DNA of 64,000 nucleotides, taken from positions 63,141 to 127,140 of the forward strand of contig JBMNJH010000012.1 of assembly GCA_050951565.1 (NCBI GenBank). The letters run 5' to 3'. Below the pieces are notes generated by a model. That model did not search any database. It was not told the DNA's origin and saw nothing but the letters and a program-made list of their open reading frames with translations. The position numbers and the translations under genes were made by a program. Position 1 is the stretch's first letter; every line of letters starts with the position of its first letter. This document shows, piece after piece, positions 1 through 64,000 of this stretch. This DNA comes from Peptococcia bacterium. GTDB taxonomy: Bacteria > Bacillota > Peptococcia > DRI-13 > DTU073.

Positions 1-1
1 A

Positions 2-823
2 GCTCCCAAAGAGCAAGTAGCAGAAAGTATGGAGGAAAACTACGGGGAATATGTTGCGCCCGCTTTGCTTGAACAATGGAAGCAAGACCCGCAAAAGGCC
101 CCGGGCAGGCTTACTTCCAGCCCTTGGCCGGATCAGATCGAAATATTGAACATGAACAAAGTTTCGGAGGAAGCCTATCATGTAAAAGGTGAAATTATCG
201 AGGTTACCAATGTGGAAAAAGAAAGCGGGGAAGTTGCCGCGAAAAGAGAAATTAATCTCACCGTGGTAAAAATCGATGAACGGTGGTTCATTAACAGCGT
301 TGAACTGGGAGATTACGTGGAGGGCGACGGTGCCCTCAATAACGGTACTGATAACGATAGCGCTGCCGCTAATACTAATACTAATACTAATGGTAATGCT
401 AATGCTAATACCGGAAGCAAGCTCTCCCTGGTGTATAAAAACGAGCAATATGGGTTCAGTTTTGCTCTGCCCGAGAGTTGGAAAAACTACAAGATTATCA
501 CTGAGGAATGGGAGGGGAGATGGTTAGAAGACGCTCCCGAGGGTAAAAATGTGGAGAAAGGTCCGCTGATTTCCATTCGCCATCCTCTTTGGACAGAAAA
601 AAACCCGCGGCAGGATATCCCCATGCTCATTCTTACGCATCAGCAATGGAACTCTGTGCAGCAGGAAATACTCGCGATCGGAGCGGCGCCTGTTCCGCCA
701 TCTAAATTAGGCAGTAATGACAAGTACGTTTTTGCCTTGCCCGCCCGTTATAACTACGCTTTTCCCGAAGGATTCGAAGAAGTGGAGGACATTTTAGCCA
801 GCAATCCCCTGCAAACGAACTAA
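2..823 (+). CDS. hypothetical protein, probably 5'-partial, with an Asn/Thr-rich low-complexity linker
   Basis: The frame is open from nt 2 with no upstream stop, so the ATG at 29 may be internal. It has a globular C-terminal part and an NTNTNTNGNANANTG linker. No recognisable family. Confidence 0.5.
   Translation, partial: APKEQVAESMEENYGEYVAPALLEQWKQDPQKAPGRLTSSPWPDQIEILNMNKVSEEAYHVKGEIIEVTNVEKESGEVAAKREINLTVVKIDERWFINSVELGDYVEGDGALNNGTDNDSAAANTNTNTNGNANANTGSKLSLVYKNEQYGFSFALPESWKNYKIITEEWEGRWLEDAPEGKNVEKGPLISIRHPLWTEKNPRQDIPMLILTHQQWNSVQQEILAIGAAPVPPSKLGSNDKYVFALPARYNYAFPEGFEEVEDILASNPLQTN
371..412 (+). repeat. imperfect hexanucleotide microsatellite (aatact/aatgct/aatggt) encoding the (N-T/A/G)n linker
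   Basis: Read directly: aatactaatactaatactaatggtaatgctaatgctaatacc. Confidence 0.8.
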
Positions 824-919
824 TTGATAATTTTAGACCTGCTGAGGTAAAGTGACATAAGTAAGTCGCATAAGCATAAAAGCGCAGCGATGGTCCAAAA
901 TATATGGTAAGGATACAAA

Positions 920-947
920 GGCAGTAATATCGCAAGGTATTACTGCC
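920..947 (+). terminator. candidate hairpin downstream of the first CDS (10-bp perfect stem, 8-nt loop)
   Basis: ggcagtaata-tcgcaagg-tattactgcc. The T-run (ggttttttt) starts about 20 nt later, so this is not a textbook intrinsic terminator. Confidence 0.3.
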
Positions 948-1022
948 CAAACTATTTAAAAGAGGTTTTTTTGCAGGAGAATTACCGAAGAAAAATTCCA
1001 GAAGAAGGAGAATGATTGCTTG

Positions 1023-2723
1023 ATGGCGGAAAATGTTTTGGAAAGAACCGAAGGGCGGGTCAGTTATCATGATTCGGTGGAAGCGATGCTGAAAAGAATC
1101 AAAGAGGATGGGCTTTCCAGCGTCTTTTCCAGGTGGCCGGTCCAGGAAAAGCTGCGGTGTAGTTTTTGCTTGCAGGGTCTGAGCTGCCAGTTATGCACCC
1201 ATGGGCCTTGCCGGATCAGCGATAAGGTGGCGGGCGCGGACAAAGGGGTGTGCGGTATTGGGCCTGATGCCATGGCTATGCGGAATTTGCTCATGCGTAA
1301 TATTATGGGCGCCGCAACCTATGCCCATCATGCTTTTGAAGCCTTTCGCACCTTGAAAGCCACCGGAGAAGGAAAAACTCCTTTTACCATCGGCGATGTG
1401 GGCAAACTGAAATGGATGTGTGAAAAGGTGGGCATCGACCCCAATCAGGAGACGAAGCAACTGGCGATTCAATTGGCGGAATTGCTGGATCGGGAATTAA
1501 AAATCAATCCGGACCAGGAAAGCATCATGCTGGAGGCCTTTGCCCCGAAGAAGCGCAAAGTTTTGTGGCGGGAGAAGGAGCTTTATCCTTCCGGGGTACA
1601 GCATGAGGTGGAAAACAGTATTGCCAGTTGCCTTACCAATGTGGACGGGGACTTTGTGTCCCTGGCCCGAAAAGCCCTGCGTTTGGGGATCGCAACCATT
1701 TATACGGCTCAAATCGGCCTGGAAATGGTGCAGGATATTCTTTTTGGGACTCCCATGCCCCACCAGGTCGATGTTGACCTGGGCATTATGGATCCTGATT
1801 ATGTCAACATCGTTTTCAATGGACATCAACCCTGGATTGGGGTGGCCACCCTGCAAAAAGTGCGGCAGCCCGCCTACCAGGAGCGGGCCCAAAAGGCAGG
1901 AGCCAAGGGGATCCATATTGTTGGTTCCATCGAAACAGGACAGGAGTTAGTTCAAAGATTCCCGGTGGACGACGTTTTTGTGGGTTTGATGGGAAACTGG
2001 CTATCGCTCGAACCACTTTTGGCCACCGGCGCGGTGGATGCCTTAGTGATGGAAGAAAACTGTTCGCCGCCGGCGATTGACCAGTATGCGGAAAAATACC
2101 AGTTTGCTTTGTTCTACCGGGAACTGGGCGTGGAATTAAACACGATTAAAGCCTTGCTCACGTCTCCCTCTTTTGATAAGACCGCCGCTTTGCGTGAACA
2201 CCATGCCAAACTCCTGGCGAAAAAGGCGCGTCTGGAACTATTGATTGCCAACGTGGAAAAATCCATTGCGGCGGCGGAGGGGAGGATTAGGATGTCGGAC
2301 CAGGAGAAGTTTGAGGGCTTTAAGAAAAAATTGCTGGAAGAAAACGAAGCCCAATACGGGCGGGAGAGTAGAGAAAAGTACGGGGAAGAAGCGGTTCGCC
2401 GGTCCAACCAAAAGTTCATGGAGATGACCGAAGAGCAATATGCCAAACTCCAGGAATTGACCGAGCGGCTCAATGATACCTTAAAGCAGGCCATGGTCAC
2501 CGGCGATCCGGCCGGAGACTTGGCCCAAAAGGCTTGTGCACTGCACAAAGAATGGTTGCTTTACTTTTGGCCGAAGTATTCAAAAGAAGCGCATTGGGGG
2601 CTGGCTCAAATGTACGTGGATGGCCCTCGTTTTACCGCCTACTATGACCAGATTGCTCCGGGTTGTGCCGTGTTTTTACGCGATGCCCTGCGGATTTATA
2701 CGGGAGCAAAGGGAGGAGAATAA
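1023..2723 (+). CDS. chimeric ORF: N-terminal ~360 aa of a CooS-type Ni-CO dehydrogenase homologue fused in frame to the C-terminal part of a MerR/TipA-type regulator (dimerisation helix plus TipAS domain). Likely a deletion remnant or pseudogene
   Basis: The N-terminus has the CooS-like Cys cluster CSFCLQGLSCQLCTHGPCRI..VCG and ILFGTP..NGHQP. From 'FALFYRELGVELN' onward it matches the MerR wing and coiled coil, then a TipAS-like domain (MSDQEKFEGF...YVDGPRFTAYYD). The track starts at TTG 1020; ATG 1023 is preferred. Confidence 0.7.
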   Translation: MAENVLERTEGRVSYHDSVEAMLKRIKEDGLSSVFSRWPVQEKLRCSFCLQGLSCQLCTHGPCRISDKVAGADKGVCGIGPDAMAMRNLLMRNIMGAATYAHHAFEAFRTLKATGEGKTPFTIGDVGKLKWMCEKVGIDPNQETKQLAIQLAELLDRELKINPDQESIMLEAFAPKKRKVLWREKELYPSGVQHEVENSIASCLTNVDGDFVSLARKALRLGIATIYTAQIGLEMVQDILFGTPMPHQVDVDLGIMDPDYVNIVFNGHQPWIGVATLQKVRQPAYQERAQKAGAKGIHIVGSIETGQELVQRFPVDDVFVGLMGNWLSLEPLLATGAVDALVMEENCSPPAIDQYAEKYQFALFYRELGVELNTIKALLTSPSFDKTAALREHHAKLLAKKARLELLIANVEKSIAAAEGRIRMSDQEKFEGFKKKLLEENEAQYGRESREKYGEEAVRRSNQKFMEMTEEQYAKLQELTERLNDTLKQAMVTGDPAGDLAQKACALHKEWLLYFWPKYSKEAHWGLAQMYVDGPRFTAYYDQIAPGCAVFLRDALRIYTGAKGGE

Positions 2724-2905
2724 GCCGGCTCATCCCGGATCAAGCAGTCGGAAAAGTAATGACGCTCTGCACTTTGACTGTTACCCTTTCCAACGGTCAA
2801 TTTTAGTGCATCGGGGCCCGAAATCAGTTATAATAATATTTGTTGTATTGCCAACAACTCGAGTAATTAAGTCGAGTGCTTCAGTGAAAGGTAGGGCTCC
2901 TGGTT

Positions 2906-3646
2906 ATGAATACCCGCAAAACCGCCATTATCACCGGCGCATCCCGGGGGATTGGCCGGAAAACCGCCGAGCTATTTGCCCTTAACGGATACAATGTGCT
3001 GATTAATTTCCGCCATTCGCAGCAGGCGGCGGAACAACTCCAAAAGGAATTAAGACAAGCCGGGGCCAAGGTGGAAATTTTCCGGGCCGATGTGGGAAAT
3101 TATGATGAGGCCCGGGCGATGGTGGATTTTTGTTTGGACCGTTTTGGCGCGGTGGACGTTTTGGTCAACAACGCGGCCATCAGCCAGAGCAAATTGTTTA
3201 CCGAGCTGACGCCGGCCGAATGGCAGGAAATGATGAGGGTGATTTTGAACGGGGTTTTCAACTGCACCCAGCATGCTTTAAAGCACATGCTGCGGGAGAA
3301 TCGGGGGAAGATTATCAACCTGTCTTCGATTTGGGGGATTGCCGGAGCGTCTTGTGAAGTGCATTATTCAACGGCCAAGGCGGGTATCATCGGCTTTACC
3401 AAGGCTTTAGCCAAAGAGATGGGCCCTTCCAATATTCAGGTAAATTGTGTGGCCCCCGGCGTAATCGAGACGGATATGCTCAATGAGTATACGGAGGAGG
3501 ATTTGGAGGCGCTGCGGCAGGAGACCCTGGTGAAGCGACTGGGCAGCCCCCAGGACATTGCGCAGGTGATTTTGTTTCTGGCTTCGGAAAAGGCGGACTA
3601 TATTACCGGCCAGGTAATCAGCCCCGACGGAGGCTTTTTGCTCTAA
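2906..3646 (+). CDS. short-chain dehydrogenase/reductase, FabG-like 3-oxoacyl-ACP reductase family
   Basis: TGASRGIG cofactor motif, NNAA, and the S...YSTAK catalytic motif. 246 aa. Confidence 0.85.
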   Translation: MNTRKTAIITGASRGIGRKTAELFALNGYNVLINFRHSQQAAEQLQKELRQAGAKVEIFRADVGNYDEARAMVDFCLDRFGAVDVLVNNAAISQSKLFTELTPAEWQEMMRVILNGVFNCTQHALKHMLRENRGKIINLSSIWGIAGASCEVHYSTAKAGIIGFTKALAKEMGPSNIQVNCVAPGVIETDMLNEYTEEDLEALRQETLVKRLGSPQDIAQVILFLASEKADYITGQVISPDGGFLL

Positions 3647-3736
3647 GGTGGAAAAGGGAAAGCGAAAAGTAAAAAAGTGACCGGGAATAGGAAGTAGAGA
3701 AAAGAGAGCAGGAAAAAGAAAGAAGTGGGAGAGGGA

Positions 3737-5365
3737 ATGGAAAGTAGAAACGCAAAGGAAGAAAAAATAAACAAACCGGTGCGAGTACGGTTTGCGCCTA
3801 GTCCTACCGGCTATTTGCATATTGGCGGGGCACGGACGGCTTTGTTCAACTGGCTTTTTGCCCGGCAAAACCAGGGAACCTTTGTCTTGCGGATTGAAGA
3901 TACGGATACGGAACGATTAAAAGAAGATTCGGTGGCGCAGATCCTGAACAGCCTCCGTTGGCTGGGTCTGGACTGGGACGAAGGGCCGGATGTGGGCGGA
4001 GCTTACGGGCCATATTACCAGTCGGAGCGGCAAAGCTTCTACCAGGCCGCCGCTGCCGCTTTGTTAAAAGAGGGAAAAGCCTATTACTGTTTTTGCAGCG
4101 AGGAAGAATTGGCTAAGGAGCGGGAAAAACAACGCCAGGCGGGACAAACCATTCGTTACAGCGGGAAATGTCGCCACTTATCGGATCAAGAGGTACAGGA
4201 AGGTCTGGCCCGGGGCGATAAACCGGTGGTGCGGATTAAGCTGCCGGAAAAAGGCGCCATTGTCGTGCAGGATTTAATCCGGGGCGCGGTGACTTTCCAA
4301 TTTGAACAGTTGGATGATTTTATTATCATGAAATCCAATGGCTTGCCGGCCTATAACTTTGCTTGTGTGGTGGATGACCATACCATGGCCATCAGTCATG
4401 TCATCCGGGCGGAAGAACACCTGTCCAATACACCCAAGCAGCAATTCCTTTATGAGGCTTTGGGTTATCCGGTGCCCCAATTTGCCCATCTTTCCATGAT
4501 CCTGGCGCCGGACCGCAGTAAACTGAGCAAGCGGCACGGGGCCACCAGTGTCAGCGAATTCCGGGAGATGGGCTGCCTGCCGGAAGCCATCGTCAATTAC
4601 TTAACGCTGCTGGGTTGGTCGCCCAGTGAAGAGGAAGGCGAAATCCTGACTCCGGAGCAGACCCTGCGGTCGTTCTCCCTGGAGAAGGTCTCGAAGACGG
4701 CGGCCATCTATGATACGCAGAAATTAATCTGGTTAAATGGCCAGTATCTGATGAACTACGCGCCGGAGAAGCTGTTGCCGCAAGCGTTACCCTATTTGCT
4801 GGAGACCGGTTTGGTGGCCGACCCAAAGGAAGCGGAGCAAAAACAGGCCTTGCTGGTGGCGGTGCTGGCCGCTTTTCAGGGAAGAGTAAAAACCTTAGCG
4901 GAGTTGCCGGAAGCCTGCCGGTATTTCTTTACCGATGTTGGTTCCTACGACGAAAAAGGGCAACAGAAGTATTTCTTTAAGCAAAGCGCCGGTTCCGGCG
5001 CAGGTGCGGGTTCCGGTGGTGCAGATGGTGGTTCGGGTGCAGTCACCAGTACCGGCTCAACTGCAAATGCCGGCTACGATGTGGCGGACTTATTAAGGAA
5101 AGGGCGGGATTGCCTGGCTGAGCTGACGGAATTTACCGTGGAAAGAACAGAAAAAGCCTATCGTGATTTGATTGAAAAACTCCAAATCAAATCCGGTCAG
5201 TTAATTCATCCGACCAGGCTCGCTCTGACGGGGCGGACGGCCAGTCCCGGCTTGTTTGAAGTAATGGCCTTATTAGGTAAAGAAAAGTGCCTGGAGCGTT
5301 TGGAGCAGGCGATTGAATACATTGAATACATTAGAGAGCATAAGAACGAGGAAGAGGGAGATTAG
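3737..5365 (+). CDS. gltX: glutamate--tRNA ligase
   Basis: RFAPSPTGYLHIGGARTALFNW (HIGH) and KLSKRHG (KMSKS). ATG 3737 follows gggagaggga; the track starts at GTG 3725. Contains a Gly/Ser/Ala-rich insertion. Confidence 0.93.
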   Translation: MESRNAKEEKINKPVRVRFAPSPTGYLHIGGARTALFNWLFARQNQGTFVLRIEDTDTERLKEDSVAQILNSLRWLGLDWDEGPDVGGAYGPYYQSERQSFYQAAAAALLKEGKAYYCFCSEEELAKEREKQRQAGQTIRYSGKCRHLSDQEVQEGLARGDKPVVRIKLPEKGAIVVQDLIRGAVTFQFEQLDDFIIMKSNGLPAYNFACVVDDHTMAISHVIRAEEHLSNTPKQQFLYEALGYPVPQFAHLSMILAPDRSKLSKRHGATSVSEFREMGCLPEAIVNYLTLLGWSPSEEEGEILTPEQTLRSFSLEKVSKTAAIYDTQKLIWLNGQYLMNYAPEKLLPQALPYLLETGLVADPKEAEQKQALLVAVLAAFQGRVKTLAELPEACRYFFTDVGSYDEKGQQKYFFKQSAGSGAGAGSGGADGGSGAVTSTGSTANAGYDVADLLRKGRDCLAELTEFTVERTEKAYRDLIEKLQIKSGQLIHPTRLALTGRTASPGLFEVMALLGKEKCLERLEQAIEYIEYIREHKNEEEGD

Positions 5366-5467
5366 GCAACCTAGCCCACGAAAAACCGACCTATGATTGA
5401 TAATAACGCGTAATTTCTTCTTGCATTTCGTTGCTTCTACCTGTATAATTAACTTTGTTTCTTTTGT

Positions 5468-5544
5468 GGCCCCATGGTCAAGAGGCCTAAGACGCCGCCC
5501 TCTCACGGCGGAAACAGGGGTTCGAATCCCCTTGGGGCCACCAC
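5468..5544 (+). tRNA. tRNA-Glu (anticodon CTC), with encoded CCA
   Basis: Acceptor GGCCCCA/TGGGGCC. Anticodon arm CCGCC-CTCTCAC-GGCGG. T-arm AGGGG-TTCGAAT-CCCCT. Folded by hand. Confidence 0.85.
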
Positions 5545-5566
5545 CAAAATGAAATCGTGTAATATT

Positions 5567-5604
5567 AAAACCCGCTTTTTTGTTAAAGCGGGTTTTATTG
5601 TTTT
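5567..5604. terminator. bidirectional intrinsic terminator between tRNA-Glu and the convergent lipoprotein gene
   Basis: aaacccgcttt-tttgtt-aaagcgggttt, flanked by an A-run and a T-run. Confidence 0.6.
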
Positions 5605-5687
5605 GGCTGATGACCTTTGGATGCTTTTTCGACTAAAAAGTGAAGTTATTGTCGCAGGAATAATTCGTTGCGCCAGTTTGGCAGCAG

Positions 5688-6467
5688 TTAGTTGTCGACG
5701 GGTTTGCCGGTTCGGCCGGCGATTAACCGATTTTCCCCGGTCTCGAGATTGTATTGATAAACCGCTTCATTGGTGCTATAAGACTCGTCGCTTAACACCC
5801 AGTCTTTTTTGATGTATTCGATGGTCTGCTCGTCAATCCATTTATTGGCCAGGTAATCAGTGCCATCTGTGCCACTGAATAATACTGTGCTTTTTTTCGT
5901 GTGAAGATCATAAAGCACCAGGTCGAAAATATTGGGATCAATCGTAATGGTGTTTTTGATTTCCGATTGATTCTCGTTAAGACCGGTGTAGATTAATTGA
6001 TTTCCTTCCGGGGAAAAGAAAAGGGTTTCATAGTAATCGAAGCTGTCAACAAAGGCTGCATCGGCGGTAAATAAGTGACCAAGCCTGATCACATAGGTGC
6101 CTGAATCGGCGAAGATGTATTTACTGTTGGGTGACCATACTAATTCAGCGACATGAAACAATTCGCGTTCCGACTGGATCGGAGAACTTTCCCCTACAGG
6201 CCATATATGAAGGAAAACCGGTTTGTCGAATTCTTCTTCGGTTTGGCCTTTGAGATAGGCAATATATTTTTTATCGGTTGATTGGGTAATAAAAGTAACA
6301 TCGTCTTGGGCTCTGAGCTGTTGGATAATATACTCCACGGAGAATTGCTCCGTAGCGTTGTTGGCCGTGCCGTTATTGGCGGCCTCGTTGTTTGCGCCAA
6401 AACATCCGCTTAACCCTAAGACCAGGGTCATGAAAAAACAAAGTAAAACGATTCTTTTCAAGTTCAA
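5688..6467 (-). CDS. lipoprotein with PD40/TolB-like beta-propeller-type repeats, function unknown
   Basis: Lipobox LSGC after a hydrophobic signal, an Asn-rich linker, and motifs WSPNSKYIF and FSPEGNQLIY. Confidence 0.6.
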   Translation of the reverse strand: MNLKRIVLLCFFMTLVLGLSGCFGANNEAANNGTANNATEQFSVEYIIQQLRAQDDVTFITQSTDKKYIAYLKGQTEEEFDKPVFLHIWPVGESSPIQSERELFHVAELVWSPNSKYIFADSGTYVIRLGHLFTADAAFVDSFDYYETLFFSPEGNQLIYTGLNENQSEIKNTITIDPNIFDLVLYDLHTKKSTVLFSGTDGTDYLANKWIDEQTIEYIKKDWVLSDESYSTNEAVYQYNLETGENRLIAGRTGKPVDN

Positions 6468-6600
6468 TTCCCCCCTAATCTCCAGATTCTCAAAATCAAT
6501 CGGTAGTAGTGATTTTTAAATCTCTTACCACCCCCGCCTTAAATTCTTGTGGATTATCAGTTAAAGGAATAAGTTCTTCATTCCTTTCATTTTTCCTTTT

Positions 6601-8631
6601 CTATTGACCCAGACCAAGGAGCAGGCCTCCCTGGTAGACCAGGAAAGCCACGAACCAGGCCAGGGCAAAGGTGTAAAGAACCGCAAAAATTGTCCATTTC
6701 CAGGAGCCGGTTTCCGCCTTAATCGCGCCAATCGTTCCCGCACAAGGGATATAGATTAAAGTCATCACCATGAAACTGTACGCGCTTAAGGGTGTCCAAT
6801 GCAAGGCCAGTACGGCCGACAGGCTTTCTTGCCCCGTACCGTAAAGAACGCCGAGGGTGCTGACCACCACTTCTTTGGCGACGACCCCGAAGAGCAGCGC
6901 CGAGGCCGCTTCTCTCGTCCCAAAACCAAGGGGAGCAAAAAGCGGAGCCAGCAGGGAACCTAATTTACCCATGAAACTATCCGGACTGGCATATTCTACC
7001 CCCCAGGGGAAATAGGCGAGAGCCCAGGCAATCATCACGACACTAAAGATTACCGTCCCTACTTTTCTAAAGAAAGCGACGCTTTTTCTTTCGATTTGAA
7101 TGAAGGTATCTTTTAAGGTCGGCAGGCGGTAGGGAGGCAACTCAATTAAGAGGGGCGAAGTCTCCCCGGGGAAGAAAAACCGAGCAAAAATTTTGGCCAT
7201 GATAACTGCAAGGAGAATCCCCAACAGGTAAAGGGAAAACATTACCACTGCCTGGTATGCTTTGAAAAATGCGCCTACAAACAGGGCATATACGGGCAGC
7301 CGCGCCCCGCAGGACATCAGCGGGAGAATTAAAATGGTAATCAGGCGGTCCCGGGGATTTCTCAGGGTCCTGGCCGCCAAAATGGCCGGAACATTGCAGC
7401 CAAAGCCCATCACCAGCGGGATAATGGCTTTTCCCTCCAAGCCAAGATAGCGCATATAGCGATCCATCAAAAAGGCCCCGCGGGCCATATAGCCACTGTT
7501 TTCCAACAGGGAAATCGCCAGGAACAAACAAATAATCACCGGCAGGAAAATAATAATGCTTCCTAACCCGCCGATTATTCCTTCGACCACAAAAGAAGCC
7601 AGTAAATCGTGGGTAATCAGCCCAGACAATTGATTTCCCAGGAAAGCAAAAATATCTTCTAACAAGCTAACAAGGGGACTGCTTAAGGTGAAGGTAATTT
7701 TAAAAACCACCAGAATCGCTAGAAAAAAGAGGGGCAATCCGATGTATTTATTGAGGACGATACGGTCGATTTTATCGGAAAGGGTATAAGTGCCCGCCAG
7801 GTCGGGGCTGTCCACCACCTGTTGCAGGACTGTGTTGATGTATTGATATCTTTTCTCGATAAACATTGCCGCAAGGTTTTCACCATAGATTTTTTTAAGC
7901 CGGTTCATGCTTTGCTTCCGGAAAGCCAGCAGGTTGTGGAAAATCTTTTCACACAGTTCGGCCTTCATCTGCATCGTCTTGAGGAAATTCTCGCCTTCTT
8001 CCAACAGTTTCAGCGCCAGAAAGCGCAAGGGATAGGAAGAAGGGGTGAGGCCCATCGTGAGGATGGCTTCTTCCAGGGTCCTGATTTCCGCTTCAATTTC
8101 CGGGCCGTAATCAAGGGAAAAACCATGTTCCGGCGGGGCTTGTTCGGCGGTGGCCACGCGCACCAGGTCCCCAAGCCCCATTTTTGTTCTGGCGATGGTG
8201 GGGACAATCGGCACTTTGAGCAGATAAGACAGTTTCGTGACGTTGATCTTGATCGCGTTTTTTTCGATCTCGTCCATCATGTTTAAAGCGACGATGACCG
8301 GGACGCCCATTTCCAGCAGTTGCACCGTCAAGTAAAGGTTCCGCTGCAGGTTGGTGGCATCCAGCACGTTGATGACGGCATGGGGTTTTTCCAGCAGCAG
8401 ATAATTGCGCGCTACCAGTTCGTCTTCCGACTGGGAGCCCATGCTGTAAATGCCCGGCAAATCAATGATGGTAACGTGGGGATGATTGATCAGGGGACCT
8501 TCTTTTTTTTCAATCGTAACCCCCGGCCAATTGCCGACTTTTTGCTTGGCCCCGGTTAAATTATTAAACAAAGAGGTTTTTCCTGTATTGGGATTTCCGA
8601 TTAAGGCAATCGTTTTTTCTGTCGTGGTCAT
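6601..8631 (-). CDS. feoB: ferrous iron transporter FeoB
   Basis: N-terminal G-domain IALIGNPNTGKTSLFN followed by a polytopic membrane domain. 676 aa. Confidence 0.95.
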   Translation of the reverse strand: MTTTEKTIALIGNPNTGKTSLFNNLTGAKQKVGNWPGVTIEKKEGPLINHPHVTIIDLPGIYSMGSQSEDELVARNYLLLEKPHAVINVLDATNLQRNLYLTVQLLEMGVPVIVALNMMDEIEKNAIKINVTKLSYLLKVPIVPTIARTKMGLGDLVRVATAEQAPPEHGFSLDYGPEIEAEIRTLEEAILTMGLTPSSYPLRFLALKLLEEGENFLKTMQMKAELCEKIFHNLLAFRKQSMNRLKKIYGENLAAMFIEKRYQYINTVLQQVVDSPDLAGTYTLSDKIDRIVLNKYIGLPLFFLAILVVFKITFTLSSPLVSLLEDIFAFLGNQLSGLITHDLLASFVVEGIIGGLGSIIIFLPVIICLFLAISLLENSGYMARGAFLMDRYMRYLGLEGKAIIPLVMGFGCNVPAILAARTLRNPRDRLITILILPLMSCGARLPVYALFVGAFFKAYQAVVMFSLYLLGILLAVIMAKIFARFFFPGETSPLLIELPPYRLPTLKDTFIQIERKSVAFFRKVGTVIFSVVMIAWALAYFPWGVEYASPDSFMGKLGSLLAPLFAPLGFGTREAASALLFGVVAKEVVVSTLGVLYGTGQESLSAVLALHWTPLSAYSFMVMTLIYIPCAGTIGAIKAETGSWKWTIFAVLYTFALAWFVAFLVYQGGLLLGLGQ

Positions 8632-8703
8632 TGTTTCTTCTCCTTAGGGTAATGTATCGTAGTGATGAAAGTTGTTGCGCGTTGAACGAAGAAAATACAG
8701 GGT

Positions 8704-8943
8704 TTAGCCGGCCTTTTCCACGAGAATTTTGCTGGCCATTTGACGGCCCAGGGCGATTCGGCTGCTGGAGAGGGCAATCAGCACCGGACCCCATCCGTCA
8801 TTACGCACGATGTTGATTTGGGTGCCGCGGTTAAGCCCCATTTCATTGAGTCTTCTTTTTAAGCTGCTTCCGCCGGCGATTTCTTTGATGATGACCTTTT
8901 CGCCAGGTCGCATTGTAATTAAGGATTGTTGTTTTTCGCTCAT
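8704..8943 (-). CDS. feoA: FeoA-family iron transport protein
   Basis: 79 aa with an SH3-like FeoA pattern (GEKVIIKEI..RRLNEMGL..G), located directly upstream of feoB. Confidence 0.85.
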   Translation of the reverse strand: MSEKQQSLITMRPGEKVIIKEIAGGSSLKRRLNEMGLNRGTQINIVRNDGWGPVLIALSSSRIALGRQMASKILVEKAG

Positions 8944-9025
8944 TTTACGTCACCTCAGTTTTGTGTGGATGTTAAAGCAGAGTAGTGATGAATCGAACAA
9001 GGATGATTTAGTGACAATAAAAAGC

Positions 9026-9463
9026 TTACAGATCGGACTTAAGTAATTCGGCAGCTTTTTTAAGGTCAAGGTCGCTGCTGATTTGGTAGTTGCCTTTTTC
9101 CAGAAAAGCAATCATACCGGCAATGGTTTGGGGACTAATGACATGTTCGATTAAGCAGGCATCTTTGTTGGCGATATCGGCATCTACTTGCAATACGGTC
9201 ACCAGGAATTCGCGGATGATTTTGTGCATCTTTTTCACTTTTAACGCGGCCAGTTCGCCTTTTTTGGTCAGCGAAACAGGGCCGTATTTTTCTTTCAGCA
9301 CCATTTTTTCATTAATCAAAGTATCAATGGCTTGGGTTGCGCTTGCTTTGGTAATATTAAGAGCGTTGGCGATATCCGTAATGCGCGTGGAATGATTGTT
9401 TTCCGATAGTTGAAGAATTACCTCCAGATAGTCCTGGGTCGAGGGTGTAAGTGCTTTACTCAT
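9026..9463 (-). CDS. DtxR/MntR-family metal-dependent transcriptional repressor (no SH3-like C-domain)
   Basis: Has QDYLEVI, a winged HTH (ITDIANALNITKASATQAI) and a metal-site/dimerisation region. First gene of the dtxR-feoA-feoB string. Confidence 0.85.
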   Translation of the reverse strand: MSKALTPSTQDYLEVILQLSENNHSTRITDIANALNITKASATQAIDTLINEKMVLKEKYGPVSLTKKGELAALKVKKMHKIIREFLVTVLQVDADIANKDACLIEHVISPQTIAGMIAFLEKGNYQISSDLDLKKAAELLKSDL

Positions 9464-9488
9464 CTCGGGCTCACTTCCCTTTAGTAAA

Positions 9489-9508
9489 AAATGTTAGGCT
9501 TACCTAAC
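9489..9508. promoter_or_regulatory. candidate DtxR/IdeR-type operator in the promoter region of the dtxR-feoAB operon
   Basis: aaatgttagGCTTACCTAAc. The right half matches CTWACCTWA 9/9 and the left half partly. The core palindrome is gttagg-ctta-cctaac. Confidence 0.5.
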
Positions 9509-9632
9509 TTATTTATAACCTATTTTTTGTCCCTCGTCAATAGTGAAAAAAGTTGTCGCCGTGAAACAAGGAAAGGATGGCATTTTGGCCCCGCATATGT
9601 TATATTTTGGTTGGAATGAGGAGGAATGGCAA

Positions 9633-10256
9633 TTGAAAAAGTTAATCATGACGTTTTTGTGTGGGATGTTTATATTTGCCGCCTGTACCGGCCAGGTTTG
9701 GGGAGCCGAAATTACCGTTTATCTTAACGGAAAACAAGTGGAATTTCCCGAGCAAAAACCGATCATCGTCGAGGATAGGACCATGGTTCCATTTCGGGTA
9801 ATCGCTGAACATCCCGATGTGCAAGGAGAAGTAAGTTGGAACGGCGAAGACCGTAGTGTGACCATTATCGATCGTTCCGGCAAAAGGGTAATCTTCGGGC
9901 TCGACACGGCAACCTACCGGATTATCGAGGGTCCAGGCAGTGACAATGAGGACAATGATCTTAACGACAATAACGGGGAAAAAGAAAAGGCCGGGGACAG
10001 TGTAGAGAGCACAGAGAATACAGACCGGGCGGACAGGAGCGTGGTGAAGGAAAACGATGTGGCTCCGGTGGTGTTGGAGAACCGGCAAATCATGTTGCCC
10101 CTGCGCGCTTTTGCGGAAGCATTTGATTTTGAAGTGAATTGGGATGGAACAACGAGGAGTGTAAGCATCACGGAAAAAGAAGGGTATACGCGACTTCTTT
10201 TGTCACCGGAGGAATGGGTAGCCCGGTTGAACAAGAATAAGGATGAACCCTTGTGA
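9633..10256 (+). CDS. secreted copper-amine-oxidase N-terminal-domain ('stalk' domain) protein, paralogue 1
   Basis: Two copies of the LNGK..F....P......MVP.R..AE / LPLRA.AE..DF.V.WD pattern. TTG 9633 lies 7 nt after gaggagga and gives the signal peptide MKKLIMTFLCGMFIFAACTGQVWG. The track starts at GTG 9543. Confidence 0.75.
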   Translation: MKKLIMTFLCGMFIFAACTGQVWGAEITVYLNGKQVEFPEQKPIIVEDRTMVPFRVIAEHPDVQGEVSWNGEDRSVTIIDRSGKRVIFGLDTATYRIIEGPGSDNEDNDLNDNNGEKEKAGDSVESTENTDRADRSVVKENDVAPVVLENRQIMLPLRAFAEAFDFEVNWDGTTRSVSITEKEGYTRLLLSPEEWVARLNKNKDEPL

Positions 10257-10436
10257 GGACCATGGGGGTGCCGGTAAGGTTTACCGGCGGGACCGAAAGC
10301 GTATGTAGGTGTATCCTTAATGTAAAATCGTTCCTTGTTTTTATTTGGTGCATAGTGTAAAATTGTGATAAGAAAAAGATAAAAAAAGTGTAAAAAACAT
10401 TGGGTTTTGTAAGTAATATTAAGGAGGAAAACACCC

Positions 10437-11240
10437 ATGAAAAAAATCACAATTTTATTGTTACTTGCATTTATTTTGACAATGCTGGGAACAGTGGTAG
10501 CATGGGGTGCGAGTACGAGAGACAAGATTGCGGATTATACTGTTCAGTATAGGTATCTAAATGGCATAAGTTCAGCTTTAACTTATGATATTTACGAAGA
10601 GCCCGGTCGTTCGAATGATGAGGTAATTGAAAGTACCTTAAAAAAAGTTCGGGCATCGAATAATAAAGATATTTTCCGGATTACCCATGTGAATGACAAA
10701 GAGATCAGTCGTACCAAATGGGCGAAATATGGGGGAGTCATTAATAGCCGATTCAAAAATGATCCTGCAGGGGTCAAGGCCGCGTCGAAGCCGCCCACAA
10801 CGTCCACTAAAGAGGTAAGGGTGTTTATCAATGGCAAACAGGTTACTTTCCCAGACCAGAAGCCCATTATTATTCAGGGACGCACGATGGTTCCCATGCG
10901 GGCGGTTTTTGAACATCCAGATGTGCAGGCACAAGTAGTATGGAATGAGAAAAACCGCACCGTAACCGCTACGGACCGTTCCGACAAGACGATTGTCTTT
11001 AAGATTGGCGACAACTATTACACGGTGAAAACCGGTTCCAAAGAAGAAAAGAAATACTCCGATGTGGCACCTCGCATCCAAAGCGGCCGAACCCTGTTGC
11101 CCTTGCGGGCTTTGTCCGAGTCCCTTGATTTTGAAGTGAACTGGATTGACAACGAGCGGAAAGTCGACATCAAGGAAAAACCGGGGAACAAACGTAAACT
11201 ACTGCCAGCGGAGGAATGGGAAAAAATCCTGAAAAAATAA
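10437..11240 (+). CDS. secreted copper-amine-oxidase N-terminal-domain protein, paralogue 2
   Basis: aaggagg RBS, a signal peptide, and a C-terminal half that by eye is highly similar to the 12960..13799 product. Confidence 0.8.
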   Translation: MKKITILLLLAFILTMLGTVVAWGASTRDKIADYTVQYRYLNGISSALTYDIYEEPGRSNDEVIESTLKKVRASNNKDIFRITHVNDKEISRTKWAKYGGVINSRFKNDPAGVKAASKPPTTSTKEVRVFINGKQVTFPDQKPIIIQGRTMVPMRAVFEHPDVQAQVVWNEKNRTVTATDRSDKTIVFKIGDNYYTVKTGSKEEKKYSDVAPRIQSGRTLLPLRALSESLDFEVNWIDNERKVDIKEKPGNKRKLLPAEEWEKILKK

Positions 11241-11267
11241 ACCCGTAAAGATTAATAGCGCACGATT

Positions 11268-11297
11268 AAAACCGGCAGAGCACCTGCCGGTTTTATT
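11268..11297. terminator. bidirectional intrinsic terminator
   Basis: aaaaccggcag-agcac-ctgccggtttt, followed by tatt. Confidence 0.7.
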
Positions 11298-11346
11298 ATG
11301 CGCACCAAACCATTTCTGAGGATTAAATTGGGAGGATGAAAAAGAT

Positions 11347-12768
11347 TCATGGCAGAACGGGCGGGAGGCCGTCGATTAATTGATTGATCGTTACCGGATA
11401 AATGTTTTTTTGCGCAGCAAAGCTGATTAACTCATCGCTGAAACCGTTTTTGGAAAAAAGATAATAATATACTCTGGCGGTATTGTTGCTTGGTTTAAAC
11501 TTGGCAAGAAGAGTATTTAAATCTTTCAAGTTAAAGGGGGCATTTTTGAATTTGCATTCACCGATGAGAAAATGGTTTTTCTCCTTATCGGTGGCCATGA
11601 TGTCTAGCTCGTCCGTCTTGTCCCACCAGCGCCCAATTTTGGTAAAGCGGAAAGGTAGTCTTTCTTGCCTGTTGAGCTTTCTTAAATATTCTCGGCAAAT
11701 CAGTTCAAAGCTCCTCGAGGTAAATTGGTTTAAAGAAGGTTTTACAACCTGATGAAAAACGCCATCTATGTCCCCTGTTTCCAGTTCTGATATACAGGGG
11801 AAAACGAAAGCGTACCAAAAACGGAAGAAGTTGTCGGTAATTTGATACAGCCCTCTTTGAAAGCTCGCTTGTTTCTTAATGCTTTCGGAAACGGGAACCT
11901 CTCGCTCGATAATCCCTAAATCGATCAGGTTTTTTAAATATACCGTCAGCTTATTTTTGTCAATTTGGGTTTTTTGATAGATTTCATTAAGTTTGGTATT
12001 ACCTAAAGCGATTGCTTCAATAATCGTGTTGTAGATGGTGGTTTCCCGTAATTCTTGCCTTATTAAGAATTCTATTTCGGAATAGAGGATACTACCTTTT
12101 TGAAGGATGTTTGCTTTGATGTTTTTCTCCAGTGATTGATTATGATCAAATTGTTTTAAATAGTGGGGGATACCTCCCAGGATGGCATAGGCATATATTT
12201 TCTCCAGATGAGGGTATTTGGGGAAGAATTGAATAGCGTCATAAAAGTCCATTTTGCTCATTTTTAAGATGCCGGTTGCTCTGCCGTAAAGGGGATTTTT
12301 TTCCGCTAATACTTCTTTTTCGATAAAAGACATGGCACTGCCGCAAAGAATGATCATTACATTTTCTGCTTTGAGTTTTTCATCCCATAGTTTTTGTAAT
12401 AGAGAAGGGATAGAGCGATTATTTTTGATCATGTAGGGAAACTCATCGATAATCAGTAGTTTTTTTCCTTCTGAAGGCAATTCGGATACACAGGCAAAAG
12501 CCTGTTCCCAGTCGGCAAACTCGCGCAAGTATTTGGCTGCAGGAACATTCTTTTTAAGCATTCTCGCACTGAAGTCTTTAAGCTGTTTTTCATTCGTACT
12601 TTCGGTACAGGTATAAAAGACATGGTCTTTTCCTTCGCAAAACTTACGCAGGGTTTCAGTCTTTCCGATACGGCGACGACCGTATACCACAATGAGTTGA
12701 CCGCCTTTACTACGGTATTTATCTTCTAAGAATTGCAGTTCGTTTTTTCTGCCGATAAACATCCGCAA
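11347..12768 (-). CDS. AAA-type ATPase of the archaeal-ATPase/DUF234 family
   Basis: Walker A GRRRIGKT, Walker B LLIIDEFPY, and a C-terminal winged-helix plus DUF234-like tail. 473 aa. Confidence 0.75.
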   Translation of the reverse strand: MRMFIGRKNELQFLEDKYRSKGGQLIVVYGRRRIGKTETLRKFCEGKDHVFYTCTESTNEKQLKDFSARMLKKNVPAAKYLREFADWEQAFACVSELPSEGKKLLIIDEFPYMIKNNRSIPSLLQKLWDEKLKAENVMIILCGSAMSFIEKEVLAEKNPLYGRATGILKMSKMDFYDAIQFFPKYPHLEKIYAYAILGGIPHYLKQFDHNQSLEKNIKANILQKGSILYSEIEFLIRQELRETTIYNTIIEAIALGNTKLNEIYQKTQIDKNKLTVYLKNLIDLGIIEREVPVSESIKKQASFQRGLYQITDNFFRFWYAFVFPCISELETGDIDGVFHQVVKPSLNQFTSRSFELICREYLRKLNRQERLPFRFTKIGRWWDKTDELDIMATDKEKNHFLIGECKFKNAPFNLKDLNTLLAKFKPSNNTARVYYYLFSKNGFSDELISFAAQKNIYPVTINQLIDGLPPVLP

Positions 12769-12959
12769 GCCCCCTTAATTTATCAAATCACGATTATTAT
12801 AATCTAGATTTGATTATATTACATTATTTACCTGTTGTCAAGCAAGGGAAAATTCTATTACATTTTTGGCATTGGTTGAAACTGTTGCTATATTTTTGTA
12901 TAATAATACACGTTAGTACTTGTGGAATATTTAGTATGGGGTTAAGGGGGCAGGATGCT

Positions 12960-13799
12960 GTGAGCAAGAGTAGGAAATCAAAGGTTATCATATTATTGCT
13001 TATTGTTGTTTTAACAAGTGCAAGTTCAGTCGAGGTCTGGGGAGAATTGCCCGGGTATGAGAATGTTGTTAGAAGCTATAAAATAGCCGATTATACCGTG
13101 GAGGTTCGACGCCCCGATGGCAGGCAGCTTATTAGAACTTTTCCAGTTTACAATAGTACAATCTACACAGATGATGAGATGATTGAAGCATCTTTAAAGA
13201 GTTGCTGGACAAATAATGAAAGAGAGCTCTATCGTATCACTCATGTTAACGGTAAGCCAATTGAGCAGACGAAATGGGCTAAATACGGGGGAGTCATCCA
13301 GCATGTAGGTAGAAACTTGATGTTTTCGTATGTACCATTGGAGCCTGCCGTTACCGAGGTGGCCGTGTTCATTAATGGAAAGCAGATTGAGTTTCCCGAC
13401 CAAAAGCCGATCATTATGCTTGGAAGGACAATGGTACCCATGCGGGCAGTTTTCGAGCATCCGGATGTCCAGGCGCAGGTAATCTGGAATGAGGATGAAG
13501 AAACCGTTACGGCTACAGACCGTTCCGGGAAAACCATCGTTTTTCGGATCGGGGAAGAGAATTACCGGGTTAAAACAGGTAACAAGGAAGAACTGAAACA
13601 ATCAGATGTTGCCCCGTTAATTCAAAACAGTCGCACATTGCTTCCGCTACGGGCTTTGGCGGAATCGCTGGATTTTAAGGTGGATTGGATCGGGGAAGAA
13701 AAGAAAGTTGAGATAAAAGAAAAACCGGGGACTAAGCGTAAACTTTTGTCTCCCGAGGAGTGGGCAACCTTTTTAAAGCAGGGGGGGAACACTCAATGA
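12960..13799 (+). CDS. secreted copper-amine-oxidase N-terminal-domain protein, paralogue 3
   Basis: Shares the N-module (IADYTV..RITHVNGK..TKWAKYGGVI) and the C-terminal stalk domains with paralogue 2. GTG 12960 follows aaggggg and gives the signal MSKSRKSKVIILLLIVVL. The track start at 12810 is unlikely, and ATG 12936 is possible. Confidence 0.7.
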   Translation: MSKSRKSKVIILLLIVVLTSASSVEVWGELPGYENVVRSYKIADYTVEVRRPDGRQLIRTFPVYNSTIYTDDEMIEASLKSCWTNNERELYRITHVNGKPIEQTKWAKYGGVIQHVGRNLMFSYVPLEPAVTEVAVFINGKQIEFPDQKPIIMLGRTMVPMRAVFEHPDVQAQVIWNEDEETVTATDRSGKTIVFRIGEENYRVKTGNKEELKQSDVAPLIQNSRTLLPLRALAESLDFKVDWIGEEKKVEIKEKPGTKRKLLSPEEWATFLKQGGNTQ

Positions 13800-16675
13800 G
13801 AAAACTTCGAAAGTGGAAGTTATCCGTCGTAATATTTTTTCTGGTTTATATAATTACAAGCATCCTGCCGGCAACTTCATTGCCGGTTTTTGCTGCCGCT
13901 CCCCGTTTTGGCATTGATGAATATAACTCCCGACAGATTAAAGACAGCTTCGCAGAAACCGGTTTTCCCTTTCAGGTAGCGTGGTCTTGTGATTTAAAAG
14001 GGAAGGTTAACAGCCAGCCGATTATTGTGGACGGGAATGTCTATGTTCAAGCCGGAAAAGATTTAGTAAAACTATCGTTAGCAGATGGCAAGATTCTGGG
14101 CAGAGTAACAGTAAACAATCATGAGTTACCTTCCGGTTCGTCACCGACTTATGCTAAGACGACTCATGGATCGAGGATTTATCAGGCCACCCGTGATCAC
14201 CGGCTCTGGGCAATTGAGCCGGAAACCTTGAAGCCAATTTGGGATGAACCCTTAATTTTATCTTATGACGGGAAGAATTATGATAAGCGTTACCGGGTCA
14301 CCGCCAGTCCTTTTGTGTATATTCATAATAACCGGACATATATTGCGATAGGCACGGCCAATGGGGACGGCACGGGTCTCCCCGGACAGTATAAGGATAA
14401 CGGTTTCTTCATTATTCAGGATAAGGGTTTCGAAGCACAGGTTGTTTTTAGTGGTAAGTTTGAAGGAGAAGTTACTGGTTCTCCCATTTTTCATCAGGGG
14501 ATGGTTATTGCCACGGAAAATACGCAGAGAGCAGAATCAATGTTGATCAGGTATTCACCGGAGCTGAATCACTACATTTCAATAAATTGTAAACTTCCTT
14601 TTTGTATACCCGGTTCACCGGCAGCAGAAGGCGAATACATTTACGTTGCGGATAGGGAAGGGTGTATCTATAAATTCCATAACAAAAATGCAAATGAAAT
14701 ATGGGCAAATCCTTTCGAACAAGGTGAGTTCGACTTTAATCGGCCACATAACAGCTACAACCTTATGTCACCCACCATTGGTAGCAAATATATCTATCTG
14801 CCGATTCGGAACTACCATAGTAGAGCCACGGGCGGTTCCGGAGCGGTGGTCGCAGTAGATAAAGAAACAGGCTTAACCCATAAAGTGCGCAAGTTTAACA
14901 CGATTCTTCGCTCCAACCTGCTTTACTGGAAACCCTCCCCGGAGTCAGAGCAGGATTATGTATTTGTTTTTGCCTATGACGGGACGGCCTGGGTTTTGGA
15001 TGGACATACCCTTGAGCCTGTACCGTGGTTTTATGACAAGACGGAAAATAGGGTCAAGGAAGTGGTAGAGCTCTTTCCTGTGAGGTCGGGCAGTGATTCC
15101 CCTGAGATGGTTATCGCCGAATCCCACCTTTTGATTACCGATGGCCAAGGCATTATGCATGCGTATAAAGCGGAAGAGCCGATAAACTTCAAAGCAGTAT
15201 CCTTAGAACCGGTGGAACAGGTTCCGGGTGAGGCGAAGGCGGGATATGAGGGCGGCGAGGAGGTCCAGCTTCAATTCACCGTGGAAAACACTTCCCCTGT
15301 CGATTACAGGAATATTCCGATCGTCCTCACTGAGCCGGACGGCACAACTATTCCCGGTGGTACTATAGACTTAGCGGCCGGGGAAAGAAAAACCGTGGTG
15401 CCTTGGACCGTGGAAGTGCCTCCTTCCGACAGTCTGCTTTATCAGGCGACCATCAACCCCGAAGGGCATCCCCAGGAAATCACGGCGGAGGTAAAACCAC
15501 GGATTGATAATACCGCCGAAGTGGAGCTGAATAAAAAGAGTCATGATATTGAGGTAGTGTCCTTGTCGGTGGAAACGCCTACTGATGCCGGGAAGGTGCA
15601 AAACATTGAAGCGGTGATTGTCAATAATACCGGGAGCGAACTGCCGGAGGTGGTCGTCCAATGGCAGGAGGACAGCCAGGTGATTCGTGAAGAAAAGGTA
15701 TCCTTTGCCGTGGGAGAGACCAAAACCCTTTCCTTTGCCTGGCGCGCCCCGGACCGTGAAGATATTATCAATCTGGCCGTGTTGGTTGATCCGGCAGAGC
15801 TCTTGCCGGATACCAACCGGGCCAATAATTTCAAAGAACAATACATTACCGTGCGCAAGCAAGTCCAGCGTAGTTGTACCGAGCCTTTGGAAAGGGCCAG
15901 TTGGGACGTAACCTACAACATTATTGAAGGGTATAATAAGAAAAGAGTATCGTATACCGTGACGGAAAGAGATGAAAACGGGAACGAGGTAAAAAGGCGC
16001 AAGTCGAAATGGGTGACCGATTACAACAACCCGATTTGGAAACCGGTTACCGTCACCTATAACGAAGCGCTTTCCGTGGAAGTCAAAGTGAACACCAAAC
16101 AGGGGATAGCCACCGATCCTAAAAACCCCAAGGAAAGCGACCGGGAAAGCCGGGGTTCCTGGGCCATTATCCCTTATGCTGAGGAACTGTCGAAAAAATT
16201 AGGCAGGCGCGTTGACCCAAATGAGATTACCCGGGCCGGGTATGGTTTTGAAGTAACCGTAGTGACGGATTACCAGAATGACTGGGAAACCAAAGTGCCC
16301 GAGGGTCTGGAGGATACCGCCCAGCCCATTGGAGGAACTTTTAACGGGCCGAAACAGGTCTTCGCGGAATTCTACGATACGAATAACCGCTTTGTTACCG
16401 CTGTGGAAATGGAAAGGGTGTCGGGCAGCAAGGGAACGGGGAAAGCCACCTGGAAGCTGCCGGAAAAGAAGTACACTTTTCAGGACCGAACAACAGTCTT
16501 TGAAAGAAAGCATTACACCAGCCCCGACATCAAGGACGGCGATTACACGGTGCTGGTGCGCGTGGAATACGCAGGCAAGAACGGGCTCTATACCTGCAAA
16601 CAAAAGGTCGTGAAGATTTGGGGCAGTATGTATGATGATTTTTACACCGCCCCTGTGCCCCGCAACCGGCGGTAA
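13796..16675 (+). CDS. large secreted protein: PQQ-like beta-propeller, two CARDB-like domains and an unassigned ~300-aa C-terminal region
   Basis: ATG 13796 overlaps the upstream stop (ATGA). N-terminal signal or anchor. BamB/PQQ-like blades (GNVYVQAG..L, IYVADREGCIYKF). CARDB signatures (..NTS.., ..DTNRANNFKEQYITV). Confidence 0.7.
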   Translation: MRKLRKWKLSVVIFFLVYIITSILPATSLPVFAAAPRFGIDEYNSRQIKDSFAETGFPFQVAWSCDLKGKVNSQPIIVDGNVYVQAGKDLVKLSLADGKILGRVTVNNHELPSGSSPTYAKTTHGSRIYQATRDHRLWAIEPETLKPIWDEPLILSYDGKNYDKRYRVTASPFVYIHNNRTYIAIGTANGDGTGLPGQYKDNGFFIIQDKGFEAQVVFSGKFEGEVTGSPIFHQGMVIATENTQRAESMLIRYSPELNHYISINCKLPFCIPGSPAAEGEYIYVADREGCIYKFHNKNANEIWANPFEQGEFDFNRPHNSYNLMSPTIGSKYIYLPIRNYHSRATGGSGAVVAVDKETGLTHKVRKFNTILRSNLLYWKPSPESEQDYVFVFAYDGTAWVLDGHTLEPVPWFYDKTENRVKEVVELFPVRSGSDSPEMVIAESHLLITDGQGIMHAYKAEEPINFKAVSLEPVEQVPGEAKAGYEGGEEVQLQFTVENTSPVDYRNIPIVLTEPDGTTIPGGTIDLAAGERKTVVPWTVEVPPSDSLLYQATINPEGHPQEITAEVKPRIDNTAEVELNKKSHDIEVVSLSVETPTDAGKVQNIEAVIVNNTGSELPEVVVQWQEDSQVIREEKVSFAVGETKTLSFAWRAPDREDIINLAVLVDPAELLPDTNRANNFKEQYITVRKQVQRSCTEPLERASWDVTYNIIEGYNKKRVSYTVTERDENGNEVKRRKSKWVTDYNNPIWKPVTVTYNEALSVEVKVNTKQGIATDPKNPKESDRESRGSWAIIPYAEELSKKLGRRVDPNEITRAGYGFEVTVVTDYQNDWETKVPEGLEDTAQPIGGTFNGPKQVFAEFYDTNNRFVTAVEMERVSGSKGTGKATWKLPEKKYTFQDRTTVFERKHYTSPDIKDGDYTVLVRVEYAGKNGLYTCKQKVVKIWGSMYDDFYTAPVPRNRR

Positions 16676-16685
16676 GTGATATATA

Positions 16686-16715
16686 GGACAACTGTTTTAA
16701 AACAGTTGTCCTTTT
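16686..16715 (+). terminator. intrinsic terminator
   Basis: Perfect palindrome ggacaactgtttt/aaaacagttgtcc followed by tttt. Confidence 0.8.
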
Positions 16716-16772
16716 CAGCTAACGAAAAACGGTATAATATGAAAGAAAGCAATTATAAAGGTGGAATTGCGA

Positions 16773-17351
16773 ATGACAGACAATGGTGATAAAACAATCA
16801 GAGCCTTTCTGGGGATTGAACTGGCACCGGAAGTAAAAAAGGCGATCTACGAGTTGCAGCAGCGCCTTAGAAAATACGCGCTCAAAGGCCGCTGGAAGTA
16901 TATCGAGAATTATCATCTTACTTTAAAGTTTTTGGATCAGATAAGTATGGCCCAGTGGAAACAAATTGATGCGGCGATGAGAGAGGTTGCTGGGGGCAAG
17001 AAGCCTTTTGATTTAATTGTATCCGGGATGGGGGTTTTTGCAGGCAAAGGAGCCATCCGGGTCTTATGGCTGGGGCTGAGCGGCGACCTTCCTGAGCTCT
17101 ATTCGTTACAGCGGGAAATTGACCAAGCCCTGACTCCCTTGGGTTTTCCGCCGGAGAAGCGCCCCTACCGACCCCACATTACCATTGGACAAGACATTGT
17201 TTTCGAATGCCCTTTCGACCAGATTCGTGAAAGCAGCGGTGAAGTGCACTTGGGGTTAACCAAAGTGGACAACATATATTTATTCAAAAGTGAGCAAGTT
17301 CAGCAGAAGAGGGTGTATTCGAAGCTCTCTGAATACCAATTGAACGGCTAG
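16773..17351 (+). CDS. thpR: RNA 2',3'-cyclic phosphodiesterase (2H phosphoesterase, LigT/ThpR)
   Basis: Two HxT/S motifs (HLTLKF and HITIGQ). ATG 16773 follows aaggtgga. Confidence 0.85.
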   Translation: MTDNGDKTIRAFLGIELAPEVKKAIYELQQRLRKYALKGRWKYIENYHLTLKFLDQISMAQWKQIDAAMREVAGGKKPFDLIVSGMGVFAGKGAIRVLWLGLSGDLPELYSLQREIDQALTPLGFPPEKRPYRPHITIGQDIVFECPFDQIRESSGEVHLGLTKVDNIYLFKSEQVQQKRVYSKLSEYQLNG

Positions 17352-17468
17352 CACTCCAACCATTTCCGGAAATTCAAGAAAAAGAGGTAAAAAAGTGGAA
17401 AAATGTAGTATAATATGTTGTATAATATCTTATAAAATCTTTTGAAAAAATCAGGCAAGAGGGGTTTT

Positions 17469-18146
17469 ATGGAGAAGCATTTACACTGGGGACACCGGCA
17501 ACGGGTCAAAAAAAGATTTTTGGAAGAAGGATTAGATGCTTTTGCTGATCATCAGGTGTTGGAGTTGCTGTTGTTTTATTGTATCCCGATGAAGGATACC
17601 AATGAACTGGCTCATAAGATGATCGACCAATTTGGTTCCCTGGCCAATTTGTTTGAAGCCAGGCCGGAAGAGATCTGCGAGCGGTGCAAGGTCAGCGAGA
17701 ACACGGCCATATTAATCTCGTTGATTCCTAAGCTTGCCGGCAGGTATTATCAAGGGAAAAAAGGAAACCGGCCGGTATTAGGCAATCCTAAGGATGCCGG
17801 CGAGTACATCCGGACTCTTTTTGCGGGAAGAACCTATGAGGCTTTTTATGTGGTTAGCCTGGATTCCCAAAACAGGGTGAATCATGCCACGCTGGTCCAC
17901 GAGGGAACAATTAATGAAGCGCCCGTTTATCCAAGGAGGATCGTGGAAACGGCACTGCATCATAAAGCGAATACCATCATCGTGGCCCACAATCATCCCG
18001 GAGGAAGTTTGCGTCCTTCCCGGGGTGATATTGACGTGACCGGGAAAATAAGGATTGCCACGGAATCGATTGGGATCAGGGTAGTTGATCACATCATTGT
18101 GGCCGGGGACCAGTTTTTTAGCTTTGCCGAAAACGGCTTGCTGTAA
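17469..18146 (+). CDS. radC: RadC-family JAB/MPN-domain protein
   Basis: HGHRQR N-terminus, a helix-hairpin-helix region, and the JAMM motif HNHPGGSLRPSRGD. ATG 17469 follows aagagggg. Confidence 0.88.
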   Translation: MEKHLHWGHRQRVKKRFLEEGLDAFADHQVLELLLFYCIPMKDTNELAHKMIDQFGSLANLFEARPEEICERCKVSENTAILISLIPKLAGRYYQGKKGNRPVLGNPKDAGEYIRTLFAGRTYEAFYVVSLDSQNRVNHATLVHEGTINEAPVYPRRIVETALHHKANTIIVAHNHPGGSLRPSRGDIDVTGKIRIATESIGIRVVDHIIVAGDQFFSFAENGLL

Positions 18147-18295
18147 GGCGATTTAAAATAATCTTAAAACATTTGTAAGATGTTTGTAAAATATTTGGAT
18201 GATAATTATAAATAAAGAGGGGATGGGCTGATGATCGGCATATGAGGGAGGATTTGGGCAATGCTAGTACGGAAAAGGATTAAGGAGAGGTGCGC

Positions 18296-18847
18296 ATGGA
18301 CAAATTTACTTTAACCCAGGAAGATGCGGTTTTGATGTTGATTGATATCCAGGAGCGGCTGGTCCCGGCCATGCTCGATGGCCCCAAGATGCTTCAAAAT
18401 ACCAATATCCTCATTACCGTAGCCCAAAAGTTAAATATTCCCGTTATCGTCACCGAACAATACCCCAAAGGCTTAGGGAAGACCGTACCGGAAGTCAGTG
18501 CCAATTTTGACGAACAGGTGGCGGTTTACGAAAAAATCACCTTCAACGGCTGCATTGAGGAAATAGCCGCTGTCTTAAAACAAAACGGGAAGAAGAAAAA
18601 CATCGTAGCGGGCATGGAAACCCACATTTGTGTTTTTCAGACGGTAAGAGAATTACTGGCTCAGGATTACCAGGTGTTTGTGGTGGGGGATGCGGTCTGT
18701 TCCCGCACCAGGGAAAACTACCTGAACGGCCTGGCCCAAATGCAGGCCATGGGGGCGGTGGTAACCAACACCGAAACGGTGGTTTTCGATTTGCTGAAGA
18801 GGGCAGGAACCCCCCTCTTTAAAGAGATGTCCAAGCTGGTCAAATAA
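18296..18847 (+). CDS. isochorismatase-family cysteine hydrolase
   Basis: LMLIDIQ (Asp) and GMETHICV (Cys). ATG 18296 follows aaggagagg. Confidence 0.85.
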   Translation: MDKFTLTQEDAVLMLIDIQERLVPAMLDGPKMLQNTNILITVAQKLNIPVIVTEQYPKGLGKTVPEVSANFDEQVAVYEKITFNGCIEEIAAVLKQNGKKKNIVAGMETHICVFQTVRELLAQDYQVFVVGDAVCSRTRENYLNGLAQMQAMGAVVTNTETVVFDLLKRAGTPLFKEMSKLVK

Positions 18848-18983
18848 TTGAGCCGCCGGGAAAGGCGGCTTCGCGAAAAAGCTATTTTAAGGGAGGTGGT
18901 TAGCTAAAAAAATTTTAAATTATTCCGTATAATGCTTTGGGATTCAATCGCATGGTTTGAAATATTTGACGGGAGGTATGTAG

Positions 18984-19799
18984 ATGTCAAAAAATAGTGG
19001 TGTAAAAGGTTTGGTGATTATTTTAGTCGTGGCGGTGCTGCTAGCGGGGGGCTGGTTTGTTTACAAAGCCTACAAGGCGGATCCGGCCGTTGAAGAGAAT
19101 CTCCCGGGAGCCGACCAGCCGGCCGTTGGCCAGGATGTTTTAACGGGTGAAGCTAATGGGTCAAATGTAGTGGATGTATCCCCTAGTACCGTGGGGCTCC
19201 CGGAAGGAATCGACCTTAATACGGCTGATTTTCCTAACGTGGAGAAAGAGTATCTCCTGGCCGATGGGAGCAAATTGTTGTATAAAGCAGGCGAGTATGA
19301 ACAACACGTCATCACCATTTCATCCGGAGGGGAAGAAAAAATAATTAATCGTTACCCTTCCTGCTCGCAGCCGGTGGTGTCTCCGGACGGCACCAGATTT
19401 GCCTATATCGATGTCCTGGAGTGGGAAGAATTAGGAGAAGTATACCTGTATGATGTGGAAACAGGGACCCAGGAATTAATCATGAAAAGAAACAAAGATT
19501 TTGAAAGCCAACATACCCCCAAGGATCTGGTTTGGCTGGACGATAACCACCTGTTGGCCGTCATTGGGTTTGCTTATGGAACGGTGAGCGTGGGAGGTAA
19601 TCTGTACGTTTACGACCTTCAAAAACAAGAAACCAGGTTAGCCTTGGAGGCCGGAGAGCGGGAAGAAATCACCAGTGTAAAAGTGGCTCCGGACAAGGTC
19701 ATCGTACACTATGTAGAGTTTGACGAGGAATATAATCATACCACTGATGTAAAGAAAGAATTCTCCAGGGCGGGTTTCTTAGAGCTTGTTGAAAAATAG
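18984..19799 (+). CDS. membrane-anchored hypothetical protein with PD40-like repeat signatures
   Basis: N-terminal TM helix (GLVIILVVAVLLAGGWFVY) and VSPDGTRFAYID...VYLYDVETG. Confidence 0.55.
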   Translation: MSKNSGVKGLVIILVVAVLLAGGWFVYKAYKADPAVEENLPGADQPAVGQDVLTGEANGSNVVDVSPSTVGLPEGIDLNTADFPNVEKEYLLADGSKLLYKAGEYEQHVITISSGGEEKIINRYPSCSQPVVSPDGTRFAYIDVLEWEELGEVYLYDVETGTQELIMKRNKDFESQHTPKDLVWLDDNHLLAVIGFAYGTVSVGGNLYVYDLQKQETRLALEAGEREEITSVKVAPDKVIVHYVEFDEEYNHTTDVKKEFSRAGFLELVEK

Positions 19800-19810
19800 C
19801 CTTCGCCCAC

Positions 19811-20683
19811 CTAAACATTCCCCATGAAAACATATTTCAAATGTTGCCGCGCCAGTTCGGCCAGTTCCATCATCCGCTGACGGCTGATGGGCGCCGGCTC
19901 GTTCATCTGGTAATCCGGATGGTGCCTCGACAGGTGCAGAGGGATGTCTGCGGAAAGGGAAGCCAGCCATCGGGCAAGCATGCCAACTTCTTCTTCGCTA
20001 TCATTGAAACCCGGAATCAGCAGGGTGGTTACTTCCACATGGCAGGCCGGCGCGCAGAGGGCAATAGTCTCCCGGACATGCTTGATGCGCCCTTTGCACA
20101 TCTTTTGGTAGAAGTCATCGGAGAAGGCTTTTAAATCAATATTGATGGCATCCAGATAGGGGAGCAGCTCTTGGAGCGGCTCCCTATTAATATAGCCGTT
20201 GGTCACCATGACGTTTTTCAGCCCCTTTTGGTGAGCCAGCCTGGCACAGTCGTAAACGAATTCATACCAGATGGAAGGCTCGTTGTAGGTGTATGCCAGA
20301 CCGATGTTCCCCAGTTTGACAGTGTCCTCGGCGGCTTTCACCAACTGTTCCGGGCTAAAGCGTTTCGCCGGGGGCTGCTCCTGGGAGAGGTGCCAGTTCT
20401 GGCAGAAGGAGCATTTCAGGTTGCAGCCGAAGCTGCCGGCGGAGAGGATGAGGCTCCCCGGATGAAAGCGCTTTAAAGGTTTCTTCTCAATGGGATCAAG
20501 GGCCAGGGCCGTGACCTGACCGTAATTCAGGGAAACGAGCTTTCCGCCCACATTCTGCCGGGCCAAACAGAGCCCGGTTTGCTCGGGGTTAAGGGCGCAG
20601 CCATGGGGACAGAGCAGGCATTTCACCTTGCTGTCGCCGGTTTTTTCGTAATAGCGGGCCGGGGCCAAGAAGGGCTGGGCCAT
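19811..20683 (-). CDS. AmmeMemoRadiSam system radical SAM enzyme
   Basis: N-terminal CLLCPHGC..GLC cluster plus the radical-SAM CNLKCSFCQNW motif, next to an AMMECR1 gene. Confidence 0.85.
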   Translation of the reverse strand: MAQPFLAPARYYEKTGDSKVKCLLCPHGCALNPEQTGLCLARQNVGGKLVSLNYGQVTALALDPIEKKPLKRFHPGSLILSAGSFGCNLKCSFCQNWHLSQEQPPAKRFSPEQLVKAAEDTVKLGNIGLAYTYNEPSIWYEFVYDCARLAHQKGLKNVMVTNGYINREPLQELLPYLDAINIDLKAFSDDFYQKMCKGRIKHVRETIALCAPACHVEVTTLLIPGFNDSEEEVGMLARWLASLSADIPLHLSRHHPDYQMNEPAPISRQRMMELAELARQHLKYVFMGNV

Positions 20684-20760
20684 ATCGGAATCACCCCACT
20701 AGATTTAAGTCGATAGTTTATGCCGGTAATGCTTTTACCGGGGTATTTGCCTAGTTACGG

Positions 20761-22272
20761 TTATTTAAAGCGGGTTACGGTGAATTTGGCGATGGCATAG
20801 GTGTCGTGAGGATCAATCCCTGCTTTTTGGCAGGCAATCGCTAGTTGTTCTTCCACCGTATCGACTCCTTCCAAATCAGGGAGCAATAACCCCCGGCGCC
20901 ATCCTTGGCTGACGATGACGCCGTATTTTTTCGGGTCAAGCTCGGCCTTGCTTTGGACCGGAATCGGACTGTCCAAAACATCCACGCTGTATTCCAAAAA
21001 GGGCAGCTCGTCAGGGGTAACGGGGGTAAAGCGAGGGTCCTTTGTTCCTGCACTAATGGCATTCTGCCTGATTTCTTCGGCAATGCTGGAGGTGGTAGGC
21101 TCCGTAGTACCGATACAACCCCGCAGTTCGCCGAATTTTTTTAAGGAGACGAAAACCCCGGCCTTTTCCGTCCACAGGTCGAAAGAAGCGGTTTCGTTTT
21201 CCTTTTGCTGCCCATTGTTATGGTTAATGTCCGTCTGATGGAGAGACGTTTTCAACTGTTGCAGGTCGATGATTTGCTTGTTCAGCACGTATTCTTCCAG
21301 GGTTTTTTGAGCGATTTGAACCGGAAGGCTGCCGGCTTCCCGTTCTTTGGCCAGCATATTCCTTATCTTGGCCAGCGGATCATCGGCCGTTTGGTCCGTT
21401 GGTTGGGGCAAGAACTGAGCCACGCCATAGCCGATGCCGAAGGGCGCTTCGTAGGATAAAACCTCGGTCCGGGGATTTAAGCCTTCAAAGGCACCGCAAA
21501 GCACAATCAGGGAGCGGTAGCCACATTCCGCCGCTTCTTCCCTTAAGTGATGGTTAATCGTGAGTAAAGCAGAAAGATCCCCTTGTTTTAGGTGTTCGAT
21601 CAGTTGTTGGTCAAAGGCGGCTCCTTCCGGGCAGGCGCCATAGGGGCTTTCTTCGTTGACCCGGTGGGATAAATCGCCACTGGCCACCAGCACAATTCTT
21701 TTGTGTAGCTTTTCCGCCGCTTGACGGATGATTTGGCCCAACTGATAAAGGCGCTGCAAGTCCAAAGCGGAAGGGGCCATAGCCACCAGTTGGAATTGGT
21801 TGTAGCGGGAGCTCAGGTAATACAAGGGGACGAAGGCGCCGTGGTCCAACGTGTTTTCCAGCCCGTGCCGCCGCATGGTCGCCTCATCCAGCCTGCCCCC
21901 GGGAAGACCGGCTGCTTCCATCAGTCCCTCGATTTCCGTGATCAAAGCAGTGTCTTGCGGGAAGGAAAGCTGGCAGTCGGCCCGGAACTGGCGCAAGTCC
22001 CCTTCCAACACCGGACTGTTATAAATGAAGATAAAGTCGCGAAACATGGGGGCATGGGGGGAAAGCAGAACCACCGTGTCGGGCTCGAGTTCGCGGATTT
22101 TTTCGGCTACCTTCTTAAGCGCGGCGATTGTTTGCGCCGCGGCTTTTTCCTGGCCTTTGCCTACTTCCGGGACAATGACCGGGGGATGAGGAAGGAGAAA
22201 ACCGGCACCAAGAAAGTTCTTCCCGCGGGAAGGCCGTCTGTTCGCCACGGGCGACAGTTTCCTGTAGTTCAT
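20761..22272 (-). CDS. fusion protein: LigB/Memo-superfamily (class III extradiol dioxygenase-like) N-domain plus AMMECR1 C-domain (AmmeMemoRadiSam proteins B-like and A)
   Basis: N-terminus [25 protein letters not shown]-terminus LRGCIGT...KDPRF, the AMMECR1 signature. Confidence 0.8.
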
Positions 22273-22476
22273 TAAAAAACACCGTCCTTTTTGCCGATGG
22301 GCAAGCTCGCACTTGACGTTTTCGTCCCAGGTCCACTTGCACTGTTTTGGTATTAGTCATATTATATCCTAAAGCACATCTTCCGTAAAATTTCCCTATT
22401 GAGAATATTTGCGCTATAATATAATTTGTGTTATTATGATTTGATAGTTTGGAGGGTCAAAAATGGGGTGAGCAAA

Positions 22477-23631
22477 ATGGAACAGGATTATGATAAGGAA
22501 AGCATCAATTTGCACGATACCGACCTACGGGAACGGTATGGAAAAATCAGCAGCTTTGTGGGCATTTTCGTCAATGTCTTCCTGTTTGCGATTAAGCTGT
22601 TTGTCGGCCGGCTTTTTCATAGCGTGGCCGTTACGGCGGATGCGGTAAACAATCTTTCGGACGCCGGCTCCTCCGTTATTTCCCTCGTGAGTTTTAAATT
22701 GGCGGGCATGCCGGCCGATAAGGAGCATCCCTTTGGGCATGAACGAATCGAATACCTGGCTTCCAGCGTCGTCGGGTTTTTGATTATTTTGCTGGGCGTT
22801 GAATTGTTAAAGACCTCCTTTGAAAAAATCCTGCATCCCGACGAGATCGTATTCAGTATGTTGACCGTCGGCGTTTTGTTGTTTTCCATTGTAGTTAAAT
22901 TCTTTCTGTATTTCTTCAACATGCGCTTGGGTAAACGCTTTAATTCGTCAGTAATGAAGGCGACGGCCGTGGATAGTCTCTCTGATGTACTGGCGACTTC
23001 TTCCGTCTTGCTTTCCACGGTGGTCAGTCCCTTGATTGGCTTGCAGTTGGACGGCTATATGGGTGTTGCCGTTTCCATCTTGATTATGATTTCCGGTATT
23101 AATATCTTAAGAGAAATGTTGGATACGCTCTTAGGAGAAAAGCCTGCCGCTGAACTGGTCGAGCGGATCGAGAATGCAATCAAGAAATATGATGGGGTGC
23201 TCGGGGTCCATGATTTGGTTATCCACAGCTACGGGCCACGGCGTTTCTTTGCCACTGCCCATGTGGAGGTCGACGCGAAAAATGATGTTTTAGCCAGTCA
23301 TGATTTAATTGATAATATCGAGCGGGAAGTGGAGGAGCAGTTGAACATTCACCTGGTCCTGCACATGGATCCCTTGACGATGGATGACCCTGATGTGAAC
23401 AGGTGGCGGGAAATGACGAAAGAAATCGTGGCCGAAGTAAATGAGTCTTTATCCATGCACGATTTTCGGGTGGTGAAAGGGGTTACCCATACTAATTTGA
23501 TCTTTGACGTGGTGGTTCCATACCAGTGTCAGAAGAACGATCGGCAGGTGATTGAGGAGATCACGCAAAAAATTCAGGCCCAAGGAGAAAACCTTTTCCC
23601 GGTAATTACCATTGACCGCTCCTATGTGTAA
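22477..23631 (+). CDS. cation diffusion facilitator (CDF) family transporter
   Basis: Six TM helices, HSVAVTADAVNNLSD and ATAVDSLSDV metal-site motifs, and a cytoplasmic C-domain. The start is uncertain (ATG 22477 or GTG 22468). Confidence 0.85.
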   Translation: MEQDYDKESINLHDTDLRERYGKISSFVGIFVNVFLFAIKLFVGRLFHSVAVTADAVNNLSDAGSSVISLVSFKLAGMPADKEHPFGHERIEYLASSVVGFLIILLGVELLKTSFEKILHPDEIVFSMLTVGVLLFSIVVKFFLYFFNMRLGKRFNSSVMKATAVDSLSDVLATSSVLLSTVVSPLIGLQLDGYMGVAVSILIMISGINILREMLDTLLGEKPAAELVERIENAIKKYDGVLGVHDLVIHSYGPRRFFATAHVEVDAKNDVLASHDLIDNIEREVEEQLNIHLVLHMDPLTMDDPDVNRWREMTKEIVAEVNESLSMHDFRVVKGVTHTNLIFDVVVPYQCQKNDRQVIEEITQKIQAQGENLFPVITIDRSYV

Positions 23632-23837
23632 GGACTCGGAAGATGCCAACAAGTTGAGGAAGGCAGGTTTGTCAGACAAGTTGAGGAAAAACTATTGTCT
23701 ACGGATGGTTAAAATGATATCCTATACTTTAGAGTATGTTTTGATGAGTTAAAGGGGAGTAACAACCGGAACCGGAGATAAAGTCAACAACCGGCGGATG
23801 GAGAACCCGCCTGGCTTTATCCTTTGCTTTGTCAAAG

Positions 23838-23896
23838 TTGTAAGACCTTTAGCATGGTTTTATCATCTATTGATAAAATTTTGTTTAAGGTCTTTT
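23838..23896 (+). terminator. candidate long hairpin plus T-run: either the CDF gene terminator or a leader attenuator for the P-type ATPase
   Basis: aagacc...ggtctttttt with an inner perfect stem ttttatca-tctat-tgataaaa. Confidence 0.35.
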
Positions 23897-24061
23897 TTGT
23901 CGGGCTTTTTAGGGAGGAGGGATAAAATATTAAAGAATAAGGCAGAAAAAAATATGATAAGATGAATGAGACCAGGCAAACAGGTTTAAGAAGATTTTTT
24001 GAGATAAAAGGATTAAGCTGCAAAGATGGTGGTTAGCTTGAGGAAGGGAGAATGATTGTTC

Positions 24062-26734
24062 ATGTGGTTTGCCAAAACAAAGGAAGAAGTTATCGAAGAA
24101 CTGCAGGTTAATGCAAGCAGCGGGTTAACATCAGCAGAGGTGGAAACCAGGCAGGCGCAATACGGGAAGAACAAACTGCGGGAAAAGCCCAAGAAAAGCC
24201 TTTTCGCGTTGTTTTTAGGCCAGTTGCAGGATATGTTGATTTATGTTCTGCTCGGTGCGGCCGTAATTACCGTATTAATTCGCGAGTACGTTGATGCCAT
24301 CATCATTTTGTTGGTGGTGCTTTTAAATGCCACCATCGGAGTTATTCAGGAATACAAGGCGGAAAAGGCGATTGAAGCGCTGAAGCAACTAACCAGCCCC
24401 AAATCAATCGTCCGGCGTGACGGCGAGGTGCTGGAAATCGATTCGGTGGAGATTGTCCCTGGTGATATCATTCTCCTGGATGCGGGCCGCTTTGTTCCGG
24501 CAGATTTAAGACTGATCGAAAGTGTGAATCTGCAGATTGACGAATCTGCCCTCACCGGTGAGTCGGTGCCGGTGGAGAAGAATGCCGGGGACGTGCATGA
24601 GGATGAAAAAACGCCCCTGGGCGATCGTACCAACATGGCCTTCATGTCCACCCTGGTTACCTACGGCCGCGGCGAAGGTGTGGTGGTAGGAACGGGGATG
24701 AATACGGAAATCGGGAAAATCGCCAAAATCCTGGATGAGGGCGGGGAAGAATTGACGCCTTTACAGAAAAGGTTGGAGGAGTTGGGCAAGGTCCTCGGTT
24801 ATGGGGCGCTGGGGATCTGTGTCCTGATGTTTGGCATCGCTCTTCTGCAGAATCGGGATTTATTCGAGATGTTCCTCACGGCGATCAGCCTGGCGGTGGC
24901 GGCGATTCCGGAAGGGCTGCCGGCCATTGTGGCCATTGTGCTGGCCCTGGGCGTTACCCGGATGTCCAAGGTCAACGCCATTGTGAAAAGGCTTCCTGCC
25001 GTGGAGACTTTAGGGTCGGTAAATGTCATCTGCTCCGATAAAACCGGTACCCTGACCCAGAATAAGATGACGGTGGTACAGTTCTATACATATGGTAAGT
25101 TGCAGGAAGTACCTGGTGAGGGAAGCGGCTTTCAAGCCGGGCCGGATGCCCAGGCCTTGATGAAAGCTATGGTGCTGTGTTCGGATGCCATTTACGAACA
25201 TGGGCAAAGCACCGGCGATCCCACTGAGGTGGCCCTGGTGGTGCTTGGGGAGCGTTATAACCTCGTCCGGAACAAGTTGCACACGGAGCACCGGAGGGTG
25301 GGCGAAAAGCCTTTCGATTCCGACCGCAAACTGATGTCTACGTTAAATGAGGTAAAAACAGAACAGGGCAGCCAAGGTTTTCGGGTGCATACCAAAGGCG
25401 CTCTGGACAATCTGTTAAAAATCTGTACCAAAGTTTTGGTAAACGGGCAGGCTGTTCCTTTAACGGAAGAAATCAAGGCGGAGTTCTTAAAGGTGGCCGA
25501 AGAAATGTCCGACCGTGCCCTGCGGGTATTGGGGGCAGCCTTTAAAGATACGGACAAATTACTGGAACCGGAAACGATGGAAACTGAGCTTACCCTCATC
25601 GGTATGGTGGGAATGATTGATCCGCCCCGTGTAGAAGTGAAAGCTTCTATTGCGGAGGCGCAAAAAGCCGGGATTATCACCGTTATGATTACCGGTGACC
25701 ATAAAAACACGGCTGTGGCCATTGCGAAAGAATTGGGGATTGCTGATTCGATCGAACAAAGTATTACCGGGGCCGAGCTTGATGAGTTTTCCGATGAGGA
25801 ATTTGGGCAAAAGGTGAATCAGTACCGGGTTTTTGCCAGGGTATCCCCTGAGCATAAGGTGAAAATTGTCAAAGCCTTCAAGGCCCAGGGAAAGATAGTC
25901 TCGATGACCGGGGACGGGGTGAACGATGCACCGTCGTTGAAAATCGCCGATATTGGCGTGGCCATGGGCATTACCGGGACGGATGTGTCCAAGGGCGCCA
26001 GCGACATGATTCTAACGGATGACAATTATACGACCATTGTCAACGCCATCAGGGAAGGGCGGAACATTTACAGCAACATCAAAAAAGCCGTGGTTTTTCT
26101 GCTTTCCTGCAATTTAGGCGAGATTGTCACCGTGTTTTTGTCCGTTTTGTTCTTTTGGCCGATTCCCTTATTGCCGACCCAGATCTTGTGGATCAATTTG
26201 ATTACCGATAGCCTTCCGGCCATTGCGCTGGGCGTTGATCCCGGCGACAAAGATGTAATGAAGAAAAAACCCCGGAATCCGAAGGAGAGCTTTTTTGCCA
26301 GAGGCGCCGGAGTCCGGGTGGTTTTAGGCGGCACTCTCATCGGGGCCTTTACCTTGGCGGCCTTCTACTTTGGCCTGCATGAATATGGTTACGGCCTGAC
26401 TTCCGCCCATATTTCCGACGAAGCGTTGACCTATGCCCGGACTATGGCTTTTGTGGTGTTGGCCGCATCGCAGCTCTTTATGTCTCTGAGCATGCGCAGT
26501 TTCAGCAAGCGGATTTTTCAACTGGGCTTGTTTACCAATATGAAACTCATCGGGGCGATTATCGTCGGCTTTGTCTTGCAATTGAGCGTCATTTCCATTC
26601 CTGTGCTGGCCGATGCCTTTAAAGTAAAGATGCTTTCCTTATATGACTGGGGGCTGGTCTTACTTTTTGCCTTGGTGCCCTTTATGATGAATGAATTGCT
26701 AAAGAGCGTTGGAAAAAAAGCAGAGCATTACTAA
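24062..26734 (+). CDS. calcium-translocating P-type ATPase (P2A, SERCA/YloB-like)
   Basis: CSDKTGTLTQNKM, TGDHKNTA and MTGDGVNDAPSLK, with 10 TM helices. ATG 24062 is preferred; the track gives TTG 24056. Confidence 0.92.
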   Translation: MWFAKTKEEVIEELQVNASSGLTSAEVETRQAQYGKNKLREKPKKSLFALFLGQLQDMLIYVLLGAAVITVLIREYVDAIIILLVVLLNATIGVIQEYKAEKAIEALKQLTSPKSIVRRDGEVLEIDSVEIVPGDIILLDAGRFVPADLRLIESVNLQIDESALTGESVPVEKNAGDVHEDEKTPLGDRTNMAFMSTLVTYGRGEGVVVGTGMNTEIGKIAKILDEGGEELTPLQKRLEELGKVLGYGALGICVLMFGIALLQNRDLFEMFLTAISLAVAAIPEGLPAIVAIVLALGVTRMSKVNAIVKRLPAVETLGSVNVICSDKTGTLTQNKMTVVQFYTYGKLQEVPGEGSGFQAGPDAQALMKAMVLCSDAIYEHGQSTGDPTEVALVVLGERYNLVRNKLHTEHRRVGEKPFDSDRKLMSTLNEVKTEQGSQGFRVHTKGALDNLLKICTKVLVNGQAVPLTEEIKAEFLKVAEEMSDRALRVLGAAFKDTDKLLEPETMETELTLIGMVGMIDPPRVEVKASIAEAQKAGIITVMITGDHKNTAVAIAKELGIADSIEQSITGAELDEFSDEEFGQKVNQYRVFARVSPEHKVKIVKAFKAQGKIVSMTGDGVNDAPSLKIADIGVAMGITGTDVSKGASDMILTDDNYTTIVNAIREGRNIYSNIKKAVVFLLSCNLGEIVTVFLSVLFFWPIPLLPTQILWINLITDSLPAIALGVDPGDKDVMKKKPRNPKESFFARGAGVRVVLGGTLIGAFTLAAFYFGLHEYGYGLTSAHISDEALTYARTMAFVVLAASQLFMSLSMRSFSKRIFQLGLFTNMKLIGAIIVGFVLQLSVISIPVLADAFKVKMLSLYDWGLVLLFALVPFMMNELLKSVGKKAEHY

Positions 26735-26785
26735 AAATGCTCATGCGCAAGGAACAAAAGGAACTGTCGCAAGGAGGAGATTGTG

Positions 26786-28681
26786 ATGGCATTGAAACGC
26801 TTTAAAGCAGAGTCTAAAAGATTGCTGGATTTAATGATTAATTCCATTTACACCCATAAGGAGATTTTTTTAAGGGAACTGCTATCCAATGCCAGTGACG
26901 CCATTGATAAGCTCTATTACAAGTCCTTAACGGACGGCTCAATGCAGGTTGACCCCCAAAGCTGTTACATCAAAATAAGCTTTGACAAGGACAGCCGGAC
27001 CTTGAAGGTTGTTGATACGGGGATTGGCATGACCAAAGAGGAACTGGAAGGAAATTTGGGGGTCATTGCCCAAAGCGGCTCGTTGGCTTTTAAGAAGGAA
27101 CACGAAATTAAAGACGGCTATGAACTGATCGGGCAGTTCGGGGTCGGGTTTTATTCGGCCTTTATGGTGGCGGATACCGTGACGGTAATCAGCAAGGCCT
27201 TAGACAGCGATCAGGCTTATCGTTGGGAATCCCAAGGGGTCGAAGGCTATACCATTGAGCCCTGTGCAAAAGAGCAATTTGGCACGGAAGTAATTTTGAA
27301 GATTAAAGAAAACACGGATGAGGAGAATTATGACGACTATTTGAACGAATTTACCCTGCGGGCCCTGATCAAGAAATACTCTGATTTTATCCGTTATCCG
27401 ATCAAAATGGACGTCACCAAGACCCGACCCAAGAAGAAAGAGGACGGCTCGGAGGAGAGCGTGGAGTTTTACCAGGAAGAAGAGATCATTAACAGCATGA
27501 TCCCCATCTGGAAAAAGAACAAAAACGAGCTTAAGCCGGAGGATTATGAGAACTTTTATGCGGAGAAGCATTTCGGTTTCGACAAACCGCTGAAATACGC
27601 CCATATTAACGCGGAAGGAACGATCAGCTACCGGGCGATCCTCTATATCCCGGAAAAAATGCCCTATGCTTTCTATACCAAGGAATATGAGAAGGGCTTG
27701 GAGCTATACTCCAACGGTGTCTTAATCATGAACAAGTGTGCCGAACTGGTGCCGGATTATTTCAGCTTTGTCAAGGGAGTCGTCGATTCGGAGGATTTGT
27801 CGTTAAACATCTCCCGGGAAATGCTGCAGCATGACCGGCAGCTCAAGGTCATCGCCAAAAACATTAAGTCCAAAATCAAGGGCATGCTGGAAGAATTACT
27901 GAAAACCGAGCGGGAGAAGTATGAGCAATTCTTTAAGCTTTTCGGGCGGCAGCTCAAGTACGGCCTGTACAGTGATTATGGCGCCCATAAAGATGTTTTG
28001 CAGGATTTGTTGATGTTCTATTCTTCCAAGGAAAAGAAGATGGTGACCTTAGCTGAATACGTGGCCCGGATGCCCGAAGAACAAAAGTATATTTATTACG
28101 CGGTGGGTGCTTCGGTGGAAAGACTGGAGAAGCTCCCGCAAACGGAACTTGTGGCAGACAAGGGCTATGAAATCCTTTATTTTACCGACGACGTCGATGA
28201 ATTTGCCATCAAGATGCTGGGAAGTTTTCAAGGGAAAGAGTTTAAATCGGTTTCCGGCAGTGATTTAGGGCTGGAAAAAGACGAAAAAGAAGCGGCGGAC
28301 AAGCAAGCGAAACAGGAAGATTACAAGGAAATTTTCGAGCAGATGACGAAACTCCTTGAAGGAAAAGTCACCTCCGTGCAAGCTTCCGAGCGCTTGAAAA
28401 GCCATCCGGTTTGCCTTTCCAGCGGGGGCGAGCTGACCATCGAGATGGAGAAGGTCTTGAACGCCATGCCCTATAACAACCAGAAGGTTAAGGCGGACAA
28501 AATCCTGGAAATCAACGTGCAGCACGAGGTTTTCCAAGCACTCCAGGAAGCCTTTAAAAACGACCAGGAGAAATTTAAGCTGTACACGGATCTGTTGTAT
28601 AATCAAGCCTTGCTGATTGAAGGACTGCCCATTGAGGACCCGGTCCAGTTTACGAATAACATCTGTAAGATGATGAAATGA
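26786..28681 (+). CDS. htpG: molecular chaperone HtpG (Hsp90)
   Basis: [30 protein letters not shown]. About 630 aa. Confidence 0.95.
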
Positions 28682-28703
28682 AGAAATGAAATGAGGTCCC
28701 AAA

Positions 28704-30326
28704 ATGATTTACATTTTTGGTCATAAAAACCCGGATACGGATTCTGTCGCCGCGGCCATCGCTTTGGCCGATTTTAAGAACAAAACCGGCGTCGAGGCAG
28801 AGGCAAGGGTTTTAGGACCGCTCAATAAGGAAACCCAATATGTTTTGGATTACTTCGGGACTGTCGCGCCCAAACTCATCGAGGACGTGAAGCCCAGGCT
28901 GAAGGACCTTAATTATGACAGGGTGGCCAGCATCGGCCCGCGCCAGTCGCTGCTTTCCGCGTATAAAATCATGGAAAAAAACAATATCAAAACCTTGCCC
29001 ATTGTGGATGAGGATAACCTGCTGATGGGTATCGTAACCATGAAGGATATTGCCATGTGGTTGATTAAGGGCGACTTTTATTACCTGCGCAGCACCATTG
29101 CCAATATTGCCGAGGATTTGGAAGGCAGGCTGCTTGCCGGCAATGCAGCCGCGGAGGTGGAGGGGCAGATTTCTGTCATCTCCTATTATTACGATACGGT
29201 GGTCAGGGAAAGAATTATCAGGAAAGACAGCATTGTGATTGTGGGCGACCGTTATGAGATCATCGATTATTCCATTGAGAGCGGTGTAAAATTGCTCATA
29301 GTCACCGGTGGAAAGGAGATTCCCGTCAAATACCTGGAGAAGGCCCGGGAAAGGCAAGTCCCGGTTTTGTTGGTGCCGAAAAACACCTATGCCGCTGCCA
29401 AACAGTTAAATCATTGCAATTATGTCTCCATCATCATGAAGACGAAAGACCTGGTCAAATTTACGGAGAATGAAGATTTAGCCGAGGTCAAAGAGGAGTT
29501 GCTCATCCACCGGCACTCCAATTATCCGGTGGTCACCGAAAACAACGAATACCTGGGTTTTGTCGGCCGAAGACATCTTTTAAACCCCAACCGGAAAAAA
29601 GTAATTCTGGTGGACCACAATGAATATGCTCAAAGTGTGAAGGGCTTAGCCCTAGCGGAAATAGTCGAGGTGGTCGACCATCATAAGATTGGTGATGTCA
29701 GCACCTCCAGTCCGATTATCTTCCGGAACCTGCCGGTGGGCAGTACTTGCACCATTGTTTTCAAGCTGTTTAAGGAAGAAAAGGTTCCCTTGACGCGGCC
29801 GATAGCGGGCTTGCTTTTGGCCGGGATTCTTTCGGACACTTTGTCTTTGCAATCCCCCACGACCACGGCTTTAGACCGGGAAGCGGTGCAGGAATTGCAA
29901 AAAATTGCGCAAGTAGATTGGCAGACCTTTGCTCTGGAGATGTTTAAAGCGGGCACCTCTTTGGAAGGGCAAAACATTGCGGAGATTTTCTATAAGGATT
30001 TCAAGGAGTTCGGCGTGAAGAACAGAAAAGTTGGTATCGGGCAGGTTTTCACGCTGGACATGGAGAATATTTTTAATCGCCAGGCGGAGTTTTTGGACTT
30101 TATCGCCCAGATCCATCAACAAAAGGACTATTTACTGACCTTGCTCCTGGTCACGGATATTTTGCGCAAGGGCTCCTATCTCTTTTACAAGTGCAACAAC
30201 GGGCGACTTTTGGCGAATACTTTTAATAAGGAAGTGGAGCAAGGCGTTTTTATCGAAGGGGTAGTATCGAGGAAAAAACAAGTTATCCCGCAAGTGATCG
30301 AAGCGCTGAATAATCTGGAGATGTAG
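28704..30326 (+). CDS. CBS-domain-containing family II (DHH) inorganic pyrophosphatase
   Basis: GHKNPDTDS, a CBS pair, a DRTGG-like insert, VDHNE..VVDHHKIGD, and a DHHA2 C-terminus. Confidence 0.85.
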   Translation: MIYIFGHKNPDTDSVAAAIALADFKNKTGVEAEARVLGPLNKETQYVLDYFGTVAPKLIEDVKPRLKDLNYDRVASIGPRQSLLSAYKIMEKNNIKTLPIVDEDNLLMGIVTMKDIAMWLIKGDFYYLRSTIANIAEDLEGRLLAGNAAAEVEGQISVISYYYDTVVRERIIRKDSIVIVGDRYEIIDYSIESGVKLLIVTGGKEIPVKYLEKARERQVPVLLVPKNTYAAAKQLNHCNYVSIIMKTKDLVKFTENEDLAEVKEELLIHRHSNYPVVTENNEYLGFVGRRHLLNPNRKKVILVDHNEYAQSVKGLALAEIVEVVDHHKIGDVSTSSPIIFRNLPVGSTCTIVFKLFKEEKVPLTRPIAGLLLAGILSDTLSLQSPTTTALDREAVQELQKIAQVDWQTFALEMFKAGTSLEGQNIAEIFYKDFKEFGVKNRKVGIGQVFTLDMENIFNRQAEFLDFIAQIHQQKDYLLTLLLVTDILRKGSYLFYKCNNGRLLANTFNKEVEQGVFIEGVVSRKKQVIPQVIEALNNLEM

Positions 30327-30331
30327 CGGGG

Positions 30332-31159
30332 ATGGAGGTGTCCGGTTTGCAGCCCATAAGAATCTTATTCGTGGTGTTGCCAACGGCTATCCTGCTTCTT
30401 GTGGGGGTGGCGGTGAAATATTTTCGCGCCTATTGGCTTATTTCCGGTTACAACACCATGTCCAAAGAAAAGAAACAGAATGTGGATATTGAAGCACTCG
30501 CCAATTTTACGGGAAACTTCTGTTTTGTTATTGCCATTATCATTGGTTTTTCCTTTCTCTTTATGGAGACCGGCCATTATCCGCTGGCCATGGCCTTTTT
30601 GGTGTCATTGTTTCCGCTGACCATTTTTGTACTGATCAAGACCCAGGCTTTTGACGGAAACAACCGGAACCCGGACGGGACGATGAAACGCAGCGCCATG
30701 CTGAAAATCGGTTTCGTCATCGTATTTATGGTCATTGTCGGAATAGGGGTTGGTGTGCTCCTGTATCAAAGCTATCAACCGGTGGAAATCGTGGTCGCCG
30801 AGGAATACTTCATGATCAAGGGTATCTATGGGGAAAAGATTGCCTACCAAGACATCACGGAAGTAGCCCTCATTCAGGAAATCCCGCCTATTACCGCCCG
30901 AACCAACGGTTCTTCCCTGGGGGTAAAGAAAAAGGGACATTTTCGCATGAAAGAACTGGGTGCCGTTAAATTATTTTTGGACAGCGGCGAACCCCCCTTT
31001 ATTTATATCGAACGCGGAATGAACGAAGAGCAGGCAGAAAGCGGGGAACAGCAAAGCCAACCGGCGAAAAAAGGCAAGCCGGTGATCATCAATCTTGTCC
31101 ACAAGGAAGACACCGAGTCGGTGTATTATGATTTATACAAGGCCTGGAAAGGGGAATAG
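30332..31159 (+). CDS. membrane protein (DUF3784-like TM region plus a bacterial PH-like domain)
   Basis: YWLISGYNTMSKEKK motif, four TM helices, and a C-terminal soluble domain. Confidence 0.6.
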   Translation: MEVSGLQPIRILFVVLPTAILLLVGVAVKYFRAYWLISGYNTMSKEKKQNVDIEALANFTGNFCFVIAIIIGFSFLFMETGHYPLAMAFLVSLFPLTIFVLIKTQAFDGNNRNPDGTMKRSAMLKIGFVIVFMVIVGIGVGVLLYQSYQPVEIVVAEEYFMIKGIYGEKIAYQDITEVALIQEIPPITARTNGSSLGVKKKGHFRMKELGAVKLFLDSGEPPFIYIERGMNEEQAESGEQQSQPAKKGKPVIINLVHKEDTESVYYDLYKAWKGE

Positions 31160-31432
31160 AAGAACCGGGCAAAAGGAGAGGGCGCCGGATCGGCATTCAG
31201 TGAGGGCGCCCGCCGCCTCTTTTTAGGCAAAAAAGAGCGTGAAGAATTTTTAACATAAGCACTTGCATATTTTACAAGGATGACTTATAATAAATAAGTA
31301 ATTCAATTGTTTATAATATTATGACTAAAGTAGTTTATTCAGGACAATTACAACTTCCCAGCGACCGGTATTGCGAAGCAAATGCTTTCGTAATTTACTG
31401 CTTTTTTCATATATTTGAAAGGATGGTTTTTC

Positions 31433-32569
31433 ATGAAAGTTATTATCAAAAATGACGAGAGAGGTCTATTGTTCAGAAACGGGAATTATATGAAATGCCT
31501 AAAGCCCGGAACATACCGCTTTAGTTCATTTGGCAACAGCACGGTGATTCTTGCTAATGTCAATGACGCCTTGTCTGTTGCGGACAAGAATATTAATATC
31601 TTTCTGAAAGACCAGGAACTGTTGAAGGAGCTTTCGGTGATTGACGTGCAGGATCACGAGATTGCCCTGCATTATGAAGACTGGAAACTGGCCGAAGTGC
31701 TGAAACCAGGGAAGTACGCCTTTTGGAATGTCCTGAAAAAGCATGATTTTATTGTGGTTGATACCAGAAATCCCGAGGCCATTCCGGATATTGACATCTC
31801 CAGTTACACCAACCCGAAACTGGAAAAATACCTGGAATGTCACGACATCGAAAGCTACGAAAAAGGCCTGCTCTATTACGATAATGTCTTTCAAAAAATC
31901 CTGGAGCCCGGACGGTATTACTTCTGGAAAGGGCCTGTCCATGTGGACCTGGTCAAGGTGGACATGCGGCAGCAACAAATCGACGTCACCGAGCAGGAAG
32001 TGATGACGGAAGATAAGGTGAACGTCAAACTTAACTTTGTCTGTCAATACAGAGTTGTGGATCCTTTAAAAGTGGTGGAAGTCCGTTCCCTGGAAGAACA
32101 ACTGAACATTCTGGTACAAATGATTGTCCGGGATTTTGTCGGGATCCTGAAGTTGGATGATTTCCTCATGAAAAAGCAGGAAATTGGTCTCTATGTTTTA
32201 AAACAACTTAACGAAAAGGGCGAGGACATCGGTGTGGAATTCGTGTATGCCGGCCTGAAGGACGTGATTCTGCCCAGTTACATCAAAGAAGTTTTGAACA
32301 CGGTAGTCATTGCCGAAAAGAGAGCGCTGGCCAATAATATTGCCCGCCGGGAAGAAGTTGCTTCCACGAAGACGCTTTTGAACACGGCAAAACTGATGGA
32401 GGAAAACCAGACGCTTTACCGCTTAAAAGAGTTGGAGTACCTAGAAAAAATCTGCGATAAAATTGGGAACATTTCTTTAACCGGCAGCGGGAGTTTGTTA
32501 GAGCAATTAAACACCTTGTTGGCCAAAAGGATCTCGGATCCGGTTGACGATCCTTCAGCCAAAAATTAG
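31433..32569 (+). CDS. SPFH/band-7 (slipin-like) domain protein
   Basis: Central SPFH region (TEDKVNVKLNFVCQYRVVDP...) followed by a coiled coil. ATG 31433 is preferred over the track's TTG 31415. Confidence 0.7.
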   Translation: MKVIIKNDERGLLFRNGNYMKCLKPGTYRFSSFGNSTVILANVNDALSVADKNINIFLKDQELLKELSVIDVQDHEIALHYEDWKLAEVLKPGKYAFWNVLKKHDFIVVDTRNPEAIPDIDISSYTNPKLEKYLECHDIESYEKGLLYYDNVFQKILEPGRYYFWKGPVHVDLVKVDMRQQQIDVTEQEVMTEDKVNVKLNFVCQYRVVDPLKVVEVRSLEEQLNILVQMIVRDFVGILKLDDFLMKKQEIGLYVLKQLNEKGEDIGVEFVYAGLKDVILPSYIKEVLNTVVIAEKRALANNIARREEVASTKTLLNTAKLMEENQTLYRLKELEYLEKICDKIGNISLTGSGSLLEQLNTLLAKRISDPVDDPSAKN

Positions 32570-32587
32570 CGGCTAAAAAGAGGGCGT

Positions 32588-32629
32588 AAAAAACATCCAC
32601 GGTCAGTATTTTGACCATGGATGTTTTTT
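32588..32629. terminator. bidirectional intrinsic terminator between the SPFH gene and pyc
   Basis: aaaaaacatccacggtc-agtatttt-gaccatggatgtttttt. It has one mismatch on the + RNA, which becomes a G-U pair on the - RNA. Confidence 0.7.
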
Positions 32630-32667
32630 GTTTGGTCTGTCTTGGAGAGAGCGGCTGCTTGGGCCGC

Positions 32668-35600
32668 CTATTCCTCGAGAATAATCAGGAGTTCGCCTGA
32701 TTTAACGAGTTGGCCTTCTTTTACGACGATGGATTTGACAGTGCCTTCCGTGTACGAAACGACATTGGTTTCCATCTTCATCGCTTCAATGACGGCGACT
32801 TCCTGGTTAACGCGTACCCGGTCACCGGGTTTTACCAAGATTTTGACCACTTTGCCGGGGATGCTGGCGCCGATTTCCAGAGGATTGGAGGTATCCGCCA
32901 TCCTTGTGGCGATTTGTTCTTTCGCTACGGCTTTCTTTTTATCCTTAACCTTAATGATGCGCACACTGTCGTTTACTTCAAAGTGCAAGGGCACATAACC
33001 TTCTTCGTCCATCTTGCCCACTTCCCGCAGCCTGATGACCAGGATCTTACCGTCGTCAATCTCGACTTCACAGGTTTCTCCTTCTTTAATCCCGTGGAAG
33101 AAAATATGGCTTTCCATGCGGCTGAAGTCACCGTTTTCCCGGATGTAGGTCAGGTAATCATCAAAGACCTTCGGATAAAGGGCGTAACTGATGATATCCT
33201 TCATGGTTGGTTCGATATGGTGTTTTTGAGCCAGTTCTTCGCGGATTTTATCAAAGTCCTCGGGTTCCAGCAGTTCGCCGGGCCGAACGGTGATGGGTTC
33301 TTCTCCTTTAAGGACCAGTTTCTGCAGTTCTTGGGGGAAACCGAATTCCGGTTGCCCCATCATTCCTTTGAAATAGGCCACCACCGAATCGGGGAAGGAG
33401 AGGTTTTTGCCTTTTTCATAGATGTTTTCCGGGGTCAGGTCATTCTGGACCATAAAGATGGCCAGGTCACCGACGGTTTTGGAGGAAGGCGTAACTTTGA
33501 CGATATCGCCGAGCATTTCGTTCACTGTTTTGAACATTTCTTTGACTTCGTTGAAACGGTGCCCCAAACCGAAGCTTTCCACTTGTGGTTTGAGGTTGGA
33601 GTATTGTCCACCCGGGATTTCGTATTTATAGATTTCGGCGGTACTGGATTTCAGTTCTGATTCGAACTGGTAATAGACCGGTCTTACCGCCGCCCAATAG
33701 TCGGAAAGGGCCTGAATGTCATCAAGATTAATACCGGTGTTGCGTGGGGTGTTTTCCAGGGCCGCGACTACGGAGTTAAGCGCAGGTTGGCTGGTCAGGC
33801 CCGACATGCTGTTAAAGGCGGTGTCCACAATGTCAACCCCCGCCTGGGCCGCCATGAGAATGGTGGCGACGCCGTTGCCGCTTGTATCGTGGGTGTGCAG
33901 GTGGATAGGCAGGCTGATTTCTTCTTTCAATGCCTTCACCAGCTTGTAAGCGGCATGGGGCTTTAAGAGAGCCGACATATCCTTGATGCCGAGGATGTGC
34001 GCCCCGGTTTTCTCGATTTCTTTCGCTTTTTTGATGTAATACTCCAGGGTGTATTTGTCTTTTTTATCGTCCAGGATATCGCCGGTATAGCAGATACAAG
34101 CCTCGGCGATTTTGTTTTGCTTCAAGACTTCCTCGATGGCCAGTTCCATCCCTTTCAGCCAGTTGAGGGAGTCGAAGATCCGGAATAAGTCAATGCCGCT
34201 GGCGGCCGCCTCTTGAATTAAGGCCCGGATCACGTTGTCGGGATAGTTTTTGTAGCCTACGCCGTTGGCGCCCCGCAGCAACATTTGAAAGAGAATATTG
34301 GGGATTTTTTTGCGCAACTTGATGAGCCGGTCCCAGGGAGACTCCTTCAGGAAGCGGTAGGCCACATCAAAGGTGGCTCCACCCCACATTTCCAGGGAAA
34401 ACAGGTCTTGGCCCAGGATCGACGTGGCTTTGGCGATTTTTAACATATCAATGGTCCGGATGCGGGTGGCGACCAGGGACTGGTTGGCGTCGCGCATGGT
34501 CGTATCGGTAAGCAGCAGCTTGTTTTGCGCCTTAATCCACTCCACGATCCCTTCGGGTCCTTTTTCGTCCAGCAGTTGTTTCGTGCCGTATTGTTTCTCC
34601 GGTCTGGTCAGCATTGGCACTATCGGCACATCGAAATCCTTTTTCTCTTTAACCTCGTTGATGACCTTTTCCCCGAGGAAGGTTAAAATATGCTGCTCAA
34701 TATCGATTTTAGGCGTTATTTCAAACAACTGGGGATTTTCGGCAATAAAGCCGGTGTGGCATTTTCCTTTCATGAAGGTGGGGTGTTTCAAAACATTGAT
34801 CAAAAAGTCACTGTTTGTTTTGACCCCTTTAACCTTTTGTTCCTTGATTGCCCTGATTGATTTGCGAATGGCATCTTCAAAGGTTCTGCCCAGGGAGGTA
34901 ACTTTCACCAGCAGGCTGTCGTAATATGGGCTGATTACCGCGCCTGTAAAGCCGTTGCCGCCGTCCAGCCGAATTCCGAAGCCGGAGCCCGTGCGGTAAA
35001 CGTTGATTACGCCCGTGTCCGGCGCAAAGTTATTTAGCGGGTCTTCCGTGGTGATACGGCATTGAATGGAAAAACCTCTGGGCTGGATATCATCCTGGGA
35101 ATAGATGCCGATTTCTTTGGAAGCCAGGGGATACCCCTGGGCAATGAGGAGTTGGCTTTGGACGATGTCAATCCCCGTTACCATCTCGGTAACCGTATGT
35201 TCCACCTGAATCCGCGGATTCATTTCGATGAAATAATGGTTGCCGTCCTGGTCCAGGAGAAATTCCACCGTGCCCGCACTGCGGTAATTGACGGATTTGG
35301 CAATCTTGACCGCGTCATTACAAATTCTTTGCCGTTGTTCCTCCGTCAGGGAGATGGCGGGGGTGAACTCAATGAGTTTTTGGTGTCTCCTTTGGATGGA
35401 GCAGTCTCTTTCGTAAAGGTGCACCACATTACCGTATTGGTCGCCCAGGATTTGCACCTCGATGTGTTTCGGATTTTCAATGTATTTTTCGATGAAGATA
35501 TCGTCAATACCAAAGGCTTTTTTGGCTTCGTTTTTCGCCGTCTGAAACTCCTTCAGCAAATCCTCTTCCCGGTGGACTACCCGCATGCCACGGCCACCAC

Positions 35601-36099
35601 CACCGGCCGAAGCCTTGAGGATCACCGGATAGCCACTTTTACGGGCAAAGGACAAGGCTCCCTTTTCTGAGGTGATGGCCTTGTTACTGCCGGGGATGGT
35701 AGGAACATTGACCTTTTGGGCGACCAGTTTTGATTGGATTTTGTCGCCCAGTTTGTTCATCATGTGATAGGTAGGACCGATAAAGGCGATGCCCGCTTCT
35801 TCACAGCTTTTCGCAAATTCGCTGTTTTCGGATAAAAAACCGTAACCGGGATGGATCGCGTCGGCGCCTTTTTTGCGGGCAAGTCTGATGATTTCTTCAA
35901 TATTCAGGTACGCTTCCACCGGACCTTTGTTTCTGCCCACCAGATATGATTCGTCCGCCTTCGTTCGGAAGAGGGAATTCTTGTCCTCTTCGGAATAGAT
36001 GGCGATTGTTCTGATCCCTAGTTCAGCGCAAGCTCTGAATATTCTGATGGCAATTTCTCCTCTGTTGGCGACTAAAACTCGCTTAAAGTTTTTAATCAT
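32668..36099 (-). CDS. pyc: pyruvate carboxylase
   Basis: Biotin carboxylase N-terminus (VLVANRGEIAIRIFRA), a carboxyltransferase TIM domain, and a C-terminal biotinyl EAMKME motif. 1143 aa. Confidence 0.95.
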   Translation of the reverse strand: MIKNFKRVLVANRGEIAIRIFRACAELGIRTIAIYSEEDKNSLFRTKADESYLVGRNKGPVEAYLNIEEIIRLARKKGADAIHPGYGFLSENSEFAKSCEEAGIAFIGPTYHMMNKLGDKIQSKLVAQKVNVPTIPGSNKAITSEKGALSFARKSGYPVILKASAGGGGRGMRVVHREEDLLKEFQTAKNEAKKAFGIDDIFIEKYIENPKHIEVQILGDQYGNVVHLYERDCSIQRRHQKLIEFTPAISLTEEQRQRICNDAVKIAKSVNYRSAGTVEFLLDQDGNHYFIEMNPRIQVEHTVTEMVTGIDIVQSQLLIAQGYPLASKEIGIYSQDDIQPRGFSIQCRITTEDPLNNFAPDTGVINVYRTGSGFGIRLDGGNGFTGAVISPYYDSLLVKVTSLGRTFEDAIRKSIRAIKEQKVKGVKTNSDFLINVLKHPTFMKGKCHTGFIAENPQLFEITPKIDIEQHILTFLGEKVINEVKEKKDFDVPIVPMLTRPEKQYGTKQLLDEKGPEGIVEWIKAQNKLLLTDTTMRDANQSLVATRIRTIDMLKIAKATSILGQDLFSLEMWGGATFDVAYRFLKESPWDRLIKLRKKIPNILFQMLLRGANGVGYKNYPDNVIRALIQEAAASGIDLFRIFDSLNWLKGMELAIEEVLKQNKIAEACICYTGDILDDKKDKYTLEYYIKKAKEIEKTGAHILGIKDMSALLKPHAAYKLVKALKEEISLPIHLHTHDTSGNGVATILMAAQAGVDIVDTAFNSMSGLTSQPALNSVVAALENTPRNTGINLDDIQALSDYWAAVRPVYYQFESELKSSTAEIYKYEIPGGQYSNLKPQVESFGLGHRFNEVKEMFKTVNEMLGDIVKVTPSSKTVGDLAIFMVQNDLTPENIYEKGKNLSFPDSVVAYFKGMMGQPEFGFPQELQKLVLKGEEPITVRPGELLEPEDFDKIREELAQKHHIEPTMKDIISYALYPKVFDDYLTYIRENGDFSRMESHIFFHGIKEGETCEVEIDDGKILVIRLREVGKMDEEGYVPLHFEVNDSVRIIKVKDKKKAVAKEQIATRMADTSNPLEIGASIPGKVVKILVKPGDRVRVNQEVAVIEAMKMETNVVSYTEGTVKSIVVKEGQLVKSGELLIILEE

Positions 36100-36454
36100 G
36101 CTCGAGATCCCTCCACAAGATAAAAATACTAAAATATTTCGATTCTTAAAAATAGGACGAAAAATTTGATTTTATTTTTTAATCATTATACCAGTAATTT
36201 CAACGGTAATAAAGAGGTTTTTGTGCTGAATATTGTATACTTGATTGTATCCTTGCGAATTATCGGCAAATGATTGTCTATTTCAGTCATTGTGGAGAAA
36301 AAAGTCATAAAAAGTGCTAAGCAGCCGTTTGGTGGAAAGAATCGATGAATATACAAAATATTATCGGAAATTTGAATTTTTAGTTTAATCCTTTTTATTC
36401 TATAATATAAATTAAGGGACTTATTTAAAAAAATAAGAAGCGGAGGGGAGTATA

Positions 36455-37672
36455 GTGAAAAAAGCAGGTGTTTTACTATCATGCTTATTGGTATTAACCC
36501 TGGCGCTTACTGGATGTGGTGGTAAAGACGCAGGGGGAGCAGATCAGATTCTGATTAAAGGATCCGCTGCTTTAGACCCGGTTCTTTCAAGATTTGCGGA
36601 AGATTTCATGAGGGATAATCAAGGAATTAACGTAACAGTTTCTTCGGATGGCGGTGCTGCCGCCGGAATACAAAGCATCATCGACAATACGGTTGATTTC
36701 GCGATGGTGGTCGGCAACGTCGATGAGGCAGACAAAACCAGAATCAAAAATTACCAGGAGTTTTTGCTCGGCTATCAAACCCTCAATATTGCGATCAGTC
36801 AGGACAATCCGCTGGCTGAACTGAAAGACAGCCTTACCACAGAGGAAGTACAAAAGATTTTTGCCGGTGAAATTCAGTACTGGGATGAATTAGACCAATC
36901 CCTTCCCCATAACAAAATCCTTGTAGTGACAAGCAAAACAGGGGATGAGGCGTATCAATTATTTATGAAGAGCATCATGGGTGACAAAAACATTAGCCAG
37001 GACGCCATTCAGGTAGAATCAATGCGGGAACAGGCGGCGCAAATCTTTGAGAATAATGATGCCATTGGCTATATTGGCATGGGGATGCCCGGACCTGGAC
37101 TCGGGCGCGGTTTTGGTCCGGCGCGCGATGGAGAACGCGGGGGTCCGAGAGGAGGCTTCCGTGATCGCGGCCGCAATTGGGATTGGGATCGTGATAATGA
37201 TGAAAATGGCCCTCCGGCTCCGCCGCCGGTAGATCAGCCGCAGGCTTCGCAAGCTTCTGCCAGCACCGATGGCAACACTTCGGTCACTCCCGGTGACCGT
37301 CCTGCCGGCGACAATGAAGGCCGCAGGAGAGGACCGCGCGGTGGATTCCGTGGCGATAACGGCGATGGACCGCCAAGAGGATTTAGCAGAGGCGGCGGCT
37401 TCATGGGCGGAATGGTTATGTTAAAAATTGATGGGGTTGAGTCATCTTTCGATAACATTAAGAATGGCTCCTACAAGCTCCAGACTCCCGTGTTGCTGAT
37501 TGCCAGCGGCAAGCTGAACAAACAGGAACAAGCCTTTATCGATTCCTTGCTTTCGGGACGGGGATTAATGGCTTTAGGTATGGCAGGCATTATGCCCGCT
37601 AATTTCCCCGATAACTTTCCGGGGTCTGGTAATCCTCCGGGACGTGGAAACTTTCCCGCTCCCGCTAATTAA
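36455..37672 (+). CDS. PstS/PBP-like substrate-binding lipoprotein carrying a ~115-aa Arg/Gly/Pro-rich insertion
   Basis: Lipobox LTGCGG and PBP-like-2 motifs (IKGSAALDP, GYIGMG...LKIDGVE..NIKNGSYKL). The insertion spans about nt 37070-37420. Confidence 0.7.
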   Translation: MKKAGVLLSCLLVLTLALTGCGGKDAGGADQILIKGSAALDPVLSRFAEDFMRDNQGINVTVSSDGGAAAGIQSIIDNTVDFAMVVGNVDEADKTRIKNYQEFLLGYQTLNIAISQDNPLAELKDSLTTEEVQKIFAGEIQYWDELDQSLPHNKILVVTSKTGDEAYQLFMKSIMGDKNISQDAIQVESMREQAAQIFENNDAIGYIGMGMPGPGLGRGFGPARDGERGGPRGGFRDRGRNWDWDRDNDENGPPAPPPVDQPQASQASASTDGNTSVTPGDRPAGDNEGRRRGPRGGFRGDNGDGPPRGFSRGGGFMGGMVMLKIDGVESSFDNIKNGSYKLQTPVLLIASGKLNKQEQAFIDSLLSGRGLMALGMAGIMPANFPDNFPGSGNPPGRGNFPAPAN

Positions 37673-37675
37673 AAC

Positions 37676-38623
37676 CTAGCCCATCAAACTATATCCTTCC
37701 TTATTCGACTGTTCCGACGAACCGGGGTTCCTATTCCCGGTCGTTGTTTTTTGGCAAAAGTTAATAAACTCCTGCACCAAAGGGGATAAAGTGCGCGACT
37801 TGTTAAAAGCCAGATAGAAGGTGCGCTTTTCGGATAGTTCAATAAGCTCATAAGCATTAATCCATTTTTGCTGCACATAGTCCGTGGCAGCCACTTCGGA
37901 GATTACGGAAAAACCCAGCCCTTCCTTCACACATTGTTTGATGACTTGCACATTGTCAAAATAACCGATGACGTTCAGTTGGCTCAAGTCAATTTGCGCA
38001 TCCAGGAGAATTCTTTCCAGGGTAGCCTGCGTCCCGGACCCGCGTTTGCGGAAAAGAAGGGGATAGCGGGCTATCTCTTTGATGGAAACCGGAGCAGGCA
38101 AGTCAAAGGACGGAGGAGTAATCAAGACCAGCTTTTCTTCCAGGAGCGGAAGATAATCCAGTTTTTCGGCCAGGTATTGATAGCCCAAAATGCCTACGTC
38201 CGCATCGCCTTTGCCGAGTCTTTCGGCCACGTGATAGGAGTCGTTGAGAGCCAGATTGACTTTCACCCAGGGGTATTGTTGGGCAAACTGCGCCAGGATT
38301 TTCGGGGCGATATATTGGGCCGGCACGGTGCTGGCCGCTATTTTCAGTTCACCGTCAATTTTGTTCTTACTTTTTTTCAATTCCCAATGGGCCTTGTCCT
38401 GCAGGGTCAAAATTTCCTTGGCGATGGGGTAAAGGGTTTCCCCGGCGCTGGTTAAGACCACTTCTTTGCCTAGGCGGTCAAACAGTTTTTGCTCAAAATA
38501 TGCTTCCAAATTGCTGATGTGGGTGCTAATGGTGGATTGACTTAAATAAAGGTTTTCCGCCGCTTTGGAAAAGCTTTTTAATTCAGCTACTTTCGTAAAA
38601 GCCAGGAGCTGGTGTAACAGCAT
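37676..38623 (-). CDS. LysR-family transcriptional regulator
   Basis: N-terminal HTH (FTKVAELKSFSKAAENLYLSQSTISTHISNLE) plus a LysR substrate-binding domain. Confidence 0.9.
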   Translation of the reverse strand: MLLHQLLAFTKVAELKSFSKAAENLYLSQSTISTHISNLEAYFEQKLFDRLGKEVVLTSAGETLYPIAKEILTLQDKAHWELKKSKNKIDGELKIAASTVPAQYIAPKILAQFAQQYPWVKVNLALNDSYHVAERLGKGDADVGILGYQYLAEKLDYLPLLEEKLVLITPPSFDLPAPVSIKEIARYPLLFRKRGSGTQATLERILLDAQIDLSQLNVIGYFDNVQVIKQCVKEGLGFSVISEVAATDYVQQKWINAYELIELSEKRTFYLAFNKSRTLSPLVQEFINFCQKTTTGNRNPGSSEQSNKEGYSLMG

Positions 38624-38802
38624 TTTTCGTCACCTCTTTTTACAATCGTATCATATCGAAAAGATAAAGGCACATCTTTCACTTTTAAGATTTAAGTCAA
38701 TTGGCACGATTATGATTTTAAAATGGCGAAGATGATGATTTAAAGAACAAAGATAGGGAGGATCTGGTCTTGACGGATCATTAAGATACGCAGGATCGGT
38801 AA

Positions 38803-41121
38803 TTATGGTTTAAAGCTTTTTAAACGGAGAGCATTGGTAACAACGGAAATGGAACTGAGCGACATGGCGGCGGCGGAAAAGATCGGGTTCAGCAAAGGAC
38901 CGCCAAAGAGATATAACAGGCCGGCGGCCAGCGGGATGCCGGCGATGTTGTAGCCAAAGGCCCAGAAGAGATTTTGCTTAATATTGCGGATGGTGCTTCT
39001 GCTCAGTTTGATGGCGGTAGGCACATCCTGCAGGTCACTGCGCATCAGGACGATATCGGCAGATTCGATGGCCACATCGGTGCCGGAGCCGATGGCAATG
39101 CCGATGTTGGCCTGAGCCAGGGCCGGAGCATCATTGATCCCGTCACCGACCATCGCCACATTGCGCCCTTCGGCCTGCAGCTTTTTGATTTCTTCGGCTT
39201 TATGTTCAGGCAGGATTTCGGCGAGGACACGGGTAATCCTGACCTGTTGGGCGATGCTTTGGGCGGTTTGGGTATTATCACCGGTCATCATTACCACTTC
39301 AATCCCCATTTTTTGCAGTTGGGCAATGGCCTGGGCGCTGCTTGCTTTCACCACGTCAGCGACGGCAATCAGACCGGCTATTTTCCCTTCCACGGCAAGA
39401 TACATGGGGGTTTTTCCTTCCGAGGCCAGGTGGTCGGCGGTGTTTTCCAGGGGACCAGGATCAATTCCTCGTTCCTGCAACAGTTGCCGGTTACCCAGGA
39501 GGACTTCGGTGCCGTTGACTACGGTCGCGATGCCTTTGCCCGGGAGCGCCTCGAATTGCTCGGGCTTAAACAGTTCCAGCTTCGCCTTTTGCGCGGCTTT
39601 CACGATGGCTTCGCCGAGGGGATGTTCCGAATCCTTTTCCGCCGAAGCAGCGTATTGCAACAGCCAAGTCCGATGCTCGTCCCATTGCATCCCTGCATTA
39701 CCATATTGCCTTGCCGATTGCTCTTTTTCCAATTGATCATTTTTCGCCAATATTTCGGCGGCCGTTAAAAGGTCCGTCACTTCAGGGATCCCTTCGGTGA
39801 TGGTGCCGGTTTTATCAAAAACGATGGCGTCAATCTTGTGGGTGCTTTCCAGGGCTTCGCCGCTTTTAAAGAGGATCCCGTATTCCGCGCCTTTGCCCGT
39901 GCCCACCATGATCGCAGTGGGGGTGGCCAAACCCAGGGCGCAGGGGCAGGCGATGACCAGTACGGAAATAAAGATGGTCAGGGCAAAAACAAGGGATTTT
40001 CCCGCCAAATACCAGGCTAATGCTGACAGCAGGGCAACATAAAACACGATGGGCACAAAATAGCCGGAGACAATATCCGCCATTTTGGCAATGGGCGCCT
40101 TGGAGCCCTGGGCCTCTTCCACCAGTTTGATGATTTGGGCAAGGGCCGTTTCGCTGCCCACTTTGGTCGCTTGCAAGGTAATCGCGCCATATTTGTTCAT
40201 CGTGGCGCCAATCACCTGGTCACCGGCTTTTTTCTCCACGGGAATGCTCTCCCCGGTGAGCATCGATTCATCAACGGAGGTATAACCGTCTAACACCACG
40301 CCGTCCACCGGAATTCGTTCTCCCGGCTTTACCAAAAGCAGATCCCCGACTTCGACTTCTTCGACCGGGATTGCGATTTCTTGCCCGTTTTGGATGACCA
40401 GAGCCGTTTTGGGAGTGAGTTCAATTAGTTTTTTAATCGCTTCGGAGGTCCAGCCTTTGGAAATCGCTTCCAGTGTCTTACCAAGGAGGATCAGGGTAAT
40501 AATTACCCCGGCCGTTTCGAAATACAAGTTTTCCACATGGCCCAGGGAACCGTCGGTAATTTTGTAGATGGAATACAGGCTATAGAAGACCGCGGCCGCG
40601 GTGCCCATGGCAATGAGGGAATCCATATTGGGGCTGCCTTGCCGGATGGCCTTAAAGCCGCTGGTGTAAAAACGGGCTCCCGCGATTAAAACGGGAATGA
40701 CCAGGGCTAGTTGAACCAAGGCATGGCGCAGGGGGAATTCCATGGGATGCAACCCAGGGGGAACCGGCCAATTTAGCCAGGGAAACATCGGACCCATTGC
40801 CAGGTAGAGCAGGGGAAGGCTAAACAGGGCGGAAACGAAGAAGCTGCTCTTGAGCTTTTTGATTTCCTGCTCTTTTCTTTGGCGGTCTTCGTCGATGGCT
40901 TGTCTGCCTTCTATTTCCAACGCTTTATACCCGGCCTGGGCGATGGCTTGTTTTATTTCGGAAAGCCTTATTTTCTCCGGTTCATAGGTAACGGTGGCTT
41001 TTTCCGTGGCGAGATTCACGGATGCCATGGTAACTCCGTTCAATTGGCTCAAAACCTTTTCAATTCTGCTGGCACAAGCGGCGCAAGACATTCCTTCAAT
41101 CGGGATTGTAACCTGTTTCAT
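38803..41121 (-). CDS. copA: copper-translocating P1B-type ATPase
   Basis: N-terminal HMA domain [17 protein letters not shown] motif, [19 protein letters not shown]. Confidence 0.93.
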
Positions 41122-41280
41122 CCTTTTGACCTCCTTGCCATATTCTTAGTGTAAGCATGGTGTTCGCTGATGCTCAATTTTAATTAGTATGATCGGTTTG
41201 TGAGCTAACGATTACTAATCATAATATACTTCATCTGTTTCCCGAAAGAAACACTTCGCCGGAAAAAAAGCTACCATATT

Positions 41281-41318
41281 AATATATATAAAGCCAGAGT
41301 CTCAGGAGAAACTCCGGC
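41281..41318 (-). terminator. intrinsic terminator of purL
   Basis: The minus-strand RNA reads gccggaguuuc-uccu-gagacucuggc (11 bp including two G-U pairs), followed by a U/A-rich tail. Confidence 0.5.
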
Positions 41319-41343
41319 AAAGGCAGCTTGTTTACTTAATCTT

Positions 41344-44300
41344 TTACTTGAAGTAGTTGACCCCGGCGGCAAAAATGTCTTGCTTTTTATTGCCGGGGAT
41401 ATTTTTCGCCACGTGGTCGGTGATTCGTTCATTATGCGCCATTTTCCCCAGCACGCGGCCGTCGGGACTGGTGATTCCTTCAATGGCTTCCATGGAGCCG
41501 TTGGGATTGTAGTCCATGTCGTAGGTCGGCCTGCCGTCGGGCGTGACATACTGGGTAGCCACCTGTCCGTTGGCAAAGAGGGTCTTTAAAACCTCCTCGT
41601 TGGCAATAAAGCGGCCTTCGCCGTGGGAAACGGGTAGGAGAGCCATCGTGCCTGGTTCGATGTTATTAAACCAGGGGGAAAGGTTGGATACCACTTTGGT
41701 GTAGAGGAACTTGGAAATATGGCGGCCGATGACATTGTAGGTAAGGGTTGGGCAGTTTTCGTCAATGGGGCGGATTTCGCCGTAGGGGACAAGTCCCAGT
41801 TTGATTAGAGCCTGGAAGCCGTTACAGATACCCAGCATCAGGCCGTCCCGGTGTTTGAGCAGGGTCATTACCGCCTCCTGGATGCGGGGATTACGGAAGA
41901 CGGTCGCAATAAACCTGCCGGAGCCGTCCGGCTCGTCACCGGCGCTGAAGCCGCCGGGGATTGCAATGATTTGGGCTTGGGCGATTTTTTGTGCGATGCG
42001 TTCCAGGGATTCCTCGATTTCCGGGGAACTGAGATTCCGGATCACCATGGTGTCCACTAGCGCCCCGGCTCTTGCAAAGGCATTGGCCATGTCGTACTCA
42101 CAGTTGGTGCCCGGAAAAACGGGAAGGAAGACCCGCGGTTTGGCAAAAGCAGTTGCCTTAACGCCGGCCATCCCGGGAACGATTCGAGCTGGGCTTGTTT
42201 CCGTCCTTGTCTGGTTGCTTTGGTTGGGAACGTTGGTTTGGTTGGCCCGGTGGGCAAAGAACAAGTCGTCACGCGGCGTTGAATCAGTGGGCAGGTTGAC
42301 CCGGGTGGGGAAGATTTTTTCCAGGGGTTCTTCCCAGCTCTGCCGGACCTTTTCCAGCGGGATGCTCTCATCGCCCAGGGTGATTTCCGCCTTTTCCTGC
42401 GTGTGACCCATGACCTGATAGGGAAGACCGGCCAGGAGGCGGGTCACATCCTGCCCGGGCGCTATCTCAAGAAGGATTGAGCCGTACAGGGGGGCAAACA
42501 GGTGGGCATTGGGGAGAGCGGATTCCTGGGATGACCCGAGAAAGGCCGGGTCAAAGGCAAAGCCCACCATGTTCCCCAAAGCCATTTCGCTGACGGCCGC
42601 TGCAATCCCGCCGGAGCGGATACTGCGGGCCGCAAGAATCTTCCCGCTCTGGATCAGCTCGTAAAGGGCGGTATAATTCTTTTTCAGTTGTTCAAAATCC
42701 GGAAGCTCGTTTTCATCAAAAGGAAGGGAAAGTAAGACCACGGGATTGTTGGCTGCCTTGAATTCCGTCGATATTACTTTGCGTACGTCCTCGACCACAT
42801 TGACGGCAAAGGAGATCAGGGTAGGAGGAACGGAAAGGTCCTTGAAGGTGCCCGACATGCTGTCTTTTCCGCCGATGGAAGGCAGCTTTAGTTGCAGTTG
42901 GGTGTGGTAGGCGCCCAAAAGAGCCGCCAGGGGTTTGCCCCATTTTTCCGGATTGTGGCCCAGCTTCTCGAAGTATTCCTGGAAGGAGAAGCGGATTTTC
43001 CGGTAATCACCGCCCATGCAGGCAATTTTGGCACAGGATTCAACGATGGCGAAAACGGCGCCGTGGAATGGACTCCACATGCCAATTTCCGGGTTATAAC
43101 CGTAAGCCATCAGGGTTCCGGTGGTGGTTTCCCCGTCCGGCACTGGAATTTTGGCGGCCATCCCCTCCTGGGGGCTGAGTTGGTAGGCGCCGCCTAAGGG
43201 CATCAGTACGGTCCCGGCACCGATGGTGCTGTCGAACATCTCAATGAGGCCCCGTTGGCTGCAGTGATTGAGGTTGGTCAGGTTGTCCAGCCAGGTCTTG
43301 GTCAGGTTATGGGCCAAATCAGCTTCATTAATATCGGCCGGAAGCGTGCGGAAATATGACGCCTCTTTTTGCGGAGCAAGGACCCGGGCTGTGGCGTATT
43401 GTTTGGCTCCGTTGGAGTTCAGAAACTCCCGGCTCAAATCCACGATGGCCTTGCCGCGCCAGTATAGTTTCACCCTGTTTTCGGCACTAACGGTGGCCAC
43501 TGTGGTTGCTTCCAGGTTTTCTTCCCGGGCGCGGCGGATGAATTCCGCTTCGTCGGCGGCGGAAACGACTACCGCCATTCTTTCCTGGGATTCGGAAATG
43601 GCCAGTTCCGTGCCGTCCAGCCCCTCGTATTTTTTGGGGACCTTATCGAGATTGACTTCCAGGCCGTCGGCTAATTCGCCAATCGCGACAGAAACGCCGC
43701 CGGCTCCAAAGTCATTACATTTTTTAATCATCAGGCTGACTTCGGGATTACGGAAGAGCCGCTGGATTTTCCGTTCGGTGGGGGCATTCCCTTTTTGCAC
43801 TTCGGAACAGCAGGTGACGAGGGATTCTTCGGTATGCTCCTTGGAGGAGCCGGTGGCCCCGCCACAGCCGTCCCGGCCGGTACGGCCGCCCACCAGGATA
43901 ATCACATCCCCGGGAACCGGTTTTTCTCGTTTGACGTTTTTCTGCGGCGCGGCGCCGATCACGGCCCCGACTTCCATTCTTTTGGCCACAAAATTGGGAT
44001 GGTAGACTTCCGCAACCTGTCCGGTGGCCAGCCCTACCTGGTTGCCGTAGGAACTGTAGCCTGCCGCGGCGCCGGTGGTAATCTTTTTTTGGGGCAGTTT
44101 GCCCGGCAGGGTCTCTTCGATCCTGGCCCGGGGGTCGCCGCTACCGGATACCCGCATGGCTTGATAGACAAAGGCGCGGCCAGAGAGGGGGTCACGAATC
44201 GCCCCGCCGAGGCAGGTGGCAGCCCCCCCGAAGGGTTCAATTTCGGTGGGGTGGTTATGGGTTTCGTTTTTAAACATGACTAGCCAGTCTTCCGGGCCCT

Positions 44301-45261
44301 TTTCCGTATTGACTTTGACCACGATACTGCTGGCATTGATTTCATCGGAGACTTCCAGGTCGTCCAGGTAGCCGTCTTTTTTCAGGTGCCGCATTGCTAC
44401 CGTAGCCAAGTCCATAAGGGTAATCTCCTTTTCTTTGCCCGGTTTGGTAACGGCCGGCCGGTTGGTCACATAATTCTGGTAAATACGCTGCATCAGTTCG
44501 GCAAAGGGTCCCTCGGCAAAACTGACCTCTTTTAGTACCGTGTGGAAAGTGGTATGCCGGCAATGGTCGGACCAGTAGGTATCGATGACCCGGATTTCCG
44601 TAATGGTGGGGTCACGTTTTTCGTTGTTTTTGAAATAATCCTGGCAAAAGGCCAGGTCAGCCGGGGACATGGCCAGCCCCAGCTTGTCAATCAGGTCTTG
44701 CAAGCCGTTTTCTGATAAGTTTATAAAGCCGGTCAGGATTTCCACGTCCTGCGGGACTTCCATTTGGGTTTGCAGGGTGGTGGGTTTTTCCAGGGACGCT
44801 TTCCGGGTTTCGATGGGGTTGATGCAATAGTCCCGGATGCGCCGGAGTTCTTCCGGGGAAAGCTCCCCTTGAAGCACCAGCAGTTTAGCCGTGCGAACCA
44901 ACGGCAGTTCGCCGCGGGTCAGAATCTGGATGCATTGGGCGGCGGAGTCGGCTCTTTGGTCGTATTGGCCGGGCAGGTACTCGATGGGCAGCACATGGTC
45001 ATTGGGCCCGAAGGAGACCTCCTCCAGGTAAATCCAGTCCACCGTGGGTTCGGCAAATATGGTTTGCCGGGCAGCCTCAAATTCGGCCGGGCTGATTCCT
45101 TCCACATCATAGCGGTTGAGAATTCGTAAACCGGTAAGGCCGTCCAGGTTCAGCATCATTTTTAGATCGTTAAACAGCTTTTGGGCTTCGATGTCGAAAC
45201 CCGGTTTCTTTTCCACAAAGATGCGCAAGACATTCGGATCGCTCAAGTTCATCCACCTCAT
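41344..45261 (-). CDS. purL: phosphoribosylformylglycinamidine synthase, single-chain (PurS/PurL/PurQ fused) form
   Basis: 1305 aa with FGAM synthetase domains and a C-terminal class I glutaminase (GICNGFQAL; SHGEG). Confidence 0.93.
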   Translation of the reverse strand: MRWMNLSDPNVLRIFVEKKPGFDIEAQKLFNDLKMMLNLDGLTGLRILNRYDVEGISPAEFEAARQTIFAEPTVDWIYLEEVSFGPNDHVLPIEYLPGQYDQRADSAAQCIQILTRGELPLVRTAKLLVLQGELSPEELRRIRDYCINPIETRKASLEKPTTLQTQMEVPQDVEILTGFINLSENGLQDLIDKLGLAMSPADLAFCQDYFKNNEKRDPTITEIRVIDTYWSDHCRHTTFHTVLKEVSFAEGPFAELMQRIYQNYVTNRPAVTKPGKEKEITLMDLATVAMRHLKKDGYLDDLEVSDEINASSIVVKVNTEKGPEDWLVMFKNETHNHPTEIEPFGGAATCLGGAIRDPLSGRAFVYQAMRVSGSGDPRARIEETLPGKLPQKKITTGAAAGYSSYGNQVGLATGQVAEVYHPNFVAKRMEVGAVIGAAPQKNVKREKPVPGDVIILVGGRTGRDGCGGATGSSKEHTEESLVTCCSEVQKGNAPTERKIQRLFRNPEVSLMIKKCNDFGAGGVSVAIGELADGLEVNLDKVPKKYEGLDGTELAISESQERMAVVVSAADEAEFIRRAREENLEATTVATVSAENRVKLYWRGKAIVDLSREFLNSNGAKQYATARVLAPQKEASYFRTLPADINEADLAHNLTKTWLDNLTNLNHCSQRGLIEMFDSTIGAGTVLMPLGGAYQLSPQEGMAAKIPVPDGETTTGTLMAYGYNPEIGMWSPFHGAVFAIVESCAKIACMGGDYRKIRFSFQEYFEKLGHNPEKWGKPLAALLGAYHTQLQLKLPSIGGKDSMSGTFKDLSVPPTLISFAVNVVEDVRKVISTEFKAANNPVVLLSLPFDENELPDFEQLKKNYTALYELIQSGKILAARSIRSGGIAAAVSEMALGNMVGFAFDPAFLGSSQESALPNAHLFAPLYGSILLEIAPGQDVTRLLAGLPYQVMGHTQEKAEITLGDESIPLEKVRQSWEEPLEKIFPTRVNLPTDSTPRDDLFFAHRANQTNVPNQSNQTRTETSPARIVPGMAGVKATAFAKPRVFLPVFPGTNCEYDMANAFARAGALVDTMVIRNLSSPEIEESLERIAQKIAQAQIIAIPGGFSAGDEPDGSGRFIATVFRNPRIQEAVMTLLKHRDGLMLGICNGFQALIKLGLVPYGEIRPIDENCPTLTYNVIGRHISKFLYTKVVSNLSPWFNNIEPGTMALLPVSHGEGRFIANEEVLKTLFANGQVATQYVTPDGRPTYDMDYNPNGSMEAIEGITSPDGRVLGKMAHNERITDHVAKNIPGNKKQDIFAAGVNYFK

Positions 45262-45610
45262 CTTTTCGTTGCTTTTTGCTCGAAGCGTAATGATTACCTA
45301 TATATAATAAATGATTAGGTTGAAGAAGTAAACCGATGGGAGGAAACAGGCGGCTCAAAGGTTTGTGAAAAAGGGCACTTGCGCAAGTTCCAAAAGCATT
45401 TTTACAAAAAAAGCAGGAATATGTAAAAGGATTGGAGAAAATATGAAGTAGAGTGATTTTTTTATGAAACATAAAAATTGATAATAAAGTGGGGGGTTTT
45501 GAACCAATTATAGACAAGATTTATTAATAATTATATAATAAATATTAATTATATTTTGTTATTGTGCCCATTTATTAAATTTTTTCGGATTATCCTTAAT
45601 TATTTTTTAA

Positions 45611-53278
<7,668 letters not shown>

Positions 53279-53289
53279 AACAAGGGGGT

Positions 53290-54066
53290 GTGAAGTTGGA
53301 TATTTTTCTTGCTGTCATCATCGTAATCCTGCTCATGAACAGCTTCTTGTTCCTGGTTTTTAAAAGGATCGCGGTGAATGTGGGCAAGCATGCGCAGAAT
53401 TACGTGGTGCGGCAGCTCTCGGCATACGATGACCTGATTAAGAAAAAAGCACAAAAACTGCATGAATTAAATGAAGCCATCAATAACGAACAAGCCCAGA
53501 TGGCGAAGGAGCCTGTCCAAGTCAAGGAAAGCGTTCCGAAACCGATTAATCCCTTTGCTTTTTTGCCCGGAAATTATCTGGACACCAGTTTTTTAGGCAA
53601 CTATCGCAAGGTGCGGGAGTTTTTCCACTTTGATCATCGACTATGTATTAAAAATGTGCTTGAACTGTACGACACCGAGCAAGAGGACATCAAGTCTTTA
53701 CTGAGCAGGCAGATTTTAGTCCGCTTTTCCCTGGAAAACCGCTTCGGCATTGCGACCATGGAGGAGCAAGACCAATTAGCAGTTTTTAAGGAAATGTTGA
53801 ATAACGAAGAACAAAGCCTTTTGGAGGAATATTGCGCTTCCCATCCCTCGTTTGATTGTATAAGCTTTTTTGACTGGCTGGAAGTAGTATCTTTTCGTTC
53901 TAATCCTGAGGTGGTGATCCGAACCGGCGAAAGCAAAGAAAACCTGACCTGGTTAAACGACCGGATTAGGATGGAGTACGACAGCAGTATTTGCGAAGGC
54001 ATTCAGGTTGTTTTGTGGAATAAGCTTTATGATTTTTCGATACAGAAAAGGGAGTTATGCGGATGA
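53290..54066 (+). CDS. stator-like protein: N-terminal TM helix plus coiled coil (subunit b-like), with a C-terminal region showing a delta/OSCP-like motif
   Basis: TM helix IFLAVIIVILLMNSFLFLVF, then the charged helix YDDLIKKKAQKLHELNEAINNEQAQMAKE. The C-terminus EYDSSICEGIQVVLWNKLYDFSIQKREL resembles the delta C-terminus (..D.sliGG..v..gd..iD.S....L). The start is ambiguous (GTG 53290 or TTG 53296). Confidence 0.45.
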   Translation: MKLDIFLAVIIVILLMNSFLFLVFKRIAVNVGKHAQNYVVRQLSAYDDLIKKKAQKLHELNEAINNEQAQMAKEPVQVKESVPKPINPFAFLPGNYLDTSFLGNYRKVREFFHFDHRLCIKNVLELYDTEQEDIKSLLSRQILVRFSLENRFGIATMEEQDQLAVFKEMLNNEEQSLLEEYCASHPSFDCISFFDWLEVVSFRSNPEVVIRTGESKENLTWLNDRIRMEYDSSICEGIQVVLWNKLYDFSIQKRELCG

Positions 54067-55384
54067 ACGAACATTTAAATGATGTTATTCAGAAAAAAAT
54101 CGATACAATCAAACAGAAGAAAAACATTTACGAGTTGGGCCTTGTGACCAATGTCCATGACTATATCCTCGAAGTAAGTGGCCTGGAAAACGCGGCCTTT
54201 TTCGAGCACGTGGTGATTGGCGACAAGGCCGAAGGCTATGTCAACAATATCGGACGTAATACGGTGACCGTAGTGCTGGCCAAAAGAAACGCTCCGGTTT
54301 TTGTGGGCGACAAGGTGGCTGCGACCGGCGAGCAGTTTTGCGCTTTCTATTCCCCCGACTCCATCGGCCGGATTGTGGACATGTTTGGTCAGGATGTGAT
54401 GCGGGACCAGTTTTTCAGCAACCGGGAAAAAATCCCCATTGAAACGCCCCCGATCCCGATTATGGACCGGACCAGTGTGAATCGTCCCCTTTATACGGGG
54501 ATTACGGGGATTGATTTGCTTTATCCCATTGGGAAAGGGCAGCGTCAGTTGATTATCGGCGATAAGAAAACCGGGAAGACGCAAATCGCCCTTGATGCCA
54601 TCGTCAATCAACGACAGGACGAAGTGCTGTGTATCTATATTGCCATCGGAAAAACTAAAAAAGAAGTCAAAGAGGTTTACAGCGAGTTGCTTTCCCATGG
54701 GGCGATGGAGTACACGATTATTCTGGCGGCCTTCCAGGATGAATGTGCCCCGGTCTTGTGCAACACGCCCAGTGTGGGGGTTACCATTGCCGAGCATTAT
54801 ATGCTGCAAGGGATGGATGTGCTGGTGGTGATTGACGATTTGAAACAGCATGCCGACAATTACCGGGAAATCAGCCTGCTTTCCGGAAGAGTGCCTGGCC
54901 GGGACGCTTATCCGGCGGATATCTTTTTCGCCCATGCCAGTTTGCTGGAAAAAGGCTGCCAGCATAAGGACGGCGGTTCGATTACGATCCTACCGATTAC
55001 GGAAACGAAAGGCGGGGACATTACCGATTACATCTCCACCAACATTATTTCCATTACCGACGGGCAGATCGTGCTTTCCGCCAAAAACTTCGAAAAAGGG
55101 CAAAAACCGGCCATTAACTATGGCTTGTCCGTCTCCCGTTTAGGTGGCGCGGTGCAGACGAAAGAACTTAAGAAGTTAGGTTCCGTGGTGCGCCGGGAAC
55201 TGTTGTCTTATTTAGAATCACGGGCAGTTTTTGAACTGGCCAATACCGAAGAAATGAGCGAAGACTTGCGGCAGAAGATGGGAGTGGGCAGTGAAATCCT
55301 GAAGCGGATGAACCAGTACAAGTTTGAAGCCCGCGCGCCCGAAGAAATGGTCCAGCTCTTTCAAGAATTGGTGGTGGTTCCTGA

Positions 55385-55388
<4 letters not shown>
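54063..55388 (+). CDS. F1 ATPase alpha-subunit homologue (short, ~441 aa)
   Basis: GIDLLYPIGKGQRQLIIGDKKTGKT (Walker A), VLVVIDDLKQHADNYREISLL..PGRDAYPADIF, and PAINYGLSVSRLGG (Arg finger). The ATG overlaps the upstream stop (ATGA). It lacks about 60 C-terminal aa compared with typical alpha subunits. Confidence 0.85.
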
Positions 55389-57528
<2,140 letters not shown>

Positions 57529-57561
57529 GACGAGCTTTGGGACAGTAAGGAGGAGTTTTCT

Positions 57562-57903
57562 TTGGAAAACGAGGGAAGGACGGTTGAATCTACGGAAAAA
57601 GCAATCCAGCAGGAGAGCGACAGTAACGGCGCCGGCATGGAAGTGCGCATTTCCAGTTTCGAAAAAGGGCTGGAAGTGTACCAGAATGTGCTCTTTATCC
57701 GGGTGACCAGCGAGAAATACAACCTCCTTATCATGGAGGATTACATGCCCATCATCGGCAAAGTGGAGGGCAGTGTTACTTTTCTGGCGGAAGATCAGGA
57801 ACATACGCTGGAAAACATCGAAGGTTTTTTCTATCACAAACATAATGTTTTTTCGTTGTTAATAAAGGAGAGTTCCCATGTGGACGAAGATCATGCAGAC
57901 TGA
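57562..57903 (+). CDS. F1 epsilon-subunit-like protein (beta-sandwich domain only, no C-terminal helical hairpin)
   Basis: aaggagga RBS 8 nt before TTG 57562 (ATG 57637 is the alternative). MEVRISSFEKGLEVYQNVLFIRVTSEKYNLLIMEDYMPIIGKVEGSVTF fits the epsilon N-domain pattern (..v.tpeg..gilpgH.P.i..l..G.v.). Confidence 0.5.
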   Translation: MENEGRTVESTEKAIQQESDSNGAGMEVRISSFEKGLEVYQNVLFIRVTSEKYNLLIMEDYMPIIGKVEGSVTFLAEDQEHTLENIEGFFYHKHNVFSLLIKESSHVDEDHAD

Positions 57904-58462
57904 GGTACCATGGACCAATGTGATGCAGGCGCTTCTGGAATTTAAGTGGCTGGTTATGGTCACGGTGGGTGTCGGTTTGCTGGTGGGCATCATCGGCTTA
58001 TTGCTGTCCCGCAATTTGCGCTGGCATCAGAAACGGGTGAAGGTCCTGGGTGTTTTTCTTAATTTAAGCGCCCGGGATAATCTCCTGCTGTGTATTGCTT
58101 TGTCCCGGTGCCTGTTTGTGGTAAGCGCGGTCGCTTTTTGCGTGGGAATCGATACGACGCAGCTTTGTTTATTCATTATGCTGTGTATTTTATATAACCT
58201 TTTAGCCTTTCGTTTTTCCGTTTTTTTATTCGATTTGTTCAACAGCGCGGTTATCTGTGCCGCGTTACTGGTGGGCAACATTCTGACTGGCTTTTTGCAG
58301 GAGGTACGTTTCGACTGGCGCACGATTACCGTGTATGTTTTGTTGGCCATTTTTATCAGCGTTTATTCCGCCTTTTTCTTCTTGCGGGATGTGGCGCGGA
58401 TCGCGCAGCGGGAACCGAAGCGCAAGGGAATCAAGAACGAAGAGGAACAAGAAGCAACCTAA
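57878..58462 (+). CDS. 5-TM membrane protein, tentative Fo subunit a analogue lacking the conserved Arg
   Basis: aaggag RBS; overlaps the epsilon-like gene by 26 nt. About five hydrophobic helices. The TM4 segment AALLVGNILTGF resembles the subunit-a motif LRLFGNxxxG with Leu at the Arg position. Confidence 0.35.
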   Translation: MWTKIMQTEVPWTNVMQALLEFKWLVMVTVGVGLLVGIIGLLLSRNLRWHQKRVKVLGVFLNLSARDNLLLCIALSRCLFVVSAVAFCVGIDTTQLCLFIMLCILYNLLAFRFSVFLFDLFNSAVICAALLVGNILTGFLQEVRFDWRTITVYVLLAIFISVYSAFFFLRDVARIAQREPKRKGIKNEEEQEAT

Positions 58463-58484
58463 AGGGAAGAAAGGGAGACGAAAA

Positions 58485-59213
58485 ATGAACGCGATGCGGG
58501 TGCAAGGGCAAAAAAGAAGATTAAACAAGGACAGATTATTAATTATCGCGATTGTGCTCATTTGTGCGGGGCTGCTCTCCGCCGTGGCCGTATATATTTT
58601 CTTTTTGGATAACCGGTTGATTAAAGAAGATTTGTACCTTTATGATATCGGTTTTCGTTTTGATTATCCCGGCCCGTCGCGGATTCAGAAAACGGATGAA
58701 GGAATGGTCCTGAAAAACAACGGGAAAGAGCTGTTACTGCAAACAAGTCCGCTTTTTTACAAGGAAGAGGAACGCATCTTCCTGCCGACGGTCATGGTGG
58801 CTTGTTTGCCGTCCGAGCGCAAGTTTGGCCGGGTAGATTACTTTACGGAAGTTTACCGGGATCAAGACGGAATTTACGCGCAACTGGGGCGGCAAAGCAT
58901 TCCCTTAGGAAAAGGCTTTTTGCATGATGGCAAGGACCTGTATATCTTCCTGGACAACACCACGGTCAAATGGCAGGACAAGGTGGTGCGCCTGAAACCT
59001 TTTTCCTACGCCATCGTGGTTTACAACCAGCGTTTGGAGATTTATTCGGCGAAAGGCGGCGAATGTGTTTTAGAAGATACGGGTGCCTGCAAGGTAGTGG
59101 CGGAAGCGGAGAGTGGGTACCGGATCGATTTGGGAACCGATATCCTGTACCGGGCCGACGGCAATGAACAAATGTTGTTTGCCCAGCCTTCGACGCTGAA
59201 AGAGTTGAAGTAA
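58485..59213 (+). CDS. 243-aa N-terminally anchored protein consisting only of the shared juxtamembrane module
   Basis: gggagacg RBS, a basic N-terminus and TM helix LLIIAIVLICAGLLSAVAVYIFFL. The track ORF 58335.. overlaps the upstream gene, so the internal ATG is used. Confidence 0.65.
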   Translation: MNAMRVQGQKRRLNKDRLLIIAIVLICAGLLSAVAVYIFFLDNRLIKEDLYLYDIGFRFDYPGPSRIQKTDEGMVLKNNGKELLLQTSPLFYKEEERIFLPTVMVACLPSERKFGRVDYFTEVYRDQDGIYAQLGRQSIPLGKGFLHDGKDLYIFLDNTTVKWQDKVVRLKPFSYAIVVYNQRLEIYSAKGGECVLEDTGACKVVAEAESGYRIDLGTDILYRADGNEQMLFAQPSTLKELK

Positions 59214-59227
59214 GGAGGTGTCTCGGT

Positions 59228-62200
59228 TTGAAGAAGATTGTTGCTTTAGCAGTGGTTATTCTGGCGGTTTTAGTTTTTGCAAAATATTACCAGCTCCAAA
59301 CAGTGGGGATTTTGGAGAGCAATACATATGCGGTTACGGACAACCAGATCACGCAGAGTTTGTTCTCCGACCAGGTTCCCCCCGAAAAGGCGGTGCTGGA
59401 ACCAACGGTGGCGGAGTCCCTGACTCCGCTCTACGAGTTGGGCGGCAATCTTTTTCTCGGGGAGCGGAAAAATAAGCTGAATAACGCGTATCCCCTCTTT
59501 GTCAATGACGCCGTGGCCCTCATGAACGTCAACAACAGCGCAAAGCTCATCACCGAAGATTTTGAAAGAAAGAACACCTATTACGGCCTGTACGTCAGTG
59601 ACGGCCTCTCCTTTAATGCGGATAAACAGCGGGCGGATGCTGAGACCTTTATCCTGCTGGAGTTGGCCAATAAGCTGTATATCAATGCCCGGCCCATGGA
59701 AGTACATACCATTTGCGGCGATGTCCTGATCCCGATGAACGGGGTTGTCAATTTTCAGGAAGATGCTATTCGTTATTACACTTTGGAGAAAGGGAAGTTC
59801 CACTACAAGGAAATCCCGAGAGTGGACGAGCAGACCTGGGTGCGTTTTGCCGGCAAAAAATACCCCTATTATGACTTTTTAATCGGCCTGGGCAAGCTTA
59901 AAGAACCTTCCGGGCAGGCAAGACCTGCTCTTCAGGAAGAGGAAGCCCCGCCTGAAATCCCGGAGCGGGAGGAGGAAGAAGGAAAAGCGCAGGAGGAGCC
60001 GGTGGAGCCGGCCGAATCTCCGGTGCTGAAGCCGGAAGCGCCTGAAAAAACCAAAGCAAGCTTCCGGAAGCCGCGGCTTTCGATGACCGATTTCCGGGTC
60101 AATTCGATCCAAAGGACCGCGGAGACGACCCTAAGCATCCACGACCCCTCAGGGGTCCTGACCGGTGCGATTCAGGTGATCATCCGGGACGAAAAAGGTA
60201 ATGCGCAAAGTTGGACCTTTACGAACTATGCCGAAGCGCAAAAAGGGATTTTGCAGCCTGTGGCCTTCTTTGATAACCTGGAAAACGGGATGACCTATAC
60301 CGCATACGGGACATATAGCTATATAGACGCCGACGGGCAAAAACAGACGGAGTTCTTTGGCTGGAAGACCTTCCAGGTGGAAGAGCGGCTAATCTATTTC
60401 TTTGATCTGCTGGAGATCAAAGAAGAGCCGGAGCCGGAACCGGAGTTTGTCCCCGTCAAGCCGCAGGTTAGCTGTGAGCCTTTTGTGGCATCGATTTATG
60501 ATTTGCATTCCACGTTGACCATTCACGAACGGGGCAGCCTGGTGACCGGCGGCATCCGTTTTGAGGTCTATCATGATGAGCGCATGTATATGCGCAAAAC
60601 GGTTTCGGCAAGTGGGGAATTAACCCTCGGTCCTTTGCCGCCCGCCACGGAATTTAAAATCATCGGGTACATTACCTACTTAAATGAATACAAAATAAAG
60701 GTGGAGGAAAAGTTTTTCGAACAGACCATTGCCACACTTCCGCTGGATCAGTTGGAGCCCATGTCCTTGTCCTTCCAAAACGGCAAGATCTTTTATGACC
60801 GCATTCAAATTGTGGACTTGTGTTTTGTCGATGACCCTGCGGACAGCAACCGGAAAATCGGCGCCGGTACCATTCCCTATGTGGCGAAAATTGCCGTCCT
60901 GATTGACAATAATACTTACGGCTTAAAGCCGGCCCAAATCAGCGCCATGCAGGAGGGCGGCAAAGTAGAGTATGAAACCCCGGCGGTATTGCGTTCCAAT
61001 CAGAAATACCGGTACAGAATTGTCTGTTTGGACCGGTTTGGTAACGAGTTGCCATTGACGGAGCCGGCGGAAGGGGAGACTCATACCTGTAAAGCGCCGC
61101 CGAAAGCGATTATCCGGTTGACCACCAATGAAGTGGCCAATACGGAGCTTACGGTCGAGATTGAAAACAAGGACCATGTGGAAGCGCAGAATTACCGGAT
61201 TGCCTTGTATGATATCAATGATCATTTAATCCACACGGTCAGAAGGACAGAAGGCGGGGAGGATTCCGAAGCCTCGACCCACCATGACCTGCCGGAGGAC
61301 GGCGGTAAAATCACCTTTACGAATCTGAGTGCCGGTGCGGCCTATACGGCCGTGGTCTATGCCGATTATGACCTGGACAACGGTGAAGGGATACAGGAAA
61401 ACATGGAAATCGGGCGGATTCGTTTTACGACCCTGTCCATTTCCGCGCTGGGTTATGCCATTTTTACAACGGAAGTAACGGAACTGACCGATCAGGAGGC
61501 CACCTTAACCATTTCTCTCGACAAAAACCGGACCAATCCCCAATTGCAGTTTTTACTGGATAAGGTTACGGTGCTCATTACCGGCCCCGATGGTGAGGAA
61601 ATTATGACCGTATCCCTGACGGAAGAGGAACTGGCCCGGTTCGTGGCCGGCGACGGGGAACCTTTCCAAATCGAACTAGAGAACCTGCTGAGTTCCACCG
61701 AATATGGAATTACTATTCTGGCGGAGGTAGAGCAAGGCGGGGAGATCCATGATATTAAAACGTCCAATAGCATCGATGGTTTTAAGACCCTCAAGACCGA
61801 GCCGGAGGTTGTGATCAGTTCCTATTTTTCCATTTCCAATGCCATTGAGCTGTATGACGTGATCATCAACGATCCGGACGGGGCGATTCTGAGCCATGTT
61901 AACCTGCTGGTAACGGACAGTTACGGCCGGGTGGTGGGTTCGCGCATCCTCCAGGCGAATACCCTTTATGAGACGCTCGTTTTCCCGAAACTGATTAAAA
62001 ACGAGATGTATACCTTTACCTTTGTGGCCACCGAGTTTAACAAAGGGTATGACTATACCACTTTTGAGACCCTGTATGAGCTTAAACCGGTTTATCAGAT
62101 TATCAATGAAAACAAGCTGGCCGGTGAAATCGGGCTGCAGAGCCTTGACGAGATTACCGGTGACAATGACCATTACCTGGCGAAACTGCGGGTACAAATC

Positions 62201-62488
62201 AGTGATGAGACCCAGTTGCTGCTTGAAGAGCCATACTATACCATCAAGGTATTTAAGGAAGAAGAGCAGGTTGATGCTTTGGTCTACGATATTGAGCCTG
62301 CCGGTTCCGATGTGGATCATATTTTCACCTATCAGGTTGATGCGATGAGCGAATATCGTCTGGAATTATGGGTAAAGGTGCGTGACCATGAGTTCAAGCT
62401 GGATGATACATCTTTTACCACGGAGCAACCCATTATTGGGCTTGCCACGTTCAGGATTTTAACAAGTCAAAACGAATACGAGCGGTAA
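59228..62488 (+). CDS. giant (at least 1086 aa) N-terminally anchored surface protein: juxtamembrane module, Pro/Glu-rich linker and FN3-like array. It probably continues beyond a frameshift at ~62470
   Basis: aaggagg RBS 9 nt before the TTG. TM helix IVALAVVILAVLVFA. Linker QEEEAPPEIPEREEEEGKAQEEPVEPAESPVLKPEAPEK. FN3-like signatures LENGMTYTAYGTYSY, NLSAGAAYTAVVYADY, LLSSTEYGITILAEV. Confidence 0.75.
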   Translation: MKKIVALAVVILAVLVFAKYYQLQTVGILESNTYAVTDNQITQSLFSDQVPPEKAVLEPTVAESLTPLYELGGNLFLGERKNKLNNAYPLFVNDAVALMNVNNSAKLITEDFERKNTYYGLYVSDGLSFNADKQRADAETFILLELANKLYINARPMEVHTICGDVLIPMNGVVNFQEDAIRYYTLEKGKFHYKEIPRVDEQTWVRFAGKKYPYYDFLIGLGKLKEPSGQARPALQEEEAPPEIPEREEEEGKAQEEPVEPAESPVLKPEAPEKTKASFRKPRLSMTDFRVNSIQRTAETTLSIHDPSGVLTGAIQVIIRDEKGNAQSWTFTNYAEAQKGILQPVAFFDNLENGMTYTAYGTYSYIDADGQKQTEFFGWKTFQVEERLIYFFDLLEIKEEPEPEPEFVPVKPQVSCEPFVASIYDLHSTLTIHERGSLVTGGIRFEVYHDERMYMRKTVSASGELTLGPLPPATEFKIIGYITYLNEYKIKVEEKFFEQTIATLPLDQLEPMSLSFQNGKIFYDRIQIVDLCFVDDPADSNRKIGAGTIPYVAKIAVLIDNNTYGLKPAQISAMQEGGKVEYETPAVLRSNQKYRYRIVCLDRFGNELPLTEPAEGETHTCKAPPKAIIRLTTNEVANTELTVEIENKDHVEAQNYRIALYDINDHLIHTVRRTEGGEDSEASTHHDLPEDGGKITFTNLSAGAAYTAVVYADYDLDNGEGIQENMEIGRIRFTTLSISALGYAIFTTEVTELTDQEATLTISLDKNRTNPQLQFLLDKVTVLITGPDGEEIMTVSLTEEELARFVAGDGEPFQIELENLLSSTEYGITILAEVEQGGEIHDIKTSNSIDGFKTLKTEPEVVISSYFSISNAIELYDVIINDPDGAILSHVNLLVTDSYGRVVGSRILQANTLYETLVFPKLIKNEMYTFTFVATEFNKGYDYTTFETLYELKPVYQIINENKLAGEIGLQSLDEITGDNDHYLAKLRVQISDETQLLLEEPYYTIKVFKEEEQVDALVYDIEPAGSDVDHIFTYQVDAMSEYRLELWVKVRDHEFKLDDTSFTTEQPIIGLATFRILTSQNEYER

Positions 62489-64000
62489 ATTTATTGTGCT
62501 GAATGATATTGATGTGACGTCAGGGCCGCTTCTTGGGTCGGCTGACTCTTTTAACGGGGAGTTGGATTTTCAGGGTTATACGCTGCATAATAGCAAGGGT
62601 ACTTACTTATTTCGCATTTGGGTAAAAACGGGTATCATTAAAAATATGGTACTTGATGTGACGATCCCGTATACTGATCCGATGCGTTACCGGGCTTTAT
62701 TGCTTATGTTTCCAGGGGACGGATGGAGAATATTATGGTGAACGTAAAAGGTTGTACCGAGTTATCTGCATAATGACTGGGGACTTTTTTGTCCATAACA
62801 GTGCGACCGGCGTGATTGAAAACTTTGTGGTCAATCTGGAAAGTCCGCTTTATGTTTGGAGAAATTTGGGTGTGTACGCATATAACAGCGGGATGGTACG
62901 AAACGGTTATGTGTATGGTAGCGATATTGAACTGCCTGATATTGAGGTGGATGGGGGCTATACTGCCTCTAATTTTGGCGGGATTGTGGGCAGAAACGAA
63001 ACAGCCGGACGGGTGGAAAATGTCTTTTCTCTGGTCAATATCCGTACCGGCACACTGGTCACGCCTAGCAAGAACAATTTTGGCATGATTGTGCGGCGTA
63101 ACAATGGGACAGTGAAGGGTGCTTTTACCACGGGAGAGGTCTATTTCGGAGGGGCAAATGACCTGCGCTATGGCCCGGCGGTAGGCCGTCAGGGCGGGAT
63201 GCTGCAGACTGATGCTTACTACATTTCGGAAAGACTCTACCTATACGAATACATATAACGCGAAAGTAAGCAAGGAAACGCTCTATGATCCATTGTGGCA
63301 CAAGGCCGTCCTGGGGGATATGTTTGACACGGAGACACTGGTCTTAATGGGTTATTACCCCCAATTAAAGCTGCCCGATTGTATGCCGGCCCAGCCTTAT
63401 CTGCCCTTGCCGGAGTTAAATGTTGCCGATGCGGTGGATCTGGCCAGCGTAATGGTCGAAGAGCAGTACGAGGATTACGCTATCGCCCGGTTTACCTTTA
63501 ATAACCCCTATGGCTATACGATTAAGAGCGTGGGGGTCGAATACCTCAATGCCACCATTATCCCGGACAGCCAGGAGGATAAAGATGGACTCACCCGTGT
63601 GCTGGTGCGCTTGGATAACCCCACTAAGTTTTATTCCAGCTACAATGTCCTTTATTTCGGATACGGTGTTTCCGCTAGCAGTCCAACGACTTTGCGCCAC
63701 TATCAAAAAGGAGAACGTCTGGTCAATGCAGAGTTTTTTAAGCCAATTCGCACAATTGAAGATTGGGCATCTATAGAGGATAGCTTAGAGCAGAACTATC
63801 GTTTGAAAGAGGATTTGGATTTTAATAATACTCCGCCGCAATTAATCCGCATTGGGGAAAATGATGCTAATCAATTTACCGGCAAACTGGATGGCGGTAT
63901 TTATGACAAAAACATGAAATGTATTGGGATGCATACTATTCGTAATCTTGATTTATCCATTGGCTTAGGAGGAGTGATCACTAATTTAAAAGGTTCGGTT
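62463..64000 (+). pseudogene. GLUG-type repeat (beta-helix-like) surface-protein coding region broken by at least 4 frame changes; 3' end open at the window edge
   Basis: Coding-like translation moves from frame 3 (62463-62741) to frame 2 (62678-62773), frame 1 (62662-63258) and frame 2 (63185-64000, no stop). Motifs: SFNGELDFQGYTLHN, GFIAYVSRGRMENIMV, NFGGIVGRNETAGRVENVF, QFTGKLDGG..HTIRNLDL, GLGGVITNL. Confidence 0.65.

Follow-up and report, generated by a model that had tools for sequence, protein, structure and literature searches.

An in-frame cooS-V-merR/tipA chimera in an uncultured Peptococcaceae species as the probable product of a single deletion

The 64,000-nucleotide stretch of DNA analyzed here (the window) carries an open reading frame in which residues 1-363 of a CooS-family protein are followed, in frame, by residues 54-254 of a TipA-class MerR regulator (Table 1). 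We consider it very probable that a single-origin deletion of about 1.07 kb fused cooS-V to merR/tipA and that the chimera is a pseudogene product. The ancestor would have carried cooS-V, a short spacer with a MerR-type promoter, and merR/tipA, all on one strand. A deletion in one lineage of this uncultured Peptococcaceae species would then have removed cooS-V codons 364-637, the spacer with its promoter, and merR/tipA codons 1-53, the ends meeting at a TTTG microhomology and, by chance, in frame. Judged by its sequence, the chimera is an ordinary gene-inactivating lesion and no new protein architecture.

Table 1. Features of the chimeric locus (window coordinates)
Feature	Position	Strand	Basis
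Sigma-70-like TTGATA-18-TAAAGT	824..853	+	Sole such match upstream of the ORF; weak consensus
Chimeric ORF, including stop codon	1023..2723	+	ORF list, domain matches, same ORF in 14 assemblies
cooS-V-derived segment (CODH-V type, clade D; parent protein 637 aa), codons 1-363	1023..2111	+	Identity to L001, TIGR01702
Fe-S cluster Cys motif	1158..1253	+	Sequence reading, alignment to the same Cys of 7b7q
His268 codon (NGHQP), equivalent of Ch CODH-V His259	1824..1826	+	Alignment; numbering agrees with PMC10502027
Glu304 codon (SIETG), equivalent of Ch CODH-V Glu295	1932..1934	+	Alignment
Deletion junction, join 2111/2112 = L363/F364	2108..2111	+	BLAST breakpoints, sequence reading
merR/tipA remnant, codons 54-113: end of the DNA-binding domain (FYRELG...) and dimerization coiled coil	2112..2291	+	Alignment
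Shine-Dalgarno-like GGAGGGGAGG; 6 nt to ATG 2292	2276..2285	+	Sequence, conservation in homologues
Internal TipAS-like cistron, 143 aa, in the chimera's frame	2292..2723	+	Full-profile Pfam TipAS, conserved ATG
Allele B right-hand breakpoint	2304..2304	+	Found in other same-species assemblies

The chimera is 566 aa long from the ATG at 1023, from which its motif residues are numbered here, or 567 aa from a TTG at 1020. The initial annotation had described it as an in-frame union of a CooS-like protein and a headless MerR/TipA regulator, and Pfam and NCBIfam matches that are truncated at the junction bear this out. The Pfam Prismane profile matches aa 54-365 over its positions 2-301 of 513 (E 1.8e-73), and the NCBIfam profile TIGR01702 (CO_DH_cata) matches aa 14-365 over 1-349 of 621 with 440 bits, short of its 478-bit cut-off. 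Past the junction, MerR-DNA-bind matches aa 360-409 (positions 5-60 of 65; 21.6 bits, below the cut-off of 25.4), and TipAS (PF07739) covers aa 445-559, nucleotides 2355-2699, with its full profile (1-117 of 117, E 1.2e-35, 123 bits). The Pfam search found no match to the MerR HTH families PF13411 and PF00376 anywhere in the chimera, and Rfam and tRNA scans returned nothing within the ORF interval. The sigma-70-like element upstream is a candidate for the promoter from which the entire chimeric transcript would now start; four such sites were found in the region versus 1.8 expected.

The cooS-V-derived segment (363 of 637 residues, the front 57% of the enzyme) has 100% nucleotide identity to positions 10001-11089 of the same-species contig L001, which form the 5′ portion of an intact gene for 637 aa. 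By homology, its parent is a CODH-V/clade D protein and no canonical Ni-CODH. Indeed, the intact allele aligns end to end with Carboxydothermus hydrogenoformans (Ch) CODH-V (7b7q, 7b7t, 7b95, 7b97, 7b9a; aa 12-636 versus 4-629), which is its closest solved relative (824 bits to 7b7q versus 442 bits for the next best CODH), and the two share His259, Glu295 (GSIE[ST]G), and the CxxC motif of the interfacial cluster. CODH-V contains an Fe-S-O cluster, lacks a C-cluster, and does not oxidize CO (PMC10502027; bioRxiv 10.1101/2025.09.14.676152). The chimera retains C46-x2-C49-x5-C55-x2-C58-x4-C63-x13-C77, each Cys aligned with its counterpart in 7b7q; the motif had been recognized from the start, with a spacing of x6 where x5 is correct. 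By homology, C46-x2-C49 would correspond to the CxxC that CODH-V and Dv CODH carry at the interfacial D-cluster, and C55, C58, C63, and C77 would belong to the B-cluster. In CODH-V the interfacial cluster is [2Fe-2S] (PMC10502027). The GHQP motif reported earlier is likewise present, as NGHQP with H268.

The SIETG sequence had been taken for a lost C-cluster Cys, a reading that does not hold. In the alignment its counterparts are GSIESG in 7b7q and MCCTG in 6t7j, and the position, Cys295 in canonical Ni-CODHs (PMC10502027), is natively Glu in CODH-V. Glu304 is the hallmark of the CODH-V family and no decay mutation; the intact allele carries it as well. The C-cluster ligands, in ChCODH-II numbering, are H261, C295, C333, C446, C476, and C526. 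This set is incomplete in the chimera, with Glu at 295 and the equivalents of 446, 476, and 526 (VSCST, GGCGN, GTCTD; aa 454-530 of the intact allele) lying past the breakpoint, in the C-terminal half that had been noted as absent. Compared with Ch CODH-V and with the about 630-640 aa of a complete CODH-V polypeptide, the window copy ends at residue 363 of 637, and it would be no working member of the family because the three C-terminal cluster-ligand Cys positions are missing. With three of the six active-site cluster ligand positions and the C-terminal part lost, we infer that the enzyme is dead.

Both parents are found intact in the closest relative species, where cooS (638 aa) is followed, in the same order, by an 80-nt spacer carrying a MerR-type promoter (TTGACA-19 nt-TATGAT) and by merR/tipA (254 aa). 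The relative's CooS is ~90% identical in amino acids to that of this species overall and 93% across the matched first 364 residues. Furthermore, a same-species contig is 100% identical to window positions 1-2111 and then runs on into the full 637-aa cooS. The intact pair in the relative and the intact cooS in the same-species allele agree with the earlier proposal that a deletion joined two neighboring same-strand genes. Relative to this arrangement, about 1.07 kb is missing from the window between the cooS and merR/tipA parts. A three-way MAFFT DNA alignment misplaced the window segment, and the breakpoints were taken from BLAST coordinates and sequence reading instead. The four shared nucleotides are seen in cooS (GCTTTG/ATT) and in merR (ATTTTG/TTT), the latter judged on the relative's sequence rather than on the true ancestor's. 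A junction had been recognized at YAEKYQ/FALFYRELG, three residues too early; FAL still belongs to cooS. The break falls inside a conserved core block of cooS, AEKYQFAL/ISVS, and not in a linker.

On the regulator side, the alignment begins at residue 54 of the relative's protein (residue 62 of Caulobacter SkgA, 7cla, and 55 of the Listeria MerR-like protein, 3qao), and the HTH encoded by merR/tipA codons 1-53 is missing, in line with the original view that the MerR part starts after it. The remnant shares the coiled coil and the full TipAS domain of TipA-class MerR proteins such as S. lividans TipAL/TipAS, SkgA, the Listeria protein, and K. oxytoca AlbA/AlbAS, and it scores 77 bits to both 7cla and 3qao. 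Unlike these regulators, it has neither a helix-turn-helix nor a promoter of its own, the 19-nt-spacer promoter of the relative being deleted in the window. As both the helix-turn-helix and the autoregulated promoter are gone, the regulator, too, would be dead. The truncations and the comparison with the relative therefore favor the initial annotation in its view that neither a functional enzyme nor a DNA-binding regulator can be made.

The TipAS domain may have fared differently. As first noted, an ATG at 2292 (MSDQEKFEGF) follows gaggggagg, which lies at 2277-2285, and the cistron that it opens resembles the TipAS structures 2mbz (50 bits) and 1ny9. The two-isoform TipAL/TipAS system is documented (PMC7762955, PMC11098121), and as in that system the in-frame internal start of the window sits at the boundary between the coiled coil and the effector domain. 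Its equation with the natural TipAS start is right as to this boundary and not as to the alignment column, the internal Met lying four residues downstream of S. lividans TipAS Met1. Among 52 homologues taken from metagenomes at about 30-78% amino acid identity, the codon aligned to ATG 2292 is ATG in 51, and an SD-like motif precedes the start in 50, versus 38 of 213 other internal Met codons. The Gly codon inside the SD is GGA or GGG in 52 of 56 cases versus 300 of 663 elsewhere (p=5e-13). A 143-aa TipAS-like product from ATG 2292 is plausible, since the internal ATG and GGAGG are conserved as a feature of the family. Presumably the cistron is still translatable, and probably now solely from transcripts initiated at the cooS-V promoter. 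Conservation of the start and its SD at the nucleotide level across the 52 homologues also suggests that the whole family shares the long/short two-isoform design known from Streptomyces TipA and Klebsiella AlbA. Cys105 of S. lividans TipAS, the thiopeptide-reactive cysteine that reacts with thiostrepton (PMC11098121), is replaced by Gly in the window protein.

The fusion (allele A) is not the only deletion at this locus. In allele B (L001, L152, L153), cooS is intact and another deletion has likewise removed the MerR head, so that a promoter stump, CTCTTGACATTGACGTA, is joined straight to GAGAAG... and both ATG 2292 and its SD are gone. The allele-B junction is also the exact end of contig L002 (TTGACGTA). 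A look-up through the neighboring SDR gene listed ten places, of which nine carry allele A, one allele B, and none an intact arrangement; allele A is the commonly assembled allele of the species. No intact same-species merR/tipA was found by a protein search with the C-terminal half, whose best hit (78% identity) came from the relative species, or by an exact 30-mer scan of metagenome_contigs. That collection does not contain this species, since a protein-guided scan of it gave only relatives at ≤65% identity. As no intact same-species cooS plus merR/tipA was found, the ancestral state is reconstructed from the relative and allele B.

A conserved fusion architecture, which would have spoken for a genuine domain arrangement, was rejected. 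In a scan of genome_contigs, which returned relative species and not the window's own, 0 of 80 other species carrying the enzyme have the fusion; their homologue stands alone and measures about 636-638 aa in every contig that contains the complete gene. Only in the closest relative among these 80 does merR/tipA adjoin cooS-V, and the comparison of syntenic loci proposed at the outset could be made there. The fusion resembles known in-frame fusion pseudogenes formed by microhomology-associated deletion, with one breakpoint in each of two adjacent same-strand genes, a 4-nt shared sequence, intact parents in a relative and a sister allele, and a narrow phylogenetic distribution. All that sets it apart is the segregation of another, independent deletion allele at this locus.

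That the contig was wrongly joined from cooS and merR/tipA reads is scarcely credible, even though the window comes from metagenome-type data and several same-species contigs break near the locus. Fourteen independent assemblies share the identical junction, namely the window and 13 further contigs that differ in sample and assembler (SPAdes, MEGAHIT, Logan, JGI, NCBI MAGs), and misassembly was excluded on this ground; moreover, the 4-nt microhomology is much shorter than any assembly k-mer. It is also highly improbable that the 566-aa chimera is a functional new protein, for example an Fe-S dimer with a coiled coil and a TipAS ligand-binding domain. Such a protein would retain complete Cys motifs for two clusters, the dimerization helix, and the full TipAS domain, and its frame is open in all 14 copies. 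Those copies, however, represent one species at over 99.6% nucleotide identity and differ at 12 SNP sites, six synonymous and six non-synonymous, too few to show constraint; with divergence so low, the open frame weighs little either way. The break within a conserved core block, the restriction of the architecture to a single species, and the one in three random deletions expected to join in frame by chance argue further against a functional chimera.

The loss of the TipAL head might instead have been selected, a TipAS-only protein under the cooS-V promoter replacing ligand-induced autoregulation. The head was removed by two independent deletions within one species, no intact allele was seen, and allele A, which keeps the conserved SD and ATG, occupies nine of the ten places listed. 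Yet two events are too few to demonstrate selection, allele B lacks the SD and ATG and so does not preserve TipAS, and the deletion also breaks cooS-V, a gene otherwise highly conserved (about 80% amino acid identity across genera). We regard this adaptive rewiring as quite unlikely. The related proposition, that loss of the DNA-binding head was favored twice and that the common allele turns an antibiotic-inducible TipAL/TipAS into a TipAS-only protein at the promoter of a stress-type CODH-V gene, is likewise unlikely; were it true, the head loss and TipAS-only conversion would be a natural case of regulatory rewiring by deletion.

Under the preferred reading, a deletion that inactivated both genes, the main value of the locus lies in annotation, and it further provides a clean record of an uncultured species in which two distinct deletion alleles segregate at a single locus. 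The ORF should carry a fusion-pseudogene flag, and neither a CO dehydrogenase nor a CODH-V should be assigned to the organism on the strength of this locus. In public records the ORF goes by one of two names, "TipAS antibiotic-recognition domain-containing protein" and "hydroxylamine reductase (hybrid-cluster protein)".

The ORF that joins the front of a CooS-family protein to a headless MerR/TipA protein is a genuine in-frame gene fusion, which arose through a recent microhomology-associated deletion. Judged from sequence, neither the CODH-V-type enzyme gene nor the TipA-class regulator is predicted to survive the fusion as a working gene, and a short TipAS-like product is probably spared; with corrections, this supports the interpretation in the initial annotation. 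Domain searches with the chimeric ORF returned a truncated CooS-type part, a full TipAS domain and no match to a MerR HTH. The Prismane/CO-dehydrogenase match (Pfam; aa 54-365, E 1.8e-73, ATG 1023 being residue 1) covers only profile positions 2-301 of 513, and TIGR01702, the NCBIfam model for the CooS catalytic subunit, aligns aa 14-365 with profile positions 1-349 of 621 at 440 bits, below the curated 478. The TipAS domain is complete (Pfam; aa 445-559, profile 1-117 of 117, E 1.2e-35), and a MerR-DNA-bind match remains sub-threshold (aa 360-409, profile 5-60 of 65, 21.6 bits versus a cut-off of 25.4); the MerR helix-turn-helix families gave no Pfam match in the chimeric ORF. Every motif named from the sequence alone is found in the chimera, including NGHQP with H268 and SIETG with E304, and the cysteine motif is present with one spacing corrected from x6 to x5 (C46-x2-C49-x5-C55-x2-C58-x4-C63-x13-C77).

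Coordinates of the chimeric ORF and of the associated features in the window and in homologous contigs
Feature	Position	Strand	Description
Chimeric ORF	window, TTG 1020 / ATG 1023 to stop 2721-2723	+	567 or 566 aa
SD-like GGAGGGGAGG	window 2276-2285	+	6 nt upstream of ATG 2292, start of MSDQEKFEGF
Candidate promoter upstream of the chimera	window 824-853		weak TTGATA-18-TAAAGT match
merR/tipA promoter of the closest relative	L007 11943-11973		TTGACA-19 nt-TATGAT; imperfect palindrome in spacer
Allele-B deletion	L001 11915-11960; equivalent positions in L152, L153		starts within the MerR promoter spacer and reaches codon 118 of merR/tipA

Both parents could be traced. A protein search recovered a near-identical 567-aa chimera (P0001, with a cluster of 40 members), a CooS-family protein of 637 aa that is intact and identical across the first 64% of the query (P0002) and a 638-aa protein 93% identical over the matched part (P0003). 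P0002 is encoded on contig L001, which is of the same species as the window: L001 8979-11089 corresponds to window 1-2111 with 100% identity, and 11958-21654 to window 2304-12000 with 99.9%. Because identity with L001 stops at 2111, the cooS-derived part ends at that nucleotide (L363), and F364 (nt 2112) starts the other parent. P0003 comes from the closest relative species (Peptococcia MAG GCA_050951585.1 plus seven other contigs), and here the proposed comparison of synteny revealed an intact cooS and an intact merR/tipA: in 8/8 contigs cooS (638 aa) is followed, after an 80-nt spacer, by merR/tipA (254 aa) on the same strand. The 254-aa protein is full, with Pfam MerR, MerR_1, MerR-DNA-bind and TipAS, and its promoter carries the over-long -35/-10 spacer typical of MerR-controlled promoters. 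In the alignment to this regulator, window F364 equals F54 and M424 equals M114. The window lacks cooS codons 364-637, which span 825 nt in L001, together with the promoter-bearing spacer and merR/tipA codons 1-53, a deletion of ~1.07 kb, in which the part without same-species sequence was measured on the relative. At the join, CAGTTTGCTTTG is followed by ATT in cooS and CAGATTTTG by TTT in the merR of the relative, with TTTG (4 nt) common to both. This short repeat would be the usual signature of an illegitimate, slippage-type deletion, whose expected in-frame outcome is one in three.

An assembly artefact is ruled out by the junction itself, TACCAGTTTGCTTTG joined to TTCTACCGGGAACTG, which is identical in the window and 13 further contigs from different assemblers: SPAdes (ERZ778036), MEGAHIT (ERZ27257420, ERZ27257457), Logan (five runs), JGI (3300061563, 3300058954, 3300053716) and NCBI MAGs (GCA_029780605.1, GCA_033809475.1, GCA_035409205.1). 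Since a repeat of only 4 nt is too short to mislead an assembler, the deletion is genomic. The fusion copies all belong to one species (>99.6% nt identity), with 12 SNP sites between them (6 synonymous, 6 non-synonymous) and a hexanucleotide repeat nearby that varies in copy number, so that the allele has been in circulation for some time. The many fusions are thus copies of one recent event, and not the orthologous fusions across many genomes that, according to the initial annotation, would indicate a true domain architecture. A conserved architecture is ruled out by its distribution. A close cooS homologue (whole-protein aa identity ~75-90%) occurs in 80 species of the genome collection as a stand-alone gene of ~636-638 aa wherever the contig holds the whole gene; merR/tipA lies beside it only in the closest relative, and a Prismane-TipAS fusion was found in 0 of these 80 species. 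Among the matches listed in both protein searches, Prismane and TipAS share a protein only in the P0001 cluster. The hexanucleotide repeat, an in-frame Asn-Thr-encoding (AATACT)n at window ~366-395 inside ORF 29..823, has 2 to 4 copies plus one interrupted longer variant across same-species assemblies, giving upstream-gene products of 350 to 356 aa.

The best solved relative of the intact allele is PDB 7b7q/7b7t/7b95/7b97/7b9a (824 bits, end to end), compared with 442 bits for the next CODH structure. The 7b7q chain has His259, and Glu295 within GSIESG, and since these match the published numbering exactly, it is Carboxydothermus hydrogenoformans CODH-V (PMC10502027). CODH-V has Glu295 where canonical CODHs conserve Cys295; its clusters are a [2Fe-2S] cluster at the interface and a hybrid-type Fe-S-O cluster, and it lacks both the C-cluster and CO-dehydrogenase activity (PMC10502027). 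CODH-V belongs to clade D and does not interconvert CO and CO2 (preprint 10.1101/2025.09.14.676152). SIETG instead of ICCTG, pointed out in the initial annotation, is therefore the native family signature and not decay, and it is also present in the intact allele. The damage lies in the deletion, which removed the Cys equivalents of ligand positions 446, 476 and 526 (VSCST, GGCGN and GTCTD, aa 454-530 of the intact protein). In the alignment with the solved structures the breakpoint interrupts a conserved core block, between AEKYQFAL and ISVS, and not a linker; the N-terminal fragment would be unable to build the active-site cluster.

For the C-terminal 203 aa, alignments begin at residue 62 of SkgA (7cla) and at residue 55 of a MerR-like regulator from Listeria (3qao), each at 77 bits, and Streptomyces lividans TipAS (2mbz, 1ny9) matches at ~50 bits; the DNA-binding head upstream of residue 54 is wholly absent. 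S. lividans tipA encodes a long regulator, TipAL, and a second start in the same frame gives TipAS, which consists of the effector domain only, is produced in excess and sequesters thiopeptides (PMC7762955, PMC11098121). The proposed internal start at 2292 was compared with 52 distinct homologous metagenome genes plus the relative (L095-L151, L007; ~30-78% aa identity), and the aligned codon is ATG in 51/52 and TTG in 1/52. In 50/52 this codon is preceded at 5-17 nt by an SD-like purine 4-mer, versus 38/213 other internal Met codons (Fisher p = 3e-27), and the conserved Gly codon in the SD motif is GGA/GGG in 52/56, versus 300/663 of the other Gly codons in these genes (p = 5e-13), a clear pattern even though the p-values overstate it, the homologues being phylogenetically non-independent. 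The Gly codon bias shows selection on nucleotides and not on protein alone. The window therefore keeps an intact, family-typical internal translation unit encoding a TipAS-like protein of 143 aa, and this conservation suggests that the long/short two-isoform design is general for the family and not confined to Streptomyces TipA. Compared with the S. lividans TipAS Met1 column, the Met in the window is placed 4 residues further downstream, and the thiostrepton-reactive Cys105 is replaced by Gly526 (window ~2598-2600), making covalent thiopeptide binding unlikely; SkgA also has Gly in this column, and the 3qao protein has Ser. Because merR/tipA's own promoter is deleted, the TipAS-like cistron would be expressed only from the cooS-V promoter, for which there is a sole upstream candidate (Table).

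A second deletion allele of the same species, allele B, retains intact cooS in L001 (ERZ27280797), L153 (JGI 3300060680) and L152 (Logan SRR16013976). After the cooS stop it reads AAGCTCTTGACATTGACGTA followed by GAGAAGTTTGAGG, joining the -35 box and 10 nt of MerR promoter spacer directly to merR/tipA codon 118; the ~390 nt that are lost encode the HTH and coiled coil and also hold the SD and ATG of the internal start. The TipAS remnant is start-less, and gene callers report 130 aa from a TTG. The fusion allele keeps merR codons 54-117, missing from allele B, which in turn has the 3' half of cooS and a promoter stump, both missing from the fusion allele; since each retains parts missing from the other, the two are independent descendants of an intact ancestor. 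A scenario in which selection favoured losing the MerR head on two occasions, with the fusion allele rewiring TipAS expression, seems to us improbable. An intact allele of the window's species was not found by protein search, metagenome-contig scans or neighbour-gene look-up. A MEGAHIT contig, L002 (ERZ27280794), stops exactly at the allele-B junction (equivalent to L001 11957), as an assembly-graph branch would give, so ERZ27280794 may contain a third allele, which could be intact.

Furthermore, merR/tipA and the SDR gene are separated in the relative by ~4.3 kb (L007 12901-17260; ADP-ribosylglycohydrolase, small ORFs, DUF1538 and P-II) that is missing in the window species (window 2724-2905), and the order of the genes upstream (PALP, Oxidored_FMN) is different too, which together indicate a neighbourhood prone to rearrangement. 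In the allele-B contig L153 (2179-2964) the upstream HGSNAT_cat/acyltransferase gene is called as 57 + 180 aa, not 261 aa, which may reflect further pseudogenisation or a sequencing error. The lesion type is well known and the chimera a new instance of it; the practical value lies in annotation, as public records call the ORF a TipAS-domain protein or hydroxylamine reductase. Elsewhere, the only Rfam or tRNA match in the 64-kb window is a tRNA-Glu(CTC) gene (5468-5543) directly 3' of the glutamyl-tRNA synthetase gene (3725-5365).

Follow-up and report, generated by a model that had tools for sequence, protein, structure and literature searches.

A five-helix membrane protein encoded in an F1-like gene cluster of walled anaerobes and its relation to subunit a

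The gene cluster and its F1-like subunits

The 64,000-nt stretch of DNA analysed here (the window) carries 11 consecutive cluster genes on the forward strand, in which F1-like subunits and a c-like protein are flanked on both sides by genes for surface proteins:

45647..51100, + strand: giant surface protein 1 (1817 aa), whose gene opens the conserved cluster
51127..52923, + strand: 598-aa protein, the second gene of the cluster, with an N-terminal transmembrane (TM) helix, a GGxGG Gly-rich tract and an acidic tail
53033..53278, + strand: c-like protein (81 aa), with the GxGxGxG motif of helix 1 and the GRNPE loop kept
53290..54066, + strand: 258-aa protein whose N-terminal TM helix is followed by a helical region and a globular C-terminal part
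54057..55388, + strand: F1 alpha-like subunit (443 aa), with Walker A sequence GDKKTGKT and Arg-finger context SVSRLG
55385..56176, + strand: F1 gamma-like subunit (263 aa)
56173..57528, + strand: F1 beta-like subunit (451 aa), carrying EELSEEN, with catalytic motifs intact
57562..57903, + strand: small soluble protein in the epsilon position (113 aa), overlapping the 5-TM gene
57878..58462, + strand: 5-TM protein (194 aa), a family-specific membrane subunit and the subject of this report
58485..59213, + strand: 242-aa protein that is basic at the N-terminus and crosses the membrane once, with ~190 aa in an extracytoplasmic domain
59228..64000, + strand, running past the end of the window: giant surface protein 3, with fn3 and GLUG motifs

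An identical 11-gene order was found in 13/13 loci sampled across the 5-TM family, which come from Clostridia/Peptococcia and from one Coriobacteriales MAG: two surface proteins, the c-like protein, the 258-aa single-TM protein, alpha, gamma and beta, then the epsilon-position protein, the 5-TM protein, the 242-aa single-pass protein and a giant surface protein, whose orthologues are 3000–3950 aa long. Loci in which the identity of the 5-TM protein to that of the window falls to 19–25% still keep this order. An exhaustive profile search assigned 254 representative clusters to the 5-TM family at E ≤ 1e-3, and a tblastn search of PLSDB with the c-like and 5-TM proteins gave no match. The 5-TM ORF has a Shine-Dalgarno sequence (AAGGAG) 7 nt 5′ of its ATG, and it overlaps the upstream ORF by 26 nt in the window; the same gene pair overlaps by 4–17 nt in 8 of 9 other loci, and hence in 9/10 with the window included. 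We conclude from these sequence data that the 5-TM gene is real and conserved, that its family is fast-evolving, and that its translation is coupled to that of the epsilon-position gene. We further conclude that its product is a core part of a previously undescribed, rotary-motor-like cluster that is predicted to be ATP-driven.

The alpha-, beta- and gamma-like proteins read as clear F1 homologues, and the catalytic motifs of alpha and beta are intact. The alpha-like subunit matches the alpha profile from position 9 at its N-terminus, and about 70 C-terminal profile positions are absent. The c-like protein matches PF00137 (E = 3.9e-8); a 197-aa ORF at 52685–53278 was rejected for this gene as an over-extension. 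Helix 2 of the c-like protein contains no Asp or Glu in 10/10 loci. Given that this carboxylate is missing, a ring of c-like subunits cannot bind H+ or Na+, and ion translocation is therefore not the business of this machine. Across loci in which the 5-TM protein is 19–70% identical, the identity of the c-like protein is 63–98%.

Similarity of the 113-aa protein to epsilon was detected neither by Pfam nor by PDB profile search nor by hhalign, and its best NCBIfam score was to NF009977 (E = 0.11). Thus, of the earlier description of the 5-TM gene as overlapping an epsilon-like gene, the overlap holds, whereas “epsilon-like” applies to the 113-aa protein by position and size only. Similarly, the 258-aa protein is a candidate for the peripheral stalk by virtue of its position; it has no b or delta similarity by Pfam, PDB profiles or small hh profiles of b, delta and b-delta. 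The best hh score for either of these two proteins was a non-significant 10% probability, to the C-terminus of delta. Because b, delta and epsilon similarity is lacking in both, the bookkeeping of stator and rotor parts rests on gene position. In all, four proteins of the cluster fall in no known family by Pfam, NCBIfam and profile searches.

Giant surface protein 1 combines an N-terminal TM anchor with a collagen-like triple-helix repeat and fn3-like repeats. The frame of giant surface protein 3 shifts several times between ~62.43 and ~63.24 kb of the window; the copy of the system found here may be decaying, or these shifts may be assembly errors.

Relation of the 5-TM protein to subunit a

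The first-pass annotation proposed that the 5-TM protein has about five TM helices and is an analogue of F-type subunit a in which the essential arginine is replaced by leucine. Hydropathy and an AF2 model agree on five TM helices. The model (pLDDT 89.7, pTM 0.80) was built from an alignment of 137 sequences; one built from seven close homologues reached a pLDDT of 52.7 and was discarded. It places helices at residues 23–45, 65–86, 93–109, 113–142 and 147–177, and after the first TM helix it has a short amphipathic one, in the first cytoplasmic loop, ahead of four further helices, of which TM4 and TM5 are 30 and 31 residues long. The positive-inside rule, applied to 145 homologues, gives an N-out/C-in topology. 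Conservation is highest in the TM4–TM5 hairpin (N122, L130, L136, Y139, L155, L156, F159, Y163 and Y166), and a polar cap at the outer face (H95, N134, E142 and D146) is also conserved. Conserved charges vary within the family, with residue 77 (Arg in the window) basic in 73% of members and residue 119 (Asp) acidic in 74%. A buried salt bridge between R77 and D119 was considered and dropped, since the two positions do not covary. R77 was also rejected as a displaced “a-arginine”: it lies in TM2, it is basic in only the stated share of members, and Q, E, W and G also occur there.

Canonical subunit a carries an invariant Arg (R210 in E. coli) in its penultimate TM helix, within the motif [ST]LxLRLFGNxxxG[EH]. 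Its fold sets a long, tilted aH5/aH6 hairpin within a horizontal four-helix bundle, and its gene lies directly upstream of that for c. The segment of the 5-TM protein that was likened to this motif, AALLVGNILTGF (residues 128–139), does lie within TM4, as had been stated. Placing its G133, N134 and G138 on E. coli G213, N214 and G218 puts L130 at the position of R210, such that the GNxxxG spacing with Leu in place of Arg holds for the window protein; it does not hold as a feature of the family. The full G-N-x3-G motif occurs in 17 of 145 family members (12%), essentially the window's own clade. Residue 130 is Leu in 106 members, Met in 15 and Ile in 13, and is Arg or Lys in 0/145. Across positions 119–130, basic residues are absent from the 145 members except for two Arg at position 119. 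By comparison, R210, N214 and Q252 are invariant in 19 real a-subunits. GN...G arises somewhere in 1.4% of composition-matched shuffles, so the resemblance is not beyond chance, in line with the earlier caution that it could be fortuitous. Given that position 130 is never Arg or Lys and that the motif is not a family feature, there is no trace of a “lost” arginine. The proposed co-degeneration of the ion path therefore stands on one side, the loss of the helix-2 carboxylate from the c-like protein in all 10 operons, and fails on the other.

Comparison with the PF00119 profile had been proposed beforehand as a check on the relationship, with a lack of similarity named as grounds for rejecting it, and it revealed no similarity at either the HMMER or the HH level. 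By hmmscan, neither the window protein nor a single one of 137 homologues matched PF00119 at E ≤ 1, and searches of all PDB chains with 5-TM family profiles returned no a-subunit at E ≤ 10. Since a search with E. coli AtpB yielded only Enterobacterales sequences of at least 79% identity, diverse a-subunits for hhalign were taken from PLSDB records. The alignment of 145 5-TM sequences scored a probability of 0.56% against 19 diverse a-subunits, 0.3% against a canonical-only set and 0.4% against an N-type-only set, which is the level seen against AtpI and AtpZ. As a positive control, N-type a aligned to canonical a with 100% probability (E = 2.6e-39), indicating that the test is able to detect a-subunits at ~25% identity. 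A Foldseek search of the PDB with the AF2 model found nothing at E < 0.001 and only generic four-helix bundles; a-subunit chains gave TM scores of 0.26–0.37 at E > 3, in a comparison of which helix tilt is not part.

Several features of the 5-TM protein do resemble subunit a. It is a polytopic protein of an F-type-like operon, its roughly five TM helices are oriented N-out/C-in, its first cytoplasmic loop contains an amphipathic helix, and conservation peaks in the hairpin made by its last two helices. The cluster otherwise follows a c-b/delta-alpha-gamma-beta-epsilon order in which no subunit a is seen: PF00119 matched no ORF of the window and no gene call in the 10 further loci with Pfam annotation, a set that excludes loci L005 and L006, which were inspected as ORF lists. 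The 5-TM protein, as the sole polytopic membrane protein of the cluster, is the sole candidate for the place beside a c-type ring, and, like subunit a, it is probably present once per complex, as its coupling to a single-copy gene suggests. These features, together with the GNILTG of the window protein, could be read as those of a true but degenerate subunit a homologue that lost its Arg together with the c carboxylate, with the GNxxxG of TM4 as a relic of aH5. However, the profile comparisons, the 12% occurrence of the full motif and the never-basic position 130 all argue against this reading. The 5-TM gene lies 3′ of the epsilon-position gene in 13/13 loci, rather than 5′ of c. The 5-TM protein, moreover, showed no specific fold similarity to subunit a in the Foldseek search and, unlike subunit a, has no conserved N/Q/E/H half-channel residues, its partner ring has no carboxylate, and it is fused to or paired with an extracytoplasmic domain. 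We regard descent from subunit a as highly improbable and close to refuted, and conclude that, as far as sequence comparison can detect, the 5-TM protein has no homology to subunit a. It may nonetheless stand where subunit a would, beside the ring but conducting no ions, an analogy reached by elimination.

Possible roles of the 5-TM protein

The extracytoplasmic domain in question belongs to the 242-aa single-pass protein encoded immediately downstream. In three representative clusters of the family (P0122, P0075 and P0134) the 5-TM protein and its partner are fused into one protein of 403–406 aa, whose partner part matches the product of 58485–59213 in the window with BLASTP E values of 1e-35 to 7e-50; one fused protein was seen in operon context, at locus L026. 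A polytopic protein with a single-pass partner is also the arrangement of a MotA/ExbB/TolQ-type stator. This was tried and rejected: the 5-TM protein matches neither PF01618 nor any other Pfam family, and in the window sequence the partner's TM helix, LLIIAIVLICAGLLSAVAVYIFFL, contains no Asp or Glu, whereas a conserved acidic residue would be expected there in such a stator. More broadly, no Pfam or NCBIfam family, transporter and secretion families included, matches the 5-TM protein above noise.

Our best reading of these data, to which we give somewhat less than an even chance, is of an ATP-driven F1-like motor working on surface proteins, with the 5-TM protein as its membrane base or adapter, which would conduct no ions. 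The machine would derive from an F-type ATPase, and the 5-TM protein would be a genuine, system-specific subunit of it: a bundle of four TM helices with one more at its N-terminal end, produced in step with the epsilon-position protein and acting as one unit with the 242-aa protein. Placed beside the c-like ring, it would take the place of subunit a but share neither its chemistry nor its ancestry. It would anchor the fixed parts of the motor, the extracytoplasmic domain of its partner would link these parts to the giant fn3/collagen-like surface proteins, and ATP hydrolysis would thereby be turned into mechanical work at the cell surface. We infer the contact with the ring, the stator rather than rotor role and the mechanical output. 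A point against this reading is that sequence change is far quicker in the 5-TM protein than in the c-like protein, which would not be expected if the two shared a tight functional interface.

Translational coupling to the epsilon-position protein would also fit attachment to the rotor, since epsilon is a rotor subunit of F1. The 5-TM bundle and its fused or adjacent extracytoplasmic partner would in that case act as a drive shaft, lodged within or upon the c-like ring, rotating with it and passing this rotation to the outside. A precedent comes from Voa1 and Ac45/ATP6AP1, whose TM helices lie inside V-ATPase c-rings and carry luminal domains; the fusion to an extracytoplasmic domain fits, and a ring that is strongly conserved yet blind to ions must do something mechanical. 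However, a bundle of five or six helices is bulky relative to the lumen of typical F-type rings, and the 258-aa protein with its N-terminal TM helix would still need a fixed membrane partner. We consider a transmission of this kind unlikely.

The 5-TM gene also adjoins, in all loci, the genes for the 242-aa protein and the 3000–3950-aa surface protein. This, and the conserved polar cap at the outer face, would suit a membrane anchor or an export or sorting factor for the giant surface proteins that is tied to the ATPase genes by co-regulation only. Overlap with the last gene on the ATPase side in 9/10 loci points the other way, as does the failure to match any transporter or secretion family, and such a role appears to us improbable.

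More widely, the cluster may represent a previously undescribed class of ion-uncoupled, F-type-derived rotary motors in walled anaerobes. ATP hydrolysis would spin a c-ring that lacks its carboxylate, the 5-TM protein and its fused or adjacent partner would transmit or react to torque across the membrane, and giant collagen/fn3 surface proteins would be moved or remodelled. We put this wider proposal forward as a rather doubtful one. Rotary F-type ATPases nearly always convert energy through ion coupling, and to our knowledge the only documented exceptions are the F1-like X0 motors of mycoplasmas, whose membrane sector and mechanism are still obscure. The telling detail in the present cluster is that a c-ring has been retained and strongly conserved, stripped of its ion site, and that it goes together with new membrane subunits and with giant surface proteins. 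For the use of torque, the obvious place to look is the 5-TM protein together with its 242-aa partner. If the proposal is true, the cluster would encode a new motility, adhesion or surface-conveyor machine, parallel to and independent of the gliding and MIB-MIP motors of mycoplasmas. For annotation, the 5-TM protein should not be named subunit a, and in metabolic reconstruction of these MAGs the c-like, alpha, beta and gamma genes should not count as an ATP synthase.

Comparison with known systems

Like an N-ATPase operon, the cluster adds a further F-type operon in which the genes are rearranged; unlike N-ATPases, which retain a bona fide subunit a and an ion-binding c, it has neither, and its alpha, beta and gamma all scored far under the alt_F1F0 cut-offs. 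In N-ATPase operons, small proteins of the AtpI/UncI and AtpZ/AtpR types come after epsilon. The 5-TM protein resembles these in being small and hydrophobic, encoded in an atp-type operon, quick to change in sequence and devoid of any invariant catalytic-looking residue, and it could accordingly be an assembly factor or chaperone for the c-like ring that stays outside the mature machine. It is, however, larger than AtpI or AtpZ, with five helices as against two to four, and it has no Pfam or NCBIfam match to AtpI/UncI (PF03899) or AtpZ/AtpR. By hhalign the family scored 0.4% against eight annotated subunit-I proteins and 1.4% against five AtpZ, the comparison profiles being small. The 5-TM gene occupies the same position in every locus sampled, and the extracytoplasmic fusion in three representative clusters is hard to reconcile with a ring chaperone, which we regard as very unlikely.

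The closest known systems are the F1-like X0 ATPases of mycoplasmas, although the membrane sector differs here. These include Type 2 (G1, the gliding motor of M. mobile) and Type 3 (required for MIB-MIP) enzymes and power surface machinery (PMC3369863, PMC12994834). Their clusters comprise seven genes, and the seven encoded proteins, as described, include one with 12 TM helices, a small cytoplasmic one and one that pairs a signal peptide with two TM helices at its C-terminus, but no c-type subunit (PMC12994834). The 2012 paper that defined the mycoplasma motors stated that other bacteria have no equivalent. Literature searches were directed at F1-like ATPases outside Mollicutes, at c subunits lacking the carboxylate and at F-type clusters associated with giant proteins, and nothing beyond the mycoplasma work came up.

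The cluster described here departs from the seven-gene architecture: its membrane parts are the c-like protein with two TM helices, the 5-TM protein and proteins that cross the membrane once, and the 5-TM protein is set apart from the mycoplasma 12-TM protein by described architecture. Whereas mycoplasma alpha has no N-terminal helix, the alpha-like subunit here matches its profile from near the start. In NCBIfam comparisons, the alpha-like subunit scored 427.3 bits against canonical alpha, higher than against MMOB1660 (381.8 bits; cut-off 600) or MSC_0619 (304.1 bits; cut-off 520), and the beta-like subunit scored 459.8 bits against canonical atpD, higher than against MSC_0618_beta (402.6 bits; cut-off 570) or MMOB1670 (384.8 bits; cut-off 850). 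The hosts are also different, being walled Clostridia/Peptococcia and Coriobacteriales rather than Mollicutes. In its general design, however, the cluster corresponds to F1-like X0: in each, non-Fo membrane proteins accompany a divergent F1 made up of alpha, beta, gamma and a small protein in the epsilon position, and large surface proteins are encoded alongside it or linked to it functionally. For both, conversion of ATP hydrolysis to mechanical work across the membrane has been proposed. A design comparable to F1-like X0 thus now appears outside Mollicutes and, if the machine works as proposed, it would be a second, independent system for the mechanical use of F1 torque across a membrane.

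A gene cluster built around an F1-like ATPase

Genomic context was sampled over the whole similarity range of the 5-TM protein family (5-TM identity to the window of 19-70%), and gene order was identical in 13 of 13 loci. The cluster reads as follows, with window coordinates where they apply and protein lengths as ranges across loci.

Genes of the conserved cluster
Gene 1, 45647-51100: giant protein, >1700-2050 aa
Gene 2, 51127-52923: protein of 420-680 aa
Gene 3, 53033-53278: c-like protein, 81-86 aa (81 aa in the window)
Gene 4, 53290-54066: protein of 246-258 aa (258 aa in the window)
Gene 5, 54057-55388: alpha (443 aa in the window)
Gene 6: gamma
Gene 7: beta
Gene 8, 57562-57903: small protein, 82-158 aa
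Gene 9, 57878-58462, plus strand: 5-TM protein (194 aa in the window)
Gene 10, 58485-59213: protein of 200-274 aa (242 aa in the window)
Gene 11, 59228-64000, plus strand: giant protein, 3000-3950 aa

Alpha and beta (PF00006 at 3e-73 and 3e-62) and gamma (PF00231 at 1e-22) show clear homology to F1 subunits, and all three fall under the curated cut-offs of every NCBIfam family, whether canonical, N-ATPase or mycoplasma (MSC_0618/0619, MMOB1660/1670). The alpha-like protein retains GDKKTGKT and SVSRLG, and the beta-like protein carries EELSEEN as a version of DELSEED; given that the catalytic motifs are kept in both, ATP hydrolysis is expected. The alpha-like protein matches positions 9-437 of the 507-position alpha profile, so that its C-terminal domain is about 70 residues short. 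For four cluster proteins, namely the 258-aa protein, which has a TM helix at its N-terminus, the small gene 8 protein, the 5-TM protein and the 242-aa protein, no family was detectable.

The c-like gene starts at 53033, and a 197-aa ORF at 52685-53278 is an over-extension of it into the upstream gene. Its product matches PF00137 (E 3.9e-8) and retains the GxGxGxG packing motif and the GRNPE loop. Helix 2 contains no Asp or Glu, in any alignment register, in all 10 loci compared (the window and related loci L001, L002, L005, L006, L008 and L025-L028). Among the non-F1 proteins of the cluster, the c-like one is by far the most conserved, with 63-98% identity between loci whose 5-TM identity is only 19-70%. 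The ring protein is under strong constraint, yet unable to carry H+ or Na+ in the canonical manner.

The first giant protein contains a collagen-type Gly-X-Y tract (Pfam Collagen, 1.4e-8), and the product of gene 2 contains a long GGxGGxGG tract and ends in a PEE-rich, very acidic tail; each has a TM anchor at the start. A trimeric collagen-like stalk adjoining a three-fold F1 would be suggestive. The downstream giant gene shows several frame changes at 62430-63240 (frame 3, then 1, 2, 3) relative to the intact 3084-aa orthologue in L006, and is split into ORFs 59228-62488, 62496-62741 and 62752-63258 plus further ORFs. These changes could be assembly error or real gene decay; the giant gene of L005 is also split, near its N-terminus.

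The 5-TM protein and its extracytoplasmic partner

The 5-TM ORF has an AAGGAG 7 nt upstream of its ATG and overlaps the preceding ORF by 26 nt; its start overlaps the stop of the upstream gene in 9 of 10 loci. The first-pass annotation was right about this overlap, but its description of the upstream gene as epsilon-like is only a positional label, no family being detectable for the product; the best match is NF009977 at E 0.11. At window positions 57878-57922, the N-terminus of the 5-TM protein is 10 codons longer than in all close homologues, whose start (MWTN...) corresponds to residue 11. The extra sequence begins MWTK, and the homologous start position reads PWTN instead; this resembles a short duplication in which the original ATG was lost.

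Hydropathy indicates five hydrophobic segments, and an AlphaFold2 model built with 137 homologues (pLDDT 89.7, pTM 0.80) places helices at 23-45, 65-86, 93-109, 113-142 and 147-177; the first loop contains a further helix, short and amphipathic (53-61). Across 145 homologues, Lys and Arg are abundant in loop 1 (mean 5.1), loop 3 and the C-tail (mean 6.4), but scarce at the N-terminus and in loops 2 and 4, which gives an N-out/C-in topology. Some homologues have long cytoplasmic C-terminal tails, such as the family representative P0066 (310 aa), in which a Lys-rich stretch is followed by Glu/Thr-rich repeats (ETEIKQ...); the short form in the window protein is KRKGIKNEEEQEAT.

A word-indexed search returned seven close relatives, all unnamed or labelled hypothetical, and an exhaustive profile search returned 254 representative clusters at E<=1e-3, nearly all of 165-200 aa. 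The protein occurs in two named MAGs (Peptococcia bacterium and Peptococcaceae bacterium), an identical NCBI sequence is labelled 'Clostridia bacterium', and a more divergent member was found in a Coriobacteriales MAG. The most conserved residues lie on TM4 and TM5 (N122, L130, L136, Y139, L155, L156, F159, Y163 and Y166), with position 139 being Tyr or Phe in 145 of 145 members. H95, N134, E142 and D146 form a polar cluster at the outer face.

Three family representatives of 403-406 aa (P0122, P0075 and P0134) combine the 5-TM protein and the following 242-aa partner in one polypeptide; their C-terminal halves match the product of 58485-59213 with BLASTP E-values of 1e-35 to 7e-50. One fusion was seen in operon context (10001-11212 of L026), and a 478-aa additional paralogue of the partner follows it. 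The partner has a basic N-terminus, a single TM helix and, at its C-terminus, a domain of about 190 aa. Since the C-terminus of the 5-TM protein is cytoplasmic, this domain lies outside the cell in the fusion. The two proteins thus very probably act as one membrane-spanning unit, with a domain exposed on the outside, the side of the giant proteins.

Relationship to subunit a

The first-pass annotation had asked whether the 5-TM protein is an analogue of subunit a with Leu in place of the essential Arg. The underlying sequence facts are correct: the ORF position, the five TM helices and the motif in TM4, where residues 128-139 read AALLVGNILTGF. Placing G133, N134 and G138 on E. coli G213, N214 and G218 puts L130 at the position of R210.

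The proposed ancestry did not survive profile comparison, which had been set beforehand as its test. The window 5-TM protein has no ATP-synt_A match at E<=1 in Pfam or NCBIfam, and none of 137 family members, each scanned singly, has one in Pfam. PF00119, the subunit a family, is likewise unmatched among the window ORFs and among the genes called and annotated with Pfam at 10 further loci (ORF lists only for L005 and L006). Profiles of 7 or 137 5-TM sequences, searched against all PDB chain sequences, which include a-subunits of at least a dozen organisms, retrieved zero a-subunits at E<=10. We also assembled 19 diverse a-subunits: canonical ones from E. coli and other Enterobacterales, Legionella, Staphylococcus, Bacillus, Enterococcus, Subdoligranulum and Rubrobacter, and six N-ATPase types, one of them archaeal. 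Aligned to this set with hhalign, the 145-sequence 5-TM alignment gave 0.56% probability, over a 22-column stretch confined to TM1, and it gave 0.3% and 0.4% against canonical-only and N-type-only profiles, equal to the noise level against AtpI (0.4%) and AtpZ (1.4%). In the positive control, N-type a (six sequences) aligned to canonical a with 100% probability (E 2.6e-39, 182 columns). Foldseek of the 5-TM model against the PDB returned nothing at E<0.001, and the a-subunit matches 8dbw_a, 6n2d_a and 9itu_T had TM-scores of 0.26-0.37 at E>3. We regard a true a homologue diverged beyond recognition as very improbable.

Nor is the motif a family feature. Gly occurs at G133 in 37, Asn at N134 in 77 and Gly at G138 in 56 of the 145 members; the complete G-N-x3-G is present in 17 and, among 13 loci, is confined to the close clade of the window. 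Position 130 is Leu, Met or Ile, with Arg or Lys in 0 of 145, whereas R210, N214 and Q252 are invariant across the 19 real a-subunits. GN...G arises somewhere in 1.4% of shuffles of the 5-TM protein. We conclude that the resemblance is fortuitous, a possibility that the annotation itself had raised. Judged by the condition that the annotation had given for its refutation, the degenerate-a reading does not hold. R77 was considered as a functional counterpart of the a-subunit arginine and also rejected: charged positions inside the helices are R77 (basic in 73%) and D119 (acidic in 74%), neither is invariant, and covariation was not found. Of the joint loss of an ion path that had been proposed, what stands is that the ring and the membrane protein paired with it both lack one; descent of the latter from subunit a does not.

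Proposed role and related systems

The cluster appears to encode an ATP-driven derivative of the F-type ATPase whose membrane sector no longer handles ions. The 5-TM gene encodes a core, family-specific membrane subunit. By elimination, its product would be the sole polytopic protein able to sit beside the ring, where it would hold the single-TM stalk candidate and so stand where subunit a stands, while sharing neither chemistry nor ancestry with it. Attachment of the 5-TM protein to the rotor, with rotation carried outward, is an unlikely alternative, and a function in assembling the ring is a still less probable one. Together with its extracytoplasmic partner, the 5-TM protein would connect the motor to the giant surface proteins, in which TM anchors at the N-terminus occur together with GLUG motifs, fn3-like repeats and a collagen triple-helix repeat. 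The same neighbours would suit an anchor or sorting factor for giant proteins, which we consider unlikely, to the same degree as rotor attachment. Placement beside the ring, with a link to the surface proteins through the partner, is our tentative preference, at somewhat under an even chance. Interest in the finding is moderate to high and rests mainly on the system, less on the a-subunit analogy.

Our literature searches, of incomplete coverage, turned up no account of such a system outside the mollicutes, which is absence of evidence only; as a variant on the theme of F1-like motors, the cluster is apparently undescribed. Among described systems, the mycoplasma F1-like X0 ATPases come closest. 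Their Type 2 is the gliding motor of M. mobile (PMC3369863, PMC12994834), and their Type 3, as shown in 2026, is needed by the MIB-MIP antibody-cleavage system (PMC12994834). The cluster shares with them a divergent F1, a membrane sector of unknown kind and effectors at the surface. The mycoplasma clusters comprise seven genes, including those for a 12-TM protein and a signal-peptide protein with two C-terminal TM helices (PMC12994834). A c-type subunit is not among the seven mycoplasma proteins in the 2026 paper (PMC12994834), whereas a c-like protein is present here, and the N-terminal helix is reportedly absent from mycoplasma Type 3 alpha (PMC12994834), whereas the alpha-like protein here aligns from position 9 of the profile.

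Follow-up and report, generated by a model that had tools for sequence, protein, structure and literature searches.

What does a gene encode when its reading frame closes at a stop codon but the coding signal beyond the stop continues in one frame after another? One end of a 64,000-nt stretch of DNA from a Peptococcia bacterium (GCA_050951565.1, contig JBMNJH010000012.1, positions 63,141-127,140, forward strand), called the window here, raises this question. An ORF of 1086 aa (59228-62488) ends there at a TAA; past 62488 the coding signal persists but jumps between frames until about 63235, after which a single frame stays open to the window end. The first-pass annotation offered three causes for these frame changes: local gene decay, slippage-prone or phase-variable sites, and localised sequence error.

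Relatives were sought with a hand-joined translation as query against 5.8 billion proteins, which returned three at 60-69% identity, each a fragment. Their contigs (L001, L002 and L003), together with three genome loci from a species-representative collection (L004, L005 and L006), make up a comparison set of six. L004, from a Peptococcia MAG, is the closest relative of the window (79% DNA identity over 11 kb), while L005 and L006 come from the Peptococcaceae MAGs UBA5318 and UBA5356. L002 is a 134-kb JGI metagenome contig (JGI 3300053716, Ga0534105_01056), and L001 represents the same species in another assembly. An exact look-up of the 1086-aa protein in the contig collection returned no record, and two metagenome scans, one with protein patterns and one with a degenerate DNA pattern for KETLYDPLWH, turned up no independent copy of the window species. 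Lesions were placed by a MAFFT alignment of the seven sequences, a blastn gap list and a frameshift-aware protein-to-DNA alignment. An edit test was then applied: single-site edits were introduced at the lesions of the window, and the corrected ORF was aligned to L004, L005 and L006.

In the relatives the junction is read straight through. One uninterrupted ORF makes up the orthologue in L005 (3172 aa) and in L006 (3170 aa); in L004 a 2893-aa ORF runs unbroken across the junction and beyond, the sole break lying near the 5′ end of the gene (L004 ~7603). L001 passes the junction in one frame ("...FTTEQRIIGLSTINDFSQLSSNPTGKYIVLNDIELT..."), and the apparent shift at the junction in L003 is a run of N, a scaffold gap. 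Since the orthologues are uninterrupted at this point, the end of the 1086-aa ORF and its continuation in the next frame form one unit, as the first-pass annotation had proposed in describing them as a single repeat unit; L001, L005 and L006 all bear this out. Comparison with orthologous loci, which that annotation had suggested as a check, thus yields single intact ORFs in L005 and L006, and the indels of the window are absent from all six relatives.

The 1086-aa ORF is the N-terminal part of a giant surface-protein gene (59228-62488, + strand), collinear with L005 6890-16408 and L006 6905-16417. Its TTG start at 59228 is preceded by the Shine-Dalgarno sequence "aaggagg," and its product has an N-terminal hydrophobic anchor or signal followed by an Ig/FN3-like array, in which the fn3 profile match is sub-threshold. 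The TAA that closes it at 62488 is a product of upstream frameshifts. From 63236 to 64000 (+ strand) the edit test identifies an undisrupted continuation of the same gene, in frame mod2, in which the next beta-rich, GLUG-like module begins and which runs off the window end. Eight single-site edits suffice to join these parts into a single ORF from 59228 to 64000, with 1592 codons and zero stops. Aligned to L004, the corrected product shows 82% identity across 1328 aa and one gap; its alignment with L006 (63% identity) runs end to end, and that with L005 (60%) nearly does. The real gene is almost certainly one ORF of about 3170 aa, with an N-terminal membrane anchor, an Ig/FN3-like array and several beta-rich, GLUG-like modules. 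The gene for the giant surface protein closes an operon that encodes a non-canonical F1-like ATPase; a literature search on F1-like ATPase clusters in Clostridia found nothing usable.

The name given to the distal modules deserves some care. GLUG repeat units open with the pattern "I..L..I....G.Y.L..DID......F.G.ldG.GhtI.nL." The window shares this opening with the GLUG-motif, beta-rich modules of large Gram-positive surface proteins (PF07581) and has a weak Pfam Glug match, but the scores of 18.3 bits (window fragment) and 19.3 bits (L006) fall below the gathering score of 20.5, and a PDB sequence search with the first beta-rich modules gave zero matches. The "GLUG-repeat region" of the first-pass annotation therefore stands as a description of the repeat pattern, while as a family label it is weak. 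An AlphaFold2 model of a fragment from an intact homologue (P0001), built from a six-sequence alignment, reached a mean pLDDT of 41, too poor for fold comparison.

Measured against the intact orthologues, at least eight indels in the interval 62449-63235 shift the frame (five deletions and three insertions), and one further deletion, of 3 nt, is in frame; all are given here on the + strand. None of the sites is shared with any of L001 to L006. The first two are 1-nt deletions, at 62449-62450 (TT in the window, TTT in L004; frame mod2 to mod1) and at 62466-62467 ("aagtc" in the window, "aagatc" in L004; mod1 to mod0). A compensating pair follows: a 1-nt deletion in a T run at 62609-62610 (TTT vs TTTT) and a 1-nt insertion at 62630-62633 (GGG/T) that restores frame mod0, and between the two (62609-62633) the true reading, "SHLGKNG," lies in the other frame. 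These four were located by MAFFT alignment, blastn gaps and the edit test. The other four were located by MAFFT alignment, protein-to-DNA alignment and the edit test: a 1-nt deletion at 62692-62693 (mod0 to mod2), across which the orthologues read RYRGFIAY; a 1-nt insertion of an extra T at 62762-62763 (mod2 to mod0); a 2-nt deletion at 62793-62794, directly 3′ of a T6 run (mod0 to mod1); and a 1-nt insertion within 63230-63235, at about 63234 (mod1 to mod2), where the orthologues read YYISE(T/R)STY. The in-frame deletion, at 62869-62870, was placed by MAFFT and protein-to-DNA alignment and removes the Cys codon of "FGCVAAYN" relative to all orthologues.

The first-pass annotation was right that the frame is disrupted, although its count of at least four changes was too low. 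It had confined the first shift to 62463-62488; two deletions are involved, the earlier of them (62449/62450) upstream of that interval. Its step from frame 2 to frame 1 before 62773 likewise resolves into two, by way of a short frame-0 stretch, "YLHNDWGLF," and the compensating pair was missing from its list. Its proposal to add one G near 62692-62694 agrees with the deletion aligned at 62692/62693. The lesions leave two ORFs, 62496-62741 and 62752-63258 (81 and 168 aa), both spurious on the corrected model. As the annotation had noted, no Shine-Dalgarno sequence precedes 62496 or 62752; genuine operon starts carry GGAGG-like sites.

The lesions are exceptionally concentrated. All eight events fall within 777 bp, against zero detected in the remaining ~62 kb of the window; under a uniform spread the chance of finding all eight in one such span is about (777/64000)^7, or 4e-14, which rules out a uniform process of error or mutation. 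Long ORFs tile the remainder of the window, and its large housekeeping genes have complete domain coverage; full-length genes include those for PurL (1305 aa), pyruvate carboxylase (1143 aa), two P-type ATPases, HtpG and a DHH/CBS protein. Within the cluster, deletions and insertions are mixed at a density of about one per 100 bp, most of them in runs of 1-4 nt. The 770 bp immediately 3′ of the cluster (63236-64000) contain zero indels.

The part of the gene in which the cluster lies is hypervariable and mosaic. L002 carries at least 18 frameshifts, every one of them within aa 1079-2572 of the giant gene. Up to that range, over its first 1079 aa, the giant protein of L002 is intact, and so are the ATPase genes and the genes further downstream. 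Over 21 kb, L001 and L002 differ by 0-1 mismatch per 500 bp in most bins (maximum 11) outside L002 9000-14000, and by 5-26%, with third-position bias, within it. This zone of divergence coincides exactly with the L002 frameshift zone, which marks the frameshift zone as a hypervariable allelic cassette. The frameshifts of L002 sit in sub-segments that are 5-14% diverged, and a 25%-diverged sub-segment stays open as one clean ORF of 502 aa. The same pattern recurs in the window, with lesions in a moderately diverged part (12.7% from L004) and none in the strongly diverged stretch next to it (22.6%).

Identity to L004 also changes abruptly along the window. The 10.6 kb preceding 63602 are about 79% identical to L004, whereas 63602-64000 (+ strand) matches the L004 allele at 398 of 399 aligned bases, a single mismatch, and the change at this point is either a mosaic breakpoint or a chimeric join. 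Mismatch to L004 at third positions stands at about 35% upstream, drops to about 17% in 62200-63050 and rises to about 50% in 63050-63600. Some motifs cross species lines: "PFNYDNN" is found in both L002 and L003, as against "PWNWDNN" in L001 and "PWNWNGN" in L006. The locus thus resembles mosaic, recombining surface-protein genes in its 5-26%-diverged alleles, bounded within otherwise near-identical strains, in its abrupt identity switches and in its motifs common to several species; the difference is that mosaicism itself creates no frameshifts. A diversity-generating retroelement was weighed as a possible origin of the variation and dismissed, given that the divergence spans kilobases, includes indels and is third-position- rather than adenine-biased; no reverse transcriptase occurs among the recorded Pfam matches for called genes of L001 and L002.

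Disruption of the frame relative to intact orthologues, in a segment under diversifying or recombinational turnover, could reflect a real and very recent inactivation, in which the 1086-aa Ig/FN3-array protein alone would be made and the beta-rich GLUG-like part would be a pseudogene of recent origin. Selection might favour the loss of such an exposed, hypervariable surface module, for example as an escape from phage or predators. The window and L002 both retain the N-terminal 1080-1096 aa and break just past the domain junction, and the single break of L004 falls in the same giant gene. We nevertheless regard this reading as unlikely, at about one chance in five.

The substitution record contains no evolutionary footprint of inactivation. 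The share of window-versus-L004 substitutions that fall on third positions of the orthologous frame is 65% in the cluster, compared with 64% and 70% in the flanks. At codons identical in L004, L005 and L006, the window differs at 2 of 129 in the cluster (1.6%), compared with 9.1% upstream and 6% downstream. With L005 and L006 as outgroups, amino-acid changes in the cluster number 2 specific to the window and 9 specific to L004; this count, and the lack of stops once the frame is corrected, give no sign of relaxed selection on the window lineage. Base substitutions exceed indels several-fold in bacterial mutation spectra from mutation-accumulation work, and on the assumption that this holds here, eight neutral indels should have brought with them additional substitutions by the tens and probably a stop as well; none are seen. 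A single frameshift would already suffice for inactivation, and later ones would accumulate only at the neutral rate.

The distribution of lesions is equally hard to reconcile with inactivation. Decay of a dead gene should extend through all of its distal part, and the clean 63236-64000, where about eight indels would be expected at cluster density, counts against this; so do the 366 bp before the recently exchanged segment, with zero indels against about 3.8 expected. L001, the second assembly of the L002 species, has none of the L002 indels. What the locus shares with bacterial frameshift-decay pseudogenes is the disrupted frame and the premature stop at 62488; what sets it apart is the unrelaxed constraint, the absence of corrected-frame stops and of downstream lesions, and the pairing of many indels with essentially no substitutions. 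Of the causes first offered, local decay thus fits poorly, and long-standing decay in particular appears, from the sequence, very unlikely. Still less probable, to our minds, is a wider version in which at least two Peptococcia lineages truly carry their indels, with the exposed, GLUG-like part of a hypervariable, recombining cassette knocked out at the domain junction as a genuine mechanism of diversification or escape. If true, an indel-specific mutational process, or population heterogeneity, would be acting on the cassette as such a mechanism.

Localised sequence error fits best among the three original causes, and we put the probability at roughly 70% that the frame changes stem from local errors in the consensus of a segment that is a mosaic of strains or species. 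Reads of divergent alleles may have piled onto one contig, or the path may rest on one or a few reads; consensus calling and polishing would then fail locally, leaving about one indel per 100 bp and an accurate remainder of the contig. Reads of a co-occurring, moderately diverged allele would align to the contig and corrupt the consensus, and strongly diverged reads would fail to align. Localised intra-population heterogeneity can leave regions of long-read metagenome assemblies unpolishable (proovframe preprint, 10.1101/2021.08.23.457338). Residual frameshift errors in long-read genome and metagenome assemblies, which gather where such heterogeneity or low depth stops polishing from working and which the same work addresses, are close to the case of the window in several respects: 1-base indels split a gene into adjacent ORFs of differing frame, the lesions are absent from relatives and lie in a strain-variable region, the remainder is accurate, and the frame is restored by a guide protein. 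The window differs in that its lesions crowd into a very tight cluster of 777 bp, to which the detected haplotype switch is not directly adjacent.

Several observations are those that consensus error would lead one to expect. Removal of the lesions, absent as they are from the orthologues, restores a collinear ORF open to the window end with no stops; constraint and codon periodicity are unchanged in the cluster; and the cluster coincides with a strain-variable region, as judged from the L001/L002 zone and from the breakpoint of the window at 63602. Others count against it. The 366 bp adjoining the identity switch (63235-63601) are clean, which a simple model of errors at a haplotype junction, predicting errors closest to the junction, does not explain. 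A runs test on third codon positions, applied to the cluster and to controls, gave no significant sign that two haplotypes had been blended block by block (z ~-1 in each). The window and L002 are also alike in where the frame is first disrupted, no more than about 10 codons from the point at which the Ig array meets the beta module, a position that would also be expected under selection for a truncated protein. On balance, the cluster of frame changes is most likely not real as a biological feature.

Phase variation at a contingency locus, with simple-repeat slippage toggling the distal part of the protein, is a highly improbable account. Like phase-variable contingency loci that work by homopolymer or simple-sequence-repeat (SSR) slippage, this is a surface-protein gene, in a variable region, that loses frame by 1-nt length changes, and several of the indels touch short runs (TT/TTT, TTT/TTTT, GG/GGG). 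The resemblance ends at the sites themselves, where there is no SSR or long homopolymer and where many lesions stand together at non-repeat positions. TRF found no tandem repeats; homopolymers in the cluster reach T6 at most, and the indels do not centre on the longest of them. Searches for inverted repeats of an invertible element found none, and no DNA repeats of note able to drive slippage, inversion or misassembly were present. Elsewhere in the window, 31 runs of 7 nt and one of 8 nt are associated with no broken genes, and the orthologues have no expanded tracts at the lesion sites. Eight simultaneous off-states would make no sense for a switch, and the slippage-prone sites of the first-pass annotation accordingly find no support.

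Programmed recoding (ribosomal frameshifting or transcriptional slippage) or truly separate small genes would account for the resumption of coding signal in a new frame after each shift, but is the least credible reading of all: the shift sites are conserved in 0 of 6 relatives, with L005 and L006 shift-free in the gene, the shifts of the other four at different sites and intact single ORFs the rule; no recoding signal fits a 2-nt deletion or a compensating pair whose members are separated by 21 nt; and the putative small genes, lacking Shine-Dalgarno sequences, are consecutive pieces of one domain alignment. Taken together, the unshared sites, third-position bias, relative rates, clean downstream sequence and absence of repeats lead us to reject both phase variation and recoding, and the same five tests leave two options: consensus error, or real lesions of very recent date produced by a process specific to indels.

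If consensus error is the cause, as we favour, the finding is chiefly a caution. Read literally, the window gives a 1086-aa protein and spurious ORFs of 81 and 168 aa in place of a surface protein of about 3170 aa, and annotation, pangenome and pseudogene counts that take it so would be misled. The by-products are a corrected gene model and evidence of a mosaic hot spot, at both strain and species level, in the central segment. A segment this hypervariable and mosaic is hard to assemble, and the hot spot is one likely reason for the failure of its assemblies. What remains of biological interest is the mosaic, hypervariable central segment of the giant protein itself, together with its operon context.

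Two assemblies of one species, L001 and L002 (the latter a 134-kb JGI metagenome contig), are near-identical across 21 kb, most 500-bp bins holding 0-1 mismatch; the exception is a bounded 5-kb cassette within the gene for the giant surface protein (L002 9000-14000, amino acids ~1079-2572 of the protein) that is 5-26% diverged. Differences between the two copies of this cassette show a third-position bias and include many in-frame indels. Motif variants occur across species: PFNYDNN is common to L002 and L003, a further relative; its counterparts are PWNWDNN in L001 and PWNWNGN in L006 (Peptococcaceae MAG UBA5356). The cassette is a hypervariable, recombining segment of the surface protein.

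In the window, DNA identity to the closest relative, L004 (Peptococcia MAG JBMNJI010000006.1, a different species), is about 77-79% until position 63602, where it changes abruptly: from there to the window end (63602-64000, against L004 ~11279-11677), 398 of 399 aligned bases are identical in the DNA alignment. Such near-identity to the allele of another species reflects either a chimeric join in the assembly or very recent inter-species recombination within the giant gene.

Other copies of the locus are also disrupted. In L004, probably a long-read assembly to judge by its contig name (contig_27203) and its isolate tag ("LR"), the giant gene carries one frameshift at ~7603 in its N-terminal part, between ORFs 6894-7628 and 7694-16375; the matching site is intact in the window. 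The L001 contig (ENA ERZ2647865, NODE_227) has a low coverage of 1.4, and indels break up all of its genes, among them those for the alpha-like and beta-like ATPase subunits, which are in pieces. Scattered over the whole locus, whereas the pattern is localised in the window and in L002, these indels illustrate an assembly with errors spread uniformly. In the giant protein, the N-terminal domain is followed by an acidic, proline-rich low-complexity linker (window 59900-60100; EEEAPPEIPEREEEEGKAQEEPVEPAESPVLKPEAPEK). Alignments of the window with L004 contain small, mutually compensating gaps here, which look like alignment noise from low-complexity sequence and not frameshifts.

The giant gene is the last of an operon whose preceding members (window 45647-59213) are syntenic in L002, L004, L006 and L005 (Peptococcaceae MAG UBA5318). 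These encode a collagen/fn3 protein (1817 aa), a 598-aa protein, a c-subunit-like protein (53030-53278, 82 aa), a 258-aa protein, three F1 subunit-like proteins (alpha-like, 443 aa; gamma-like, 263 aa; beta-like, 451 aa), and small membrane proteins. Neither the alpha-like nor the beta-like subunit reaches the NCBIfam cut-off for its canonical counterpart (atpA and atpD); both score about as well against F1-like ATPase families of mycoplasmas (MMOB1660/1670, gliding; MSC_0618/0619). Separate study may be warranted for a non-canonical F1-like ATPase tied, in Peptococcia, to giant surface proteins.
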